Shown here one piece after another: positions 1 to 58,119 of a DNA stretch of 58,119 nucleotides. The notes beneath the pieces were generated by a model that was not told the DNA's origin, did not search any database, and was given only the letters and a program-made list of their open reading frames with translations. Source of the stretch: a virus (taxonomy: Duplodnaviria > Caudoviricetes). The stretch's first letter is position 1. Every line of letters begins with the position of its first letter. The DNA is taken from IMG/VR virus record IMGVR_UViG_3300042564_002254, positions 1-58,119 of that record; one strand, 5' to 3'. Position numbers and translations under genes: made by a program.

Positions 1-2
1 GT

Positions 3-602
3 CGTATGGGAGAGATGGCAAGACTAATCTCTAAACAGGGTGTAGCACCAGTAATCGTGGATTTTGTTTGTCCTACAGACTTAACTCGTGCAGCATTTGG
101 TAAGCCAGATATTTTAATTTTTATGGATACAATTGCTGAGGGTCGTTTTGACGATACAAATAAAATGTTTGAGCGTCCAGATGAAGCCGATTTTTATTTT
201 ACTAATCACGAACAAAATGCTGAAGAAAAGGCATCTCGTATTATTAAAAAGTTTGGGCTACACGATTGGTCTGCGCCTACAACTCTTATGCTGGGTAGGT
301 ATCAGCCTTGGCACGAGGGCCACCACGCCCTTTATAAGGAGGCTGGCAAGAGAACTGACCAAGTACTTCTTGGAGTCCGCAATACCTACAATACAAGCGA
401 AAAGGATCCACTTAAGTTTGATCAGGTAAAAGAATATATTGCCAAGGATGAATTTATGGATGGTGCATTAGTACTAAGACTACCTAACATTACCAACATT
501 GTATATGGTCGTGATGTAGGATATAAAATTGAGCAAGTAGACTTGGGGGCAGATATCCATGCTATTTCTGCTACGCAAAAGCGTAAGGAAATGGGTATAT
601 GA
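3..602 (+). CDS. APS (adenylylsulfate) kinase-like domain fused to HxGH nucleotidyltransferase; 5' truncated by window edge
   Basis: Frame is open to the window start. VIVDFVCP and DTNKMFERP resemble the C-terminal half of CysC; GRYQPWHEGH is an HxGH motif, and the protein ends in ISAT. Confidence 0.65.
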   Translation, partial: RMGEMARLISKQGVAPVIVDFVCPTDLTRAAFGKPDILIFMDTIAEGRFDDTNKMFERPDEADFYFTNHEQNAEEKASRIIKKFGLHDWSAPTTLMLGRYQPWHEGHHALYKEAGKRTDQVLLGVRNTYNTSEKDPLKFDQVKEYIAKDEFMDGALVLRLPNITNIVYGRDVGYKIEQVDLGADIHAISATQKRKEMGI

Positions 603-802
603 ATGTAACCAAACAAAGATCAGCATTAAAAGCAATTACTTGGCGTATAATTGGAACAGCAGACACATTTGCTATTGCTTGGCTTATAACCAAAGAGCCA
701 GTAACAGCAGGGGCAATTGCAAGTTTTGAGGTATTAACTAAAACAATTCTTTATTACTTCCATGAGCGTGGTTGGAATAAAATTAAATGGGGGAGAAAAT
801 AA
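599..802 (+). CDS. DUF2061-like small membrane protein
   Basis: RSALKAITWRIIGT...LYYFHERGW pattern, two hydrophobic segments. Confidence 0.75.
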   Translation: MNVTKQRSALKAITWRIIGTADTFAIAWLITKEPVTAGAIASFEVLTKTILYYFHERGWNKIKWGRK

Positions 803-1209
803 TGTATGAATACTATGTAAGAAAAGTAGAGAATGTTGTAGATGGAGATACCATTGATGTTCTTATTGATTTAGGGTTTGATATTCTGTTTCAATCCCGT
901 GTGAGATTGGCTGGCATTGATACTCCTGAGTCACGCACAAAGGACCTTGCTGAAAAGACACTTGGACTTGAATCTAAAGAGTATCTAAAGAAGCACATAA
1001 AGGATGCTAAGTCTGTTATTATTAAAACTGAAAAGATGGACTCGTCTGAAAAGTATGGCCGTATTCTTGGTTGGCTGTATGTTAATGGAGACACTGAATC
1101 TGTTAACGATAAAATGATCAATGATGGCTATGCGTGGGGATATATGGGAGACACAAAGGTCAAAGATTTTGAGGCTTTGAAGAAGGCAAGAGCAAAGTCA
1201 GGTAAGTAA
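802..1209 (+). CDS. Thermonuclease (SNase-like) family protein
   Basis: VVDGDTID, RVRLAGIDTPES and KYGRILG motifs; ATG at 802 overlaps the upstream stop. Confidence 0.85.
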   Translation: MYEYYVRKVENVVDGDTIDVLIDLGFDILFQSRVRLAGIDTPESRTKDLAEKTLGLESKEYLKKHIKDAKSVIIKTEKMDSSEKYGRILGWLYVNGDTESVNDKMINDGYAWGYMGDTKVKDFEALKKARAKSGK

Positions 1210-1430
1210 TGGATATCAAGAAGCAAGCACTTCTAGATCATCTGCTAAATCAAGGAGCCATTCAGATGGCTGATATTGACTATGAAGGAAATGTACTTTA
1301 TAGTATTACTGATAAGTTGCAGCAGGTTCATCCAGATTTATATGCAGAACTAAAAGAGCAGTATGAAGACCATATGTTTAAACTAATCAAGAAAGGTCCT
1401 TCTACAATGAACTGGAGAATCAATGTCTGA
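1209..1430 (+). CDS. Hypothetical protein, paralog of the next gene
   Basis: Shares L..GA......D..G..LY..TDKL..V.P.L with 1423..1755. Confidence 0.6.
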   Translation: MDIKKQALLDHLLNQGAIQMADIDYEGNVLYSITDKLQQVHPDLYAELKEQYEDHMFKLIKKGPSTMNWRINV

Positions 1431-1755
1431 AGCAGGGGATAGAATTGAAGAGTTAATCTTAAGTGGAGCACTTGAGGTTTCTGGGGTAGATATTGATACT
1501 GGTGAGATGCTTTACAATTTTACAGATAAACTAAAAGATGTTAGTCCTGAACTATTTAAAGATATGTCTGATTATATTTCTACAGAAACAATGTTTTTAT
1601 GGGCTGAGGGGTTTTTAGACATAGATGTAACTGAAAAAAATCCTATGGTTAATATTACCAAAAAAGCATTAGATGATGAAGAAATATCAAAACTAAGCAA
1701 AGAAAACCAGAGAACTCTAAAAGAAATAATTAGAATTATTCTTTCAGATAGGTAG
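1423..1755 (+). CDS. Hypothetical protein
   Basis: Tightly packed 110 aa ORF in operon. Confidence 0.65.
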   Translation: MSEAGDRIEELILSGALEVSGVDIDTGEMLYNFTDKLKDVSPELFKDMSDYISTETMFLWAEGFLDIDVTEKNPMVNITKKALDDEEISKLSKENQRTLKEIIRIILSDR

Positions 1756-1776
1756 TATAATTGTTCTGGAGGAACT

Positions 1777-2196
1777 ATGGAATATTTTTTAGGCTCAGTT
1801 TTAACTATGATAGCAATGTTTATAACAACACGCTTAATTTCTTTTGAAAAGAAAACAGTAAAAGATAATCCTTTTAGGTATAGTCAAAGCCATATACACG
1901 AAACAATATCTCCATTAATCCCAGATTTAGTATTTTATAAAAAAGAAATACTTAGGCAATCTAGCAAGCACGAAGAAAAAACAAATATTAAGGTTGTTAT
2001 TTTTGACAACAAGGCTTATTTTGTTAAGGATGGAACCTTCTATTGTGCAGAAATGCACGGTACAGAGATAGACGGAGCCAATGCAACTCTAGTTGACACA
2101 ATGGGTATGGATAAGGTACAATTAGATAAGATGCTGTTTATAATGGATCAACTTAGAGATGGGAAGAAAAATGATAGTGGGGATTCAAGGAACTAG
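1777..2196 (+). CDS. Hypothetical protein with N-terminal TM segment
   Basis: GGAGG RBS, TATAAT just upstream, hydrophobic N-terminus. Confidence 0.65.
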   Translation: MEYFLGSVLTMIAMFITTRLISFEKKTVKDNPFRYSQSHIHETISPLIPDLVFYKKEILRQSSKHEEKTNIKVVIFDNKAYFVKDGTFYCAEMHGTEIDGANATLVDTMGMDKVQLDKMLFIMDQLRDGKKNDSGDSRN

Positions 2197-2521
2197 TGGT
2201 TTTGATGACTACCAGGTTTTTCTTAGAGCCATGGCAGTAACGATGTCTTCCTTAAAAGAAGATGATCCGTATTTTTATCTTTACTCTGCAGGACCAGCAA
2301 ACATTAACTCAATGGCTATGGAGTTTGCCAATCTCTCAGAAAGAGGCCTTAAGGCTCGTGGCAAAAGCATTAAGTACAAGCCTGTACCACCTTGGTGGAT
2401 TACAGAAAACATTTTAGACATAAACTACTTTGCCTTTTTAAGTAAAGAAAGAGAACAGGTTTCTAAACTTGTTGATGAAGCAAAAAATAATAATGTCGAA
2501 TACGGCATTTTCCGATACTAA
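2171..2521 (+). CDS. Hypothetical protein, possibly SLOG/YspA-like fold
   Basis: N-terminal IVGIQGTSGFDDYQVF resembles the YspA/DUF2493 start; weak. Confidence 0.45.
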   Translation: MIVGIQGTSGFDDYQVFLRAMAVTMSSLKEDDPYFYLYSAGPANINSMAMEFANLSERGLKARGKSIKYKPVPPWWITENILDINYFAFLSKEREQVSKLVDEAKNNNVEYGIFRY

Positions 2522-2534
2522 CAGAAAGAACAAA

Positions 2535-2744
2535 ATGCAAATTAAATCATTAGAACAAATGGAAACAATTGTAAAAAGCAATAAGGCTTTGATGTGGGAC
2601 GGTTGGACAGTAGTAAACTCTTATCCTTCTGAGAAGGGTAGAACAGCCCCACAAGGGGCATTCGTGGATGGTAAATGGCATCTACAGCGTCGTTTTGTAC
2701 CTTCTAAGAGTGGATGGGATATACCAGACAAGTTTGTGAGTTAA
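2535..2744 (+). CDS. Hypothetical protein
   Basis: ATG at 2535 after purine-rich leader; ends just before whiB. Confidence 0.6.
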   Translation: MQIKSLEQMETIVKSNKALMWDGWTVVNSYPSEKGRTAPQGAFVDGKWHLQRRFVPSKSGWDIPDKFVS

Positions 2745-2745
2745 T

Positions 2746-3030
2746 ATGCCAAAGCACGAATGGAAAGATGATGCTTTGTGTTTAGATTATGATACAAATA
2801 TATTCTTTGAAAAGTATGAAGATGATGAACTATTAAGACCTGCAGTAGACAAACTTTGTTCTATGTGTCCAGTGTCTAAGATGTGCTTTGCTGTTGGAGT
2901 CTCACAAAAAGAGTGGGGTATCTGGGGTGGAGTTTATCTTGAAGGTGGGCAAATATCTAAAGAGTTTTCTAAGCATAAGTCTAAATCAGACTGGGCAAAT
3001 ACTTGGCAAAGATTAACAACGGAGCAATAA
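2746..3030 (+). CDS. whiB: WhiB-family Fe-S transcription factor
   Basis: W...A.C, FF, CxxC-x5-C (LCSMCPVSKMC) and GIWGG turn. Confidence 0.9.
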   Translation: MPKHEWKDDALCLDYDTNIFFEKYEDDELLRPAVDKLCSMCPVSKMCFAVGVSQKEWGIWGGVYLEGGQISKEFSKHKSKSDWANTWQRLTTEQ

Positions 3031-3031
3031 A

Positions 3032-3268
3032 ATGTATACAGATTCAATGAGACGAGCATTTCGTTCACTTAGAGGGCCAAAAGGTTTTCAACTTCAGATA
3101 GTTGATCACGATAATTTCTTAACAGTAAAAGCAAGTGAAAAAGAATTTATGAGTCTTTCTGGAGAAGAAAGAAAACAGGCTGTAGAATATATGATTCGTG
3201 CAAAAAAAGCACTAGAAGATAACGGAGCAATAGTTTTATTAGTCAGAGAAGGCGGTAAAGAGTTATGA
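3032..3268 (+). CDS. Hypothetical protein
   Basis: Operon-packed ORF. Confidence 0.65.
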   Translation: MYTDSMRRAFRSLRGPKGFQLQIVDHDNFLTVKASEKEFMSLSGEERKQAVEYMIRAKKALEDNGAIVLLVREGGKEL

Positions 3269-3690
3269 TTGAATTAGTTGCATTTTCTATTTTTACTATT
3301 TTCTTTTTTATGTTAATATTTAAAAATGTTACATTAAACATAAAACTATCTGAAAGTAGAATGGAAGTTATAAGGGCGCACTTAGATAAAACAATAATAT
3401 CTGAAAAGTTAGTAGAGGTATCTGAGAAAAAAAATAAACTAGATGACCCATCATCAGAGGCATTTCTAAAATTTGTCTCAGATTCTAGAGACTGGGCTTA
3501 CCAATATATAGATGAGGTTCAGGAGTCTTTAAATAAGTTTATTACTGATATTGAGCCTGAGATAGCATATTTTGACGAATATGGGGTTGTAGGAACAGCA
3601 TATCCACATTATTACTCTATGAAGAAAATTTCTGAGTCATACAAAGAATTAAAGAAAGTAATGCCAGAACACTATGATAGAATAGAGTAA
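3265..3690 (+). CDS. Hypothetical membrane-anchored protein
   Basis: N-terminal TM helix, ATGA overlap. Confidence 0.65.
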   Translation: MIELVAFSIFTIFFFMLIFKNVTLNIKLSESRMEVIRAHLDKTIISEKLVEVSEKKNKLDDPSSEAFLKFVSDSRDWAYQYIDEVQESLNKFITDIEPEIAYFDEYGVVGTAYPHYYSMKKISESYKELKKVMPEHYDRIE

Positions 3691-3838
3691 TAATGATATT
3701 TAAAAATAGAAAAAATCTCAACCTGCTTATATGCGAAGAAGAATTTTGTGAAGACGAAAGCACACAGATATGGGCGAGTAGTGAAAGTAAGATTGTAGAT
3801 CTTTGTGATTTACATTATAGTCAAGCGAGGGGTATGAA

Positions 3839-3997
3839 ATGAAAGACATTTTATTATCAACACTAACAGGTTTTGGGTGTGGCATTGTATTTGCTGCATT
3901 CAAATTGCCAGTACCAGCACCACCAGTTTTTGCGGGAGTCGCAGGAATTATTGGTCTATGGATTGGCTTTACAGTACTAACAAAAATAATATCCTAG
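3839..3997 (+). CDS. XapX/DUF1427-like small membrane protein (not in ORF track)
   Basis: Translates MKDILLSTLTGFGCGIVFAAFKLPVPAPPVFAGVAGIIGLWIG..., with the characteristic LPVPAPP motif. Confidence 0.75.
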   Translation: MKDILLSTLTGFGCGIVFAAFKLPVPAPPVFAGVAGIIGLWIGFTVLTKIIS

Positions 3998-4007
3998 GAG
4001 GAAAATT

Positions 4008-4316
4008 ATGAATGAACAAATTAAAGCAGTACTAGCGTCATACGGAAGATCAGTTCTTGGAGCAGCAACAGCGTTGTATGCATCTGGAGTTACAGATCCA
4101 CAGACATTGGCATACTCACTACTTGGTGCACTCGTGCCCGTGATTTTGAGAGCAGCCAATCCATCAGACACAGCGTTTGGCAGAATGCCATCTGTAGAAG
4201 ATGTAGATAAGGCAGTTAAGTCTGCTAAGGTAGTAAAGAAGGCTGCAAAGAAGGCTCCTGCAAAGAAGTCTACTCGTGGCGGTGGCGGTTCAAAGCCTCA
4301 CACAAACACTCTATAA
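4008..4316 (+). CDS. Holin-like membrane protein with Lys/Ala-rich tail
   Basis: AGGAGG RBS, two hydrophobic helices, KKAAKKAPAKK tail. Confidence 0.5.
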   Translation: MNEQIKAVLASYGRSVLGAATALYASGVTDPQTLAYSLLGALVPVILRAANPSDTAFGRMPSVEDVDKAVKSAKVVKKAAKKAPAKKSTRGGGGSKPHTNTL

Positions 4317-4346
4317 TCTATAGAATAAGATTAGCAGGCTTGTTAC

Positions 4347-4375
4347 TTGACAGGCCTGCTTTTCTATGCTATAAT
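4347..4375 (+). promoter_or_regulatory. Consensus sigma70/SigA promoter of hsp20, overlapping a terminator-like hairpin
   Basis: TTGACA-17 nt-TATAAT with extended TG; lies in the AGCAGGC...GCCTGCT TTT hairpin. Confidence 0.8.
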
Positions 4376-4406
4376 ATTTATACCTGCCCAATAGGGGGGA
4401 ATTAAC

Positions 4407-4429
4407 TTATTCGCTTGAAAGGGGAATAA
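4407..4429 (+). promoter_or_regulatory. ROSE-like RNA thermometer hairpin masking the hsp20 RBS
   Basis: TTATTC-GCTT-GAAA-GGG-GAATAA places UCGCU opposite the SD. Confidence 0.55.
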
Positions 4430-4430
4430 A

Positions 4431-4847
4431 ATGGTAACAAAGTATGCTATGGATCTATTCAATGATCCTTTTTTTATTGGCTTTAACAGAGAGTTAAATC
4501 GCCTAAACACTGCACATAAAACAAACTCACAATCATATCCTCCATATGATCTTATCAAACTAGATGAAGATACATATAAGATTTCACTGGCTGTTGCTGG
4601 GTTTTCTAAGGAAGATATTGATGTGTCCGTAGACAATGGAACACTCATTATTAAGGGTGATATTGTTGAGGTTACAGATGCAGAAGTAGTTCATAAGGGT
4701 ATCGCAGGAAGAAAGTTCGTAAGATCTTTTGCCTTGGGAGAGTATATGGAAGTAACTTCTGCAGAACTAAAGGATGGCATGCTACATGTTCATGTAGTAC
4801 GAATTGTTCCTGAAGACAAGAAGCCTAAATCTATTAAAATTAAGTAG
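4431..4847 (+). CDS. hsp20: Small heat shock protein Hsp20 (IbpA-like)
   Basis: YPPYDL, LAVAGF, HKGIAGRKFVRSF and LKDGML alpha-crystallin motifs. Confidence 0.92.
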   Translation: MVTKYAMDLFNDPFFIGFNRELNRLNTAHKTNSQSYPPYDLIKLDEDTYKISLAVAGFSKEDIDVSVDNGTLIIKGDIVEVTDAEVVHKGIAGRKFVRSFALGEYMEVTSAELKDGMLHVHVVRIVPEDKKPKSIKIK

Positions 4848-4859
4848 TATAATAGATAA

Positions 4860-4974
4860 CATTCCGCTATGAGACTTTAAAAGGTTTTACAACGGATGCT
4901 CTTATGAGAAGAGAGTTAGCAGGAGTTGAACCTTCGTGGCTAATAGACCTGAGCAGTCGTCTATAAACTGCTCA
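4860..4974 (+). ncRNA. Candidate structured RNA ending in a pseudoknot
   Basis: TATAAT ~7 nt upstream; stems CATTCCG/CGGATG, CTCTT/AAGAG, TTAGC/GCTAA, then a pseudoknot copy; no ORF. Confidence 0.45.
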
Positions 4975-4976
4975 TT

Positions 4977-5009
4977 ATTCATCTAAAGTTCCTTATTTGT
5001 TTACCACTT
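4977..5009 (+). promoter_or_regulatory. Putative PHO box (11-nt direct repeats) upstream of pstS
   Basis: ATTCATC/GTTCCTT/GTTTACC at 4977, 4988, 4999, resembling actinobacterial GTTCACC repeats. Confidence 0.5.
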
Positions 5010-5048
5010 ATAACAAAACTTTATAGAATTGTTAGATATACTATAACT

Positions 5049-6083
5049 ATGAAACTTAAACTATCGCTCATCGCAGCACTCGCTGCGTCATTTATTTTTA
5101 TTCCATCAGCATCCGCTTCAGATCAAATTACTGGTAGTGGATCTTCCTTTATAGCAAACTACCTTGACGCATGTCGTATCACTTATGCAAAATCAACAGG
5201 AAATACAGTAACATATTCATCACTTGGATCTGGGGCAGGAAGAAACCAACTGTCCAATAAAATAATAAATTTTGCTGGTAGTGATACTCCATTTGCTTCA
5301 GGTGAGCAACAACCAGAGGGATATGTTTATGTGCCATTCATTGCTGGCCCAATTGCAATAATGTACCGTCTTGATGGATACAATAAGCCAATACAACTCA
5401 GTAAGCCTACACTTGCTAAAATTTTTGCGGGACAGATAACAAAATGGAACCATAAAGAAATAGTTAAAGACAATACTATCAAAAACATAAAGCCAAAGAT
5501 TCCATCTACACCATTAAAAATTGCATTTAGAGCAGATGGGTCAGGAACCTCTCAAATATTTACTGAGTATTTTAATGCGGTGAATCCTAATATTTGGAAA
5601 AAGCCAGGAAATAAAGATTTTAAGGCTGCATTCCCAGGAACAATTCCAATAACAGCACAAGCAGGATCAGGATCTCACGGTGTTGTAATGCTTACAAGAC
5701 AGATGAATGGTGTAATAACATACGCAGAATTATCTTATGCGTCTGGTTTAAAGGTTGCTTTGATAGAAAACTCAGCAGGGAAATTTATAAAACCAAGCGC
5801 AAAGTCAGCATCTCAATTTCTTAGTAATTTCCAGCGGGGAGATAACGGGATTATTAATGCTAATTATAATAACCCAAACCCATTAGCATATAACCTATCT
5901 GCCTTTAGTTATATCATAGCCTTTAAAGAAAAAACTCCTAAAAATACTGCAGTTAAAGAGTTCCTATCCTTTTCAATAGCAAATTGTACAAAGGATGCAG
6001 TTAGGCTAGGATATGCACCACTGTCTGGTCCTGCACTAATCCTTGCTAGAGAAAAAATATCTGAGATAAGTTCTGGAAATTAA
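5049..6083 (+). CDS. pstS: Phosphate ABC transporter substrate-binding protein PstS
   Basis: Signal peptide; GSGSSF, GSGAG, FAGSD and RADGSGT motifs. Confidence 0.92.
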   Translation: MKLKLSLIAALAASFIFIPSASASDQITGSGSSFIANYLDACRITYAKSTGNTVTYSSLGSGAGRNQLSNKIINFAGSDTPFASGEQQPEGYVYVPFIAGPIAIMYRLDGYNKPIQLSKPTLAKIFAGQITKWNHKEIVKDNTIKNIKPKIPSTPLKIAFRADGSGTSQIFTEYFNAVNPNIWKKPGNKDFKAAFPGTIPITAQAGSGSHGVVMLTRQMNGVITYAELSYASGLKVALIENSAGKFIKPSAKSASQFLSNFQRGDNGIINANYNNPNPLAYNLSAFSYIIAFKEKTPKNTAVKEFLSFSIANCTKDAVRLGYAPLSGPALILAREKISEISSGN

Positions 6084-6099
6084 CTGATATAATATTATA

Positions 6100-6183
6100 G
6101 TCCCACACAGGACCTTAGTGATGGATTAGTTACCCATTGGATAGAGACCGTGGCGCAAGTCAGGTGAATTGCCTGTGTGGGAC
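6100..6183 (+). ncRNA. Candidate 84-nt structured RNA
   Basis: 12-bp terminal stem GTCCCACACAGG/CCTGTGTGGGAC starting ~7 nt after TGATATAAT; internal helices. Confidence 0.6.
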
Positions 6184-6210
6184 CTAACATTTGGCGGTAT
6201 AATAATATCA

Positions 6211-6477
6211 ATGACTGACAAAGAGTTGGAAAGTTATAATAAGCAGCAGTATAAGAAGATGCTTGCTAAGATAAAAGAGGATTCTGGCTGCGTAGACTGT
6301 GGTATCGGCAACCATATTATTTTAGATTTTGACCACATAAGAGACAAGAAATATAATGTATCAAGGATGATCCACGATGGGTTTTCTTGGAAGGCTATAA
6401 AGAAAGAAATTGAAAAGTGTGAGGTGGTTTGTGCCAACTGCCACAGGATCAGGACTCATAATAGGCTTGCTGGTTAA
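6211..6477 (+). CDS. HNH endonuclease
   Basis: CVDC...DFDH...CANCHRIRTH; leaderless start after GGTATAAT. Confidence 0.85.
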   Translation: MTDKELESYNKQQYKKMLAKIKEDSGCVDCGIGNHIILDFDHIRDKKYNVSRMIHDGFSWKAIKKEIEKCEVVCANCHRIRTHNRLAG

Positions 6478-6494
6478 TATGATATACTAATATA

Positions 6495-6818
6495 ATGATA
6501 GATGATTCAATGATGCCAACAAGCACTTACCAAGGCTGCGACTGTGAGACCTGCAAAGAACTTAATGTAGACTGCCCAGACTGCCCAATATGCTCTTCAG
6601 AGACCGACTCAGAGGTTGCTATGGCTATGTATGACTCATCAATTGGAAAGGCTGACCCGTGCTGGGAAGGTTATGTACAAAGAGGTATGAAGCCAGGAGC
6701 AGATGGTAACCCAGTTCCTAATTGTGTGCCAGTCACAAAATCTTTGTTTACTTCAATAAGAGAAGATGCAAAAGATTATTCAAAAGATACACGAATTACT
6801 AGTTTATTTAAGGACTAA
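6495..6818 (+). CDS. Cys-rich hypothetical protein with CWEGY...VPNCVP motif
   Basis: CxCxxC and CxxCxxC clusters plus CWEGYVQRGMK motif; own TGATATACT promoter. Confidence 0.6.
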   Translation: MIDDSMMPTSTYQGCDCETCKELNVDCPDCPICSSETDSEVAMAMYDSSIGKADPCWEGYVQRGMKPGADGNPVPNCVPVTKSLFTSIREDAKDYSKDTRITSLFKD

Positions 6819-6820
6819 TT

Positions 6821-6949
6821 ATGCCAAAGAAAAAAGCAACAGCCTTTAATCCAATTCAGATCAAAGATGGATGGATCGTAAGATTATATAAAGATGGTCG
6901 CATCAAGTCTAAAATTGCACCATACGAAGTAAAGCATCCTAAGAAATAA
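6821..6949 (+). CDS. Small basic protein (42 aa)
   Basis: MPKKKATAFNPIQIKDGWIVRLYKDGRIK...; AAGGA RBS. Confidence 0.55.
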   Translation: MPKKKATAFNPIQIKDGWIVRLYKDGRIKSKIAPYEVKHPKK

Positions 6950-6951
6950 AG

Positions 6952-7023
6952 CATCCCTGGTAGGATTCGAACCTACGACCTACACCTTAGAAGGGTGTCA
7001 CTCTTCCACTGAGTTACAGAGAT
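6952..7023 (-). tRNA. tRNA-Arg(UCU)
   Basis: Cloverleaf; anticodon arm ACACC-CT TCT AA-GGTGT; GGTTCGAATCC T arm; no encoded CCA. Confidence 0.9.
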
Positions 7024-7027
7024 ATTG

Positions 7028-7101
7028 TACACCAGGTAGGACTTGAACCTACGATAGCCGAATTATGAGTTCGGTGCCTTAACCAACTTGGCTACTGGTG
7101 C
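7028..7101 (-). tRNA. tRNA with CAU anticodon (Ile2 or elongator Met)
   Basis: CCGAA-CT CAT AA-TTCGG; C4-G69/C5-G68 pairs favour Ile2; not initiator-like. Confidence 0.88.
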
Positions 7102-7461
7102 TAGTCCTTATTTAATTAATAATCCAAAAAGAATTCCAATAACAAAAGAAAGCAATCCCACTGTCCAGTGATAATATGTTTTCATATGTTCTTTAATAAT
7201 ATATCTTTTTAAATCTTTTGATATTTGCTTTAAATCATCAGGATGTACCATAAAATAAACCTGCCTTTCTACGGATTAATTACTGACAATGCTCCAGAAA
7301 TTATTTGTTGCCTTATAAATTCCTGCTTACGCTCAAATTTTGATAGATGAGTTTTATCTTGTATTCTTTTCTTATTCTTATTTGCTCTTTTGATTTTATG
7401 CTGAGATACTTTATTATTTGATTTTTTCATATACTAATCATACCATTCTCTATAGTGTAAG

Positions 7462-7911
7462 TCAATTCTTTTTACCGTCCCAAGTTCCTATCTTTGTTGT
7501 AGGAATATTATGATCTTCCCACAACTTTATTACATTTGGATTATCATCTACAGCGTGAACAACATCCCATAGTTTAGTTATCTTATTAAGCATATCTTTC
7601 TTTGCTTCATAGTCTGGCCTGTTGTCATCATCTGCCCTCATAAATAGTCCGTGGGATCTAATGTTATTTTTTGCAAGCCACATAGAGGTTAGACCACGAT
7701 ATTTTTCTTTACGAGAGGTAACCACTAAGATTGAGCGCTGATCTGAGACAGCATTGTTTAACATTTCTACTACCTCTATGTTTGGCAGGGCATCTATAGA
7801 AGCCTCATGAAAGGCATCGTAGTCCCTATTAGAGCCACGAACAAGGTGTAGATAGGGATCTACATTGGCAAGGGTTCCATCTACATCAAATATGTATGCT
7901 GGAGGCTTAAT
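7462..7911 (-). CDS. HAD-family phosphatase (PNKP 3'-phosphatase-like), non-canonical start
   Basis: The frame upstream of the tracked ORF encodes FDVDGTLA (motif I); VTSR and VDD motifs lie downstream. Confidence 0.8.
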   Translation of the reverse strand: MKPPAYIFDVDGTLANVDPYLHLVRGSNRDYDAFHEASIDALPNIEVVEMLNNAVSDQRSILVVTSRKEKYRGLTSMWLAKNNIRSHGLFMRADDDNRPDYEAKKDMLNKITKLWDVVHAVDDNPNVIKLWEDHNIPTTKIGTWDGKKN

Positions 7912-8202
7912 CTTGATTAACCTTATATGTCATAATAAAATAACACGCTACATAGCCTGCAATAAAAGCAGGGATTATTAATAATAAATTAATCATTCAA
8001 AGTCCACCATTCTTTCCATTAGTTTAGTCATATAGTTATCTTTCCCTCTTGCTATATGTGCAGCAGCAAGACGCATACCTAGTGCATTTGTTACTGCTGG
8101 TTCAATAGGAAGGGCTTCAATCTCCCTTGCTATTTCTTCTCTTAGTGCCATTTCGTCTATGCTCATATATCCATTATACCTTTTTAAACGCTATCTGTCA
8201 AG

Positions 8203-8274
8203 TAGCCCCAACGGGAATCGAACCCGTCTTTACGCCGTGAAAGGGCGTTGTCCTAACCGATAGACGATAGGGCC
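8203..8274 (-). tRNA. tRNA-Glu(UUC)
   Basis: ACGCC-CT TTC AC-GGCGT anticodon arm; GGTTCGATTCC T arm. Confidence 0.9.
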
Positions 8275-8279
8275 AATTA

Positions 8280-8516
8280 TTATAAATCTATTTCGTAGTA
8301 TGTTCCCCACCAAGAATAAGGCTTATTTAGATAATGCCAAACCTTACTATGAAATTTAAAACGGTATCCAAAGTTTTCTTGATCTTGTAAGGCAAATGCT
8401 TTAACTACACTGTTGCCAGCAATCTCACCACATAGATTACCTATCCATCTAAGAGGAAGTATCTTTGTTCTCTGGTGCTTGGTAATCTTTTTGAGGTACC
8501 CATCTGATTTTGCCAT
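8280..8516 (-). CDS. Hypothetical protein
   Basis: AAGGA RBS; fits run of minus-strand genes. Confidence 0.55.
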   Translation of the reverse strand: MAKSDGYLKKITKHQRTKILPLRWIGNLCGEIAGNSVVKAFALQDQENFGYRFKFHSKVWHYLNKPYSWWGTYYEIDL

Positions 8517-8635
8517 CTACATAAATCCTTTCATATCCTAATGCTTTCCAGTCCATTCGCATAATTTTTGGTTCTTTCATATATTCTATAATACACCAAT
8601 AAGCATCAAAAGTCAACCACTGGTATAATCATAAT

Positions 8636-9325
8636 ATGAACTTTGTATATTTGTGTAGGCCTGGAAGCAATGAAGAGTTAAGGTACTCAATAAGATCAGT
8701 TGTAAAAAACACAGATAATCCTAATATCTGGATTGTTGGAGGAAAGCCTTCTTGGTATGTTGGAAATTATATAAAATCTGATCAAAGCCAAGACAAATAT
8801 GAAAATGTGGTAAACAGTTTAAACACTATTGTTAATTGCAAAAGGATACCAGAAGATTTTGTACTGATGAATGATGACTTCTATATCATCAAGCCAATAA
8901 ATAAGATCAACACATATCACGGTGGAAGTTTTCAAAAAAAGGTAGAAATATTTACAGACAATGCAAAAAGTTCTTATTATACTTCATTACTTATTAATAC
9001 AAATAATATTTTAAAAGATGCTGGAATTGAAAACCCGCTTGATTATGCAATTCATGTGCCCATTGAATTAAATAAACAAAAACTATCTACAGTTATTCAA
9101 TCAAAAGTTTCAATCAGAACAATGTATGGAAACTTGTTTGATATTGGTGGAACAGAGGTAGATGATGTAAAATTTCATAGAATGGCAACCAGAAAATGGA
9201 CAAAAAGTCCAGATCTAAATACTATGGATTTTGAATATTTGTCTACAGGTGATGAATCATTTCCAGAAGTTTATGAATATATTTTAAAGGATATGTTTAG
9301 TGAGCCATCTCAGTTTGAAAAATAA
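8636..9325 (+). CDS. Stealth-family-like (hexose-1-phosphotransferase-like) protein
   Basis: EELRYSIRSV and FVLMNDDFY match Stealth CR2; leaderless TGGTATAAT promoter; inserted against local gene orientation. Confidence 0.6.
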   Translation: MNFVYLCRPGSNEELRYSIRSVVKNTDNPNIWIVGGKPSWYVGNYIKSDQSQDKYENVVNSLNTIVNCKRIPEDFVLMNDDFYIIKPINKINTYHGGSFQKKVEIFTDNAKSSYYTSLLINTNNILKDAGIENPLDYAIHVPIELNKQKLSTVIQSKVSIRTMYGNLFDIGGTEVDDVKFHRMATRKWTKSPDLNTMDFEYLSTGDESFPEVYEYILKDMFSEPSQFEK

Positions 9326-9741
9326 ACTATAATTTTTTAGTGCACCATATTTTATAGTCACTCATAGTCTGATGATAGTCCCAAAACAAAGGATCCTTGT
9401 AGTGCATTTCACACTTTTCACATTCATTCTTCATTGTCTATGCCGTTTCTTATTGCCAAACTTAGACTTAACATCAGCCCTAGCCTGATTAACTATGGCC
9501 TTCGTAATGTCTTCAACAGTAAACTCTTGATCAAAGGTTTGTTCAGTATCCACCAGTGCACTCATTTCTTGTATGGTATAAACGGATTTTGGTCATTGTC
9601 TTTTTATTCGGGGCATATAATTCTTCACCACAGCAAGCAGTCTTAAGGTACCACTCCTTAGCAAAGAAGTCATACACTAAACCCTTAGCGTTAGCATACT
9701 TCTTGGCTACAAAGGTTTGGAATGGATCAGGAATCTCCATG

Positions 9742-10026
9742 TTAATCATTGCGGTCCCAGACCAACTTGGCAAAACTCCTCCAAGATAACTTTTCTGAAT
9801 CTAAAGCCTTCCAGTGTCTATGTGATTGAACATATACTGCTGCATATGCGAGAGCAGAGAATATAAACCCATACTGTTTAGTAGCAACAGCATAAACTAT
9901 CCACAAAGTTTCATTGAATAAAAGAATGTACCAGCCAAGAAAATTTTTACGGCCAACAAAAAATATACCTGAGACTCCTATGACGGCAAGCACCCATGAG
10001 GCATAGTTTTCCATAAATTGGTTCAT
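9742..10026 (-). CDS. PnuC-like small membrane protein
   Basis: Three TM helices, RKN..GW and terminal W pattern. Confidence 0.5.
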   Translation of the reverse strand: MNQFMENYASWVLAVIGVSGIFFVGRKNFLGWYILLFNETLWIVYAVATKQYGFIFSALAYAAVYVQSHRHWKALDSEKLSWRSFAKLVWDRND

Positions 10027-10053
10027 ATATCCAGTATACCTTAAAGTCAGGGT

Positions 10054-10284
10054 TTAGTCAATTTGCTTGCCCTTGGTCTTTACCCAAGTGCCTATTTTAT
10101 TTATCTTTACTTTTTCTCTTAATATTTCTGCAAAATCAGTACCTATTTCAGATCCAAGGTACTCTTCGCCTGTTTCCAGGTCAACTAACTTCCATTTTCC
10201 AGGGGATTTAGTATGAATAATTAAATCAACTGGCTTATCAAATGACTCAGCCTCTGAACCATCATTAAGTATTCTCTTGGTCAT
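10054..10284 (-). CDS. Hypothetical protein
   Basis: TKSPGKWKLVDLETGEEY; intact ORF in run. Confidence 0.6.
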   Translation of the reverse strand: MTKRILNDGSEAESFDKPVDLIIHTKSPGKWKLVDLETGEEYLGSEIGTDFAEILREKVKINKIGTWVKTKGKQID

Positions 10285-10442
10285 CTATGATACAAGGCCC
10301 ATAGAAAGGTGCTGGAAACAAACATCAGCGACAACATAGTCAGCGTGATCTACAACGACATCGTAATGTGTCGCTTCTTTATCGCAAAAAAAGCACTTAT
10401 GTTTTTCCATATATCGATTATATCATAGTTCAAATTAACGAT

Positions 10443-11129
10443 TTAGCAGTTGTCTCCGCTAGAGATAGTCCGATCACTATCAAAACTATCATAACAAATG
10501 CCATAAAGTGTATGTCTTATGCCAGAAGTTACAGGGGTAACTTTATGAGTAAATTCTTTTGTTATTGGTATATTGACAAGCATTCCAGGTTCTGGCTTAA
10601 TAATGATGTCTGGCTTATATTTAAATAGCAATTCTCCTCCAACAAAATCATTATTTAAATATAAAGACCACGCCCCTGTTAGTCCATCATCTATTTGCCC
10701 TGGGTTCCCTTTTTCATGATGCCACTCAAATGCACCATACTTATCAACCCCTTCTTTAAATGGCCAAAAAGATTGAAGGGTTGTGTTTTTTAATAAATGA
10801 TCTGGCAAAGCCATTGAGAGTCTATCTAATAGACCACCATCTTGCCAAAATATGGGGTCTTTGTGCTGTTCATCTTTATCTGTTGGGAATACTGCACTTA
10901 GACTTAGATCGATTCCTCTTGTAGGACACACGGTTCCTTGTGGATGAATATCGTGTTTTATACCAATAAATTTGTTTCTTATTGAAGGTGATCGAGAGGT
11001 TATATACCAGCCATTAGGCTCATCGCAATGTTTCCTTAATTCGGCGGACTCTTCTTCAGTTAAAAAATTAGGTATGTACCAAAGATCTTTGTCTAAGTAC
11101 ACTTTTTGGCTTTCGATAAGTTCTTTCAT
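10443..11129 (-). CDS. 2OG-Fe(II) oxygenase (prolyl-hydroxylase-like)
   Basis: IPNFLT, WHHE, LYLNNDFVGGEL, HKVTPVTSGIR. Confidence 0.85.
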   Translation of the reverse strand: MKELIESQKVYLDKDLWYIPNFLTEEESAELRKHCDEPNGWYITSRSPSIRNKFIGIKHDIHPQGTVCPTRGIDLSLSAVFPTDKDEQHKDPIFWQDGGLLDRLSMALPDHLLKNTTLQSFWPFKEGVDKYGAFEWHHEKGNPGQIDDGLTGAWSLYLNNDFVGGELLFKYKPDIIIKPEPGMLVNIPITKEFTHKVTPVTSGIRHTLYGICYDSFDSDRTISSGDNC

Positions 11130-11142
11130 ATTTATAATTATA

Positions 11143-11844
11143 TCACAAAAGGTTTTCGTTTAATTTCATATTTTTTACCTCTTCAAATACCTTTAGCGCT
11201 AAATCAAAAAGTTCATCTCCGTTTACATGAATCATAATATTATTATATCCATTTTCTTTTATATGTTTAATTATTGTTCTAAATGATTCAATGTCACGAA
11301 CAATAAAAAATAATATCTTTGTTTTATCTGAAGTATCAAGCGTACCACTTACCAGTCTGCCATAATTAACAATATTTGCATCTGCAAGACTGTCCATATT
11401 TGGGCAAATGCTATCTTTCATTCCAGAAACATATGTATAGGGCTTTTTTACATCCCAGTCTTTAAACTTTTCAAGGTAGGAACAAAAAAACTTTTTTCTA
11501 TCCTCAAAGGATGTGGAATCATTAACATCTGAAAAGACTCCTCCAAAAGACTCTTCCCCATCAGTTAAACCAGGAACAAAATTAATTCTAACCCTGTCTT
11601 CTTGTATCAGGTCTAATGATTTTGAAATTGCCAATAGATACTGAGGAGAAATAGTATATGGCCGAACTGCAACCAGATACTTTAACTTTTGATTTGTTTT
11701 AAGAGATCTCGCTATTCTAGTAAACGGATCTGGAACTCCCACGGCGTAAGGTAGAAGCCATCCATAAAACCCAGAATCTTCAAGTAAGTCTGATATATAT
11801 CCTAAATCTTTGTCGGTATGGCGACCAAACCAATATACATTCAT
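11143..11844 (-). CDS. Short luciferase-like (LLM) flavin monooxygenase
   Basis: GF.G.LLP, KYLVAVRP..ISP and RVRINFVPG resemble SsuD N-terminus. Confidence 0.65.
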   Translation of the reverse strand: MNVYWFGRHTDKDLGYISDLLEDSGFYGWLLPYAVGVPDPFTRIARSLKTNQKLKYLVAVRPYTISPQYLLAISKSLDLIQEDRVRINFVPGLTDGEESFGGVFSDVNDSTSFEDRKKFFCSYLEKFKDWDVKKPYTYVSGMKDSICPNMDSLADANIVNYGRLVSGTLDTSDKTKILFFIVRDIESFRTIIKHIKENGYNNIMIHVNGDELFDLALKVFEEVKNMKLNENLL

Positions 11845-12029
11845 AATATGATTATACCAGTCGGCGCAAAAAAGTCTTTAAAGTTCGGCGCAAAATAGAG
11901 GCCATTAAACCACCTTATGCCCTACACGGGCACTATGGTTTACAAACCTTCATATGCTTGTATAGACTTTCGTGAGCAAAGCCTACCCTAAAGTCCCATT
12001 CTTTCTTACAGACAGGACACACTATTGTT

Positions 12030-12278
12030 CTACTCATCCATACCCTTTTCCCAGATTAGTCCACATTTTGTACACATAATTCCTGGCTCTCGCATATACC
12101 AAGTATGGTTGCAGGAACCTACAGTTGGTTTTCGTTTTTCTCTAGATGTGCCATTTTTTAATTGTTGTCTAAAAACACCATTTGGATCGTGAATATGACA
12201 TTTATCTACAGTACGCCATTTCTCAACTTTAAAAGAACAGGGCTTACCCTGTTTAGTTAGTGAACTACATTGTCTCAT
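12030..12278 (-). CDS. Cys/His-rich hypothetical protein
   Basis: C...TK.G.PC...C.IH and CxxC motifs. Confidence 0.55.
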   Translation of the reverse strand: MRQCSSLTKQGKPCSFKVEKWRTVDKCHIHDPNGVFRQQLKNGTSREKRKPTVGSCNHTWYMREPGIMCTKCGLIWEKGMDE

Positions 12279-12466
12279 AGTTTGGCTACATACTGAGCAG
12301 CCATCTTCAAACCTTTAACCAAACCATCGTGGTAGTCCTGGTTCTTAATAACCCTAGTAGTATCCCAAACACGGTAGGATTCCTTGTTTAATAACTCTGA
12401 GATTTCTTCATTAGTCATATATCAAGTATATCCAATTTTGGCGGGGATGTCAAGTATAATGAGTCT

Positions 12467-12787
12467 ATGGATGAAGCAGTACTATACATACTATATAACC
12501 CTATACATAAGGCTGTCAAGGTAGGTATATCAGACATATCAGGAAGAAGGTTTGCAAGCCATAGGACCAAGGGTTGGATACTGATTAAGTATTGGCATTT
12601 TTTCGAACGGGATATGGCAAGAAGAGTCGAATCAGTAGTACTAAAAACACTAAGGGAAAGATATGGTTACTTTCTGGATAAGGCGGATATGCCTCAAAGC
12701 GGATATACAGAGACCTTTGATGCTTCAAAGATAACCCGTAGGGCCTTGATCCGTATGGTCAATAAGGCTATAAGGGATGTATCGTAA
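12467..12787 (+). CDS. GIY-YIG-like (T5orf172-type) nuclease
   Basis: LYIL...VKVGIS...RR..H and GYTETF; leaderless TATAAT promoter. Confidence 0.65.
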   Translation: MDEAVLYILYNPIHKAVKVGISDISGRRFASHRTKGWILIKYWHFFERDMARRVESVVLKTLRERYGYFLDKADMPQSGYTETFDASKITRRALIRMVNKAIRDVS

Positions 12788-12968
12788 TCTTTATATACCG
12801 TGGTTTTTTACTTAAAGAAGTCTATACCTATATACCACTTAAAAAGATACAGGCCAATTTCCCATTCGTGTTTGATCGGATACCCCCAGTTAGCAACATA
12901 GATACCGATTGCATAGTTAGAGGTCATCTTGCCATAGTGTAGTTTCATATACCCATCATATCACATAG

Positions 12969-13022
12969 TTATCCACAGGTCAATATGATGGTTTGGTATA
13001 GTTATCCACAGGTTTATCCACA
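12969..13022 (+). promoter_or_regulatory. Three DnaA boxes
   Basis: TTATCCACA at 12969, 13002, 13014. Confidence 0.75.
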
Positions 13023-13123
13023 TATATTTCTTACTGATAATATTATTAGACACCGTAGAAGTGGAGTGAAGTGGAGGATAGTGGAGTATAGAGCGTTTTT
13101 AAAGAGGGCTTCGTAATCTTTCT

Positions 13124-13810
13124 GACGGCCAAACCTCCTATCCCCAAACCTTATATCCCCCTTATACCACATATCCACATATCTGTCAAACCTTTGTATA
13201 CAGGGTTTGGGCATTATATACCAAACCTTTGTATTTGTCAAGCCCATTTGCTGTACAAAACCCTATATAATTTTGTCCGAATTTGCTCAGAAAATAAAGA
13301 AAACCTTTATAAAAATATATAAAGGTTTGATAAAGTTTTAGAAATCAGGAAATAATTTATAGTGGTTTGTTATAGTGTATATACTATAGGGGATTGGGGG
13401 TTTCATCTTGATCCCCTGGCAAAATCGCCTGGTACGGGGAAAAATTTTCGCCCATCGTAATCTTATTTTCAGAAATGTCATCCGACGTTTTTGGGCGGGG
13501 AGGGAAGAAACACTTAAGAGTAACAACACTATACAACATACCACATAGAGCACCCATTGCTTTATCAAACCCTATAGATTCATGTTCTTCATCGTGTCGA
13601 TGTGAAGGGTTTTGATACATCTTTGCAAAGTGGTGTGGGGCCATGTCTTTATTATACACCTGATATGAAGGTTTGACAAACAAGGTTTGATATGGTATAA
13701 GGTTTGGTACGGGGAAAAGAATTTGTCCTTCGTAATCTAGTTCTGGGGAAAATAAAGGTTTGATCGTAATCTTATTCTAAAGAAGGTTTTGTACCAAATG
13801 TCTGGTTTGA
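13124..13810. repeat. Iteron-like CAAACCTT/AAGGTTTG array around a central palindrome
   Basis: More than a dozen exact or near copies; AAACCTTTATA...TATAAAGGTTT inverted repeat at ~13300-13328. Confidence 0.6.
13384..13644 (-). CDS. Hypothetical protein (MAPHHFAK...)
   Basis: TTGTCA-17-TATAAT promoter with leaderless ATG. Confidence 0.45.
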   Translation of the reverse strand: MAPHHFAKMYQNPSHRHDEEHESIGFDKAMGALCGMLYSVVTLKCFFPPRPKTSDDISENKITMGENFSPYQAILPGDQDETPNPL

Positions 13811-13877
13811 TATGATTTGACGTGCCACGTCCCCAACCCCAGGCTTTTGTCAAGCCCAGGGATTAGAAATAAGATAG

Positions 13878-14183
13878 TTACTCTGCTGCTGCAGCCCCAG
13901 GATTTTTCTTGTTGTAAGCAAAAACCAAGATTGCTCCTAGCGATTGTTCCTCTAACTCATCAACCTCAGCCTCAGTAATCTCTAATAGATTAAACATCAT
14001 ATCAATGCTTTCCTCAATATACTGTTCACCTAGTGGGGTTAGGTCTTTTACCAAACCTTCTGCCACATAGTATGCCATTGGTACACCAATGTCATTGTAA
14101 TCCATAAAGGCACTAAAACTTTCATCCTCTCGGAAGTCAATCCATAGTTGACCTAGTACACCTGTTTTATCTGCGAAGTCCAT
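13878..14183 (-). CDS. Hypothetical protein
   Basis: Acidic 101 aa ORF with AAGGA RBS. Confidence 0.65.
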   Translation of the reverse strand: MDFADKTGVLGQLWIDFREDESFSAFMDYNDIGVPMAYYVAEGLVKDLTPLGEQYIEESIDMMFNLLEITEAEVDELEEQSLGAILVFAYNKKNPGAAAAE

Positions 14184-14406
14184 TTACGGGTCCTTTCATC
14201 TCTAACATAAGTTTATCATACTCTTCCATTGCTGTCAAACTCAAAACCTCTAATCTGTGATAGTTTATAAGTGGTAGGTTTCTTACCATATAATATCCTA
14301 CGCGTTCTAAGTCTACCGCAAAATCTTGTGTAAGGAGTCTGCCTAACTGTTCTGCTGTTTTTGTTTCTTTATTATTGGTTGCCGTTCGTCTTATTGAATA
14401 AGCCAT
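14167..14406 (-). CDS. Hypothetical protein
   Basis: AGGAG RBS. Confidence 0.65.
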   Translation of the reverse strand: MAYSIRRTATNNKETKTAEQLGRLLTQDFAVDLERVGYYMVRNLPLINYHRLEVLSLTAMEEYDKLMLEMKGPVNGLRR

Positions 14407-14501
14407 AGTCGTCTCCTCTATTCCATTGTATCAAAAAAGTAGGGGGAGCGCAAGTCTACGAAAACCTGCGCCCCACCCTGTTAATCTAAGGGACCCATTC
14501 C

Positions 14502-14858
14502 TTAGATCTGCTCAACTAAACTTGGTAGATAAGCGTCCATAAATTTATCAAAGGGCACAGAGACCTTATCAGTAACAGTATTAGTAGTAAAGTCGATGAG
14601 GACTGTTGTTTCTCCTAGGTCCAGCCCATTACCGTCAATTGCATAGATTCCAAAGCCTGTCTCATCCAAGATCGAATCTTGCATAAGATAACTAATAATC
14701 ATACGGGTACCATATGCAGAATCATTTAGCCGTGGCTTTGAATGCTGCAGGGCCATTGCTAGGTCCCGCTGCCATTCAGTCTCACCCCAATGGCTATAGA
14801 GAACTACTCTAGGGCCCTTCTCACTGTCTTGAAATACAAAGTTAATCCGTGCTCCCAT
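14502..14858 (-). CDS. Hypothetical phage protein (LYSHWG motif)
   Basis: MGARINF start after GGGAG RBS. Confidence 0.65.
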   Translation of the reverse strand: MGARINFVFQDSEKGPRVVLYSHWGETEWQRDLAMALQHSKPRLNDSAYGTRMIISYLMQDSILDETGFGIYAIDGNGLDLGETTVLIDFTTNTVTDKVSVPFDKFMDAYLPSLVEQI

Positions 14859-15015
14859 TACTCTTCTCCCTCTACATAGTCCAATACAACAACTGACATA
14901 TCTGCCCAAATTTCTTTGGACAATTGAACTTCATCTTCTTTTAAATCACTAAACATAACGAAGTTCATATGGGCTCCACTAGGTTCGTGAATAAGTTCTA
15001 CTGTGTATTCGTTCA

Positions 15016-15462
15016 TTATCGTAAGTCCACCCAAGTTCTACCTAGTAGTTCAGGGTCTATCTCTTCATCATCTTCTACTTCATTTGTTGGGTTGTCTTTC
15101 ATTATTGTCTCCTCGCAGTTGTGGGTTTCTTCTTCATCAAGTATATCACCGCATAAATCACAAGTCAAGTCAGGCTCTCCAACCATAATCTGAATAGTGG
15201 TATTTTCGGGGAATGGAACTTCAGTAATAAAATAACCAATCCTATTAACAAAGGACCAGCCATTCCATACATAGGTGCCACCGTCGTCTCCGTCCCCATA
15301 GGTCCAGATATGATTAGGGTGTGCTTTCTTTACAAACTCTACCTCTGCTCCATATGTCTCAAACATATGGCCATCAAAGGATGAGTTCTTATCTATATTA
15401 TTAGGGATAGGTTTGTAGGTATCAAACCATTCATCAAAGTCTATCTCAATAAAGTTATCCAT
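15016..15462 (-). CDS. Hypothetical phage protein (FETYG...VNRIGY motif)
   Basis: Intact ORF in early operon. Confidence 0.65.
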   Translation of the reverse strand: MDNFIEIDFDEWFDTYKPIPNNIDKNSSFDGHMFETYGAEVEFVKKAHPNHIWTYGDGDDGGTYVWNGWSFVNRIGYFITEVPFPENTTIQIMVGEPDLTCDLCGDILDEEETHNCEETIMKDNPTNEVEDDEEIDPELLGRTWVDLR

Positions 15463-17262
15463 TAGCCTTAGTCCTATCACTGATAGCAAACGCTAATTGA
15501 TATGTAAGGGCGTATACTTCTACAAAAGCGTCTAAGCGGCCTTCAAGGTACTCATACTCTTCTCCCCGCAAAGCCTCTGACAACTTTGTCTCAGCCTCAT
15601 ACATAAGGTTCTTAAGTTCTCCGTGTAGGATGTCAGTTCCTGACTCTCCCATATCAATTAGTTTCTGTAGTCTTGGGTCTAGTGTTGTATTCATCATAGT
15701 TATATTGTAGCCTCTAGCACTGACAAAAAGTGGTAGCAGGCAAGAATCTGTCCAGTAGTGGAAACATCTTCTAACTCTAAGTCCTTGTACTCATCACAGT
15801 CAAGGTCATCATAGAAGCCCATTTGCTTCTGTAGTTCCTCAGAGTCTTGCTCCAAGGATAGCAGGTGTAGTTTAATATATTCGTGAAATGTGTTTAGGTC
15901 CATAGTATTAATTATACGGGTTCGTGTTGATTTTGACAACTCCCCTTGATGTGAAACTAATCACACTTGGCTGTACCATTGGCTCCTGAGCAGTACGAGT
16001 TACAAAGGTTTGGTAATCGCAGGTACAGGCGGGATCGAAGGAAGGCTCAACAGATGTAGTAATCTCTATAAGAGCATCACACCCTGTACAAACATAACTA
16101 TACTTGGTCCACATTATGAACATACTCCTTTGCCCACTCAGGCGCTTCGCCTTCTACCCAATCTAATTCAACATCTAAGTCTCCACCACCTTCAGGCCAG
16201 CCAGTTGTGACTACTAATTCTGTTCCATCCTCAAAGAAGATTTGCTCAACAATTGAGCGGTATGTGATTTCACGAGATTCAATGTTCATTAGTCCTCTAT
16301 GTATTCTACTGAGATGTTGCCCATTACTTCATCATACTTTACCATAGTATCTATGTCCTCAGCAAATCGAGCCATTAGATAATCTACTTTATCTTCCGTG
16401 CTCATATCAGGTGGACCGTATAGTTCAAACCCTATATCATTAGACATTGCATCATCTATATCAATGGTTTGTTCAATACTGATTCTAACTTTCATTCAAA
16501 GTGCCCCTCTGCCATTAGTCCTTCAAGTAGGTCTTTAGTTTTCCACAGGCTATTCCATAAGAATTGATCGTTCTCAGGATTAGTGGTCTTTAGCACGGAA
16601 GCCAAAGACTGAATCATATCATCAGCATCTACCTCTTCATATCCTACTAATGGCATTAGCCTACCTCTATCCCTGCGTAATGTGCGATAGTATTAAGAGT
16701 AGTGTGGATATGGCAGTCGCAAGCCTCTCCACCCATATTTTCCTCAAACTCTAAGTGAGAGTAATTGCTTTCATATATTTCATTGATTAGGTCGTCAATG
16801 GTATTCATTTGGTATGCCACTCACCTAATTCAGGGATAAACACATTTTCCTCTATATCCCATTGAGCGTCATCCCAACTAAGTTCATCAGTCATAATTTT
16901 ACCGATTTCATCTATGAAGGTTTGCATAACGGCTTCTGCGTGGTGTCTATTCTTAGCCTTGATATTTGTAATAGAGATAGCAAGGTCGCAAGAATAGTAA
17001 TCTGCATACATTTCAGGGTTTTCTATTTGGTCTGTTTCTAGGGTCATACATATTCCTTTTCGTAGGCTGGGTGGGATGTTACTACTAATTCTAGCATTTC
17101 GTCAGGGTATCTGTCAAGTACCCAATTAAGAGCCTGTCCAGCAGTCTTAAAGTCAGAGGCAGTGGTACTAGTACCATAACCATTAATGGTTGCTTCCCAG
17201 CAGTCAATACCACCAGGTGAGACGGAGTAGTTCATTTCATATATTGCCACTTGTTTTGTCAT
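15455..17262 (-). other. Run of about nine small acidic hypothetical early genes (15455-15697, 15700-15903, 15908-16123, 16098-16289, 16289-16495, 16805-17047, 17044-17262 and two shorter ORFs)
   Basis: Overlapping stop/start packing downstream of promoters at 15704 and 17269. Confidence 0.6.
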
Positions 17263-17440
17263 ATCTTAATTATAGCCTAGGGGTCTGACAAATGGAAGGT
17301 TTGGGGAAAAAATATTGCCTATCGTAAAGAAATTTTGGGAAAAATATCACCCTATCGTAAAGTTATTTTAGCAGAAATGTTTTGTGATATAGGTCACAGC
17401 CGACGTCCGAAATTTTTATGCATTGCATTTTTATTTATTG

Positions 17441-17514
17441 CGATCCGTACGGGACTTGAACCCGTGACCTCTACCGTGACAGGGTAGCGAACTAACCAAC
17501 TATTCTAACGGACC
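17441..17514 (-). tRNA. tRNA-Asp(GUC)
   Basis: CTACC-CT GTC AC-GGTAG anticodon arm; GGTTCAAGTCC T arm; GGTCCGT/ACGGATC acceptor. Confidence 0.9.
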
Positions 17515-17567
17515 AAATGGTGAGCAGTTTTTATTCTTACTCAGGAATCTTTATTTAGTTTTTTTTA

Positions 17568-18581
17568 TTATGCGTTAGTTAATTCACGCACAATCTTTAG
17601 TAAGCGATTTTTTTCTGCTGTGATAGCAGGGTCAAATCCGCTTGCGCTTGCAAGGATAGATTCGTTAGAACCACCACGAGCAGAGCGGTGCCAGTCAAGG
17701 CGCTCAGTAAGTGCATTAAACGCACCCCACGCATTACCAGCAATCATTCCGTTAAACTCGCCTGTGTAAATGTCGTTGATAACATCAACCTTGTTTTCCC
17801 ACTTCTTGAATGCACCCTTAGAATCCTTTTCAGGCTTTGGGTATGCAGCAAGAATAATGTCGTTAAACATCTTAGCAGAAACTTCCTGTTGAATCATAGC
17901 GTTAGCCATAACATCAAAAGAATCCATATACTTATGAGCAAGACCAAGAGTCTCACGAGCAACTTGAATCTTACCTTGTGCAGTCTGTGTATGGCGAATC
18001 TTGAAAGATTGCTTGATGCCATTTTTCTTGCGTGTAGTATTAAGTGCAAGATTGAGAGTGTTAGCGCACACAACACGAACGGGTGTTATGCTTGCTTGAA
18101 TAGCGATTGAGCCATCGTGTGATGTGTTGATAAGTAGATAAGTCTTAACCTTATCAGCAACGCCAGTAGGGTCAAGAACTGTTTCACGCTCTAGGGCTAG
18201 TGCACCGAATACAACACGACCGCCCTTGATTGAACCAGCAGTCTCCCAACGACCACCACCGTCAAGAATATTATCACCGAATGAAAATAAATCTTCATTC
18301 TGCATTGGGTGATAACGCTCACCAACGACACCAAGAATGTCGGTCTGTGTGTTATCTGTAGGATTAGTACGCAAGACATATTGATATGCCTTGTCGCTTG
18401 TTAGATGTGAGGGAGTTTCCAAATCCTCTAAGCGAACATTCCAACCGTTAAGGCTTGCAGCCTGTAGCATTTCTGCTGTTGTTTTTTCCTCGGTGAATAC
18501 TGTTCCCAATCCGTGCCAAGCAGGTTCACGGAATGATGCGAATGAGGTTTTGCCGTTTTGTGTTTCTAAATCGTGAGCCAC
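17568..18581 (-). CDS. DUF932 / TIGR03299 phage-plasmid protein
   Basis: PAWHGLG, ETAGS..GG, YLL..TSHDGS, TPVRVVCANT, RHT motifs. Confidence 0.88.
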   Translation of the reverse strand: MAHDLETQNGKTSFASFREPAWHGLGTVFTEEKTTAEMLQAASLNGWNVRLEDLETPSHLTSDKAYQYVLRTNPTDNTQTDILGVVGERYHPMQNEDLFSFGDNILDGGGRWETAGSIKGGRVVFGALALERETVLDPTGVADKVKTYLLINTSHDGSIAIQASITPVRVVCANTLNLALNTTRKKNGIKQSFKIRHTQTAQGKIQVARETLGLAHKYMDSFDVMANAMIQQEVSAKMFNDIILAAYPKPEKDSKGAFKKWENKVDVINDIYTGEFNGMIAGNAWGAFNALTERLDWHRSARGGSNESILASASGFDPAITAEKNRLLKIVRELTNA

Positions 18582-18804
18582 GATATTCCTTCTTTCTGTT
18601 GTGTTGATATTTCAAGTATAGCAGGACTGACTGACATATGCAAATCGGTATAGTTAATCATAGACAAATTGGACATTTCATAAAAGATCACCCCTAGACT
18701 ACGGCGTGTCGATTTGACAATGACTGGTCGGCGGGACGTCCAAAAATTTGAGGGAATTTATTGAGCAGTTTAGCGATATGCTCAGATCTGTTAGTAGCCC
18801 CCTA

Positions 18805-19242
18805 CTAAATATCTACTCTGTCCACACTGGATGATGAGTAAATTACTCCTTCAGGTTCTGATATAGAATCAAAATCAATTTCGTGAATTAAATTAATTGC
18901 TGACTCTTCATCTCGTGCATTGACTGTAATTGAATATAGAACTGTGACTTCCAATTCAAATTCTTTTGTTAACTCAAAACCGCAAATGTCTGCAATTTCT
19001 TGTCCTTCTGATTGATTAATGGTTCCATTTTCTAATGCTTCTAAGGTCCACTCTTGCATTTCATTACGCATACGGTTGCGCTCTGCAGACTCATCAGTGG
19101 AGCGAATAACTGTGTTGGCGTGTGCCGATTGCAATTGCTTTACATATTCCTCAAGTCGTGCAACATTTAGAGTTGCCTTAGCAAGAGAATCACGAAGAAA
19201 CTCTTCTGTTGCGTGTTCTACTGTGTTTGTTGTTTGGTCCAT
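18805..19242 (-). CDS. Hypothetical coiled-coil protein
   Basis: Own promoter at 19276 and RBS. Confidence 0.7.
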   Translation of the reverse strand: MDQTTNTVEHATEEFLRDSLAKATLNVARLEEYVKQLQSAHANTVIRSTDESAERNRMRNEMQEWTLEALENGTINQSEGQEIADICGFELTKEFELEVTVLYSITVNARDEESAINLIHEIDFDSISEPEGVIYSSSSVDRVDI

Positions 19243-19616
19243 TGGGGGCCTCTTTCTGTTTGTTGGTTTAATTTAATTATACTGGTTACCACTGACAAAT
19301 TTAGGTGAGCAGTTTATACACTTACTCAGGTGATAGAGAGGCAGGATCCTTCGTCTGGAACCCCTCTAATTATTTACTTAGAGAATGTATAGGTATAGGC
19401 TAGGTGCTGAGACTTATACTTAGCAATCTTATTTGCAGTTGCTACAAGTGTGTGTGCTTTTACGGCGTTCTTGTCTGCAAATTGTAGAATAGTTTTCTTG
19501 CCTTGTGTGATAGTGAAGTTGTACATTTTAATTCCATTTCTGTTTCGTAGGTTTGTGTGAGCAGTTTTATATCATACTCAGGATAGTTAGGAGAGACTCT
19601 GAGCCTCCTGCCCTAA

Positions 19617-20042
19617 TTATAGGTAGCGAGCCACCGCATTGTAGGTGGAAGTATTTACTACTTCCTCATCTGTCATCTTGAGGATACGAATTGCGTTAGC
19701 AATTTCCTCTTTCTGACTTTCATATTCGTGTCTGTGTAGAACTACGAAATCCTTAGTTGGCTCTGTTGGCAGTTCCTTTTCTGATACTGCTAGGTCAAAG
19801 TCAATGTTTAGGTTGTTGTTCCAAGAACGATATGAAGTGCGGAAGTTGGTTGCCTTCTTGATGTTTGCTACCGCATAGTCAATAAGTTCCTTTTTCCACT
19901 TCTCATAAGCCTTCTGATACTTTGCTTCATTTGCTTCTTGTGAAGTCCAATCAACTTCTAGTTTAGCAAGTGCGCCTTCTAGTGCCTTGATTACCTTTGG
20001 TGTTGCGATTTTAACTGAGATTGCTTTACCTCTTGTTGCCAT
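19617..20042 (-). CDS. Hypothetical protein
   Basis: Own promoter at 20076. Confidence 0.7.
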   Translation of the reverse strand: MATRGKAISVKIATPKVIKALEGALAKLEVDWTSQEANEAKYQKAYEKWKKELIDYAVANIKKATNFRTSYRSWNNNLNIDFDLAVSEKELPTEPTKDFVVLHRHEYESQKEEIANAIRILKMTDEEVVNTSTYNAVARYL

Positions 20043-20139
20043 TGGGTTTCTCTTTTCTTTTGTGGGTTAGTTTCTATTATAGGGGGTGGGTCTGACAAGT
20101 TGAGCCTTTTTAATTCTTGCTCAGGAATAAGTAATTAGA

Positions 20140-20307
20140 TTACTTTGCTGTCCAAGTTGTCCAGCGTGTGTTGCCATTTACATCTAACTTAACACGAACT
20201 GTTTCGCCTGTCTTGCTAGGTGCGATTTCCAAGATAGTGCCTGTTACCTTTGACTTCTGTGAAGTGTAGAGGTCTCCGACCTTATATGTTGCGGTTGCTA
20301 CTGTCAT
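20140..20307 (-). CDS. Small hypothetical protein (55 aa, SH3-like pattern)
   Basis: MTVATATYKVGDLYTSQKSKVTGTILEI...; promoter upstream, pseudoknot downstream. Confidence 0.6.
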   Translation of the reverse strand: MTVATATYKVGDLYTSQKSKVTGTILEIAPSKTGETVRVKLDVNGNTRWTTWTAK

Positions 20308-20656
20308 TTGTTTCTCTTTTCTGTTTGTTGGGCTGGTTTGCCTTATGTATTAAGTATAGCAAAAAATCTAAGAAATAACAAATCCATTTCCAAATAATCT
20401 CAAAATGTGAGACATTATCTATGTGATTTGAGTCACTAGGTTTTGTGCGTATAATACAATTTTAGCAGAAAAATCTCAAAAATACAAATCCTGCCTCAAA
20501 ACCTGGGGGTAATAAAGATCATATCGTAAACCCTGCGTGTCGGCTTGACAAATAGGGGTGAGGCCGACGTCCCGTTTTTCCAGGGATTTATCCACTCCCA
20601 CCTAAAATAGAAATCATTACTATTAGTATCATTAGTAAATAGAACCAAGGACTCAT

Positions 20657-21391
20657 TTACTTTTTACTCGCAGAGAAAAGAATATCACTCTTAGAGTATA
20701 CACATAACTTACAAGAAACGCAAGCGCTACCCTTAGTAGAGATAAGGGGAATTTGTTTATTATTCTCAGGACACTTAGCAGCAGGTCGCCCGATCATTTC
20801 TTTCATATCTGCTTGACCTATAGCAAAGTTCTTAGCAAGATAAGCAAGGCGAACACCTTGATTAATTTTTAAGTCAACACCAATTTTTACATTCTCACTA
20901 TCAGTGCTAAAGTAAAGAGACAAGTTAGGAATATCCTTAAGAATAAGAGCAGCGGACTTTACGCGGGTATATACCCAGAATTGAACATCCGAATGCTTAT
21001 CAATAACTACTTTCCAGGCATATGTATAAGTATCATTAAAGAAATCTCCGTCCCAGTGGATACGGAATAACATCGGTGCGTCTTTCTTGATACAGTCAGC
21101 CTTGAAATCAGAAATCATCTCATTAAGTAAGCGGACCATAGTTTCGCCGTCTGCGTCTTTAAGCAAGGACCAATTGTGTAGCAGATTAACTTTTACTGAG
21201 GGGAATACTTTTTCAAGTTTTCCTGCGTAGCAAACGCTTTCACAAACACTAGTGGCACCAGGGCACGAGAAAGCCTTTCCAGCAGGTAGGCCGAATGTAT
21301 TTGCGATTGCTGCTTGCTTTCCATTTTTTGTGACAAGGTTAGCCACCTTTCTATCATTAGATCTTTTTAGTTTAAGTGTATTAGTAGTCAA
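20657..21391 (-). CDS. GP88-family protein (Cys-rich, actinophage gp88-like)
   Basis: FGLPAG..SCPGA...C...CYA, FRIHWDGDF, W.YTR, C..C..C. Confidence 0.75.
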   Translation of the reverse strand: MTTNTLKLKRSNDRKVANLVTKNGKQAAIANTFGLPAGKAFSCPGATSVCESVCYAGKLEKVFPSVKVNLLHNWSLLKDADGETMVRLLNEMISDFKADCIKKDAPMLFRIHWDGDFFNDTYTYAWKVVIDKHSDVQFWVYTRVKSAALILKDIPNLSLYFSTDSENVKIGVDLKINQGVRLAYLAKNFAIGQADMKEMIGRPAAKCPENNKQIPLISTKGSACVSCKLCVYSKSDILFSASKK

Positions 21392-24300
21392 GGCCTAGAC
21401 TCATTTCTAGAGCAATGTCCTCATTATAGGTAGCGGACATTTCTTCTAGTAAGCAATGAGTACATTTTTCTTCATATGCGTCAACGGCATTTTCTTGACA
21501 AGAGGGGCAAGTTGTTGAGTAGTACTCATCAAACATTTCATCTTCATACATATTGGCCATTAGGGGGTCTCCTTTGTTTTCTTTAATTCTATCAGTTGGG
21601 ACTGACATTTCCTACGGTTGTAGGCTTTCTTTGAAGGCACGGCAGAGGCGGCATTAGAGCGTCTTAACTCCATTAGCCTGCGTAGTTCCTCATTTGTTTT
21701 CTTCATATAGCAATACTAACACACATCTGATAAAAATGTCAAATCTAACTCGTGTGATTAAAATCACAAAAAATTTTCCAGCGCCCAGGATCGGGGAAAA
21801 GAAAATAAATCATCTTAAAGATATTTTATAGGGGTTACTGGTGAGTATCCCCAAGTTATCCACAGACACGCCCGACCGCGACGTCCAAAAATTGCAGATT
21901 TTTATTTCTGCAATCTTGGTTTTTATTTATTCTTTTTCTATTTCGTCTAATAATTCCCAAAGTACTGGTTCTAATTCTAACGCTACTGCGTTTAATTTTT
22001 CTTGTAGTGTTTTCATTTATTTAACCAACCCTTCGAACCATTGAGAGAATCCACCATTAAAGAAAACTTCCTCACCTTTGTGATTAGTAAGCGTTGCACT
22101 TACTAATTCGGTTTCGTCGTTAACTTCTAGAATCTCTTTAACAAGATAAGTTTCGTTATTGGAAATAAATATTTTTCCAACATTGATTTTATTAATTAGT
22201 GATAGTGACATTAGTTTTCTTCTTTCATTAGTAGGTATGAGTTGTTTAGTGGGCGAGAATTGTTAGAGAACATAGCCTCTACCATAGCCTTATTTTTTTC
22301 TGATTGAGCAATTCTTTTTTCTTGTTGCTCTTTAAGAATTCTATCAAAGGTACTCATTAGTCAAAGTATCCAAATTCTCCTATACAAGAACCACAGATAC
22401 CTGAAAATTCTTGTTCGTGTTTTTCGCAATAAGCGACTTTCTTTTTTTCATTAGTGTTAGTCATTTTTGACCTAACCTTTCTTAGTGAGAGTTTCTCACT
22501 TTCTTTATACTGAAAGTCTACCACGCAGGGCTGACAAATAGCCAGCGTGTCGAGTGGTCTGACTAGTCAAAGATTTGTGATAAACATCACATAAGTTATC
22601 CACAGGCTGTGGGCGACACGCCCGACCGCGACGTCGCATTTTTATTCGGGGAAGTGAATAAAAATACTTTTAACTATTCCTCATAGTCAATAAAAACATA
22701 CAACGGAATCAAATCAGTATAAGCATACTGAGTAAATTCTTTTTCACCAAATTCGTTTTGAGTTTCTACATCATAGTTATCTCCAGTAGAATCACTTATG
22801 ATAGAAATAACCTGAACGATATCGTTGTCAATTTTTATTAGATCATCAATCATTAACTGACCTGGTGTTATATTGTCAGCGTGTAAAAGTTCCATATCTA
22901 ACATTGTATCAGACATTTAGTTCTCACAATCCGAGCATATGATATCGCCATCAAATAAGTGATAGCCTGTTTCCTCATCTACCTCTATTTTACAACTCCA
23001 ACACTTTAGCATTATTCCTCATCTCCATACTCATCTGCTGGGTCAATGAACCAAGATAAGTGGTGCTGCTCAACAATTGCCCAAGCGGGTGCAGTAGTGC
23101 GACCTTTATAGGTTATGCCTTCTGGAAGTGCAATTGGCGTATCGCTTTCTTCTGCATACATAGCATCAATAGCATCAATGCAAGGTTGTACCATAGAAAG
23201 TGGTACGGGCGGATAGTGATTACCTTGCAAGTGATACGCTATCTGAGTTTCTAAATCTAATACTGAGTCTGCTAATCCAATTACTGTTACGCTTCCCATT
23301 TACTTACCCCCTACAATTCCTGAGCGATACAATATTTTTGTATGCATCTTGCCTGACGGCTCTGATAAATTAACTGTTCGGTATTCATTAGCAAATCCGT
23401 GGTCAATAAACTTTTGATAAACTTCCACGGCAGATAAAGCATCAGCATAGCGACCAACCCAATTAGGCTTATTCTCGCTATCGTTAGTAGTAGTTACTGA
23501 GTATAGGTATTCGTTCATTAGTTAGCCTCTTTCGTAGTAAATAGTGCGCCTTCATTAAGTAAGCCCACTTCCAAGTTAAATAGTTCATCAGGTGTAGCAG
23601 ACTCCAAGTCTACCCACCCTGCGCCTTCGTTGTCAATTCTAAAAATCTCTATGTATCCCATTAGTTTTCTACCTTTACTGCTACTGTGCGACATACTGTC
23701 TTTCCAAAGTTATTAGGGCGCACTTCTACCAAATAACTTTCGCAACCCTGATACCATACGGCTTTAGGGTGTATCTCTGCTGAGATAATTTCTCCAGTTA
23801 AAGTATTGGAGCGATACTGTGTTCCTACTAGTAGGTGTTCTATTGTATAGACATTTGCTGACATTTGCCAACCTCTTTCTTTTTGTTGATAATTCTATCC
23901 TACCATAGGGGTCTGACATTTCTGCTAGACACGCCCAAAGTAAATAGACTTTCTTTTTCCTTACTATGTAAGTCTAGCCTATTAGACAGAAAATATCAAC
24001 TTACTAGCCAGTAAATCCAAATAGTGAGACGCTCAACCTATGTGATAAATCTCACAACACTAAGCCTGTGGATAAATCTGTGGGCGACACGCCCGACCGC
24101 GACGTCCCAAAAAATTGGAAGCAGTTTTAAATCTTGCTTAGGATTTTTATTTATTTTTTAAGTCGTTCAGTTCGCAAAGCAACTGACAGTCTGCGAATTT
24201 CTTTTTCTAATTTAACATTGCGTTGCCAAAATGCGATCATCATTCCAACAGAACCAGCAAGAGCAATTACAATTGCGATTAGTGTTCCAGTATCTAAAAT

Positions 24301-26553
24301 CATTACACACCCGCCAATTCTTTATAGCAAGCAATAGCAAATTTAGTTGCGTCAAATCTTGGATTATCCGTTTCGAACATTAGAGAAAATTCATCTACCA
24401 AATCAGCAAATAGCATTTCCCCTTGTTCGTCAAAAACAGAGGTAGCAAAATAATTGCTAAGAATTTCAGCAGTGGCAACATAGTCTTTACGGGTCATCAT
24501 TATGCGACCACCTTTAGAATTGCATAAGAACCATTTTTATTTATGTCCTCAATTACTGGAGTTAATGCAGGCACTAACAGTTCCTTGAGCATACCTTCAA
24601 GCATTGCAATTTGTGAGAGTTCATCTAGTTGCAAGAATCGTTGAGAAATTGGATGGGTTTCATCAAATTCGGTTACGAAGTTTAGAGAGTGATTTACTTT
24701 TATCATTTATTTTATTTCCTATTCTTTAGTTTGAGTTTGTTAGTAAGCGAGTGCCACGAATTGTGCCACTTAGACCGAGAGTATCGCAAGCGATTTTTAC
24801 AGATACGCCAACAGGTAATTGAGTTGGGTAAGTTGATACGAATTGAGCAACCGCACCTTTAGAGGCAAGGTTGATTTTTTTAGTAGAACCATTAAAGGTT
24901 TCTAGTGTTACAGTGTAAGTCATTTTTAGACTTCCTTTCATTTTTAAGTGATAAGACTATCCTACCACTAGGGGCTGACATTTTAGGGCATTTATTCGCT
25001 AGGCTCAATGTGATACTGGTCACATTTATTTGCTAGGCTCACTACCTTATTAGTCATTATTTAATTGTTATAGTAGCAATACTAGCAGACCAAACCCAAA
25101 AAGTCAAGGCGACACGCCGTATAATTAATGTGATTTGCGTCACACGGGACGTCAAAAAATCGCAGTTTTTATTCTGCGATCTTTTTTTATTTATTTATTT
25201 TTTTGTATAAGAAATCCCAAGCCTTACGGCATAAAAGAATTGACTTACAGTTATCACAACAGATAACTCCGTGAGGGTTTAACTCAAGGTCATAGATGTC
25301 TATGCTAGTGCTAACCGCACCGCATACTGATTTAATTGATACAAAAGTACTCATTTAGTGTAACTACCTTTCTTAATTGCCTCATCTAGCATTTTTGCTA
25401 AATCAGGGTGAATTCCTAATGCTGGATTTTCCCAGTAGGTTTCTAATTCTAATTTTTCTACAAAATCTTTCATTAGTACTACTCCCAACTTCTAGTAGTG
25501 GCATACACTACGCTATTGCGTGGAGTGTATTCTATTTCTACTAGATTAGTTTCTAGTATTGTACCTGTTAAGGCTACGAGGTCTAAGTAATTGTTAGCCT
25601 CAATTTCTGAGTTAAAGATAACTCCTAGACAAGTGCTAAACTCTTTCATTAGAGGATAGCGTGGGTTAGTATCTAACTCCACACGATAGGATAACTTGTA
25701 TCCTTTTACTTTTAGTGAATTCATTGTGAATTCCTTTCTTTATCAAGAACCTTTCTTGATTTTCTTTATACTAGTATTCTAGCAGGGGGTACTGACATTT
25801 AGGGGTGTTTTTCGGGCGTGTCGGAAAAGTATTTTTGTGATACTAATCACATAGGTTATCCACAAGTTATCCACAGGCACGTCCCATTTTTGCAGGGGAA
25901 TTAAATTTATTCTTTTACGAATAAATAAAATCCACTTGCTAAACAGATCATAGAGAACCAGAATAGTGCGTTACCACTTACAAAAAATGTTTCATAGAAA
26001 TTCATTATGAATAAATCCTTTCTCCGTAGTATTCGTCAAAATCTTTTATAGTCATTAGACCTTTATACTCATTACAGAAACCACAAAACTTGGTTTCGCT
26101 AGAATAGATTTTTTCACAAAAGCAACAAATTAGTTTAGTCATTAGTTAGACACTTTCCAATCTGTCCACATAGGTAGACGCTCAGGGTCGGTATCGTTAT
26201 ACCAACGCTCTATATTCTGCTCACAATTTTGGCAGAAAGTAAATTGCTCATCTCCTACATTAGAGATAGCAGATTTCATAGGGTTATGCTCAACGCATTT
26301 TGTTATTTCATTTAGTGTTATCATTTTTGACAACCTTTCTTTTTTTATTAGTTAATTTTATTTTATTAAGTTTTTTTATTTTATTAGCAGTAGCAATACT
26401 CGTTATCGCAAGCGCAAGAGCGTTGCTCTGGAAGTGGTAAGCACATTACGCAGGTTTCCCACGCTGTAACTCTTTCACACTTAGAGCATTTTACATATCC
26501 TAAGTATTCGTTCATTAGAGGGCTATTACCCTGCTCAAATATTCTGTTAGTCA
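21381..26553 (-). other. About 20 small hypothetical early genes in 1-5 gene operons (e.g. 21381-21560, 22017-22211, 22674-22916, 23012-23299, 23300-23518, 23661-23864, 24303-24500, 24500-24706, 24726-24923, 25479-25724, 26142-26333)
   Basis: Each operon follows a repeated promoter cassette and an AGAAAG/AGGA RBS. Confidence 0.6.
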
Positions 26554-26748
26554 TTTCTGACTCCTTTCTAGTTTAATCACTTTGATTAACTTTCTTTATA
26601 CTGTAAGTGTAGCAGGGGGGTCTGACATTTAGTAGGGTATAAAAGGTATAAATCGGACATTGTGATGCGTATCACATATGATACAAGTCACATTGAGGGG
26701 GTGCGCTGAGCAGGGCTTATGTAGCAGGTTATCCACAGGTTATCCACA
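21856..26748. promoter_or_regulatory. DnaA boxes in intergenic cassettes
   Basis: TTATCCACA at 21856, 22596, 25856, 25867, 26729, 26740; reverse copy at 24067. Confidence 0.75.
21865..24106 (+). repeat. Identical 21-mer GACACGCCCGACCGCGACGTC x3
   Basis: Copies at 21865, 22615, 24086. Confidence 0.85.
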
Positions 26749-27085
26749 GGCACGTGCTATGTGATGCATATCACACACGACACGCCTATAGGGTGCTTGA
26801 CTTTTAGGGGTAGATGTGTTATTATACTAGTATAAGAAAAATTAAATAGAGATAAAAGGTTATGAGCCTACCAAATAAGATAACGAATTGTTATATGAGC
26901 GTAGCGAATAAGTAACCTAAATCACATATCCCACGCTCCACATAGTGAGACTACTGGTTAGTATACTAGACAGTACGGGAAATGTATGTTAGTATTACTA
27001 CATACAAAAAATTAAATAATAGAAATCCTAGTTGAGCCTCTGAGCCTACCAAATAAACCGATTATCGGGTGAGCGTAGCAAATAA
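24992..27085. repeat. Three repeat-hairpin-repeat units of TGAGCSTASCRAATAA
   Basis: 24992-25041 (-), 26863-26911 (+), 27041-27085 (+). Confidence 0.75.
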
Positions 27086-27658
27086 GAGCAAATAACACTA
27101 GGCAACAAAAAAGGTATCAAATAGATATCGCATTAAAAGAAAGGTTCACTAAATATGAACACTATATATAACGAAATAGCAGAAGAGTTTGGCTCATCTG
27201 CACTATCAGTAAATAACCCTACTAACTATGCATTGACACTACGCCAATGCGCTATTCTAAACGATAAGTATGGGTTTGATAAGGCTAAGGTTATCGTTGA
27301 GCGATATATGGCATTATCTAAGGTAGGTAAGTAAATATGAATCCATTTACATCAATAATTGATTGGCTAGATGAGAATGCAGACTATGCCCCTATAGGTG
27401 CATTCATAGGGTTAGGTATAGCCATAGCCCTAGCCTTTATTTTCGGGGGTAACTAATGAGCCTACCTATTATACTAATAGCCTTGTCAGTGCTAGGCACT
27501 ATACTAGTCCTTATCCCTACCATACTAGATAAGGATAGTGAATACTAATATGCACATATATCTATGCTCACAATGTAGCACCCTTGCGGTAGTTACACAA
27601 AAAGGAAAACAAATAACTATTAACCCCTGCTTATGCACAAAAGAAAAGAGATAAATAA

Positions 27659-27859
27659 ATGAAATGCCAAGTTATAAACTGCAAATCAACAGAGTTAGTC
27701 TATAGTGGAACAGATGCCTTTATGTTAGGCATTAACACAGAGACCTATTGCTATAAGTGCGCTAATGCTTATGCACAAATAGATAGAGTTATGTCTAAGG
27801 TAAGACAAGATTACCTAGACTCACTCACACCCGTATCAACACTTACTACATCTGACTAG
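27659..27859 (+). CDS. Small Cys-containing hypothetical protein
   Basis: CxxxxC...CxxC; first block of divergent (+) genes. Confidence 0.55.
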   Translation: MKCQVINCKSTELVYSGTDAFMLGINTETYCYKCANAYAQIDRVMSKVRQDYLDSLTPVSTLTTSD

Positions 27860-27866
27860 GAGATAA

Positions 27867-28157
27867 ATGTTTGATTGGTTTACAAATCCGTTTAGTGTAT
27901 TCTTTGATTGGTTAGGATATTTTCTAATCTTTGGTGCCGTAGTTACTATGGTGCTAGTTATTGGTGCAGTAGTCGCAATTCCTTTAGGACTAAAACTATT
28001 AGGTGTTGCATTTGCTAAAACTATAGTAATAGAAACATCTAAAGTATTAAAAGATTTAGGTATTGCTAATATAGACCTAAAACAACAAAAAGAAACTAAG
28101 CAAATGAAAGCGTATCTAGATCGCAAGGTGACCCCTATACTTACAAAAGTTAGTTAG
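27867..28157 (+). CDS. Hypothetical membrane protein
   Basis: AGGAG RBS, long hydrophobic segment. Confidence 0.6.
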   Translation: MFDWFTNPFSVFFDWLGYFLIFGAVVTMVLVIGAVVAIPLGLKLLGVAFAKTIVIETSKVLKDLGIANIDLKQQKETKQMKAYLDRKVTPILTKVS

Positions 28158-28397
28158 CCTCACCCAGTGATATTTATTAGGTGGGTGCCAGTATTAAGAT
28201 AAAAAATATTGGTACCTCCTAGTAAATAAAAATAAACTAGCATTAATTTGACATAAATAAAACAAGATCGCTTATGTGCTCACTATATTTTTATCCTGCA
28301 CTATTTAAAATACTGCATCATACATCTGAACAAAATATTCAGATTTTAGGCTATTTGAATTTACAAAATTTTTCAGATTTTGCTGTATAATGAATTC

Positions 28398-28586
28398 ATG
28401 GGAATATTAGAGAATCTAGAAAAAGCCTGGGATCCAGAATTCCAGTTTGAATCAAACCCTATACCAGAAACAGACAATATCGGCAGAGAAATGTTTTGGG
28501 AAGATTTGGGTAGACCAACAGAAGACTCATCCTTGGCTGTAAAATTATTTTCAGAAACCTGCTGCGCTGACTGTTCTTGCAAATAA
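28398..28586 (+). CDS. Small acidic hypothetical protein ending CCADCSCK
   Basis: Leaderless ATG after TGTATAAT. Confidence 0.5.
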   Translation: MGILENLEKAWDPEFQFESNPIPETDNIGREMFWEDLGRPTEDSSLAVKLFSETCCADCSCK

Positions 28587-28592
28587 GGTTTG

Positions 28593-28793
28593 TTACCACT
28601 TATCGATAGGACACTTTGCATCTTGAAGCGTTGTCTTTAGTTTCATAAAGCATCCACACTTTCTGCATTTTGCAAGGGACTTCTTAAACCACTCACACCC
28701 ATTACATATTTTTAAGCGGGACTCAATTAGTTCACGATCTGATCTTGGTTGATTAGGATCAAATAAGTCAATAAACCTAACATCATCTGACAT
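28593..28793 (-). CDS. DUF6171-like Cys-rich protein (paralog of 37868..38107)
   Basis: R..IC..C...C.KCGCFM..KT.L..A.CP..KW. Confidence 0.7.
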   Translation of the reverse strand: MSDDVRFIDLFDPNQPRSDRELIESRLKICNGCEWFKKSLAKCRKCGCFMKLKTTLQDAKCPIDKW

Positions 28794-28802
28794 ATTTAAA
28801 TA

Positions 28803-29699
28803 CTAAGCAATAATTTCTTTTTGCTTCAATAGGTCATAAATATTTGACATCATAAAACTAAGGCTTGGCTGGCTTTGTTCAATTTGCATCTTGATATCTT
28901 CTTCTCTTAAACCAGCCTGAAGGCCTAAAGCCAAGTTGTCCGCATTGATGCTATCTAACATAATCTTTACTGCTTCTTCTTTTGTCATATTTTTATCCTT
29001 TTCTTTATATCCAATTGTATCATAAACTCGTCTTTTTGCCAAATTGAACTGGTCTATAGAGGCATCGCTATATATCGCTTTTCTATTTTTTTCCAGGGCA
29101 GAGATAATGGTAGTCCCTGTTCCACCAAAGATATCTGCTACAGTATCACCCTCTTTAGAAAAAGCCTCTATAAGAGTATCTGATATTTCTTTTGGAAAAC
29201 CATCGTAAACAAATGCCGAATCCTGATATTTGGAGACATCGGTAAAAATCCAAGGCTGATCTATAACTAAACTATTTAGCCCAGGCACAGGATATTGAAA
29301 ATTTTTATCTTTACGTATCTGTAAAATAAGGTTTGCCATATATTGATTCTTAATTGCTAAATCCACTTTGCCGAAATGCCACATAATAATCTTATCAATA
29401 AAAAGGTTTGTATTTTTTATAATATCTGCAATACCTAAAATACCATCGTGGCAGTTTGGAATAATAAGAAGAATGTTTCCATCATTCTTGAGGGCATCTT
29501 CCATATTCTTAAGATATTTAATCATAGACTGACTAAACTCTTCTTGGTCTCTTAAATTATGTATTTGAAGGTTTGAGTCACCACCGTATTCGTTGTTATT
29601 TGTCATTTTAAAATACGGCGGGTGAATTAAAAAAAGATCTACGCTTTTTGGCGAAAGAAACACATCCCTAGCATCCTTATTATAAAACTCTACTTCCAC
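28803..29699 (-). CDS. N4/N6 DNA methyltransferase-like protein (beta order) with C-terminal extension
   Basis: HPPY catalytic motif precedes DIFGGTGTT SAM-binding motif. Confidence 0.75.
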   Translation of the reverse strand: MEVEFYNKDARDVFLSPKSVDLFLIHPPYFKMTNNNEYGGDSNLQIHNLRDQEEFSQSMIKYLKNMEDALKNDGNILLIIPNCHDGILGIADIIKNTNLFIDKIIMWHFGKVDLAIKNQYMANLILQIRKDKNFQYPVPGLNSLVIDQPWIFTDVSKYQDSAFVYDGFPKEISDTLIEAFSKEGDTVADIFGGTGTTIISALEKNRKAIYSDASIDQFNLAKRRVYDTIGYKEKDKNMTKEEAVKIMLDSINADNLALGLQAGLREEDIKMQIEQSQPSLSFMMSNIYDLLKQKEIIA

Positions 29700-30460
29700 T
29701 CTATCTCCTGATCATATGTAACGCTATACTCGCCACCAAAGATTTCAGCATATGAGATTATATCTTTATTATATCTTAATACGGTGTTTAAACCTACTTT
29801 GTCTGACATATACTTACTACCCTGGACTAGTGGCTCAAAACTCATCTCCTGGCCTTCTAGGGCCTTATTAAGGGTATCTATGTATCTTTCCTTGCCGTAT
29901 CTTTTAGATACAAATGCTTGGTCTACATATTCAAATCTTGCATCTCTATCGTTATCCCGTGCAATGTCCGAATTGTCTGTTATGTACTTTACTGCAGGAT
30001 GATCCATCCGTGTAGACCAATTTCGCATGTTGTCGCTGTACTTCTCCATATTCTTTAGAGTTGAATCAGCGAAAGCCATGCGTATAAGGTCAGAGTCGGA
30101 GGTTTGAACCTCTGTTGCGAAACTTATCAAAAAAGCGGTTGCATATGGAAACTTGTCAGTATATGTCGTCACGCCGAAGTGTACATTCGGATTAAACGAC
30201 TCGACTGACATATTATCGTCGAGTAAGCGCATATGATTTCCGAGAGATACATACTCTTGTCGATTCATATCGCAGTCGACAAACAAACATTCTTCTGGAT
30301 TGATCCCGTCGGCGAGACACAAGATGTTCTTATCATATGATCCTACTATTTTCGAACCGTTAAAACGCTCTATTAATTTTGCGGTCATAAAGCCATCCAT
30401 ATCGGGGGAGATAATTAAATTCTTAGAATGCTCAAGAGTCTCAAGTATAGAATCTATCAT
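29690..30460 (-). CDS. DHH-phosphoesterase-like protein
   Basis: ISPDMDG (motif I), FVDCD, divergent GNH in place of DHH. Confidence 0.5.
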   Translation of the reverse strand: MIDSILETLEHSKNLIISPDMDGFMTAKLIERFNGSKIVGSYDKNILCLADGINPEECLFVDCDMNRQEYVSLGNHMRLLDDNMSVESFNPNVHFGVTTYTDKFPYATAFLISFATEVQTSDSDLIRMAFADSTLKNMEKYSDNMRNWSTRMDHPAVKYITDNSDIARDNDRDARFEYVDQAFVSKRYGKERYIDTLNKALEGQEMSFEPLVQGSKYMSDKVGLNTVLRYNKDIISYAEIFGGEYSVTYDQEIEWK

Positions 30461-30690
30461 GTCTGTCTTCCCTCCATCATCTTTCTAATTCTATCCGAAA
30501 GGACAGACAAGTCAAGTTCGAACTCTTTACTATATTTTTTAATTTCGTCCAAAGTTGCAAGCATATAGTATTCTTTAGTATATTCTCTATGGTTAAGATA
30601 GTTATTCATATCTTTAAAGGGTATGTGTGGACCATCGCACATCCAGGTAGTTATGCAAAAGGGGCAACCATCAAAGTTATCGTTTATCAT
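30457..30690 (-). CDS. Hypothetical protein
   Basis: CPFC...C.GPH; overlap-packed. Confidence 0.55.
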   Translation of the reverse strand: MINDNFDGCPFCITTWMCDGPHIPFKDMNNYLNHREYTKEYYMLATLDEIKKYSKEFELDLSVLSDRIRKMMEGRQT

Positions 30691-31271
30691 AAAAATTCTA
30701 CATTACCTATGTACTGAATTGGAAGTACGTCAATTATTAGATGAACTCTGTTTTCATTGCTACTATTTTCCACTGAATGATATTTTCTATTGTTTAACTC
30801 GTACAAAGTAGATGACTCCAATTGAAAAACCTCTCGTTCAACTGTAAATGTACATTCTTTATTTGTTAAAATAGGTATGTGAAACCTTCTTGACACATAC
30901 AAAAGGTCTGATCTGTCTTTGTGTGTTCTTATTCTGCTGTTTGGCAACAGATTTATAACTTCCGACCTTATTACTTTTCCTACCACAAGTTCTTCAAGTT
31001 TTTTATATATATTTTTTATTTCATCATTGGCTTCTTTTGTTTTAAAGTTGTTCGGTGAAGTTGAATTTATTTTATCTTTTAAGTTCCACTCATAATCAAG
31101 TTCTTTTAATTGATACATAAAGGTTTTTTCGTGCGATTGGAACTTTTCTTGTCTAGATGTATCTATTAACCACTCTTCAACATATTCTGTTATTTCTTTT
31201 TTTATACTATCAACAAAAACAAAACCAAAGTTGTTTATTCTCCAAGGGTTTTCTTTGCTAAACTCTGTCAT
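30687..31271 (-). CDS. Aspartyl/asparaginyl beta-hydroxylase-like 2OG-Fe(II) oxygenase
   Basis: L.P...I..HKD, RFHIPI.TN, ELNN...HSVEN....RVHLIID. Confidence 0.85.
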   Translation of the reverse strand: MTEFSKENPWRINNFGFVFVDSIKKEITEYVEEWLIDTSRQEKFQSHEKTFMYQLKELDYEWNLKDKINSTSPNNFKTKEANDEIKNIYKKLEELVVGKVIRSEVINLLPNSRIRTHKDRSDLLYVSRRFHIPILTNKECTFTVEREVFQLESSTLYELNNRKYHSVENSSNENRVHLIIDVLPIQYIGNVEFL

Positions 31272-31972
31272 TTCATTTTCTCCTTTAAAGTATTATATAC
31301 CTCTATATCAATTTCATTTATTTCGTATATTTTATCATAATATTTATTATAAAGTTCTAAGTCAGTCTCTACGGATTCATTTGCTTTTTTGTTGTAGCCA
31401 ATTGTGTCATTATTATTTAATCCATAAATGCTAAAAACTTTTTTGTACAGATCTGGATCTTCAAAAAATAAAACAGTTATATTATTTTTATTAATACTTT
31501 CTACAACAGAATCTTTACTTATTTTTTTTGTAATTAGATACCAGTTAGAAGAAACATGCTTTTCTATTCTATTTGTATTTTTGTTATATTCATCAATATC
31601 AATATCCGATGTTAAAAAATAGGACTGCTGGTTGGATAAAACATTTATAAAATTTTTGTTTGTTAAAAAAAACATAAAGGCTTCATCAATACTCATATAG
31701 TTATAAAAATGTTCCCAAATATACTTCATATAACTAAAAGATCTTTCTACTGGATCTCTTAATATTGTAAATGTTTTTGAGGCATAAGGTGTTGGGGTAA
31801 GACCATAATGTCCAGAAATATAGTCTTTGTTTTTAAATTCTTGTAATTCTATGTTTACTTTGTGAGTTGATAAAAAGGTTTTTTGGTTTTTTTCAGAATG
31901 AGGCAAAACGATATCTCTAATAAAGACTCCAGATGTTCTTGGAATATGGAGAAAATATATGGCTGTTTTCAT
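31268..31972 (-). CDS. Sulfotransferase family protein
   Basis: FLHIPRTSG (5'-PSB loop) and LRDPVERSFS (3'-PB) motifs. Confidence 0.82.
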   Translation of the reverse strand: MKTAIYFLHIPRTSGVFIRDIVLPHSEKNQKTFLSTHKVNIELQEFKNKDYISGHYGLTPTPYASKTFTILRDPVERSFSYMKYIWEHFYNYMSIDEAFMFFLTNKNFINVLSNQQSYFLTSDIDIDEYNKNTNRIEKHVSSNWYLITKKISKDSVVESINKNNITVLFFEDPDLYKKVFSIYGLNNNDTIGYNKKANESVETDLELYNKYYDKIYEINEIDIEVYNTLKEKMK

Positions 31973-32004
31973 TTTTTGAATATACCCCTTATAATAATAT
32001 AGTT

Positions 32005-32277
32005 ATGACAATCCAAGACTGGGCTTCCCTTATCGTAGCCATACTTACAATTGTATCATCTATAGCCTTTGGAATCAAGTGGCTTGTTAAACACTATTTA
32101 GCCGAACTTAAGCCGAATTCTGGATCATCAATGAAAGACCAAATTTCAAGACTAGAACTTCGTATCAATGAAGCAGATGTCAGTCGTAGCGCAATGAAAG
32201 AAGATCATAAAGTTATGAAAGCCAAACTAGATCATATGTACGATATATTAATTGAATATATTGCCAAATCCAAATAA
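32005..32277 (+). CDS. Membrane protein with coiled coil (holin-like)
   Basis: N-terminal TM, ELKPNSGSSMKD motif, coiled tail. Confidence 0.6.
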   Translation: MTIQDWASLIVAILTIVSSIAFGIKWLVKHYLAELKPNSGSSMKDQISRLELRINEADVSRSAMKEDHKVMKAKLDHMYDILIEYIAKSK

Positions 32278-32475
32278 CTCTATATACTATATATAAGATA
32301 TCTTGTAAATACAAACCTTAAAGATAGTTCTTTTTTCTTATATATTTTAAGTATACACTATCCGACATCCTGACTATTAAGACTTATTATGACAAAACGG
32401 ACATTACCTATTATAACAATTTTATAACTTTAAATATCACTGTCCGAATTGTACTGATATGATATACTTTAATCT

Positions 32476-32531
32476 GACTAGTACTCTGGTTTGTCTCTCA
32501 TACCCACCAGCCTGAGTACTAGTCTTTTTTT
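32476..32531 (+). ncRNA. Candidate small RNA or terminator hairpin
   Basis: GACTAGTACTC/GAGTACTAGTC stem plus T-run, starting 7 nt after TGATATACT. Confidence 0.45.
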
Positions 32532-32547
32532 ATGGTATAATCACATT

Positions 32548-32928
32548 ATGAATCTTTGTTCACCTGAGATATTTGGAGCAGATCCTGCTCGAATCAAATG
32601 GAATATAGTTAGAGGAGATACCTCTCCGCTTCGTATTGAATTTTTAGAAGATGATGAAGTAACATATTTTGATACCTCTGATTGGACCTTTGAGGCTACT
32701 ACTTATGATCCTCAGTCTGACACTCTTGATTCCCTGGAAGTTACGGCAGGAGAGGGATATGTAGATATTATGGCTCCAGCCTGTATTACTAAATACTGGG
32801 GTACTGGATTTAAGTCAGTTGTAACAGAATTAACATTTGACCTTCAAGTAACTATTGATGGAGAAACAATTTGGACACCTTTGATTGGAACCATCTCTGT
32901 AATTGGAGATATTACAGGTAGCCTATAA
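32548..32928 (+). CDS. Virion protein, BppU-N-like (paralog of 35231 and 43394)
   Basis: WNIVRGDT...FDLQV...G.I.V..D.T pattern. Confidence 0.55.
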   Translation: MNLCSPEIFGADPARIKWNIVRGDTSPLRIEFLEDDEVTYFDTSDWTFEATTYDPQSDTLDSLEVTAGEGYVDIMAPACITKYWGTGFKSVVTELTFDLQVTIDGETIWTPLIGTISVIGDITGSL

Positions 32929-33026
32929 TGGCGGTAGTTAAAGTTACAACTCCAAGACCTGAGTTGCCACCAGTAATTAGAATCAAGAATAAAATATTCA
33001 AAATAAATAAGTGATATAATTTAGGC

Positions 33027-33308
33027 ATGACTTTACACGCCCACACAACACTTAGCAATACAACTGCTACTCGTTTATCTCCAAACGGAGTACACTCTGG
33101 AATGGATATTACAATTCAAAACATACACGAATCTGCTTACGTATACGTCGGCGGAGAAGATGTCTCTGCCTCTGTTTATGGATATCGCATTGCTCCAGGC
33201 GCAGCATTTTCTATTGAACTACCTGGACAAGATGCGCTTTATGCAATTTCAAATGTTAACAGTTCAAAGGTTGCAATTCTACAGACTGGTTTAGAGACAG
33301 GTAACTAA
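33027..33308 (+). CDS. Putative small virion protein
   Basis: IQN....VYVGG..V....GY.I..G...LYA beta-rich pattern. Confidence 0.55.
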   Translation: MTLHAHTTLSNTTATRLSPNGVHSGMDITIQNIHESAYVYVGGEDVSASVYGYRIAPGAAFSIELPGQDALYAISNVNSSKVAILQTGLETGN

Positions 33309-34471
33309 TGGCACGGTTTTCTACAACAGGTGGTAGCGGAGAAGGTACACCAGGTGCCCCAGGAGCAGATGGCGCAGACGGCGCAGATGGAGCGGATGCT
33401 CTTTGGAATTTTACTGGTGAATGGGTAAACGGAATTGACTATGCTGCTGGATCTGTAGTTGAATTTCAAGGATCTACCTACTATCATCCTACTGGCCAAT
33501 TTTCATCATACGCTCCACCAACAAATGGGTGGCTTTTAGTATCTGCTAAAGGTGCAGACGGATCAGATGGTGCCGATGGTTCTGACGGTACGAATGGAAC
33601 AGATTTTGGAATTTATTATTTAGGAAACTATAATGCATCAAGTGGATATGTAACAGACATTGCAGTAGTAAGAGGATCAGATGGACAACTATATCTTGCT
33701 AAAGCAAGCGGACAACTTGAGGATCCAGTTGGTAACTCTATAGAATGGGAAGTTTGGATTCCAAAGGGTGCAGATGGCTCAGCAGCAGACACTGGACAAA
33801 TTACATTTAACGGTGTATATATTATGGGTGCTGGTACAGGATCTGGTGACGGTGCTGGTAATGGAACTATTAAATTACTGCCAGATGTGGCTTTAGTACA
33901 AAATCAATATCATGAAGATCAGTATTTAATAATTGATCCAACATCACCAAACCATATTCATATTCGTGCAGGAGGAGTTCAAGATGCTTCTACTGCAGAT
34001 CTGTTTATTGGAGCAGAAAGAACTGGAGTACAGGTAAGTGATGGCTCTGGTAATGTAATTATTAGATCAAAAAATCCAGATCGAGTAGACATTTACGCAA
34101 ACTCTAATCAGGCAAGCAACACGGAATTCATGGTTGCAACAGGTGCAAATATTCTTGTTGGTGACACTGTTCATTTGTACACAGGAGGAGATAATTTTGT
34201 AGTAACGGCAGTTACACAAGAATATCCTTACGCAGGTTTAATGACAGTTGTTGCTGACGGTCTATCTTTTGTAACTGGAGAATCTTATACATTCTCTAGA
34301 AATATGGGTGAGGATAGATGGATGTTCCAACCTAATGGAGTTACATTCCCTGACAATACCGTTCAGACTACTGCTTTTGTAGGGGGAGCAACAGGAACAT
34401 TTGAAACTCCAGATAGTAAATTAGTTACAGTTACTAATGGAATCATTACATCTATAGACCCACTGACTTAA
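33308..34471 (+). CDS. Collagen-repeat tail fibre-like protein
   Basis: (GAD)n Gly-X-Y tracts and short W/Y-rich modules. Confidence 0.7.
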   Translation: MARFSTTGGSGEGTPGAPGADGADGADGADALWNFTGEWVNGIDYAAGSVVEFQGSTYYHPTGQFSSYAPPTNGWLLVSAKGADGSDGADGSDGTNGTDFGIYYLGNYNASSGYVTDIAVVRGSDGQLYLAKASGQLEDPVGNSIEWEVWIPKGADGSAADTGQITFNGVYIMGAGTGSGDGAGNGTIKLLPDVALVQNQYHEDQYLIIDPTSPNHIHIRAGGVQDASTADLFIGAERTGVQVSDGSGNVIIRSKNPDRVDIYANSNQASNTEFMVATGANILVGDTVHLYTGGDNFVVTAVTQEYPYAGLMTVVADGLSFVTGESYTFSRNMGEDRWMFQPNGVTFPDNTVQTTAFVGGATGTFETPDSKLVTVTNGIITSIDPLT

Positions 34472-34491
34472 TACCGTGAGATAATAGCGAT

Positions 34492-35223
34492 ATGGCTGCT
34501 TCTAAATCTATGGACTTTCCAGGTGCAAAAAAATCTTCCTATGCTGCACAAGTAGAGCAAAGTCAAGCATCCCCATACCAAGAAAATACATTATCATTTC
34601 TTCCAGTTCCTGGACCAACGGGACCACAAGGACCAGCAGGCAAAAACGGTATAGATGGAAAAGAAGGACCTCAAGGACCAGAAGGAAAACCAGGTCCCAA
34701 AGGATCTGCAGGACCAAATGGAAAAGATGGGATAAGTTCTTTATCGTCTTCAGGTCAGCAAGCGGGATGGGCTTCATATACAAACGATATTACAAAACCA
34801 ACCAAACTTGGTATATCTCAAGGAGATGATGGATGGGTCACTCTTTTATTAGATACAAAAGATAAAATCCAGAATGAAACATATCTACCTAAAGGCTGTA
34901 CCAGTCTTTGGAATAGCCATCAAAGAGCCCTAAACTTCCACGGGATAAAGCAAGGCTCCCAAGTATTCATAACATACAACTTTGAGTTAACTACCTATAC
35001 CTCTAATACTGAGGTTTGGCTAAGAACCTACTTTGCAAGCAAAGATAAAGAGTTTGTGCAGTTAGTAGGATCTTTTAAATATCAGAATGTTTACAATCTT
35101 TCTATAACCCAGCAGATTTTTATAGAAGATCAGGCTATGTGGGGTAATGGGGCTGTACCACAGATTAGAACAGACTTTGACGCTTCCGTAATTTTCAATT
35201 CTGTATATGTCAGCGTGGTATAA
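34492..35223 (+). CDS. Collagen-repeat virion protein
   Basis: GPTGPQGPAGKNG...GPKG Gly-X-Y tract. Confidence 0.7.
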   Translation: MAASKSMDFPGAKKSSYAAQVEQSQASPYQENTLSFLPVPGPTGPQGPAGKNGIDGKEGPQGPEGKPGPKGSAGPNGKDGISSLSSSGQQAGWASYTNDITKPTKLGISQGDDGWVTLLLDTKDKIQNETYLPKGCTSLWNSHQRALNFHGIKQGSQVFITYNFELTTYTSNTEVWLRTYFASKDKEFVQLVGSFKYQNVYNLSITQQIFIEDQAMWGNGAVPQIRTDFDASVIFNSVYVSVV

Positions 35224-35230
35224 TAAAACT

Positions 35231-35605
35231 ATGGCATTTCCAGGAGAACTAAATATAAATTATTATAAGGGTGATACCCACGAGTTTAAGGTATACCCTC
35301 AAAAGACTGATGGATCTATTTTTCAATTAGATGACTATAGTAATGCAAGGTTTAAAATTGCAGAAGTAAGAGGAGCAGCAGGACTTGCAGATCAAATTAC
35401 TGGAAGTGCAATAATCTCAACAGATGGAACATATATTACTTGCGCTATCACTCCAGCAAATGGAGCACTTATGGACCCAGACATAACATATGTTTATGAT
35501 ATTCAAATTTATGCTGCAGGAGCAGGAACTTATGATAAAGTCTTTACACTTTTAACTGGCTCTATATCTGTAACAGATGACGTAACCCAGGGTACTGGAA
35601 GTTAA
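35231..35605 (+). CDS. Virion protein, BppU-N-like
   Basis: YYKGDT...YVYDIQI...LTGSISVTDDVT. Confidence 0.6.
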   Translation: MAFPGELNINYYKGDTHEFKVYPQKTDGSIFQLDDYSNARFKIAEVRGAAGLADQITGSAIISTDGTYITCAITPANGALMDPDITYVYDIQIYAAGAGTYDKVFTLLTGSISVTDDVTQGTGS

Positions 35606-36192
35606 TGACAAACATATTTGTATCTTCTGATGACGTTAAAGTAATTGGTGGTACAGCCAATGTTAATGTAGAAGTTGATTTTGGACCACAAGGAGATAGA
35701 GGTGGAATTTTTCTTGTAGGAAACGGACATCCAAATACAGTATCACATTCTGTTACATTGCAACTACTTGACCTTTATATAAATGTTCAGGCAACAGATG
35801 ATGATTATATGGGTCTTTATCAATACGTAAATGTTTCTGGTGTTAACACTTGGGTTTTAACTGGACCATTAATAAAAGATAAATTTAGCGTTATAAGAAA
35901 TGTTGCTTTTACAGATGGCCAGACCACAAGCGAGGTAGATTTTAGAGTATCTAATATTGCACCACAAAGTCTTGTTGGTGGTCTAACAGCAGAAGACTTT
36001 AATGTTCAGTGTACATTTTCTGACCCAGGAAATCCTATTGCACACTCTATTACAATCAAGCCTTTAGAATTTGAATCAGGAACTGGAGATTTAATGCTTC
36101 CAGTTGATATAAATGCCGTTGAATTTTCAGGAGGAAGTTGGGTTAATCTAAATAGAACAGTTTCTATTCATTTCCTAATTACGGTGGTATAA
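35605..36192 (+). CDS. Putative virion structural protein
   Basis: Beta-rich ORF in tail module, GPQGDRG. Confidence 0.55.
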   Translation: MTNIFVSSDDVKVIGGTANVNVEVDFGPQGDRGGIFLVGNGHPNTVSHSVTLQLLDLYINVQATDDDYMGLYQYVNVSGVNTWVLTGPLIKDKFSVIRNVAFTDGQTTSEVDFRVSNIAPQSLVGGLTAEDFNVQCTFSDPGNPIAHSITIKPLEFESGTGDLMLPVDINAVEFSGGSWVNLNRTVSIHFLITVV

Positions 36193-36211
36193 TCTAAGAT
36201 GGTGATATGTA

Positions 36212-37624
36212 ATGGCTGCTGAATATATTGATAATACGGAAATTGGTTCTGGTATATACCCAACCAAGATACCTGGCTATGAAGATGCAGCCGACATTCA
36301 AGCGGCCTTAAGGCTTTACCACTATGGATCAACAACAATTCCTACAGAAAACACTCTCGGAACAGCAAGTGGAATTAACACAAAATCAATAGCAGGACAT
36401 TTTAAAGCCATAGATAACACCATTCAAACACTTGCAACAACCGCCTATGTTACAAACGCAATTGCTGGAGTTACAGACGAGTATGCTCAACTTGCTGGAA
36501 CAGGAATTGATTGGAATGCAGGGGCAAACAGGTTCGACCTTGACTATTTGTCAACAGTTATTGAAAAAACATCTAATTTTACTTTAGAAGCATCTAATGT
36601 TGGAAATACAATTCTTTTATCTACTTCTTCAACAATTGCCCTTACAGTCCCAGCAAATTCTGCCATTGCTTTGCCAATTGGTTATAAGGTTGATTTAATT
36701 GAAGTCGGTTCAGGAAGAACGACATTTACTCCAGGATCTGGCGTAACAATAAATAGCAAAAATGCACAAATGTATATTGACTCACAATATGGCAAAGCAA
36801 CACTTTTAAAGATTGCAGAAAATTCTTGGATTGCGTATGGAGATATATATGAAGGTGCTTCTACACCAACACCAACTCCCACTCCAGTAGCACCTACTCC
36901 AGTAGCACCTACTCCTGTAGCGCCTGTCCCTGTAGCACCTACGCCAGTAGCACCTACGCCAGTAGCGCCTACGCCTGTAGCGCCTGTCCCTGTAGCACCT
37001 ACACCTGTAGCACCTACACCTGTAGCACCTACACCTGTAGCACCTACACCTGTAGCACCTACACCTGTAGCACCTGCTCCTGTAGCACCTGCTTTTGCAA
37101 TAACAAGTACTTCCTCAACAACAAGTTCTGTAACATACTCTTGGGCTAACGCCCCAGCAGGAACTGTAAATTATAGTATTTTCTATGTTTATGATGATGA
37201 TACTCAATCTTCTGTAACTACTACATCATCATCATCTGCTACATTTAGTGGTCTTTCTTCAAGCACAACTTATGGAGTTTATGTTTCAGCAAGAAACTCA
37301 GATGGCACAACCTTGGCAAGCGCTTCTGCATCTATTACAACTCTTTCACCAACACCTACACCTGTAGCGCCTACTCCTGTAGCACCTACTCCTGTAGCGC
37401 CTGTCCCTGTAGCACCTACTCCAGTAGCACCTACTCCAGTAGCACCTACTCCAGTAGCACCTACTCCAGTAGCACCTACTCCAGTAGCGCCTGTCCCTGT
37501 AGCACCTACTCCAGTAGCACCTACACCTGTAGCACCTACTCCTACAGCAAATTGTGGACCATACCCATCAGGATATGCTCCAGGAGAGTGCATATGTGTA
37601 GGATCAATGTGGACTTGTTTTTAG
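36212..37624 (+). CDS. Tail-fibre-like protein with FN3 domain flanked by (PTPVA)n tracts
   Basis: Fibre domain shared with 46504 C-terminus; FN3 signature SW...Y...GL...T.Y.V.V.A.N; Cys-rich end. Confidence 0.75.
   Translation: MAAEYIDNTEIGSGIYPTKIPGYEDAADIQAALRLYHYGSTTIPTENTLGTASGINTKSIAGHFKAIDNTIQTLATTAYVTNAIAGVTDEYAQLAGTGIDWNAGANRFDLDYLSTVIEKTSNFTLEASNVGNTILLSTSSTIALTVPANSAIALPIGYKVDLIEVGSGRTTFTPGSGVTINSKNAQMYIDSQYGKATLLKIAENSWIAYGDIYEGASTPTPTPTPVAPTPVAPTPVAPVPVAPTPVAPTPVAPTPVAPVPVAPTPVAPTPVAPTPVAPTPVAPTPVAPAPVAPAFAITSTSSTTSSVTYSWANAPAGTVNYSIFYVYDDDTQSSVTTTSSSSATFSGLSSSTTYGVYVSARNSDGTTLASASASITTLSPTPTPVAPTPVAPTPVAPVPVAPTPVAPTPVAPTPVAPTPVAPTPVAPVPVAPTPVAPTPVAPTPTANCGPYPSGYAPGECICVGSMWTCF
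36865..37545 (+). repeat. Two 15-nt tandem repeat tracts encoding PxPVA (~14 and ~12 units)
   Basis: CCTACnCCwGTAGCr units at ~36865-37090 and ~37349-37545. Confidence 0.95.
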
Positions 37625-37664
37625 TTGATAACTTGTGCTATAATTAATAAAAATAGGAGGCATT

Positions 37665-37856
37665 ATGTCAGAAGTTAGATTTGCAATTGTAGTTGATGGA
37701 GAAGTCGCGGGTACATTTAGTTTAGATTCAAATAGTACAGATTCTACAGCCACTGGACTGATTGCAGCATTAAAATCAGATCCAAAAATTATTGAAGATG
37801 AAACAAACTCTGTAAAAAGAGGCTGGACCCATAATGGAACAAGTTTTGTAGAATAA
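37665..37856 (+). CDS. Small hypothetical protein (fibre-associated type)
   Basis: FAIVVDGEV...GWTHNG.SF; TGCTATAAT promoter, AGGAGG RBS. Confidence 0.6.
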   Translation: MSEVRFAIVVDGEVAGTFSLDSNSTDSTATGLIAALKSDPKIIEDETNSVKRGWTHNGTSFVE

Positions 37857-37867
37857 GATAACTAAAA

Positions 37868-38107
37868 ATGTCAGAAGTTCTTAGTCCTTGGCAGCAATGG
37901 AAAAAAAATCTTGGAGAAGCCAGGCCTTGGGATATAGCAAACCCTAATACAGAATGGGCAGATGAAGAAAAAGCAGAAGATAGATTTTCTATTTGCAAAG
38001 CATGTCCAGAATTGATTAAACTAACTACGCAGTGTAAAAAGTGTGGGTGTTTTATGAAAGTAAAAACAAAATTAGATTTGGCAACATGCCCTATAGGAAA
38101 ATGGTAG
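37868..38107 (+). CDS. DUF6171-like Cys-rich protein
   Basis: ICKAC...CKKCGCFMKVKT...CPIGKW. Confidence 0.7.
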   Translation: MSEVLSPWQQWKKNLGEARPWDIANPNTEWADEEKAEDRFSICKACPELIKLTTQCKKCGCFMKVKTKLDLATCPIGKW

Positions 38108-38110
38108 ACA

Positions 38111-38710
38111 ATGAACAAAGAAGAAATAGCACCAGGAATAGTTGTTTATAGTAATGTAATACCAAATTCAGAAAACTTATATAAAGAAATTGAAGAAGGC
38201 ATCAATTCTGCAAAAATAGAATGGCAGGGTGCATCTGTAAAAGAAGCAGATAATGTTAGGATTAACAACGAAACAAGAAACACCTTAACAATAGGGATAC
38301 CATATTTAGCGAAAATAGACAAAGAATTATCAACAAACTTTGTTGAAGAGTTTAACAAAAATTTAAATAATTTATTTTTTGAACATTTTGATTTAATTGA
38401 AAAAGACTATTTATCTTTTTATGGAATAAACTCAAATTGGCACGATCAATATGGAATTTTAAAATATGGTAAAGGACAGTTTTTTACTAATCATATAGAT
38501 GATCACCCAGACTATCATAGAAGAGTTTCTACTTTATATTACATGAACGATGACTATGTTGGTGGAGAAATAAACTTTCCTAGATTTAATTTAAGCATAA
38601 AGCCAATGTCAAATCAAATGATTATATTTCCTTCAACATATGTTTATAATCACTCAGTATCTCCAGTAATTGAAGGAGAAAGATACGCAGTAGTTAGTTG
38701 GATGCGATGA
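38111..38710 (+). CDS. 2OG-Fe(II) oxygenase (prolyl 4-hydroxylase-like)
   Basis: HID, YMNDDYVGGE, HSVSPV..GER. Confidence 0.88.
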   Translation: MNKEEIAPGIVVYSNVIPNSENLYKEIEEGINSAKIEWQGASVKEADNVRINNETRNTLTIGIPYLAKIDKELSTNFVEEFNKNLNNLFFEHFDLIEKDYLSFYGINSNWHDQYGILKYGKGQFFTNHIDDHPDYHRRVSTLYYMNDDYVGGEINFPRFNLSIKPMSNQMIIFPSTYVYNHSVSPVIEGERYAVVSWMR

Positions 38711-39279
38711 AAGAGCCACAATTAATAAATAGTTTATTAAATGCTGAAGATTATACAAGACTGCTTGAGTCTTTAGACAATCCTAAAAGTTTTGGTTTTG
38801 ATCCTGGATTTAGTAGGTACTGCATTGGAGACTTTGATCTTCCAATTCTTGGTGAATTAGCAGATAAACTAGTAGACACTGCAAGACAAGTATTTGATAG
38901 TGAATCTTTAATGCCAACATATACCCTATTTGCACATTATGAAGGACAAAACCCTACCCCAAGTCTTTACAAACATAAAGATGACAATGCATGCACATAT
39001 ACTCTTGATATGTGTGTTTATCAGAATAATCCGTGGGATTTGTGGGTAGAAGACAAAAACTATTGTCTTTATCCTAACCAGGCATTGGCATACTACGGCA
39101 ATGATCAATTACATTGGCGTGAAGAATTTCCTAACCCAGAGACGAATCATGTTGCTATGATTTTCTTTCATTTTGCAGAGCCAGATCATTGGTGGTTTAC
39201 CAAGGGCGCAGAATATCTTCAGGTAGTCAGAGGGCAAATTACAGAAGAGCAGTGGGGGCTCAATTATGGCAACAAATAA
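38707..39279 (+). CDS. 2OG-Fe(II) oxygenase-like protein
   Basis: L..HKD..C, Y.G...HWRE, FFHF. Confidence 0.75.
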   Translation: MKEPQLINSLLNAEDYTRLLESLDNPKSFGFDPGFSRYCIGDFDLPILGELADKLVDTARQVFDSESLMPTYTLFAHYEGQNPTPSLYKHKDDNACTYTLDMCVYQNNPWDLWVEDKNYCLYPNQALAYYGNDQLHWREEFPNPETNHVAMIFFHFAEPDHWWFTKGAEYLQVVRGQITEEQWGLNYGNK

Positions 39280-40303
39280 GATATTTTTCCAACACTGGAA
39301 TCCTTGCGGATTAATAAATCAGGTAATGAGTCTAGAGTTAGCAGTGGGTCTCTCACATGAAACAAATGCAACTGTTGTAGTTCATAATGCAAGCAACAAG
39401 GGTGATCATTTATTTGATTTTAGGGCTGTTCCAATTCACACTCCTTCTAGATTTCATAACAATCAAAGAGAAGGATTTACAAATCCAGATCAGTTTCCAC
39501 ACCTATTAGAATTATTAGACTTTGATTCAAACTTAATTGTAATTGATCAAAAAATAGACAACTTTAAGCAGGAAGAAGTGGTTATAGAGGACATATTAAA
39601 TAACTACTACTACAGCAATAGCACAAAAATAACAGAAAATGAGTTAGCATTTGCTGAGGGCAGACAAAGATTGCCACTAGATAGACCAATACATCTAAAA
39701 GGAACATTGGGCTGGTACTCAAGATTTTTCTATAACAGAAGCCCTGAACTAGATAAGGTATTGTCCTCAGTTAGGTTTAAGAAAGAATACACAGACCTGG
39801 CTAAGAAGATATCTAACTCTTTAGGCACATTTCAAGGTATGCATTTAAGACTAACTGACCATGTGCACATGTTTGAAACCACTCAAGAAATGTTTGAGTC
39901 TTGGATCAGTAACTTTGAGCAAAACAACTTGCCAATAGTTTTGTCAACAGATGAACCAGGTCATAAAATGGTTGAAGACAATAAGCATAGATTTATGCTA
40001 TTAGATGAATACATTGTTAACAACTTTGCAGAAGACTTTAAGTCCTTACAATTTCAGGATGAAGTAGTTTTTGGTTTAATCTGTAATTTAGTTATGCATG
40101 ATTCAGAAACTTTTGTTGGCACATCAGGAAGCACCTATACTGCATACATCCATAGAAATAGAAATCAAACTCGTAATGAAACTTGGGATTTCTTTGATAA
40201 TCCAGAAACAACAGAAGGCCATCCATACTCTTGGAATGGTCATCCACTAAACCCTGGCAGAAAAATGTGGTGGAGAGAATGGAAGGAGTCAAGATTATCA
40301 TGA
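39266..40303 (+). CDS. O-fucosyltransferase-like glycosyltransferase (POFUT-type)
   Basis: GLINQ, GMHLRLTD, STD and FVGTSGSTY motifs. Confidence 0.75.
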   Translation: MATNKIFFQHWNPCGLINQVMSLELAVGLSHETNATVVVHNASNKGDHLFDFRAVPIHTPSRFHNNQREGFTNPDQFPHLLELLDFDSNLIVIDQKIDNFKQEEVVIEDILNNYYYSNSTKITENELAFAEGRQRLPLDRPIHLKGTLGWYSRFFYNRSPELDKVLSSVRFKKEYTDLAKKISNSLGTFQGMHLRLTDHVHMFETTQEMFESWISNFEQNNLPIVLSTDEPGHKMVEDNKHRFMLLDEYIVNNFAEDFKSLQFQDEVVFGLICNLVMHDSETFVGTSGSTYTAYIHRNRNQTRNETWDFFDNPETTEGHPYSWNGHPLNPGRKMWWREWKESRLS

Positions 40304-41322
40304 AGACAGCATTAGTCTTAGGAGCAGGTGGTTTTATTGGAAGCCATATGGTAAAGCGTTTAAAGTCTGAAGGATACTGGGTTCGTGGAGTAGACCTAAA
40401 ACATCCAGACTTTTCTGAAACACAAGCAGATGAATTTATTGAAAGAGATCTGTCAGTATACGACAACATGGAAAAGGTTGTTCAGTTTAAGGGTTATGCT
40501 GGTAATTTTTATTCAGAGATACCATATAAATTAATTACATCATTTGACGAAATATATCAGTTTGCTGCAGACATGGGTGGTGCTGGATATATTTTTACTG
40601 GAGATAACGATTCCCAGATTATGGAAAACTCAGCATTAATTAATTTAAACTTACTTAGAGCACAATCAAGACTAAACAAAAAATACGAGATTAACAAGAC
40701 CAAGATATTCTACTCAAGTTCAGCATGTATGTATCCCGATTACAAACAACTAGAAACCAATAATCCTGGACTCAAAGAATCAGATGCGTACCCTGCAGAT
40801 CCCGATAGCGAATATGGTTGGGAAAAACTGTTTAGCGAAAGACTATTTCTAGCATTTAACAAGAACAACAAGATACCAGTTGCAATAGCAAGATATCATA
40901 ACATCTTTGGGCCAGAAGGAACATGGGATGGTGGTAAAGAAAAAGCACCTGCAGCAATGTGTAGAAAAGTTATTCAGGCAACAGATTCTATAGAAATTTG
41001 GGGCGACGGTGAACAAACTCGTTCATTCTTGTTTATTGATGAATGCATAGATGCAACCAAAAAACTTATGGAATCAGACTTTACGGGACCAATCAATATT
41101 GGCTCTGAAGAAATGGTAACAATAAACCAGTTAGTAGACACAGCCTGCTCTATTGAAGGAAAGTCTTTAAAGAAAAATCATATTTCAGGACCATTGGGTG
41201 TTCGTGGAAGAAACTCAAACAATGATTTAATCAGAGAAAAACTACAGTGGGACTATTCTCTGCCATTGCAAAACGGTATAGAAAAAACCTACAATTGGAT
41301 TAAAAGTCAAATAAATGGATAA
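40300..41322 (+). CDS. NAD-dependent epimerase, GDP-mannose 3,5-epimerase-like
   Basis: GAGGFIG, AADMGG, YSSSACMYP, YGWEK, GG.EKAPAA.CRK, GVRGRNS. Confidence 0.85.
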   Translation: MKTALVLGAGGFIGSHMVKRLKSEGYWVRGVDLKHPDFSETQADEFIERDLSVYDNMEKVVQFKGYAGNFYSEIPYKLITSFDEIYQFAADMGGAGYIFTGDNDSQIMENSALINLNLLRAQSRLNKKYEINKTKIFYSSSACMYPDYKQLETNNPGLKESDAYPADPDSEYGWEKLFSERLFLAFNKNNKIPVAIARYHNIFGPEGTWDGGKEKAPAAMCRKVIQATDSIEIWGDGEQTRSFLFIDECIDATKKLMESDFTGPINIGSEEMVTINQLVDTACSIEGKSLKKNHISGPLGVRGRNSNNDLIREKLQWDYSLPLQNGIEKTYNWIKSQING

Positions 41323-42154
41323 GGCTGAAGTTGTAAGAGAAGTTTTTTTGCAAGATGGCATTGGAGCACAACTATGGAGAAAACTATTCTGCATGTCTTA
41401 TGCAAAATACCACAACCTTCTTTTTGAAGACAGTCCAATTACAGATTTTTTAATTCATGAATCTGACAAAGTTTACAGCGAAGAAGAAAAGGTTAAATTC
41501 ATAGATAAGTTTAATACAATATTAAGTAACCCTTGGAAAGATATAGACTTTTCTAACAAAGACAGTTTTGTTCTTTGTGATAAAGTTGGCTTAGGATACG
41601 AAATATTGTACAAAAATGCAGGAGTAATAGATCAGCCATGGACATTCTTAGATGTTGCCAAAGAATTTAGCACTATAGAAAAAACAGAAAACAATGTAGT
41701 GATTCATATAAGAAGAGGCAATGTTCTTCCAGAAAATCCAAGATGGGTAGAAGAATCTGTTTATGTAGACATGTTGCAACGACTTCCAGACTTTTTAAAA
41801 AAACTAAATATTGTTCCAGACAGAGTAATAATTTTAACAGATGCTCCAGATTCAAACAAAAAGTTTAAGCCTATAAATCAAAATCAATTAGATAAATGGA
41901 GACAACCTCATTTACACAAAGACGAAAACGATTCTTTTGACACAATGTCTATAAACTTTAAATTACTTAGGGATGCATATCCAGGTATTGAAATTTTAAA
42001 TAATCTAGATACCTATACAGCATTTACTATGATGGTAATGGCAAAAGTTTTAATAACTGGTAGATCTGCCTTCAGCGAATCTGCGGGTCTACTATCAAAA
42101 AACACTGTTTTGTCAGTTAATAACTATCGCAGTTTTTTTGAAAGTATGCAATAA
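41315..42154 (+). CDS. Fucosyltransferase-fold glycosyltransferase (GT11-like)
   Basis: DGIGAQL, IHIRRG, SAFS motifs. Confidence 0.65.
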   Translation: MDKAEVVREVFLQDGIGAQLWRKLFCMSYAKYHNLLFEDSPITDFLIHESDKVYSEEEKVKFIDKFNTILSNPWKDIDFSNKDSFVLCDKVGLGYEILYKNAGVIDQPWTFLDVAKEFSTIEKTENNVVIHIRRGNVLPENPRWVEESVYVDMLQRLPDFLKKLNIVPDRVIILTDAPDSNKKFKPINQNQLDKWRQPHLHKDENDSFDTMSINFKLLRDAYPGIEILNNLDTYTAFTMMVMAKVLITGRSAFSESAGLLSKNTVLSVNNYRSFFESMQ

Positions 42155-42155
42155 A

Positions 42156-42190
42156 ATACCCCCAAGGATTTCTCCAAGGGGGCATTATTT
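42156..42190 (-). terminator. Intrinsic terminator between convergent genes
   Basis: CCCCCTTGGA-GAAA-TCCTTGGGGG-TATTTT on minus strand. Confidence 0.6.
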
Positions 42191-42197
42191 TTATTTA

Positions 42198-42761
42198 TTA
42201 TTTAGGAAATTTAGCCATCCAGGTTTTAGTTCTTGGAGTGATGCCCTTCCATGAGGACCAGTCTTCTCCACCATTTGTCATATAATATGCAATCTCTGCA
42301 TTTTTGACGGGATTAAATAGTTCAGCATTTGACTCAAGATCAAACTTAGTTCTACGATCAGGACCAAGGTTGTCAATCATATTGATTTGGAACATACCAT
42401 AAGACGAGTCCCCAGTCTTGTGATTGCCATTAAAAGCCAATGGTCGCCCATTAGACTCCTTTTTAGCCACTGCCCAAGCAACTACAAGGTCTTTACCCTT
42501 GAAGCCTACTAAGGACAGGAGTTCCTTTAGTTCTAAATCAGTTAGAGAAGTCTTATTCTCAAAACTCTCTAGTTTTTTTTCCTTAGAAACCAAAAAAACC
42601 TCTTTCGAGGCGGTATCTATTGTCTGAGCCTGTTCAAGGCTAAGATTGTTCTTCGTATCAAGACCTGAATCAGCATTGGCTCCGTTCGACAAAACAGTTA
42701 CTAATGCTACGATACTGAGTGTGCTAATGATCTCTTTGTTTCTTTCGATAAATTTAATCAT
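42198..42761 (-). CDS. Secreted lysozyme-like / lytic transglycosylase
   Basis: Signal/TM segment, AVAKKESNG catalytic Glu, YGMFQIN, WSSW; AAGGAGG RBS. Confidence 0.8.
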   Translation of the reverse strand: MIKFIERNKEIISTLSIVALVTVLSNGANADSGLDTKNNLSLEQAQTIDTASKEVFLVSKEKKLESFENKTSLTDLELKELLSLVGFKGKDLVVAWAVAKKESNGRPLAFNGNHKTGDSSYGMFQINMIDNLGPDRRTKFDLESNAELFNPVKNAEIAYYMTNGGEDWSSWKGITPRTKTWMAKFPK

Positions 42762-42862
42762 AGTTTCCTCCTTAGAAAACAATAACACCCTGGTAGGTGT
42801 CTATACCAAGTATAACATGATTTTGGGCCAAAAGTCAAATTTGGGTGTATAATTATTTTATT

Positions 42863-43381
42863 ATGACTACATATGATTTTTCTACTGCTGGAATTCAATA
42901 TCCCCTGGAAACATCACCAGTAAACGTACACGGAGACTTCAAGAAATTAGCAGAATCCCTTGATGCAATTCTACCAGCATATGGAGTATCATATTTTCAG
43001 ATTAATGTAAAAAATAATAGCGGGGCTGCAATAAATGCTGGAGTACCAGTATATGCAACAGGGTATTCAACAAAAACCACAATAGCAAAAGCACTTCCAT
43101 CTACATCATCTCCAATACTTGGACTATTAAAAAACAATACGGGAAATGGTTCTGATGGAGTAGTTGTTGTTGCTGGAGTTATGGAAGGGTTAAATACTTC
43201 AAGTTTCGTTGCAGGAGAGGTTTTATATGTTGGAGAGTCTGGAGGCCTAACAAATGTTAGACCAGCAGGAGGATCTGCAGCAGTTGGTATTTGTGCATAT
43301 GCAAACAATACAAACGGAATCGTAATAGTAGAGGCAAAAGGCAACGGTACCTGGGGATCACTCAGAGACGGTTTGTCGTGA
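42863..43381 (+). CDS. Putative virion (cement/decoration-like) protein
   Basis: KN.SG..I..G.PVY...G..LYV...GGLT...P pattern. Confidence 0.55.
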   Translation: MTTYDFSTAGIQYPLETSPVNVHGDFKKLAESLDAILPAYGVSYFQINVKNNSGAAINAGVPVYATGYSTKTTIAKALPSTSSPILGLLKNNTGNGSDGVVVVAGVMEGLNTSSFVAGEVLYVGESGGLTNVRPAGGSAAVGICAYANNTNGIVIVEAKGNGTWGSLRDGLS

Positions 43382-43393
43382 TATAATAAACAA

Positions 43394-43810
43394 ATGGCAA
43401 CTCTAAGAGGATCTCAAACATCATACGACATAGGAAATAAACCTCCTACAGTTATTTGGACTGTGGTTCGTGGAGATACATCTGGGTTTAAGGTTTATGT
43501 AACTGATGATGCTAAAGAGCCTTTGGTTTTAAAAGGCGAGGGATCTGAGTGGGACATTGCTATGAAAATTAAAAGACCAACCCTTGCAAAAGATAAAGGC
43601 ATTATTACAGATGCAGCAACCCTGGTTTTAAATTTATATCCAGTTGCAGATGAAGATGACCTTGTTGGTGAATTTACAGTTTGGCTTACAGCAGAAGAAT
43701 CAGTTCAACTTGAAACAGGAGACATCTTTGATATTCAGGTATCAGACCCAACAAGAGTTTGGACAGTTGCTCAGGGTAGCATGAAGATTCTTGAAGATGT
43801 AACAGATTAA
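43394..43810 (+). CDS. Virion protein, BppU-N-like
   Basis: WTVVRGDT...FDIQV...G...I.EDVT. Confidence 0.6.
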   Translation: MATLRGSQTSYDIGNKPPTVIWTVVRGDTSGFKVYVTDDAKEPLVLKGEGSEWDIAMKIKRPTLAKDKGIITDAATLVLNLYPVADEDDLVGEFTVWLTAEESVQLETGDIFDIQVSDPTRVWTVAQGSMKILEDVTD

Positions 43811-44034
43811 TGGCCACAGCATTAATACTTGATGAATTAAAAAACAAAACAGAGCGAATCTTTTTAGTAGATTACGCAGAAGTTAAAGTAGAAGACTTCA
43901 CAAGAAAAACAGTTATAACTGAGGTATTGCCGTTTAGAGTTAAATTTAGTGCAATACAGATTCAGGCTATTGGTTCAGGTAACACCCCAGCAATTCCTCT
44001 ACAGGTTATTGGGTACAGCAACTATATTCTTTAA
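43810..44034 (+). CDS. Hypothetical protein
   Basis: Overlap-packed ORF. Confidence 0.55.
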   Translation: MATALILDELKNKTERIFLVDYAEVKVEDFTRKTVITEVLPFRVKFSAIQIQAIGSGNTPAIPLQVIGYSNYIL

Positions 44035-44067
44035 TTAGATTAATTAAAAGGGTGATATAATCTCTAT

Positions 44068-44514
44068 ATGGCTAAAATATCAATTTCAAATGTAAAGAGT
44101 CTATTTCAAACAGGTGATAGACCTACTCAAGAAAATTATGTAGATCTAATTGATACCCTTTCTGCTCAGGCAACAGACCTGGGATCAGCGGGTAACAATG
44201 AAAACACAATCACTGGTATTGAGAACTTAACTGTTATTGATAGTTTTGATGCTACGGTTTGGCGTATGGTGAAGTATATTGTTTCAATATCAAAAACTTC
44301 AGCAGGTGACAACAAGTTCTACGCAACTGAAATGACAATTCTTGTTGACGGTACAGATGTATCAGTCAGCGAGTATGGAACAATCGACAATGATGGGAAT
44401 ATTGGCACCATTGATGTCTCTCGCACTGGAAATACCGTGGCTTTAACAGTCACTCCAGACCCTGCGATCAGGCCAGTCACTGTACGTTACGCACGTATGG
44501 GACTTAAGGCATAA
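44068..44514 (+). CDS. Virion protein sharing C-terminal domain with 44531
   Basis: FQTGD.PT...DLID; R..KY.V...E..I..DG....EYG. Confidence 0.6.
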   Translation: MAKISISNVKSLFQTGDRPTQENYVDLIDTLSAQATDLGSAGNNENTITGIENLTVIDSFDATVWRMVKYIVSISKTSAGDNKFYATEMTILVDGTDVSVSEYGTIDNDGNIGTIDVSRTGNTVALTVTPDPAIRPVTVRYARMGLKA

Positions 44515-44530
44515 CTAAGGAGATATAAAA

Positions 44531-45955
44531 ATGGCAACAAATAATAAAGATTTTAAAGTAAAGCACGGGCTGATTGTTGAGGGTGCACAAGGTACAATTA
44601 ACAACCAGACAATTCTTACAGAAGCAGACGGAGATGCATACATCCTCGGCCTGGTAGGTGGATCAACACTTATCACATCTGTTGACACAGATGATTTCAC
44701 AGTAACCGCTGGACTACTTACAGTAGCAGCAGGTTCAGACATTGCAAGAGATGGCGATATCACTACAGCAATTGATGCACTTGATACAGACGATATTGAA
44801 GAAGGTTCAACAAACCTTTACTATACAGATACTCGTGCTCGTGGAGCAATCACTGCAGGAACTGGTATTGATTACAATTCAGCAACTGGCTACATTGATG
44901 CAAATCTTGGAACAGGACTTGGACTTGATGGTTCAAGTCAAATTGAAATTAATCGTACAACAGTAGATACTTGGTACGATGCATCAGGTGCTGCAGCAGC
45001 AGCACAGGCAGCAGCAGAAGCATATGCAGATGGTCTTGCAGGCAACTATGATCCAGCAGGAACAGCAGCCGCTGAGGTTGCAGCCCTTGTTAATGGTGCT
45101 CCAGAACTTTTGGATACACTTAACGAACTTGCAGAAGCAATTAACGATGATGCTTCATTTGCCTCAACAATTGCAACATCAATTGGAGAAAAGCAAGACA
45201 CATTAACTGCAGGAGACAACATCAATATTACAGGAGCAACAATTTCTGTAACTGGTCTTGATTCAGCAGACATTTCAGACTTTAACACTGCAGCACTTTC
45301 TGCAACAGCATCAGCATACGATGCAACTGGAACAGCACAAGGCATTGTTGATGCACTTGATACAGACGATATTGAAGAAGGTTTAGCAAACCAGTACTTC
45401 ACAGATGTTCGTGCTAAGACTTCAGCAGCACAACTTTTGACTGGTGCAACTCTTGATAATATCACTATCACAGGTGACGAAAATGGTCTTACTATTACCG
45501 CAGAAAACGGTGTAGCAGATTCTGATACTGATGATCTTGATGAAGGTACAACAAACCTTTACTTCCAGGATTCTCGTGCAGTAGATGCTCTTGAAGCAGT
45601 TGTTCCAAACTTTACAGCAGTTGAGATTAACTCAGTTGCTAAGCAGGTAGCAGCAACAGTTTCAGTAGCAACAGCAAGCCAAGTAACAGCATACGAGTTC
45701 CTTGGAACAGAGTATCGCTCAGCGAAGTTCTTAGTAAAGACAGCACAAGGCTCACACACAGATGTTGCAGAAGTTCTCCTAACTATGGATTCTTCAAACA
45801 ACATCTCAATTACAGAATATGCAATGGTCGGAACTAATGGTTCCCTAATGACAATAACAGCAGACTATGTGTCAGTTGGAACGACTGTAAGACTTCGTGT
45901 AACAACTGCCAACAATACCTCAGTGGTAACTGTTGTCGGAACATTGCTTGCATAA
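44531..45955 (+). CDS. Tail fibre protein
   Basis: DFKVKHGL start, repeated TDDIEEG..NLY.TD.RA, APELLDTLNELA.AI.DD motif. Confidence 0.75.
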   Translation: MATNNKDFKVKHGLIVEGAQGTINNQTILTEADGDAYILGLVGGSTLITSVDTDDFTVTAGLLTVAAGSDIARDGDITTAIDALDTDDIEEGSTNLYYTDTRARGAITAGTGIDYNSATGYIDANLGTGLGLDGSSQIEINRTTVDTWYDASGAAAAAQAAAEAYADGLAGNYDPAGTAAAEVAALVNGAPELLDTLNELAEAINDDASFASTIATSIGEKQDTLTAGDNINITGATISVTGLDSADISDFNTAALSATASAYDATGTAQGIVDALDTDDIEEGLANQYFTDVRAKTSAAQLLTGATLDNITITGDENGLTITAENGVADSDTDDLDEGTTNLYFQDSRAVDALEAVVPNFTAVEINSVAKQVAATVSVATASQVTAYEFLGTEYRSAKFLVKTAQGSHTDVAEVLLTMDSSNNISITEYAMVGTNGSLMTITADYVSVGTTVRLRVTTANNTSVVTVVGTLLA

Positions 45956-45990
45956 TAAAAAATAAAAATAGTTGGAAGAGGGAGCAGTAA

Positions 45991-46446
45991 ATGACAACAG
46001 CAGATAAAGACTTCAGGGTCAAGAATGGATTAGTCGTAGCAAACGGCGGTACATTTGGAAATGCAGTAACAGTAGGAGCCCCAACTCTTGCAGAGCATGC
46101 AACAACCAAGGAGTATGTGGATTCTGTAGCAGGATCTATGTCTGTAGGAGCAACTGCTCCCGCTTCACCAACTAATGGAACACAGTGGTTAGACACTGCA
46201 ACAAACAGAGTTAATTTTTATTACGATGGTTCTTGGTATACCCAAGCAACTATTGATGATACAAATAACTTACCACAGCACATTCACGATACAGCAATTG
46301 ATGGAACTGGTTTCATAGTATCTCAGTTCTACGATGGCGCAACATTTAACAGCCCACAGGGTGCAGGTTTAGATGCAGGTGGACCAGACACAACAGTTTG
46401 GACAGTTGTATTTGATGGCGGTAGTGTAGTAGATAACTTCAATTAA
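45991..46446 (+). CDS. Tail-fibre-related protein
   Basis: DFRVKNGL, AT.KEYVD, AP.SP..G..W.D motifs. Confidence 0.65.
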   Translation: MTTADKDFRVKNGLVVANGGTFGNAVTVGAPTLAEHATTKEYVDSVAGSMSVGATAPASPTNGTQWLDTATNRVNFYYDGSWYTQATIDDTNNLPQHIHDTAIDGTGFIVSQFYDGATFNSPQGAGLDAGGPDTTVWTVVFDGGSVVDNFN

Positions 46447-46503
46447 AAAATAGGGGTTATAATAAGATAGTAAATGGGCAGCACCCATAAGGAGAAATAA
46501 AAT

Positions 46504-47784
46504 ATGGCAACAAGAATGCAACAGCGCAGAGGAACTGCACAGCAGTGGACTACTGCAAACCCAACACTTGGAGCAGGTGAAATTGGATTTGAGACCGACA
46601 CAAATAAATTTAAAATTGGTAATGGATCTTCAAACTGGGCTGCACTATCATATTTTGCTAACACAGCAGGCCTTGAAGCACTCCTTAATGACGGCGCACC
46701 TGCAGCACTAAATACTCTTAATGAAATCGCAGCAGCAATTAATGATGACCCAGCGTTTTTTACAACAATTGCAACTAATCTAAGTACACACGAATCAGAC
46801 ACATCTGTTCACGGGATTGCAGATACATCAGTCCTTGCAACTTTCTCATATGTCACAGACGCAATTGCTTCAGTTACAGGTGAGTATTCAGACCTTGCTG
46901 GAACAGGACTTGCTTGGAACTCAGGAACAAACTCACTTGAAATTGATAACACAGTAGCAACAGAAACTTATGCAGATGGAGCAGTAACAACACATAACTC
47001 AGCAACAGCAAATGTTCATGGAATTGCAGATACATCAATCCTTGCAACTACAACAAATGTGTCGACTGCTCAAACAGCAGCAGAAACAACAGCATCTGGA
47101 TATGTTACAACACATAACTCAGCAACAACAAATGTTCATGGAATTGCAGATACTAGCATACTAGTTACAACAACTGGAACACAAACTTTAACAAATAAAA
47201 CAATTACATCTCCTGTAGGACTTGCAAAGGCAGATGTAGGACTTGGAAATGTTGACAACACAGCAGATGCATCAAAGCCAGTATCTACAGCACAGGCTAC
47301 AGCGATTCAAACTGCTAAAACAGAAGCAATTGCAGATGCAACATCTCAGGTAAATGCAATTCTTGCAGGTGCTCCAGCAGCCCTTAACACACTTGATGAA
47401 CTTGCTGCAGCCCTTGGGGATGATGCAAACTTTGCTTCAACAGTAACAACTAGTCTTGGATTAAAGGTAGATTCTTTAACACCTATTACTCAAAAGACTG
47501 CCTCATACACACTTTCAACATTAAATCACAGAGATGATTTAATTGAAATGGGATCGGCTTCAGCACTTACATTAACAATTCCTCTAAATGCAACAATTGC
47601 ATACCCAGTTGGAACATCTATAGATATTCTTCAAACTGGAGCGGGACAAGTAACAATTGCTGGAACAGCAGGAGTAACAGTAAATGCAACACCAGGATTA
47701 AAGTTAAGAACTCAGTGGTCATCTTGTACTCTGTTTAAGAGAGCAGAAAACACTTGGGTTGTCTACGGCGATCTAACAGCGTAA
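46504..47784 (+). CDS. Tail fibre protein with Mtd-N/hyaluronidase-like N-terminus
   Basis: RRGTA.QW...NP.L..GEIGFETDT.KFKIG.G; VHGIADTS repeats; LNTL.E.AAA motifs. Confidence 0.8.
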   Translation: MATRMQQRRGTAQQWTTANPTLGAGEIGFETDTNKFKIGNGSSNWAALSYFANTAGLEALLNDGAPAALNTLNEIAAAINDDPAFFTTIATNLSTHESDTSVHGIADTSVLATFSYVTDAIASVTGEYSDLAGTGLAWNSGTNSLEIDNTVATETYADGAVTTHNSATANVHGIADTSILATTTNVSTAQTAAETTASGYVTTHNSATTNVHGIADTSILVTTTGTQTLTNKTITSPVGLAKADVGLGNVDNTADASKPVSTAQATAIQTAKTEAIADATSQVNAILAGAPAALNTLDELAAALGDDANFASTVTTSLGLKVDSLTPITQKTASYTLSTLNHRDDLIEMGSASALTLTIPLNATIAYPVGTSIDILQTGAGQVTIAGTAGVTVNATPGLKLRTQWSSCTLFKRAENTWVVYGDLTA

Positions 47785-47815
47785 TAAAAATTCAATAAGA
47801 AATTAGGAGATACAA

Positions 47816-48625
47816 ATGGCAGCAGGTAAAAAAGCAGGTAAGAAGTCTCAAGCGTCTAACGACTTTCTAGAGCCATTAGCACCAACAAGCGTATCTGCTA
47901 CAAACGTAGGTACTGGTAGAGCATTTAATAATGGCTCAGCAACAGTTACCTTTTCTTTACCAGCACTTTCTCCTGCAGCCACATCCTTTACAGTAACTTC
48001 AAGCCCAGGGGGATTCACAGCCACTGGTGCCAGTTCACCACTTACAGTAACTGGTCTTCAGTCAAATACAGCATATACATTTACAGCAACAGCAACAAAT
48101 GCTGCAGGAACATCTGCTGCATCATCTGCCTCAGCATCAATTACTGCAACAACAGTTCCAGCAACACCTTCAGCACCAACCGTAACCACACAGGTTAACC
48201 AGGACAATGTTTCTTGGTCTGCCCCAGCAAACGGTGGTTCTGCAATTACTGGCTACACCTGGGCATCTTCTGATGCAAAGGGTGCAACAGTGGGTTCAGG
48301 AACTATAAGCGTTGCAGTTACTCAAGAAGGAGGAACTGCTCAGACATATACAGTTTATGCAACAAATGCTAATGGAAATTCTTTAACTTCAGCAGCCTCT
48401 AACTCTGTTACCACTACTCCTCCGTTCTTCCCACCGTTCTTCCCACCATTCTTCCCGTTCTTCCCACCATTCTTCCCACCATTCTTCCCGTTCTTCCCGT
48501 TCTTCCCACCGTTCTTCCCACCATTCTTCCCGTTCTTCCCACCATTCTTCCCACCATTCTTCCCACCATTCTTCCCACCATACTTCGCCCCACCTACATT
48601 CTCTGGCGCGATGGCATTCTTCTAA
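47816..48625 (+). CDS. Tandem FN3 protein with C-terminal (PPFF)n tail
   Basis: Two FN3-like domains (GL...TAYTF..TATN..G; SW.AP..GGS.ITGY) then Pro/Phe repeat. Confidence 0.8.
   Translation: MAAGKKAGKKSQASNDFLEPLAPTSVSATNVGTGRAFNNGSATVTFSLPALSPAATSFTVTSSPGGFTATGASSPLTVTGLQSNTAYTFTATATNAAGTSAASSASASITATTVPATPSAPTVTTQVNQDNVSWSAPANGGSAITGYTWASSDAKGATVGSGTISVAVTQEGGTAQTYTVYATNANGNSLTSAASNSVTTTPPFFPPFFPPFFPFFPPFFPPFFPFFPFFPPFFPPFFPFFPPFFPPFFPPFFPPYFAPPTFSGAMAFF
48419..48586 (+). repeat. Tandem repeat encoding 15 PPFF/PFF/PPYF units
   Basis: CCACCRTTCTTC and CCGTTCTTC units, in frame. Confidence 0.95.
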
Positions 48626-48727
48626 AAACAAACATATAAATATTTATGTTTAAATTTAAAAGATATGTGATTTATTTTGATGTGATATACTTAGGGTTAA
48701 GTTGTTTATATCAAGATAAGGATAAAG

Positions 48728-49441
48728 ATGTCGGTATATGATGAAAATTCAAATCCTTGGTTTACTAAGGATAGATCAGAAACTGCTATAAATAGATTTC
48801 CAACTAGGACAATAGAGGATAGTATTGTAGTTGAAAACCCAGCACTAGGGATAAATCTATATAGAAATGTTTTTTCAAAAGAAGATTCAGAAAGATATAT
48901 AAACACTCTTGAATCAAATCTTGATGGCACTAAAAAATATAAATGGTCAGAGGCTACAGTTACAAATTCTCCTAATCCAATTAAAAAAGCAAGAGACTGT
49001 GTAGATTTTAAATATAAACAAGAAAATCTTGGACCAAGAGATCAAGACAACTCTGAACTAATCGATTTACACGAAGAAATATATCAAAAACTTAAATACT
49101 GTGTAGACGATTACGCAAAATATTGGGGAATAAATGTTGTTTATTATGAAGCCTTTAATTTTGTAAAATATGAAGGAGAAGGAAAACATTTTAATATACA
49201 CGCAGACCACGGACCAGCCTATAACTGTACAGTTTCTGCTGTAATTTATATTAATGATGACTATGAAGGCGGAGAAATAAAATTTCCAAGACTTGATGGA
49301 TATGTTCACACTCCTAAAGTTGGGGATATTCTTCTTTGCCCATCTAATTATATTTATGAGCATGCTTCTTTGCCAATGAAATCAGGGGCAAAATATTGTG
49401 TTGTTGTAATGACTGATATAAATGAGTTAGGACACAAGTAG
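48728..49441 (+). CDS. 2OG-Fe(II) oxygenase
   Basis: HAD, YINDDYEGGE, HASLP..SG.KY. Confidence 0.88.
   Translation: MSVYDENSNPWFTKDRSETAINRFPTRTIEDSIVVENPALGINLYRNVFSKEDSERYINTLESNLDGTKKYKWSEATVTNSPNPIKKARDCVDFKYKQENLGPRDQDNSELIDLHEEIYQKLKYCVDDYAKYWGINVVYYEAFNFVKYEGEGKHFNIHADHGPAYNCTVSAVIYINDDYEGGEIKFPRLDGYVHTPKVGDILLCPSNYIYEHASLPMKSGAKYCVVVMTDINELGHK

Positions 49442-58119: not shown

Follow-up and report, generated by a model that had tools for sequence, protein, structure and literature searches.

The window analysed here (the whole stretch of 58,119 bases) covers half of a ~110-kb phage that is abundant in lake water and has a G+C content of 38% (range 36-40%). Judged by sequence and placement, 12 TGTCAG-N10-TAnnnT sites, all within a block of small genes, make up a genuine promoter class of their own, while a 13th match in the block (23842-23863) is doubtful. 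The best-supported reading, to which we give a little better than an even chance, is that these promoters depend on PafBC of the host. The case for PafBC comes from the identity of the motif and from its context.

An exact pattern search of the window returned 14 matches to TGTCAG-N10-TAnnnT, compared with 0.90 expected from 100 dinucleotide shuffles (maximum 4; 0/100 shuffles reached 14). Thirteen of them fall within 15704-27505, 12 on the minus strand and one, divergent, on the plus strand (27484-27505). With a single exception, the block matches (12/13) sit 6-51 nt before a start codon on the same strand and are all oriented with that gene, and a Shine-Dalgarno-like stretch separates motif and start codon at most of these 12 sites. 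At two sites (17269 and 15704) the arrangement is leaderless, the ATG being the 7th base past the -10. Thus, the 12 copies, the invariant spacer and the orientation with the downstream gene reported in the first-pass annotation were all confirmed, and one more block match (23842-23863) was found. Its statement that the structural region contains no copy also held, as the exact pattern had no match in the tail-fibre/structural part (28-58 kb). Hexamer variants with one mismatch were not enriched in the motif block (3/14).

The sole rightward site, TGTCAG-N10-TATACT at 27484-27505 (+), is promoter-like and diverges from the leftward block; the complete relative G001 carries the same kind of site at the syntenic place (2982, +). 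On the minus strand, a TGn extended -10 accompanies the sites at 26606-26627 (51 nt upstream of the ATG of ORF 26384-26554), 25776-25797 (51 nt upstream of ORF 25479-25724), 24959-24980 (17 nt upstream of ORF 24726-24941), 23897-23918 (upstream of ORF 23661-23864), 22515-22536 (50 nt upstream of the ATG of ORF 22357-22464), 21586-21607 (25 nt upstream of ORF 21381-21560 and gene 20657-21391) and 18615-18636 (33 nt upstream of the DUF932 gene). The minus-strand sites at 20076-20097 and 19276-19297 each lie 33 nt upstream of an ORF (19617-20042 and 18805-19242, respectively). The two leaderless sites, also on the minus strand, are 17269-17290 (ORF 17044-17262) and 15704-15725 (ORF 15455-15697), the latter being the last of the block. 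When 62 distinct upstream regions corresponding to the 21586-21607 site were aligned, the best-kept letters were AAATGTCAGTC, TG and TA.AAT; variation was seen in the spacer and at the third base of the -10. The doubtful match at 23842-23863 (-) lies within the first codons of ORF 23661-23864; its 22-mer was found identical in G001, and coding constraint may be the cause of this conservation. The isolated match outside the block, at 6199-6220 (-), is antisense to ORF 6169-6477 and looks like a chance occurrence.

The motif is widely kept among relatives. In 80 related IMG/VR loci, 728 matches to TGTCAG-N10-TAnnnT were counted in 1.35 Mb, with at least two in each locus. For the window and the 80 loci together, 742 sites had the N10 spacer versus 2-28 at each of N6-N9 and N11-N14, and 64% of all TGTCAG hexamers (742/1153) belonged to a full motif. 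The 112 sites at N15 in the same set are probably due, on our reading of the profile, to a second TAnnnT formed at the junction past the -10. An unbiased profile, built from the full set of 825 unique TGTCAG contexts without presupposing a -10, peaked at positions 17, 18, 20 and 22 (T.74, A.79, A.64 and T.76) and at G15 (.54), which is a -10 at N10 with TGn. Within the sites, the T and G of TGn were present in 64% and 71%, respectively, and the -10 was near consensus (TAnAAT). Upstream of the hexamer the profile was nearly flat. A TTG 16-18 nt from the -10 was absent from 389/562 unique sites and present in 173/562 (31%), the latter being above compositional expectation. A start codon 6-7 nt past the -10, as in leaderless genes, was observed at two window sites and at 51/562 family sites. 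The complete relative G001 (111,870 bp) carries 12 distinct sites in a single block that runs across the record ends; elsewhere there are just 2 stray matches. The architecture that emerges is a TGTCAG without variation, placed at -28 to -23, in most cases TGn, and a TAnAAT -10, mostly without a -35.

According to PMC8635444, the PafBC motif is 22 nt long, tGTCgg(N10)tA(N3)T, with its 5' part at -23 to -28; GTC is read by PafB R46/R50, and the promoters combine a SigA -10 with the lack of a -35. The phage motif is identical to the consensus given there in core, spacing and position, so the resemblance to the PafBC site noticed at first pass now stands as a formal match. The bases preferred after the phage hexamer (T/A, then C/G, C/G) also resemble those of cellular sites, e.g. 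TGTCAGACCCC and TGTCGGACCCC. The cellular consensus, as printed in that paper, is degenerate at three hexamer letters (lower case), whereas the phage hexamer is invariant at all six, which could mean a different, stricter reader. PafBC action needs ssDNA (PMC11804915), and this requirement is awkward for the very first genes. A strong TGn together with TAnAAT may be sufficient without any activator.

A second promoter class, missed at first pass, adjoins the block. Eight canonical leaderless promoters, TTG(A/T)C(A/T/C)-N17-TA(T/C)..T with an ATG 6-7 nt further on, lie at 7437-15939, all on the minus strand, with first hexamers beginning at 15939, 13679, 12983, 12453, 10061, 8616, 8201 and 7465. 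Only 0.155 would be expected against the 8 observed (200 dinucleotide shuffles, maximum 2), and 101 were found in the related loci L001-L080. Because this canonical -35/-10 class coexists with the TGTCAG sites in the phage, TGTCAG appears to mark a distinct, differently regulated set; because it adjoins the block, the TGTCAG class need not fire first.

The first-pass annotation had also allowed for a phage mimic of PafBC and suggested looking for a WYL protein in the rest of the genome. We searched the window and four complete ~110-kb relatives (G000-G004; estimated completeness of the relatives 100%), and neither turned up. These five records had no match to WYL (PF13280; the positive control matched in 7 genomes), no PafB-like sequence at E<=10, no match to Sigma70_r2 (PF04542) and none above cut-off to Sigma70_r4 (PF04545; best E 0.038), the controls for the latter two matching in 10 and 14 genomes, respectively. 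MotA_activ and AsiA (PF09114 and PF09010) gave no match at E<=0.1 in the same records, a weak negative run without a positive control. A small novel phage adaptor would escape such family searches.

As for the phage itself, a WhiB-like transcription factor gene (2746-3030, +; PF02467, E 7.3e-12 in the six-frame search and 1.3e-10 with the protein) is present in 5/5 records searched, and whiB is an actinophage marker (PMC10202952, PMC10914622). DnaE is 52-55% identical to Streptomyces phage proteins. The DUF932 protein gene (17568-18581, -; Pfam PF06067, E 5.7e-47) has its homologue in gene 2 of the terminal repeat carried by Streptomyces phage Bmoc (Bmoc 1301-2305 and 123123-124127; 51.7% identity over 344 aa). 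Similarly, the phrog_1392 protein gene (20657-21391, -) is a homologue of Bmoc gene 8, also in the terminal repeat, and of the gene 88 product of mycobacteriophage D29, the identity being 54% with D29 (46764-47474) and 49% with Bmoc (4905-5624). WhiB and this kinship with cultured Streptomyces/Mycobacterium phages (DnaE, DUF932 and phrog_1392; 49-55% identity) place the phage among the actinophages, with Streptomyces phages (Stanwilliamsviridae) as the closest cultured kin by protein similarity. The first-pass annotation drew on mycobacterial promoters and on M. smegmatis; this is no mycobacteriophage, however, but a lake-water phage, and its host is not Mycobacterium. Synteny links the ~11-kb motif block to the direct terminal repeat of Bmoc (11,063 bp), and the genes near it code for many small proteins without known function. 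This synteny, the sole basis for the word 'early', suggests an early 'host-takeover' role of the block. Bmoc (132,885 bp), the closest cultured relative, has only 3 matches to the TGTCAG motif, which is chance level, and the ordinary promoters of its homologous block count against PafBC dependence.

Contrary to the first expectation from 36-40% G+C, the predicted host is an actinobacterium. WhiB, the 49-55% identity to Streptomyces/Mycobacterium phage proteins and the leaderless canonical promoters make a PafBC-bearing host plausible. Sampling the class to which an actinobacterial reference belongs, we found PafB in 376/401 genomes. An order with small, streamlined genomes (1.2-1.5 Mb, 39-50% G+C) was taken as the candidate host, the choice being based solely on genome size, G+C and habitat. 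The pafB-pafC tandem was present in 5/5 small genomes checked, and PafB of a 1.2-Mb genome (39% G+C locus) aligned to M. smegmatis PafB (7p5x_AY, E 2e-33) with the equivalents of R46 and R50 both kept. Across 61 genomes of this order, TGTCRG-N10-TAnnnT-N6/7-RTG occurred 229 times versus 26 for the reversed control (summed from the table), and the genes directly downstream of such sites in small-genome actinobacteria include a DinB-type polymerase and DEDDh exonucleases. Among the matches listed, the TGTCAG variant made up 113/150 in the small-genome order versus 33/150 in the class-wide sample (hand counts); A at hexamer position 5 is confounded with low G+C. PstS gave no host signal (best identity 38%), nor did WhiB (0/401 genomes at E<=1e-12).

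If the promoters depend on host PafBC, the sites would be read by host RNA polymerase that carries the housekeeping sigma and is adapted by the host WYL activator ('sigma adaptation'). The helix-turn-helix of PafB would read GTC of the -26 element, and PafC would contact sigma region 4. The ~11-kb block of small genes would be driven gene by gene from its TGTCAG promoters, and its expression would be coupled to the PafBC-activating ssDNA signal arising from DNA entry, nuclease attack or replication. No activator would be required at the adjoining canonical -35/-10 promoters. That the host is a low-G+C actinobacterium, that the block is expressed early, that PafBC binds and that ssDNA is the trigger are inferences. 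If all this is true, the phage may switch on the genes of the block through the host's own DNA-damage alarm system.

The strictness of the phage hexamer, greater than that of the cellular consensus in PMC8635444, would suit an adaptor of an undescribed family, encoded by the phage or brought in with the virion, that reads the -26 element in the manner of T4 MotA/AsiA, to which that paper itself likens PafBC. The canonical promoters (7.4-15.9 kb) would then be the true early class that makes the factor, and the TGTCAG block would be delayed-early or middle; two spatially separate promoter classes on one strand and the many small proteins of unknown function encoded nearby are in keeping with such a scheme. 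We nevertheless consider it rather unlikely, since the adaptor would have to arrive by convergence at precisely the core, spacing and position seen in the host PafBC site, the candidate host genomes themselves use the same site, and the window and four complete relatives gave no WYL, PafB-like, sigma r2/r4, MotA_activ or AsiA match (MotA/AsiA without a control). The presence of TGn and a -10 close to consensus could instead point to activator-independent extended -10 promoters, in which TGTCAG is a spacer operator for a phage or host repressor or timing protein. Extended -10 promoters can function without a -35, and the 'stoperator' sites of L5-type mycobacteriophages are asymmetric and take a fixed place in many promoters. 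However, the site occupies, to the base, the position of a known activator element, and the cellular genes of the same architecture in the candidate hosts are DNA-damage genes, activated through the element in studied species. Moreover, the nearest kin are phages of lytic type that have long terminal repeats, and a repressor gene was not identified, so we regard an operator as quite unlikely.

Two canonical phage promoters (13679 and 15939) have TTGTCA as their -35, which raises the question whether TTGTCA is an ordinary -35 in the motif as well, paired with a second -10-like TAAAnT 17 nt downstream, so that the sites would be canonical promoters in another register. The base before the hexamer is T in 43% of sites, and TAnnnT stands at positions 23-28 in 81/223 of these, but it is A in 57%, and the invariant G6 falls outside a -35 hexamer. 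Positions 23-28 are also far less informative than 17-22 in the unbiased profile, and the ATG of both leaderless cases fits the N10 -10; this register is very improbable. Hardly credible is the idea that the motif is no promoter but a repeat for packaging, recombination or replication or a relic of duplicated intergenic modules. The block does span the assembly ends of G001 and corresponds to the Bmoc terminal repeat, yet the orientation is always with the downstream gene at promoter-like distances to start codons, the spacers differ among sites while TGTCAG, TG and TA..AT are kept, and plain promoters occupy the same places in the homologous Bmoc intergenic regions.

The preferred reading, dependence on host PafBC, can be set beside several known systems. 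Like the block, the Bmoc terminal repeat consists of small leftward genes in a row that have individual promoters, and it contains the two shared genes, DUF932 and phrog_1392, in the same order. It differs in that its promoters are TTGnnn-N17/18-TAGACT with a -35, whereas the lake phages have the -26 type instead, and in its length of 11,063 bp versus a 99-bp end repeat in the G001 assembly. By this comparison, the lake phages appear to have exchanged Bmoc-type promoters for the -26 type. The 'host-takeover module' of SPO1 is a terminal-repeat early module comparable to the Bmoc repeat.

With PafBC (RecA-NDp) promoters, the phage sites share the GTC hexamer at -28 to -23, N10 and a SigA-type TAnnnT, and apparently also the lack of a -35 at most sites and leaderless use, with the predicted start 6-7 nt past the -10. 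They differ in being clustered, a dozen per block, before small genes of unknown function and not repair genes, in an invariant hexamer (TGTCAG) where cellular sites are degenerate, and in that a strong TGn and a ribosome-binding site in the leader are present at most of them. In T4 middle promoters (a MotA box at -30 and a -10), too, the -35 is replaced by an element nearer the -10, which is read via an adaptor on sigma region 4, a comparison drawn in PMC8635444. Here, the element differs in sequence and position, no MotA/AsiA homologue was found in the records searched (no control), and the host itself would supply the adaptor. Phages that tie into the SOS response of the host via LexA/RecA use the repressor-based switches of temperate phages. 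They resemble the arrangement proposed here in coupling phage expression to a host DNA-damage sensor, whereas the lake phages would represent an activator-based class, in a lytic-type phage and acting at infection.

The 58,119-base window contained 14 matches to TGTCAG-N10-TAnnnT, against a mean of 0.90 expected from 100 dinucleotide shuffles (maximum 4; 0/100 reached 14). Thirteen of the 14 clustered within 15704-27505 (the TGTCAG block), of which 12 lie on the - strand, while the remaining one (27484-27505, + strand) points the opposite way. The match at 23842-23863 falls inside the opening codons of an ORF, which makes it a doubtful promoter, and the lone match at 6199-6220 is antisense to an ORF. 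For the other 12 sites, a same-strand start codon was found 6-51 nt downstream, usually with a Shine-Dalgarno-like stretch in between; at sites 17269 and 15704 the ATG begins at the 7th base after TAnnnT, which is a leaderless-gene arrangement. The first-pass annotation had described copies oriented with the downstream gene and placed before starts, and had seen none in the structural region. Both statements held, the latter with no match among the tail-fibre and other + strand genes at 28-58 kb. Between the last leftward and the sole rightward TGTCAG promoter lies a stretch of ~850 bp (26628-27483) with no convincing ORF, which could be the site of an origin or of a physical genome end.

Close relatives of the protein encoded at 20657-21391 were confirmed on at least 575 IMG/VR stretches, and 80 IMG/VR loci, in which these relatives are 81-92% identical, were retained. 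The 80 loci (1.35 Mb) gave 728 further motif matches, with a minimum of two in each locus. Across the window and the loci the spacer was fixed, with 742 sites at N10 and 2-28 at N6-N9 and N11-N14; the invariant spacing claimed earlier extends to the relatives. N15 spacing gave 112 sites, a count that, as read from the site profile, probably comes from a second TAnnnT at the junction after the -10. As many as 64% of all TGTCAG hexamers in the window and loci belong to the motif, and the runner-up hexamers at the same architecture were far behind (TGTCAT 65, TGTCGT 51, TGTCGG 25). Variants of the hexamer with one mismatch showed no enrichment in the block.

The profile of 562 unique sites read A-W-W-TGTCAG-(T/A)-S-S-c-n-n-a-T-G-n-TA-n-A-A-T, including an extended -10 with T14 in 64% and G15 in 71% of them. 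When sites were gathered by TGTCAG alone (825 contexts), the downstream information maxima fell at 17, 18, 20 and 22 and in no other register. The profile 5' of the hexamer was nearly flat, yet 173 of the 562 sites have TTG at a -35-like distance, which is above chance. Phylogenetic footprinting 5' of 20657-21391 was consistent with the motif, though blurred because the upstream gene extends to the promoter. A search of viral_contigs with ATGTCAG-N8-TGnTAnAAT gave, among the matches listed, 0/80 scanned loci with at least three sites, a result that has no bearing on other phage families.

A second promoter class was observed directly downstream of the block, where eight TTG(A/T)C(A/T/C)-N17-TA(T/C)..T promoters, each followed by ATG after 6-7 nt, occupy the - strand at 15939-7437. 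Shuffles gave 0.155 such canonical leaderless sites, and 101 more were present in the related loci. The canonical class is spatially apart from the TGTCAG class. Housekeeping promoters of leaderless genes are a hallmark of actinobacteria, and evidently the host polymerase reads a normal -35 and the phage exploits such promoters. Because canonical -35/-10 promoters occur in the same phage, the TGTCAG promoters represent a separately regulated class and not the local standard form; with the canonical class present, the TGTCAG class need not fire first. Contigs from four lake metatranscriptome runs span much of 15-28.5 kb at 90-99% likeness; starts, strand and level are not readable from them, and the libraries possibly contained DNA.

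The position of the block was compared in G001 (111,870 bp), one of the four complete relatives, in which 13 of 15 motif matches lie at 104335-111870 and 1-2982. Two of the 13 are one site duplicated by a 99-bp assembly end repeat, and the G001 block therefore consists of 12 distinct sites across ~10.5 kb. All of them point leftward except the last, which points rightward, the same as in the window. In Bmoc, a Streptomyces phage of the Stanwilliamsviridae and the closest cultured relative, homologues of the DUF932 gene (17568-18581, - strand) and the phrog_1392 gene (20657-21391, - strand) keep the order and orientation seen in the window. Both lie in an exact direct terminal repeat of 11,063 bp, which holds about twenty small leftward genes, each with its own promoter and terminator. 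The TGTCAG block therefore corresponds to this terminal module of Bmoc. The host-takeover module of SPO1 is an example of a terminal module, and by analogy we infer that the TGTCAG block would be expressed early and serve in host takeover.

Although the two modules are alike in homologous genes, order and direction, they differ in their promoters. Those of Bmoc are ordinary, with a -35 (TTGnnn-N17/18-TAGACT), and its genome (132,885 bp) has only three TGTCRG-N10-TAnnnT matches, with 0 in the repeat. Thus, the lake lineage has swapped promoter type in a homologous module. Within 1-10400 of the Bmoc record (NC_055842.1), 13 ordinary TTGnnn-N17/18-TA(A/G)(A/G)(A/C)T promoters were located in the terminal repeat. 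Five of the 13 have nGTCnn exactly at -28 to -23 (binomial P 2e-6; GTC frequency 1.8%), which may be a remnant of, or a step toward, a -26 element in promoters that keep their -35.

The window is the whole IMG/VR record, which is estimated to be about half complete; the related records that are rated complete measure 109-115 kb. Its G+C of 31-41% speaks, at first sight, against mycobacterial kinship. The DUF932 protein is 52% identical to Streptomyces phage proteins, the phrog_1392 protein shares 54% identity with the gene 88 product of mycobacteriophage D29, and the DnaE-type polymerase of G001 shows 52-55% identity to Streptomyces phages of Stanwilliamsviridae. A WhiB-like protein is encoded in 5/5 records searched, and whiB serves the field as an actinophage marker according to excerpts of two papers (PMC10202952; PMC10914622). 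The kinship of DUF932, phrog_1392 and DnaE together with WhiB points to an actinophage. As for habitat, 18 lake-water metagenome runs under 18 study codes contain the window sequence (0.87-0.96 of sampled words).

A T4-like cyanophage or cyanomyovirus was also considered, with the review PMC2984593 as background, since low G+C combined with genes for PstS, Hsp20 and 2OG-Fe(II) oxygenase had suggested one. This idea was rejected because PstS and its cyanophage counterpart share only ~30% identity, because no Gp23 was detected in five relatives by a search without positive control, because the complete relatives are ~110 kb, and because the kinship is with actinophages. Nucleotide searches against the phage collection gave nothing useful. 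PstS (5049-6083, + strand) and Hsp20 (4431-4847, + strand) are better known from marine cyanophages and occur here in an actinophage; among the actinobacteria sampled, no PstS exceeds 38% identity to that of the phage. Another feature is a tandem array at 48728-56564 (+ strand), in which ten ORFs encode 188-288 aa each. Eight of the ten match each other by blastp at 23-40% identity, and a 2OG-Fe(II) oxygenase domain was found in 4/4 tested ORFs of these eight. Four tRNA genes (Arg-TCT, Met-CAT, Glu-TTC, Asp-GTC) lie on the - strand at 6951-8274 and 17440-17514, one of them within the TGTCAG block immediately 3' of the DUF932 gene.

Several searches were directed at the host. PstS had no relative in genome_contigs and gave no host signal among 401 class genomes, in which the best identity came from 2-4-Mb genomes; the protein atlas returned family-level neighbours only. 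WhiB gave nothing against the 401 genomes at E<=1e-12, an overly strict cut-off, and its alignment in genome collections returned only lake phage contigs in unrelated freshwater MAGs and one distant Quadrisphaera WhiB. Three contigs of this phage family in genome_contigs (L091, L092, L093) sit in MAGs labelled Chitinophagaceae, Acidimicrobiaceae and Beijerinckiaceae. Their WhiB has 68-80% identity to the phage WhiB, and they are probably mis-binned phage DNA, with MAG labels that are no guide to the host.

To look for a phage-encoded reader of the sites, the window and four complete relatives were searched with protein families in all six frames. These searches detected no WYL domain (control positive in 7/14 named genomes), no sigma region 2, no sigma region 4 above cut-off, no PafB-like sequence at E<=10, and neither MotA nor AsiA (search without positive control). 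The phage mimic of PafBC that the first-pass annotation had allowed for thus found no counterpart in these five records. For the host side, an actinobacterial reference genome was reached via the distant WhiB match, and its PafB and PafC were identified against the solved structures 7p5x, 9fnd and 6sj9. PafB was present in 376/401 genomes sampled evenly from the class of the reference genome; class-level tallies include genomes flagged unpublished (G013, G021, G030, G036, G038, G042, G049), and the PafB tally also G269 and G310, whereas every sequence or match cited singly comes from other genomes. About two dozen of the sampled class genomes are 1.3-1.5 Mb. A small-genome order (61 genomes sampled, 49 of 1.2-1.5 Mb and the others of 1.6-2.2 Mb; loci of 39-51% G+C) is a candidate host lineage, judged by size, G+C and habitat alone.

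A pafB-pafC tandem was seen in 5/5 small genomes checked, and the PafB of one small genome with a 39% G+C locus aligned over its full length to M. smegmatis PafB with both arginines kept. TGTCRG-N10-TAnnnT-N6/7-RTG occurred 229 times in the 61 small-order genomes, against 26 for the reversed pattern (sums from the table). By hand count, TGTCAG was present in 113/150 matches listed for the small-genome order and in 33/150 listed for the class-wide sample, mostly larger genomes. Among the genes directly behind the leaderless sites in small genomes were those for DEDDh exonucleases, a DinB-type polymerase, a small protein rich in cysteine, and DUF3263; CarD followed one cellular site with a short leader, and RadA followed one in a 59% G+C small genome. 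Streamlined actinobacteria of the freshwater type thus possess the activator, with its DNA-reading residues kept, and place the phage's variant of the site before damage genes. In 1.3-Mb actinobacterial genomes, leaderless TGTCAG-N10-TAnnnT promoters were also clustered in a lower-G+C island, at G271:C1:420-432 kb (L108, L113, L118, L123, L128) and G301:C1:420-457 kb (L119, L124, L129). They precede a DNA methylase, a HATPase_c_3 protein, a trypsin-like peptidase, a CAAX-type protease and a TPR protein, and the island looks like a variable, defence-like one under PafBC-type promoters.

On balance, host PafBC is probably the reader of the TGTCAG sites. It is the simplest account, since the phage class copies the site of the activator in core, position and spacing, and it is strengthened because the phage has no detectable activator of its own and the probable hosts carry one. 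Host reading rests on motif and context, from which PafBC binding is predicted with somewhat better than even confidence; the third of sites with TTG at the -35 position speaks against it. A dedicated phage adaptor, which we consider unlikely, would likewise fit the strict hexamer and the strong extended -10, as would activator-independent promoters bearing an operator, which seem less likely still. TTGTCA-N17-TAnnnT as an ordinary register is very improbable, although a minority of sites can be read so.

If host PafBC is the reader, a reservation concerns its ssDNA requirement, which raises the question of supply at the start of infection. By excerpts of PMC11804915, PafBC is activated by ssDNA bound at its WYL domains; conjecturally, such ssDNA could arise from linear DNA entry, from resection by host nucleases, or from replication. 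We tentatively suggest, at a little under even confidence, that a very abundant lake-phage family may have turned the promoters of its terminal module into perfect copies of host PafBC (-26/-10) promoters, through which the ssDNA alarm of the host would fire the first counter-measures. The same alarm appears also to drive the variable, defence-like islands in these bacteria, and PafBC might additionally be titrated by the dozen high-affinity sites that each phage genome brings in.

What is known of PafBC and sigma adaptation comes solely from the cellular response to DNA damage, chiefly in mycobacteria. A full-text literature search, judged on titles and abstract openings, found no description of PafBC-type promoters on a phage. 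The promoter type is hence known, and at that same depth its use by phage, as a class driving a whole terminal module in an abundant uncultured family, was not found in print. If true, no earlier case of sigma adaptation in a virus would precede it, and it would represent a new coupling of phage gene expression to a host alarm and a new mode of phage timing, in which an ssDNA-sensing host activator is borrowed instead of a repressor such as LexA. It would provide natural consensus-strength PafBC promoters, which the in vitro system available for M. smegmatis (PMC11804915) could test with no need to culture the host, and a signature by which uncultured phages could be connected with actinobacterial hosts and their host-takeover genes recognized. 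Given the IMG/VR stretches and lake-water runs involved, the hosts concerned would be among the most common bacteria of fresh water.

The RecA-NDp motif is worded tTGTCRgtg-8nt-TAnnnT. The PafBC regulon and motif tables of M. smegmatis were reportedly given by Müller et al. in 2018, a study that PMC6789036 and PMC12848934 cite, and Rafique et al., also cited by PMC12848934, are said to have addressed pafBC and mycobacteriophage resistance in 2025. In excerpts of PMC8635444, the in vivo PafBC motif is tGTCgg(N10)tA(N3)T, in which the 3' part is the SigA -10 and the 5' part lies at -23 to -28; PafBC promoters are without -35, arginines 46 and 50 of PafB read GTC, and PafC contacts sigma region 4 in what is called 'sigma adaptation'. 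The comparison to the PafBC motif made in the first-pass annotation agrees with this published consensus: the phage motif is identical in length, spacing, GTC core and kind of -10. It differs from PafBC promoters in that all six letters of the hexamer are invariant, in having A for G at the fifth letter, and in its strong TGn.

Follow-up and report, generated by a model that had tools for sequence, protein, structure and literature searches.

A compact H-type RNA pseudoknot dispersed at gene ends in a lake phage genome

Seven copies in one genome

The window analysed here is the complete 58-kb genome (58,119 nucleotides) of a lake phage, in which a pseudoknot element of ~28–32 nt occurs in exactly seven copies. 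All are at the positions given in the initial annotation, six on the minus strand and one on the plus strand (4943–4974); all seven (7/7) are intergenic and on the coding strand. The consensus of the element is P1a-C-UGAGYA-N-P1b-N(1-3)AAAC-UGCUC(A), where P1 and P2 denote the two helices and L1 to L3 the loops. The copies, with their covariance model scores, and the adjoining tRNA are as follows:

4943–4974, plus strand: copy 7; P1 of up to 6 bp, AUAGAC/GUCUAU; P2 UGAGCA/UGCUCA; 38.3 bits
17440–17514, minus strand: tRNA-Asp(GUC), directly 3' of copy 1
17521–17548, minus strand: copy 1; 44.5 bits
17548–17545 and 17536–17533, minus strand: copy 1 helix P1, P1a AUUC and P1b GAAU
17543–17538 and 17526–17521, minus strand: copy 1 helix P2, P2a UGAGUA and P2b UGCUCA
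17544, 17537 and 17532–17527, minus strand: copy 1 loops, L1 C, L2 A and L3 AAAAAC
18762–18788, minus strand: copy 2; P1 GAU/AUC; P2 UGAGCA/UGCUCA; 40.2 bits
19306–19332, minus strand: copy 3; P1 CAC/GUG; P2 UGAGUA/UGCUCA; 42.3 bits
19558–19585, minus strand: copy 4; P1 UAUC/GAUA; P2 UGAGUA/UGCUCA; 44.0 bits
20101–20128, minus strand: copy 5; P1 AUUC/GAAU; P2 UGAGC/GGCUCA; 37.2 bits
24119–24146, minus strand: copy 6; P1 AAAUC/GAUUU; P2 AAGCA/UGCUU; 38.9 bits

Six copies had been described as lying just downstream of stop codons, and this is the case for all those on the minus strand, in which the first P1 base is found 4, 11, 16, 19, 31 or 41 nt past the upstream stop; copy 7 does not belong to this group, because it lies 95 nt after an HSP20-family ORF (4431–4847), 75 nt before a PstS-like ORF (5049–6083). 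Copy 1 is downstream of a DUF932 gene (stop at 17568) and, also as annotated, directly 5' of tRNA-Asp, ending 6 nt ahead of it; since this gap is too small for a promoter of its own, the tRNA must be transcribed through copy 1. Copy 2, 16 nt past the stop of ORF 18805–19242 with a small hairpin in between, is followed 21 nt on by a U-run and a GACGTC element and then by a promoter-like box (18615–18636). A hairpin also separates copy 3 from the stop of a 50-aa ORF (19374–19526) 41 nt upstream, and a promoter-like box (19276–19297) begins 8 nt downstream of this copy. Copy 4 is placed 31 nt past the stop of ORF 19617–20042 and 31 nt ahead of the start of ORF 19374–19526, and copy 5 is 11 nt past the stop of a 55-aa ORF (20140–20307), with a promoter-like box (20076–20097) beginning 3 nt downstream. 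The L1 C of copy 6 is exactly 9 nt past the stop of a 50-aa ORF (24151–24303), and the copy is followed by CCAAUUUUUU and then by a GACGTC element. Overall, a promoter-defined unit ends at five of the six copies on the minus strand.

Chance is no explanation for the seven copies. When up to three mismatches are allowed, CTGAGYA-N7-AAACTGCTC matches the genome seven times (six true copies and a three-mismatch stray at 43752), while in 100 shuffles the mean expectation was 0.80 and seven matches were reached in none (0/100). The covariance model search suggested in the initial annotation returned exactly seven matches in the window, at 37.2–44.5 bits, the next best scoring only 7.4 bits.

Fold and covariation

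P1 is a weak helix of 3–6 bp, free in sequence; L1 is a single C that crosses to P2, a conserved helix of 5–6 bp in which UGAGYA pairs with UGCUCA; L2 is one junction base after P2a (3 nt in copy 7), and L3 is an A-rich strand, ending in AAAC, that runs back along P1. The P1 pairs reported for the window (AUUC/GAAU twice, GAU/AUC, CAC/GUG, UAUC/GAUA, AAAUC/GAUUU and UAGAC/GUCUA) read as they had been given, and so does the compensated P2 of copy 6, in which a G-C pair has become A-U (AAGCA/UGCUU). The P2 of copy 5 is a 'AAAAGGCUC' variant with a terminal A·G.

The covarying compact pseudoknot postulated on the transcribed strand is supported by hundreds of copies. When IMG/VR was searched with a pattern silent on P1, 142 of the 146 matches carried a directly adjacent P1 of at least 3 contiguous bp; in the 146 aligned copies, each P1 pair position takes three to six standard pair types, and 93.6% of the P1 cells are paired, against 77.8% upon shuffling and 24–41% upon sliding. 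When the P2 arms were left free in a scan, 5/5 P2 pairs were seen in 230 candidates but in only 9 of a shifted control, and at least 12 compensated P2 variants were found, among them AAGCA/UGCUU (9), GGACA/UGUCC (6), GGGUA/UACCC (5) and AGGCA/UGCCU (3); in the model-selected alignment, 3/6 P2 pairs are changed on both sides. A U·G pair is tolerated in P2 in 34/146 copies, the arm variants having U opposite A throughout and C·A being absent. P2 alone amounts to only −2.4 to −6.3 kcal/mol, and P1 alone, in the six minus-strand copies, to −1.3 to +0.6 kcal/mol; P1 contributes little by itself and yet is kept, which points to a cooperative fold. L2 takes inserted hairpins at two loci (L177 and L183), as suits an RNA junction rather than a DNA site of fixed spacing. 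AAAC is present in every aligned copy and the L1 C is strongly conserved; since a window-derived sequence pattern was used to retrieve the loci, the conservation of P2, L1 and L3 is in part ascertainment, and since many loci are relatives of the lake phage, the copies are not fully independent. The H-type fold is almost certainly real.

Placement, carriers and similar RNAs

The location at gene 3' ends asserted in the initial annotation is borne out by anchoring to the stop codon. The strand is that of the upstream gene in 222/247 copies, and there is a sharp lower limit of 9 nt on the distance from the upstream stop to L1: among 272 copies, 6 lie at 0–8 nt, 38 at 9, 24 at 10 and 15 at 11 nt. 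This limit equals the 3' edge of a ribosome with a stop codon in its A site; the spacer between stop codon and P1 is typically 4–8 nt, and the module begins where the footprint of the terminating ribosome ends. In long gaps, 39/78 copies hug the upstream stop and 7/78 the downstream start, and no copy is present within 50 nt downstream of any of 149 tRNAs examined. The knot follows 35/41 DUF932 homologues; of the six lacking it, three carry a strong hairpin in its place, including one textbook terminator, and knot and strong hairpin are interchangeable in this slot behind orthologous genes. We assign the module to the 3' untranslated region of the gene upstream of it, and the pseudoknot is very probably a gene-end element acting at the RNA level.

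The carriers are phages and prophages whose contigs are assigned to some ten bacterial phyla, with only 1–3 copies per whole bacterial genome, and the element is independent of the host. Cultured carriers include Lactobacillus, Staphylococcus and crAss-like phages, and they differ greatly, from the lake phage with its siphovirus-like tail genes to a Lactobacillus myovirus and crAss-like phages. In Lactobacillus and Staphylococcus phages, the knot and a second hairpin precede scaffold and capsid genes. The knot comes immediately after a canonical terminator in several Firmicutes phages (jlb1, prophage locus L369), where it would be present only on read-through transcripts.

The family had not been recognised initially, and a search of the window copies against Rfam 15 gave no family match even at E≤10. 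The closest family, GP20-b (RF03003), is given in a passage of PMC10690425 citing Weinberg et al. (2017) as a candidate cis-regulatory motif upstream of phage GP20/scaffold genes; the main text of PMC5737381 has no occurrence of the name. Only the Lactobacillus phage copy is similar to it, below threshold: the KC5a knot and its downstream hairpin align across the entire model (1–62) at 20.5 bits, the gathering score being 36.2, while window copies, phage B236 and crAss-like cr124_1 gave no GP20-b match at E≤10. The first GP20-b hairpin corresponds to P2 (loop GgCgUAAAAg), and in our reading of the printed consensus its 5' flank GuC could pair with the loop GgC like P1; Lactobacillus and Staphylococcus phage copies precede scaffold genes as well. 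By contrast, the model P2 is CCGCA/UGCGG, unlike that of the window, and the window copies have no second hairpin and tail and are dispersed seven-fold behind genes, whereas GP20-b leads one gene family.

Compact H-type pseudoknots are used for recoding by luteoviruses and retroviruses (BWYV, ScYLV, PEMV, SRV-1, MMTV and the MuLV read-through knot). The phage element shares with them the order S1, short L1 (here one C), S2, junction base and A-rich strand, the size (~28–34 nt) and a position a few bases 3' of the A-site codon; it differs in having no visible slippery site and no conserved extended frame, and in occurring many times per genome, behind unrelated genes, in a bacterial DNA phage. 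The preQ1-I riboswitch aptamer is likewise an H-type knot of ~34 nt with an A-rich 3' strand, and in the TYMV-type tRNA-like acceptor arm a 3' strand pairs into a hairpin loop, giving a stacked helix followed, as in the phage knot, by A-C-C-like bases. Unlike both, the phage knot has no Rfam match and has a one-base L1 and L2; it is found outside queuosine gene leaders, and CCA follows it in only 7% of copies.

Possible functions

What the window contains is one portable, transcribed RNA module of ~30 nt, repeated seven times and folding into an H-type pseudoknot. Judging from sequence, its most likely role (probability about 0.4) would be that of an RNA 'full stop', i.e., a cap that marks the 3' end of the message upstream and protects it, acting also as a leaky terminator in copies with a U-tract behind them. 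The compact, mechanically tough fold would fix this end and shield the message against 3'-to-5' exoribonucleases, the end being made just beyond the knot by one of three routes: an RNase P cut at an adjoining tRNA, cleavage in the tail, which is U-rich and poor in G, or weak intrinsic termination at the following U-tract. The tRNAs and U-tracts that often follow closely (counts below) and the promoter-defined units closed by window copies fit ends formed at this place, and the exchange with strong hairpins behind DUF932 homologues also speaks for this role. The covarying fold, its RNA-sense polarity, its anchoring to stop codons, its contexts and its wide distribution are seen in the sequences, while exonuclease blocking and leaky termination, as well as any effect on message stability, are what we infer. 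Exoribonuclease-resistant RNAs of eukaryotic viruses (flavivirus xrRNA, coremin motif) are also small knotted viral RNAs with a putative mechanical block, and a passage of PMC10321173 links frameshift knots to Xrn1 resistance; xrRNA-type elements stop the 5'-to-3' enzyme Xrn1 and shield downstream RNA, whereas the anchoring of the phage knot would point to the upstream message and to 3'-to-5' enzymes, and sequence or fold matches between the two are absent.

Of the four roles that the initial annotation had offered unranked (exonuclease block, non-canonical terminator, processing signal, protein/ligand-binding element), the data favour an end-protecting element or leaky terminator, and they speak against a terminator of high efficiency. 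It is unlikely that the knot is an intrinsic terminator or attenuator of pseudoknot type, in which P2, propped by P1 and the A-rich strand, would act as the terminator hairpin and the polymerase would be released at a U-tract. Like intrinsic terminators and 3' stabiliser hairpins, the knot is located between a stop codon and the promoter that comes next, as with the boxes directly behind copies 3 and 5, and it is replaced by a canonical terminator behind one DUF932 homologue; copy 6 is ahead of a U-run and GACGTC, the slot of ordinary terminator hairpins at 21891–21914 and 25159–25180. A U-tract begins within 0–3 nt of the knot in 80/277 copies (29%), against 16/277 and 24/277 at control offsets, and U5-6 follows all six Lactobacillus phage or prophage copies and that of S. 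aureus B236. However, 197/277 copies have no following U-tract, P2 alone has the low stability given above, and the knot is a pseudoknot of conserved sequence, while terminator and stabiliser hairpins are GC-rich with free sequence. Moreover, a tRNA begins 3–14 nt after the knot in 27 cases (mostly Asp, the others Arg, Ser, Asn, Gly and Gln), where the polymerase must read through because there is no room for a promoter, and in Staphylococcus and Lactobacillus phages the knot is followed by scaffold and capsid genes in the same direction.

It is equally unlikely that the knot is an aptamer, i.e., a protein or small-ligand site that controls the genes next to it, the role assumed for the GP20-b leader. 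The conserved unpaired L1 C and AAAC, the partial GP20-b match of KC5a and the likeness to the 34-nt preQ1-I aptamer are in its favour. In addition, a passage of Weinberg et al. (2017; PMC5737381) gives occurrence in many phyla and a pseudoknot as typical of RNAs with demanding functions, and the element has both traits. Against it, the copies stand behind unrelated genes, seven times in one genome, and are anchored to the upstream stop and not to the downstream start; the one-base L1 and L2 would leave little room for a ligand pocket, a dedicated protein shared by such different phages seems unlikely, and the loop conservation is in part built in through the search pattern.

A processing signal is rather improbable; in this reading, long phage messages would be split at the knot by a universal endonuclease, either RNase P or, beside it, RNase E/Y/III. 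Stacked P1 and P2 make 9–12 bp, about one helical turn, comparable to a tRNA acceptor/T arm; a universal host enzyme would explain how one sequence serves phages of about ten phyla; and the copies often adjoin tRNAs. P2b is followed by A in 66% of copies, the next two bases are C-rich and ACCA is the commonest tetramer, and the tail (+2 to +9), G-poor (4–11% G) and U-rich, resembles single-stranded cleavage sites. Yet CCA is not conserved, ACCA being found in 19/277 copies (7%), many from related phages; the knot has no T-loop mimic, and the four window tRNAs (ARAGORN and Rfam) overlap no knot.

Very improbable is a DNA-level element (a cassette recombination joint, promoter or protein site) or a minimal self-cleaving ribozyme. 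Although phages commonly carry small ribozymes between their genes, no known ribozyme family was matched. Joints at copy edges do occur in assembled contigs of relatives (17510 to 19559, 24145 to 18791 and 20127 to 17588), but their sides are short (23–32 nt, 90% likeness) and flagged unreliable by the tool, and any conserved 25-nt repeat would attract recombination; the 'promoter' annotated at the phage B236 site is a BPROM prediction only. Polarity tracks the genes, the wobble pairs are compatible with the sense strand alone, a 9-nt floor from stop codons is meaningless for DNA, and the L2 insertions break any fixed spacing. Least probable of all is a knot acting on the ribosome at the upstream stop (read-through, frameshift, stalling, or a block on sliding or re-initiation), for which the typical spacer, the 9-nt floor and the luteovirus/retrovirus geometry would speak, but distances spread over 9, 10, 11, 12, 13 nt and far beyond (4 to 95 nt in the window) with no three-base rhythm, no extended frame is kept because the knot contains UGA and often UAA, and no slippery sequence is visible by eye among 64 listed copies 8–10 nt from a stop.

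As for the end-protecting reading, protection alone does not explain the strict conservation of the L1 C, AAAC and P2, because a plain GC-rich hairpin would protect equally; a specific partner or chemistry may be involved. The canonical terminators ahead of the knot in several Firmicutes phages likewise speak against this reading. The knot and second hairpin before scaffold and capsid genes would also fit a role as 5' leader of the genes that follow.

Hairpins between the stop codon and the knot are somewhat enriched (128/277 copies, against about 94/277), a feature that the end-protection model does not need.

Fold and covariation of the knot

A widespread, uncatalogued RNA pseudoknot at the ends of phage genes is well supported by the comparisons that follow, and its function is what we infer from them. 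All seven copies reported in the window by the initial annotation are present where it placed them and share the strand of the genes beside them, each with the sequence P1a-C-UGAGYA-N-P1b-N(1-3)AAAC-UGCUC(A):

17521-17548, minus strand, copy 1
18762-18788, minus strand, copy 2
19306-19332, minus strand, copy 3
19558-19585, minus strand, copy 4
20101-20128, minus strand, copy 5
24119-24146, minus strand, copy 6
4943-4974, plus strand, copy 7

A degenerate pattern finds seven matches in the window, against a mean of 0.8 in shuffled sequence and with none of 100 shuffles attaining seven; six of these matches are true copies and one is a stray with three mismatches, while the plus-strand copy escapes through its longer L2. 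A covariance model in which only P1 is encoded recovers exactly the seven, at 37–44.5 bits, the next match scoring 7.4 bits.

The helix P1 was left without constraint in a scan of IMG/VR with the pattern CTGAGYA-N7-AAACTGCTC, which matched at least 120 contigs. Among the matches listed in the fetched IMG/VR loci, at least three contiguous P1 pairs stand directly beside the loop in 142 of 146, and a wider-spaced variant also exists (N8 instead of N7; 12-nt spacing), in which P1 reaches at least 3 bp in 49 of 121 IMG/VR matches. The P1 pairs of the 146 non-identical aligned copies among the matches listed use three to six standard pair types each, the third pair being G-C in 56 copies, C-G in 35, A-U in 31 and U-A in 24; among these matches, 93.6% of P1 cells are paired, compared with 77.8% in shuffles and 24–41% with slid partners. 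Since the search pattern itself had a fixed P2, this helix was tested separately, in a scan that required only C as L1, an adjacent P1 and AAAC. All five P2 pairs then form in 230 candidates, against nine when the 3′ arm is shifted by 9 nt, and at least 12 compensated variants occur among the 230 (AAGCA/UGCUU, GGACA/UGUCC, GGGUA/UACCC, GAGUA/UACUC, AGGCA/UGCCU, GGCCA/UGGCC and others). In a model-selected alignment of 139 hits both sides change in three of the six P2 pairs and uncompensated cells are rare, the one recurrent exception being the AAAAGGCUC form with a terminal A.G, which is also that of window copy 5. Because the loci were retrieved with a pattern derived from the window (CUGAGYA...AAACUGCUC), the conservation of L1, L3 and P2 is overstated, and because many of them belong to relatives of the window phage, the copies are not all independent.

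Across the six minus-strand copies the isolated P1 contributes no more than –1.3 to +0.6 kcal/mol; P2 by itself contributes –2.4 to –6.3 kcal/mol. A helix so weak by itself and yet so strictly kept presumably forms together with P2, and the geometry likewise suggests that both exist at the same time. L2 is able to hold an inserted hairpin, as in three fetched loci with an extra hairpin or extra bases between P2a and P1b:

L177, 6624-6675, knot with L2 insert
L183, 3079-3145, knot with L2 insert
L141, 9986-10030, knot with L2 insert

At P2 of the knot copies U.G is tolerated and C.A is not seen; at the fourth P1 pair, 14 G.U against 12 A.C favour neither strand. The covariation of P1 and P2, the weakness of P1, the insertions in L2 and the wobble pairs point to a sense-strand RNA pseudoknot, and the assignment to the H-type class made in the initial annotation, with two helices interlocked via their loops, agrees with covariation in both P1 and P2.

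Distribution and placement at gene ends

In contigs of bacterial and archaeal genomes, where bins may include phage contigs, 54 of the 129 matches to the pattern have P1. By record title these belong to Bacillota, Saccharibacteria, Aminicenantes, Actinomycetota, Bacteroidota, Chloroflexota, Cyanobacteriota, Thermodesulfobacteriota, Pseudomonadota and Atribacterota; each of four complete genomes has one to three copies, and thus the knot belongs to mobile DNA rather than to host chromosomes. It is borne by the Lactobacillus phages KC5a, phi jlb1, CR191 and phiAQ113 (38–40.6 bits), in KC5a between the protease and scaffold genes, and by many phietaviruses of S. aureus, among which B236 has it between the minor head gene and the scaffold gene (21308-21344), where the annotated “promoter” is a BPROM prediction only. 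In the crAss-like phage cr124_1 a pair of tandem knots directly precedes tRNA-Val (fetched locus L371, 1459-1532); the first is a CUUAGCA/UGCUA variant, with U-A replacing the usual G-C, and the model scores the second only.

By crude ORF calls, copies are mostly intergenic (261 of 306) and on the strand of the upstream gene (222 of 247). Between the stop codon and the C of L1 the spacing has a hard floor, lying at 0–8 nt in only 6 of 272 copies, then at 9 nt in 38, 10 nt in 24, 11 nt in 15, 12 nt in 15 and 13 nt in 13, with a long tail; in a further 14 copies the ORF terminates in the knot's own UGA. The ribosome covers nine bases of message 3′ of the A-site codon, so that the knot would be packed against, and not within, the terminating ribosome. 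Where the intergenic gap is long, 39 of 78 copies are close to the upstream stop, compared with only 7 of 78 close to the downstream start. There are 27 cases, several from related phages, in which a tRNA begins 3–14 nt past the knot, and no knot lies within 50 nt downstream of any of 149 tRNAs. Among the genes that precede the knot are those of DUF932 proteins (it follows 35 of 41 homologues), ArdA (in two cases), DUF2958 and HSP20, as well as several unknowns. Among the six DUF932 homologues that have no knot, three have a strong hairpin in its slot, one of which is a textbook terminator. The stop codons near the knot are TAA in 78 cases, TAG in 26 and TGA in 11; the six-frame background differs from this but is full of false ORFs, and no weight is put on the difference.

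In the window, the earlier claim that six copies lie just past stop codons is borne out, at 4–41 nt, and the seventh is 95 nt away; that one copy sits directly 5′ of tRNA-Asp was also correct, copy 1 ending 6 nt before the tRNA. The copies directly precede a promoter-like box, a tRNA, a U-run or a start codon, and their downstream neighbours are tRNA-Asp, the DUF932 gene, small ORFs and pstS. In the leftward block from about 27 kb to 6 kb, 13 boxes of the form TGTCAG-N10-TAnnnT stand directly before ribosome-binding sites; copies 1, 2, 3, 5 and 6 each close a unit opened by such a box, and copy 4 divides two genes inside a single unit. Copy 6 is followed by U6, 4 nt past P2b (the only U-tract after a window copy), and by a GACGTC element, in the same slot as the hairpin terminators at 21891-21914 and 25159-25180. 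These two hairpins have A-rich loops and the look of two-way intrinsic terminators; in loop and 3′ arm (…AAUAAAAACUGC…) they resemble L3 and P2b of the knot, as if one form had perhaps been derived from the other.

Known RNAs and a proposed function

The initial annotation did not recognise the family, and Rfam 15 indeed has none for the window copies. The nearest is GP20-b (RF03003), which gives no hit at E ≤ 10 on 17400-20200, where five copies lie, and none at gathering level in the whole window. Against the KC5a knot and the hairpin next to it GP20-b aligns over its full length, at 20.5 bits compared with a gathering score of 36.2. Its second hairpin and A-rich conserved tail are missing after the window copies, whereas the second hairpin is present after those of the Lactobacillus phages; its site directly upstream of the GP20/scaffold gene is likewise not that of the window copies but is seen in KC5a, B236 and the fetched loci L273 and L325. 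As printed, the GP20-b consensus could be read as the same knot design with another P2 sequence, which would suggest a pseudoknot of this design within that orphan motif. GP20-a and GP20-b are described as candidate regulators of GP20, beside 10,006 further unnamed candidate viral RNAs (PMC10690425); GP20 is absent from the main text of PMC5737381. The literature consulted, that on exonuclease-resistant RNA in phages included, gave no description of the motif, which may be listed unnamed in supplementary tables (PMC10690425; Weinberg et al., 2017).

The fold, presumably tough and cooperative, may act as an RNA “full stop” of the upstream cistron: it would outlast the termination of translation a few bases upstream, and the 3′ end of the message would then be the knot itself, after cutting by RNase P or another endonuclease, or weak termination, just beyond it. 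In its widest form, to which we give a probability of about 0.3, the proposal is of a portable, protein-independent triplex pseudoknot of 30 nt, common to the phages of at least ten bacterial phyla as a putative universal message “full stop”. It would halt 3′-to-5′ exoribonucleases (and RNA polymerase if a U-tract follows) at the edge of the terminating ribosome, making it a bacterial-virus counterpart to the exonuclease-resistant RNAs found in eukaryotic viruses, with a common recombination joint for gene cassettes as a side effect. The evidence on exonuclease resistance is positional, from the stop-codon floor, the neighbouring tRNAs and the long gaps. Protection alone does not explain the strict sequence conservation of the knot; it may answer to a particular partner, whether RNase P, some other universal factor or a protein, or have its own chemistry. 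In Firmicutes phages, where a second hairpin accompanies the knot ahead of scaffold genes, this form may act for the message downstream as well.

That the knot is instead an efficient terminator could be argued from the U-tracts, which follow 80 of 277 copies compared with 16–24 at control offsets, but tRNAs and essential late genes come immediately after the knot, which makes this unlikely; the 27 closely following tRNAs leave no room for a promoter, which is indirect evidence against efficient termination. A pseudoknot for frameshifting or read-through would have a fitting spacing to the upstream stop, but the knot distances are without a three-base rhythm, stop codons lie inside the knot, and by eye no slippery site is visible in the listed copies. 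As to a tRNA-like structure or RNase P substrate, ACCA follows at the 3′ side of only 19 of 277 copies, and no copy is called as a tRNA by ARAGORN or by the Rfam tRNA model. The preQ1-I riboswitch (RF00522) gives no Rfam hit at E ≤ 10, and the copies follow the stops of unrelated genes instead of sitting in leaders of queuosine genes. A resemblance to the hammerhead, pistol or twister ribozymes is not backed by any Rfam hit, and a promoter was rejected: no –35 is conserved, P1 and P2 both covary, and L2 accepts insertions.

If the “full stop” reading is true, the knot would be one of the smallest and most widespread of phage structured RNA modules, ranging from lake actinophage-like genomes to crAss-like gut phages and well-known temperate phages of Lactobacillus and Staphylococcus, and not in Rfam as such. 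It would offer a simple, host-independent control of the stability and boundaries of single cistrons, with a bearing on phage tuning of accessory, anti-defence and capsid gene expression. The knot could be useful, too, as a synthetic-biology part (a 30-nt insulator or stabiliser) and as a tractable model of mechanically tough RNA folds facing ribosomes, polymerases and nucleases.

The genome and its other repeated elements

The window is a complete virus record of 58,119 bases with a G+C content of 37%, four tRNAs and many small genes, and the phage is present in public lake-water metagenomes at 86–96% of sampled words. Besides a GP88-family protein and a DNA methylase, the recognisable genes are:

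17568-18581, minus strand, DUF932 protein
5049-6083, PstS-like phosphate-binding protein
4431-4847, HSP20-family protein

The last two are adjacent (4431-6083), with copy 7 between them, and look like host-derived accessory genes. At about 51% identity, the DUF932 protein has homologues in actinophages, those of Streptomyces among them; that of Streptomyces phage NootNoot is 51% identical, yet without a knot. Megablast with 17000-25000 of the window found no near DNA-level relative among deposited phages.

Contigs of related phages join different knot copies or miss one (17510/19559, 24145/18791, 20127/17588 and 19380/19305), with short joint sides (23–32 nt) at 90% likeness, a weak hint of gene-cassette exchange at the knot. 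Only four runs labelled as RNA contained a small share of the region (0.06), as contigs of relatives at 90–95% identity in which transcript starts and ends do not appear.

The TGTCAG-N10-TAnnnT boxes number fourteen, most of them just upstream of the ribosome-binding sites of leftward genes:

6199-6220, 15704-15725, 17269-17290, 18615-18636, 19276-19297, 20076-20097, 21586-21607, 22515-22536, 23842-23863, 23897-23918, 24959-24980, 25776-25797 and 26606-26627, minus strand, box
27484-27505, plus strand, box

Their sequence and 11-nt hexamer spacing resemble the actinobacterial PafBC-dependent RecA-NDp promoter, which would point to an actinobacterial host.

Two further short sites recur:

17402-17407, 18735-18740, 20566-20571, 21880-21885, 22630-22635, 24101-24106 and 25148-25153, GACGTC, all seven in the genome
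12969-13022, 21856-21864, 22596-22604, 24067-24075, 25856-25875 and 26729-26748, exact TTATCCACA (DnaA-box-like), ten sites

The GACGTC sites, whose number is about that expected by chance but whose context is not chance-like, all lie within one repeated intergenic element that reads, on the minus strand, an A/U-run, GGACGUC and GC-rich bases. Several of the TTATCCACA sites are paired, and they stand in early intergenic cassettes alongside TGTGAT...ATCACA inverted repeats.

A 45-nt coding repeat (approximately YxNDDYEGGE) occurs nine times in consecutive rightward ORFs, at 38540-38584 and eight times at 49247-56396 (families D4 and D5), which looks like a paralogous gene array after the tail genes. 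Long in-frame tandem repeats lie at 36795-37639 (period 15 nt), in an ORF at 36212-37624 with weak resemblance to minor tail proteins, and at 48389-48609 (period 9–12 nt), in an ORF at 47816-48625.
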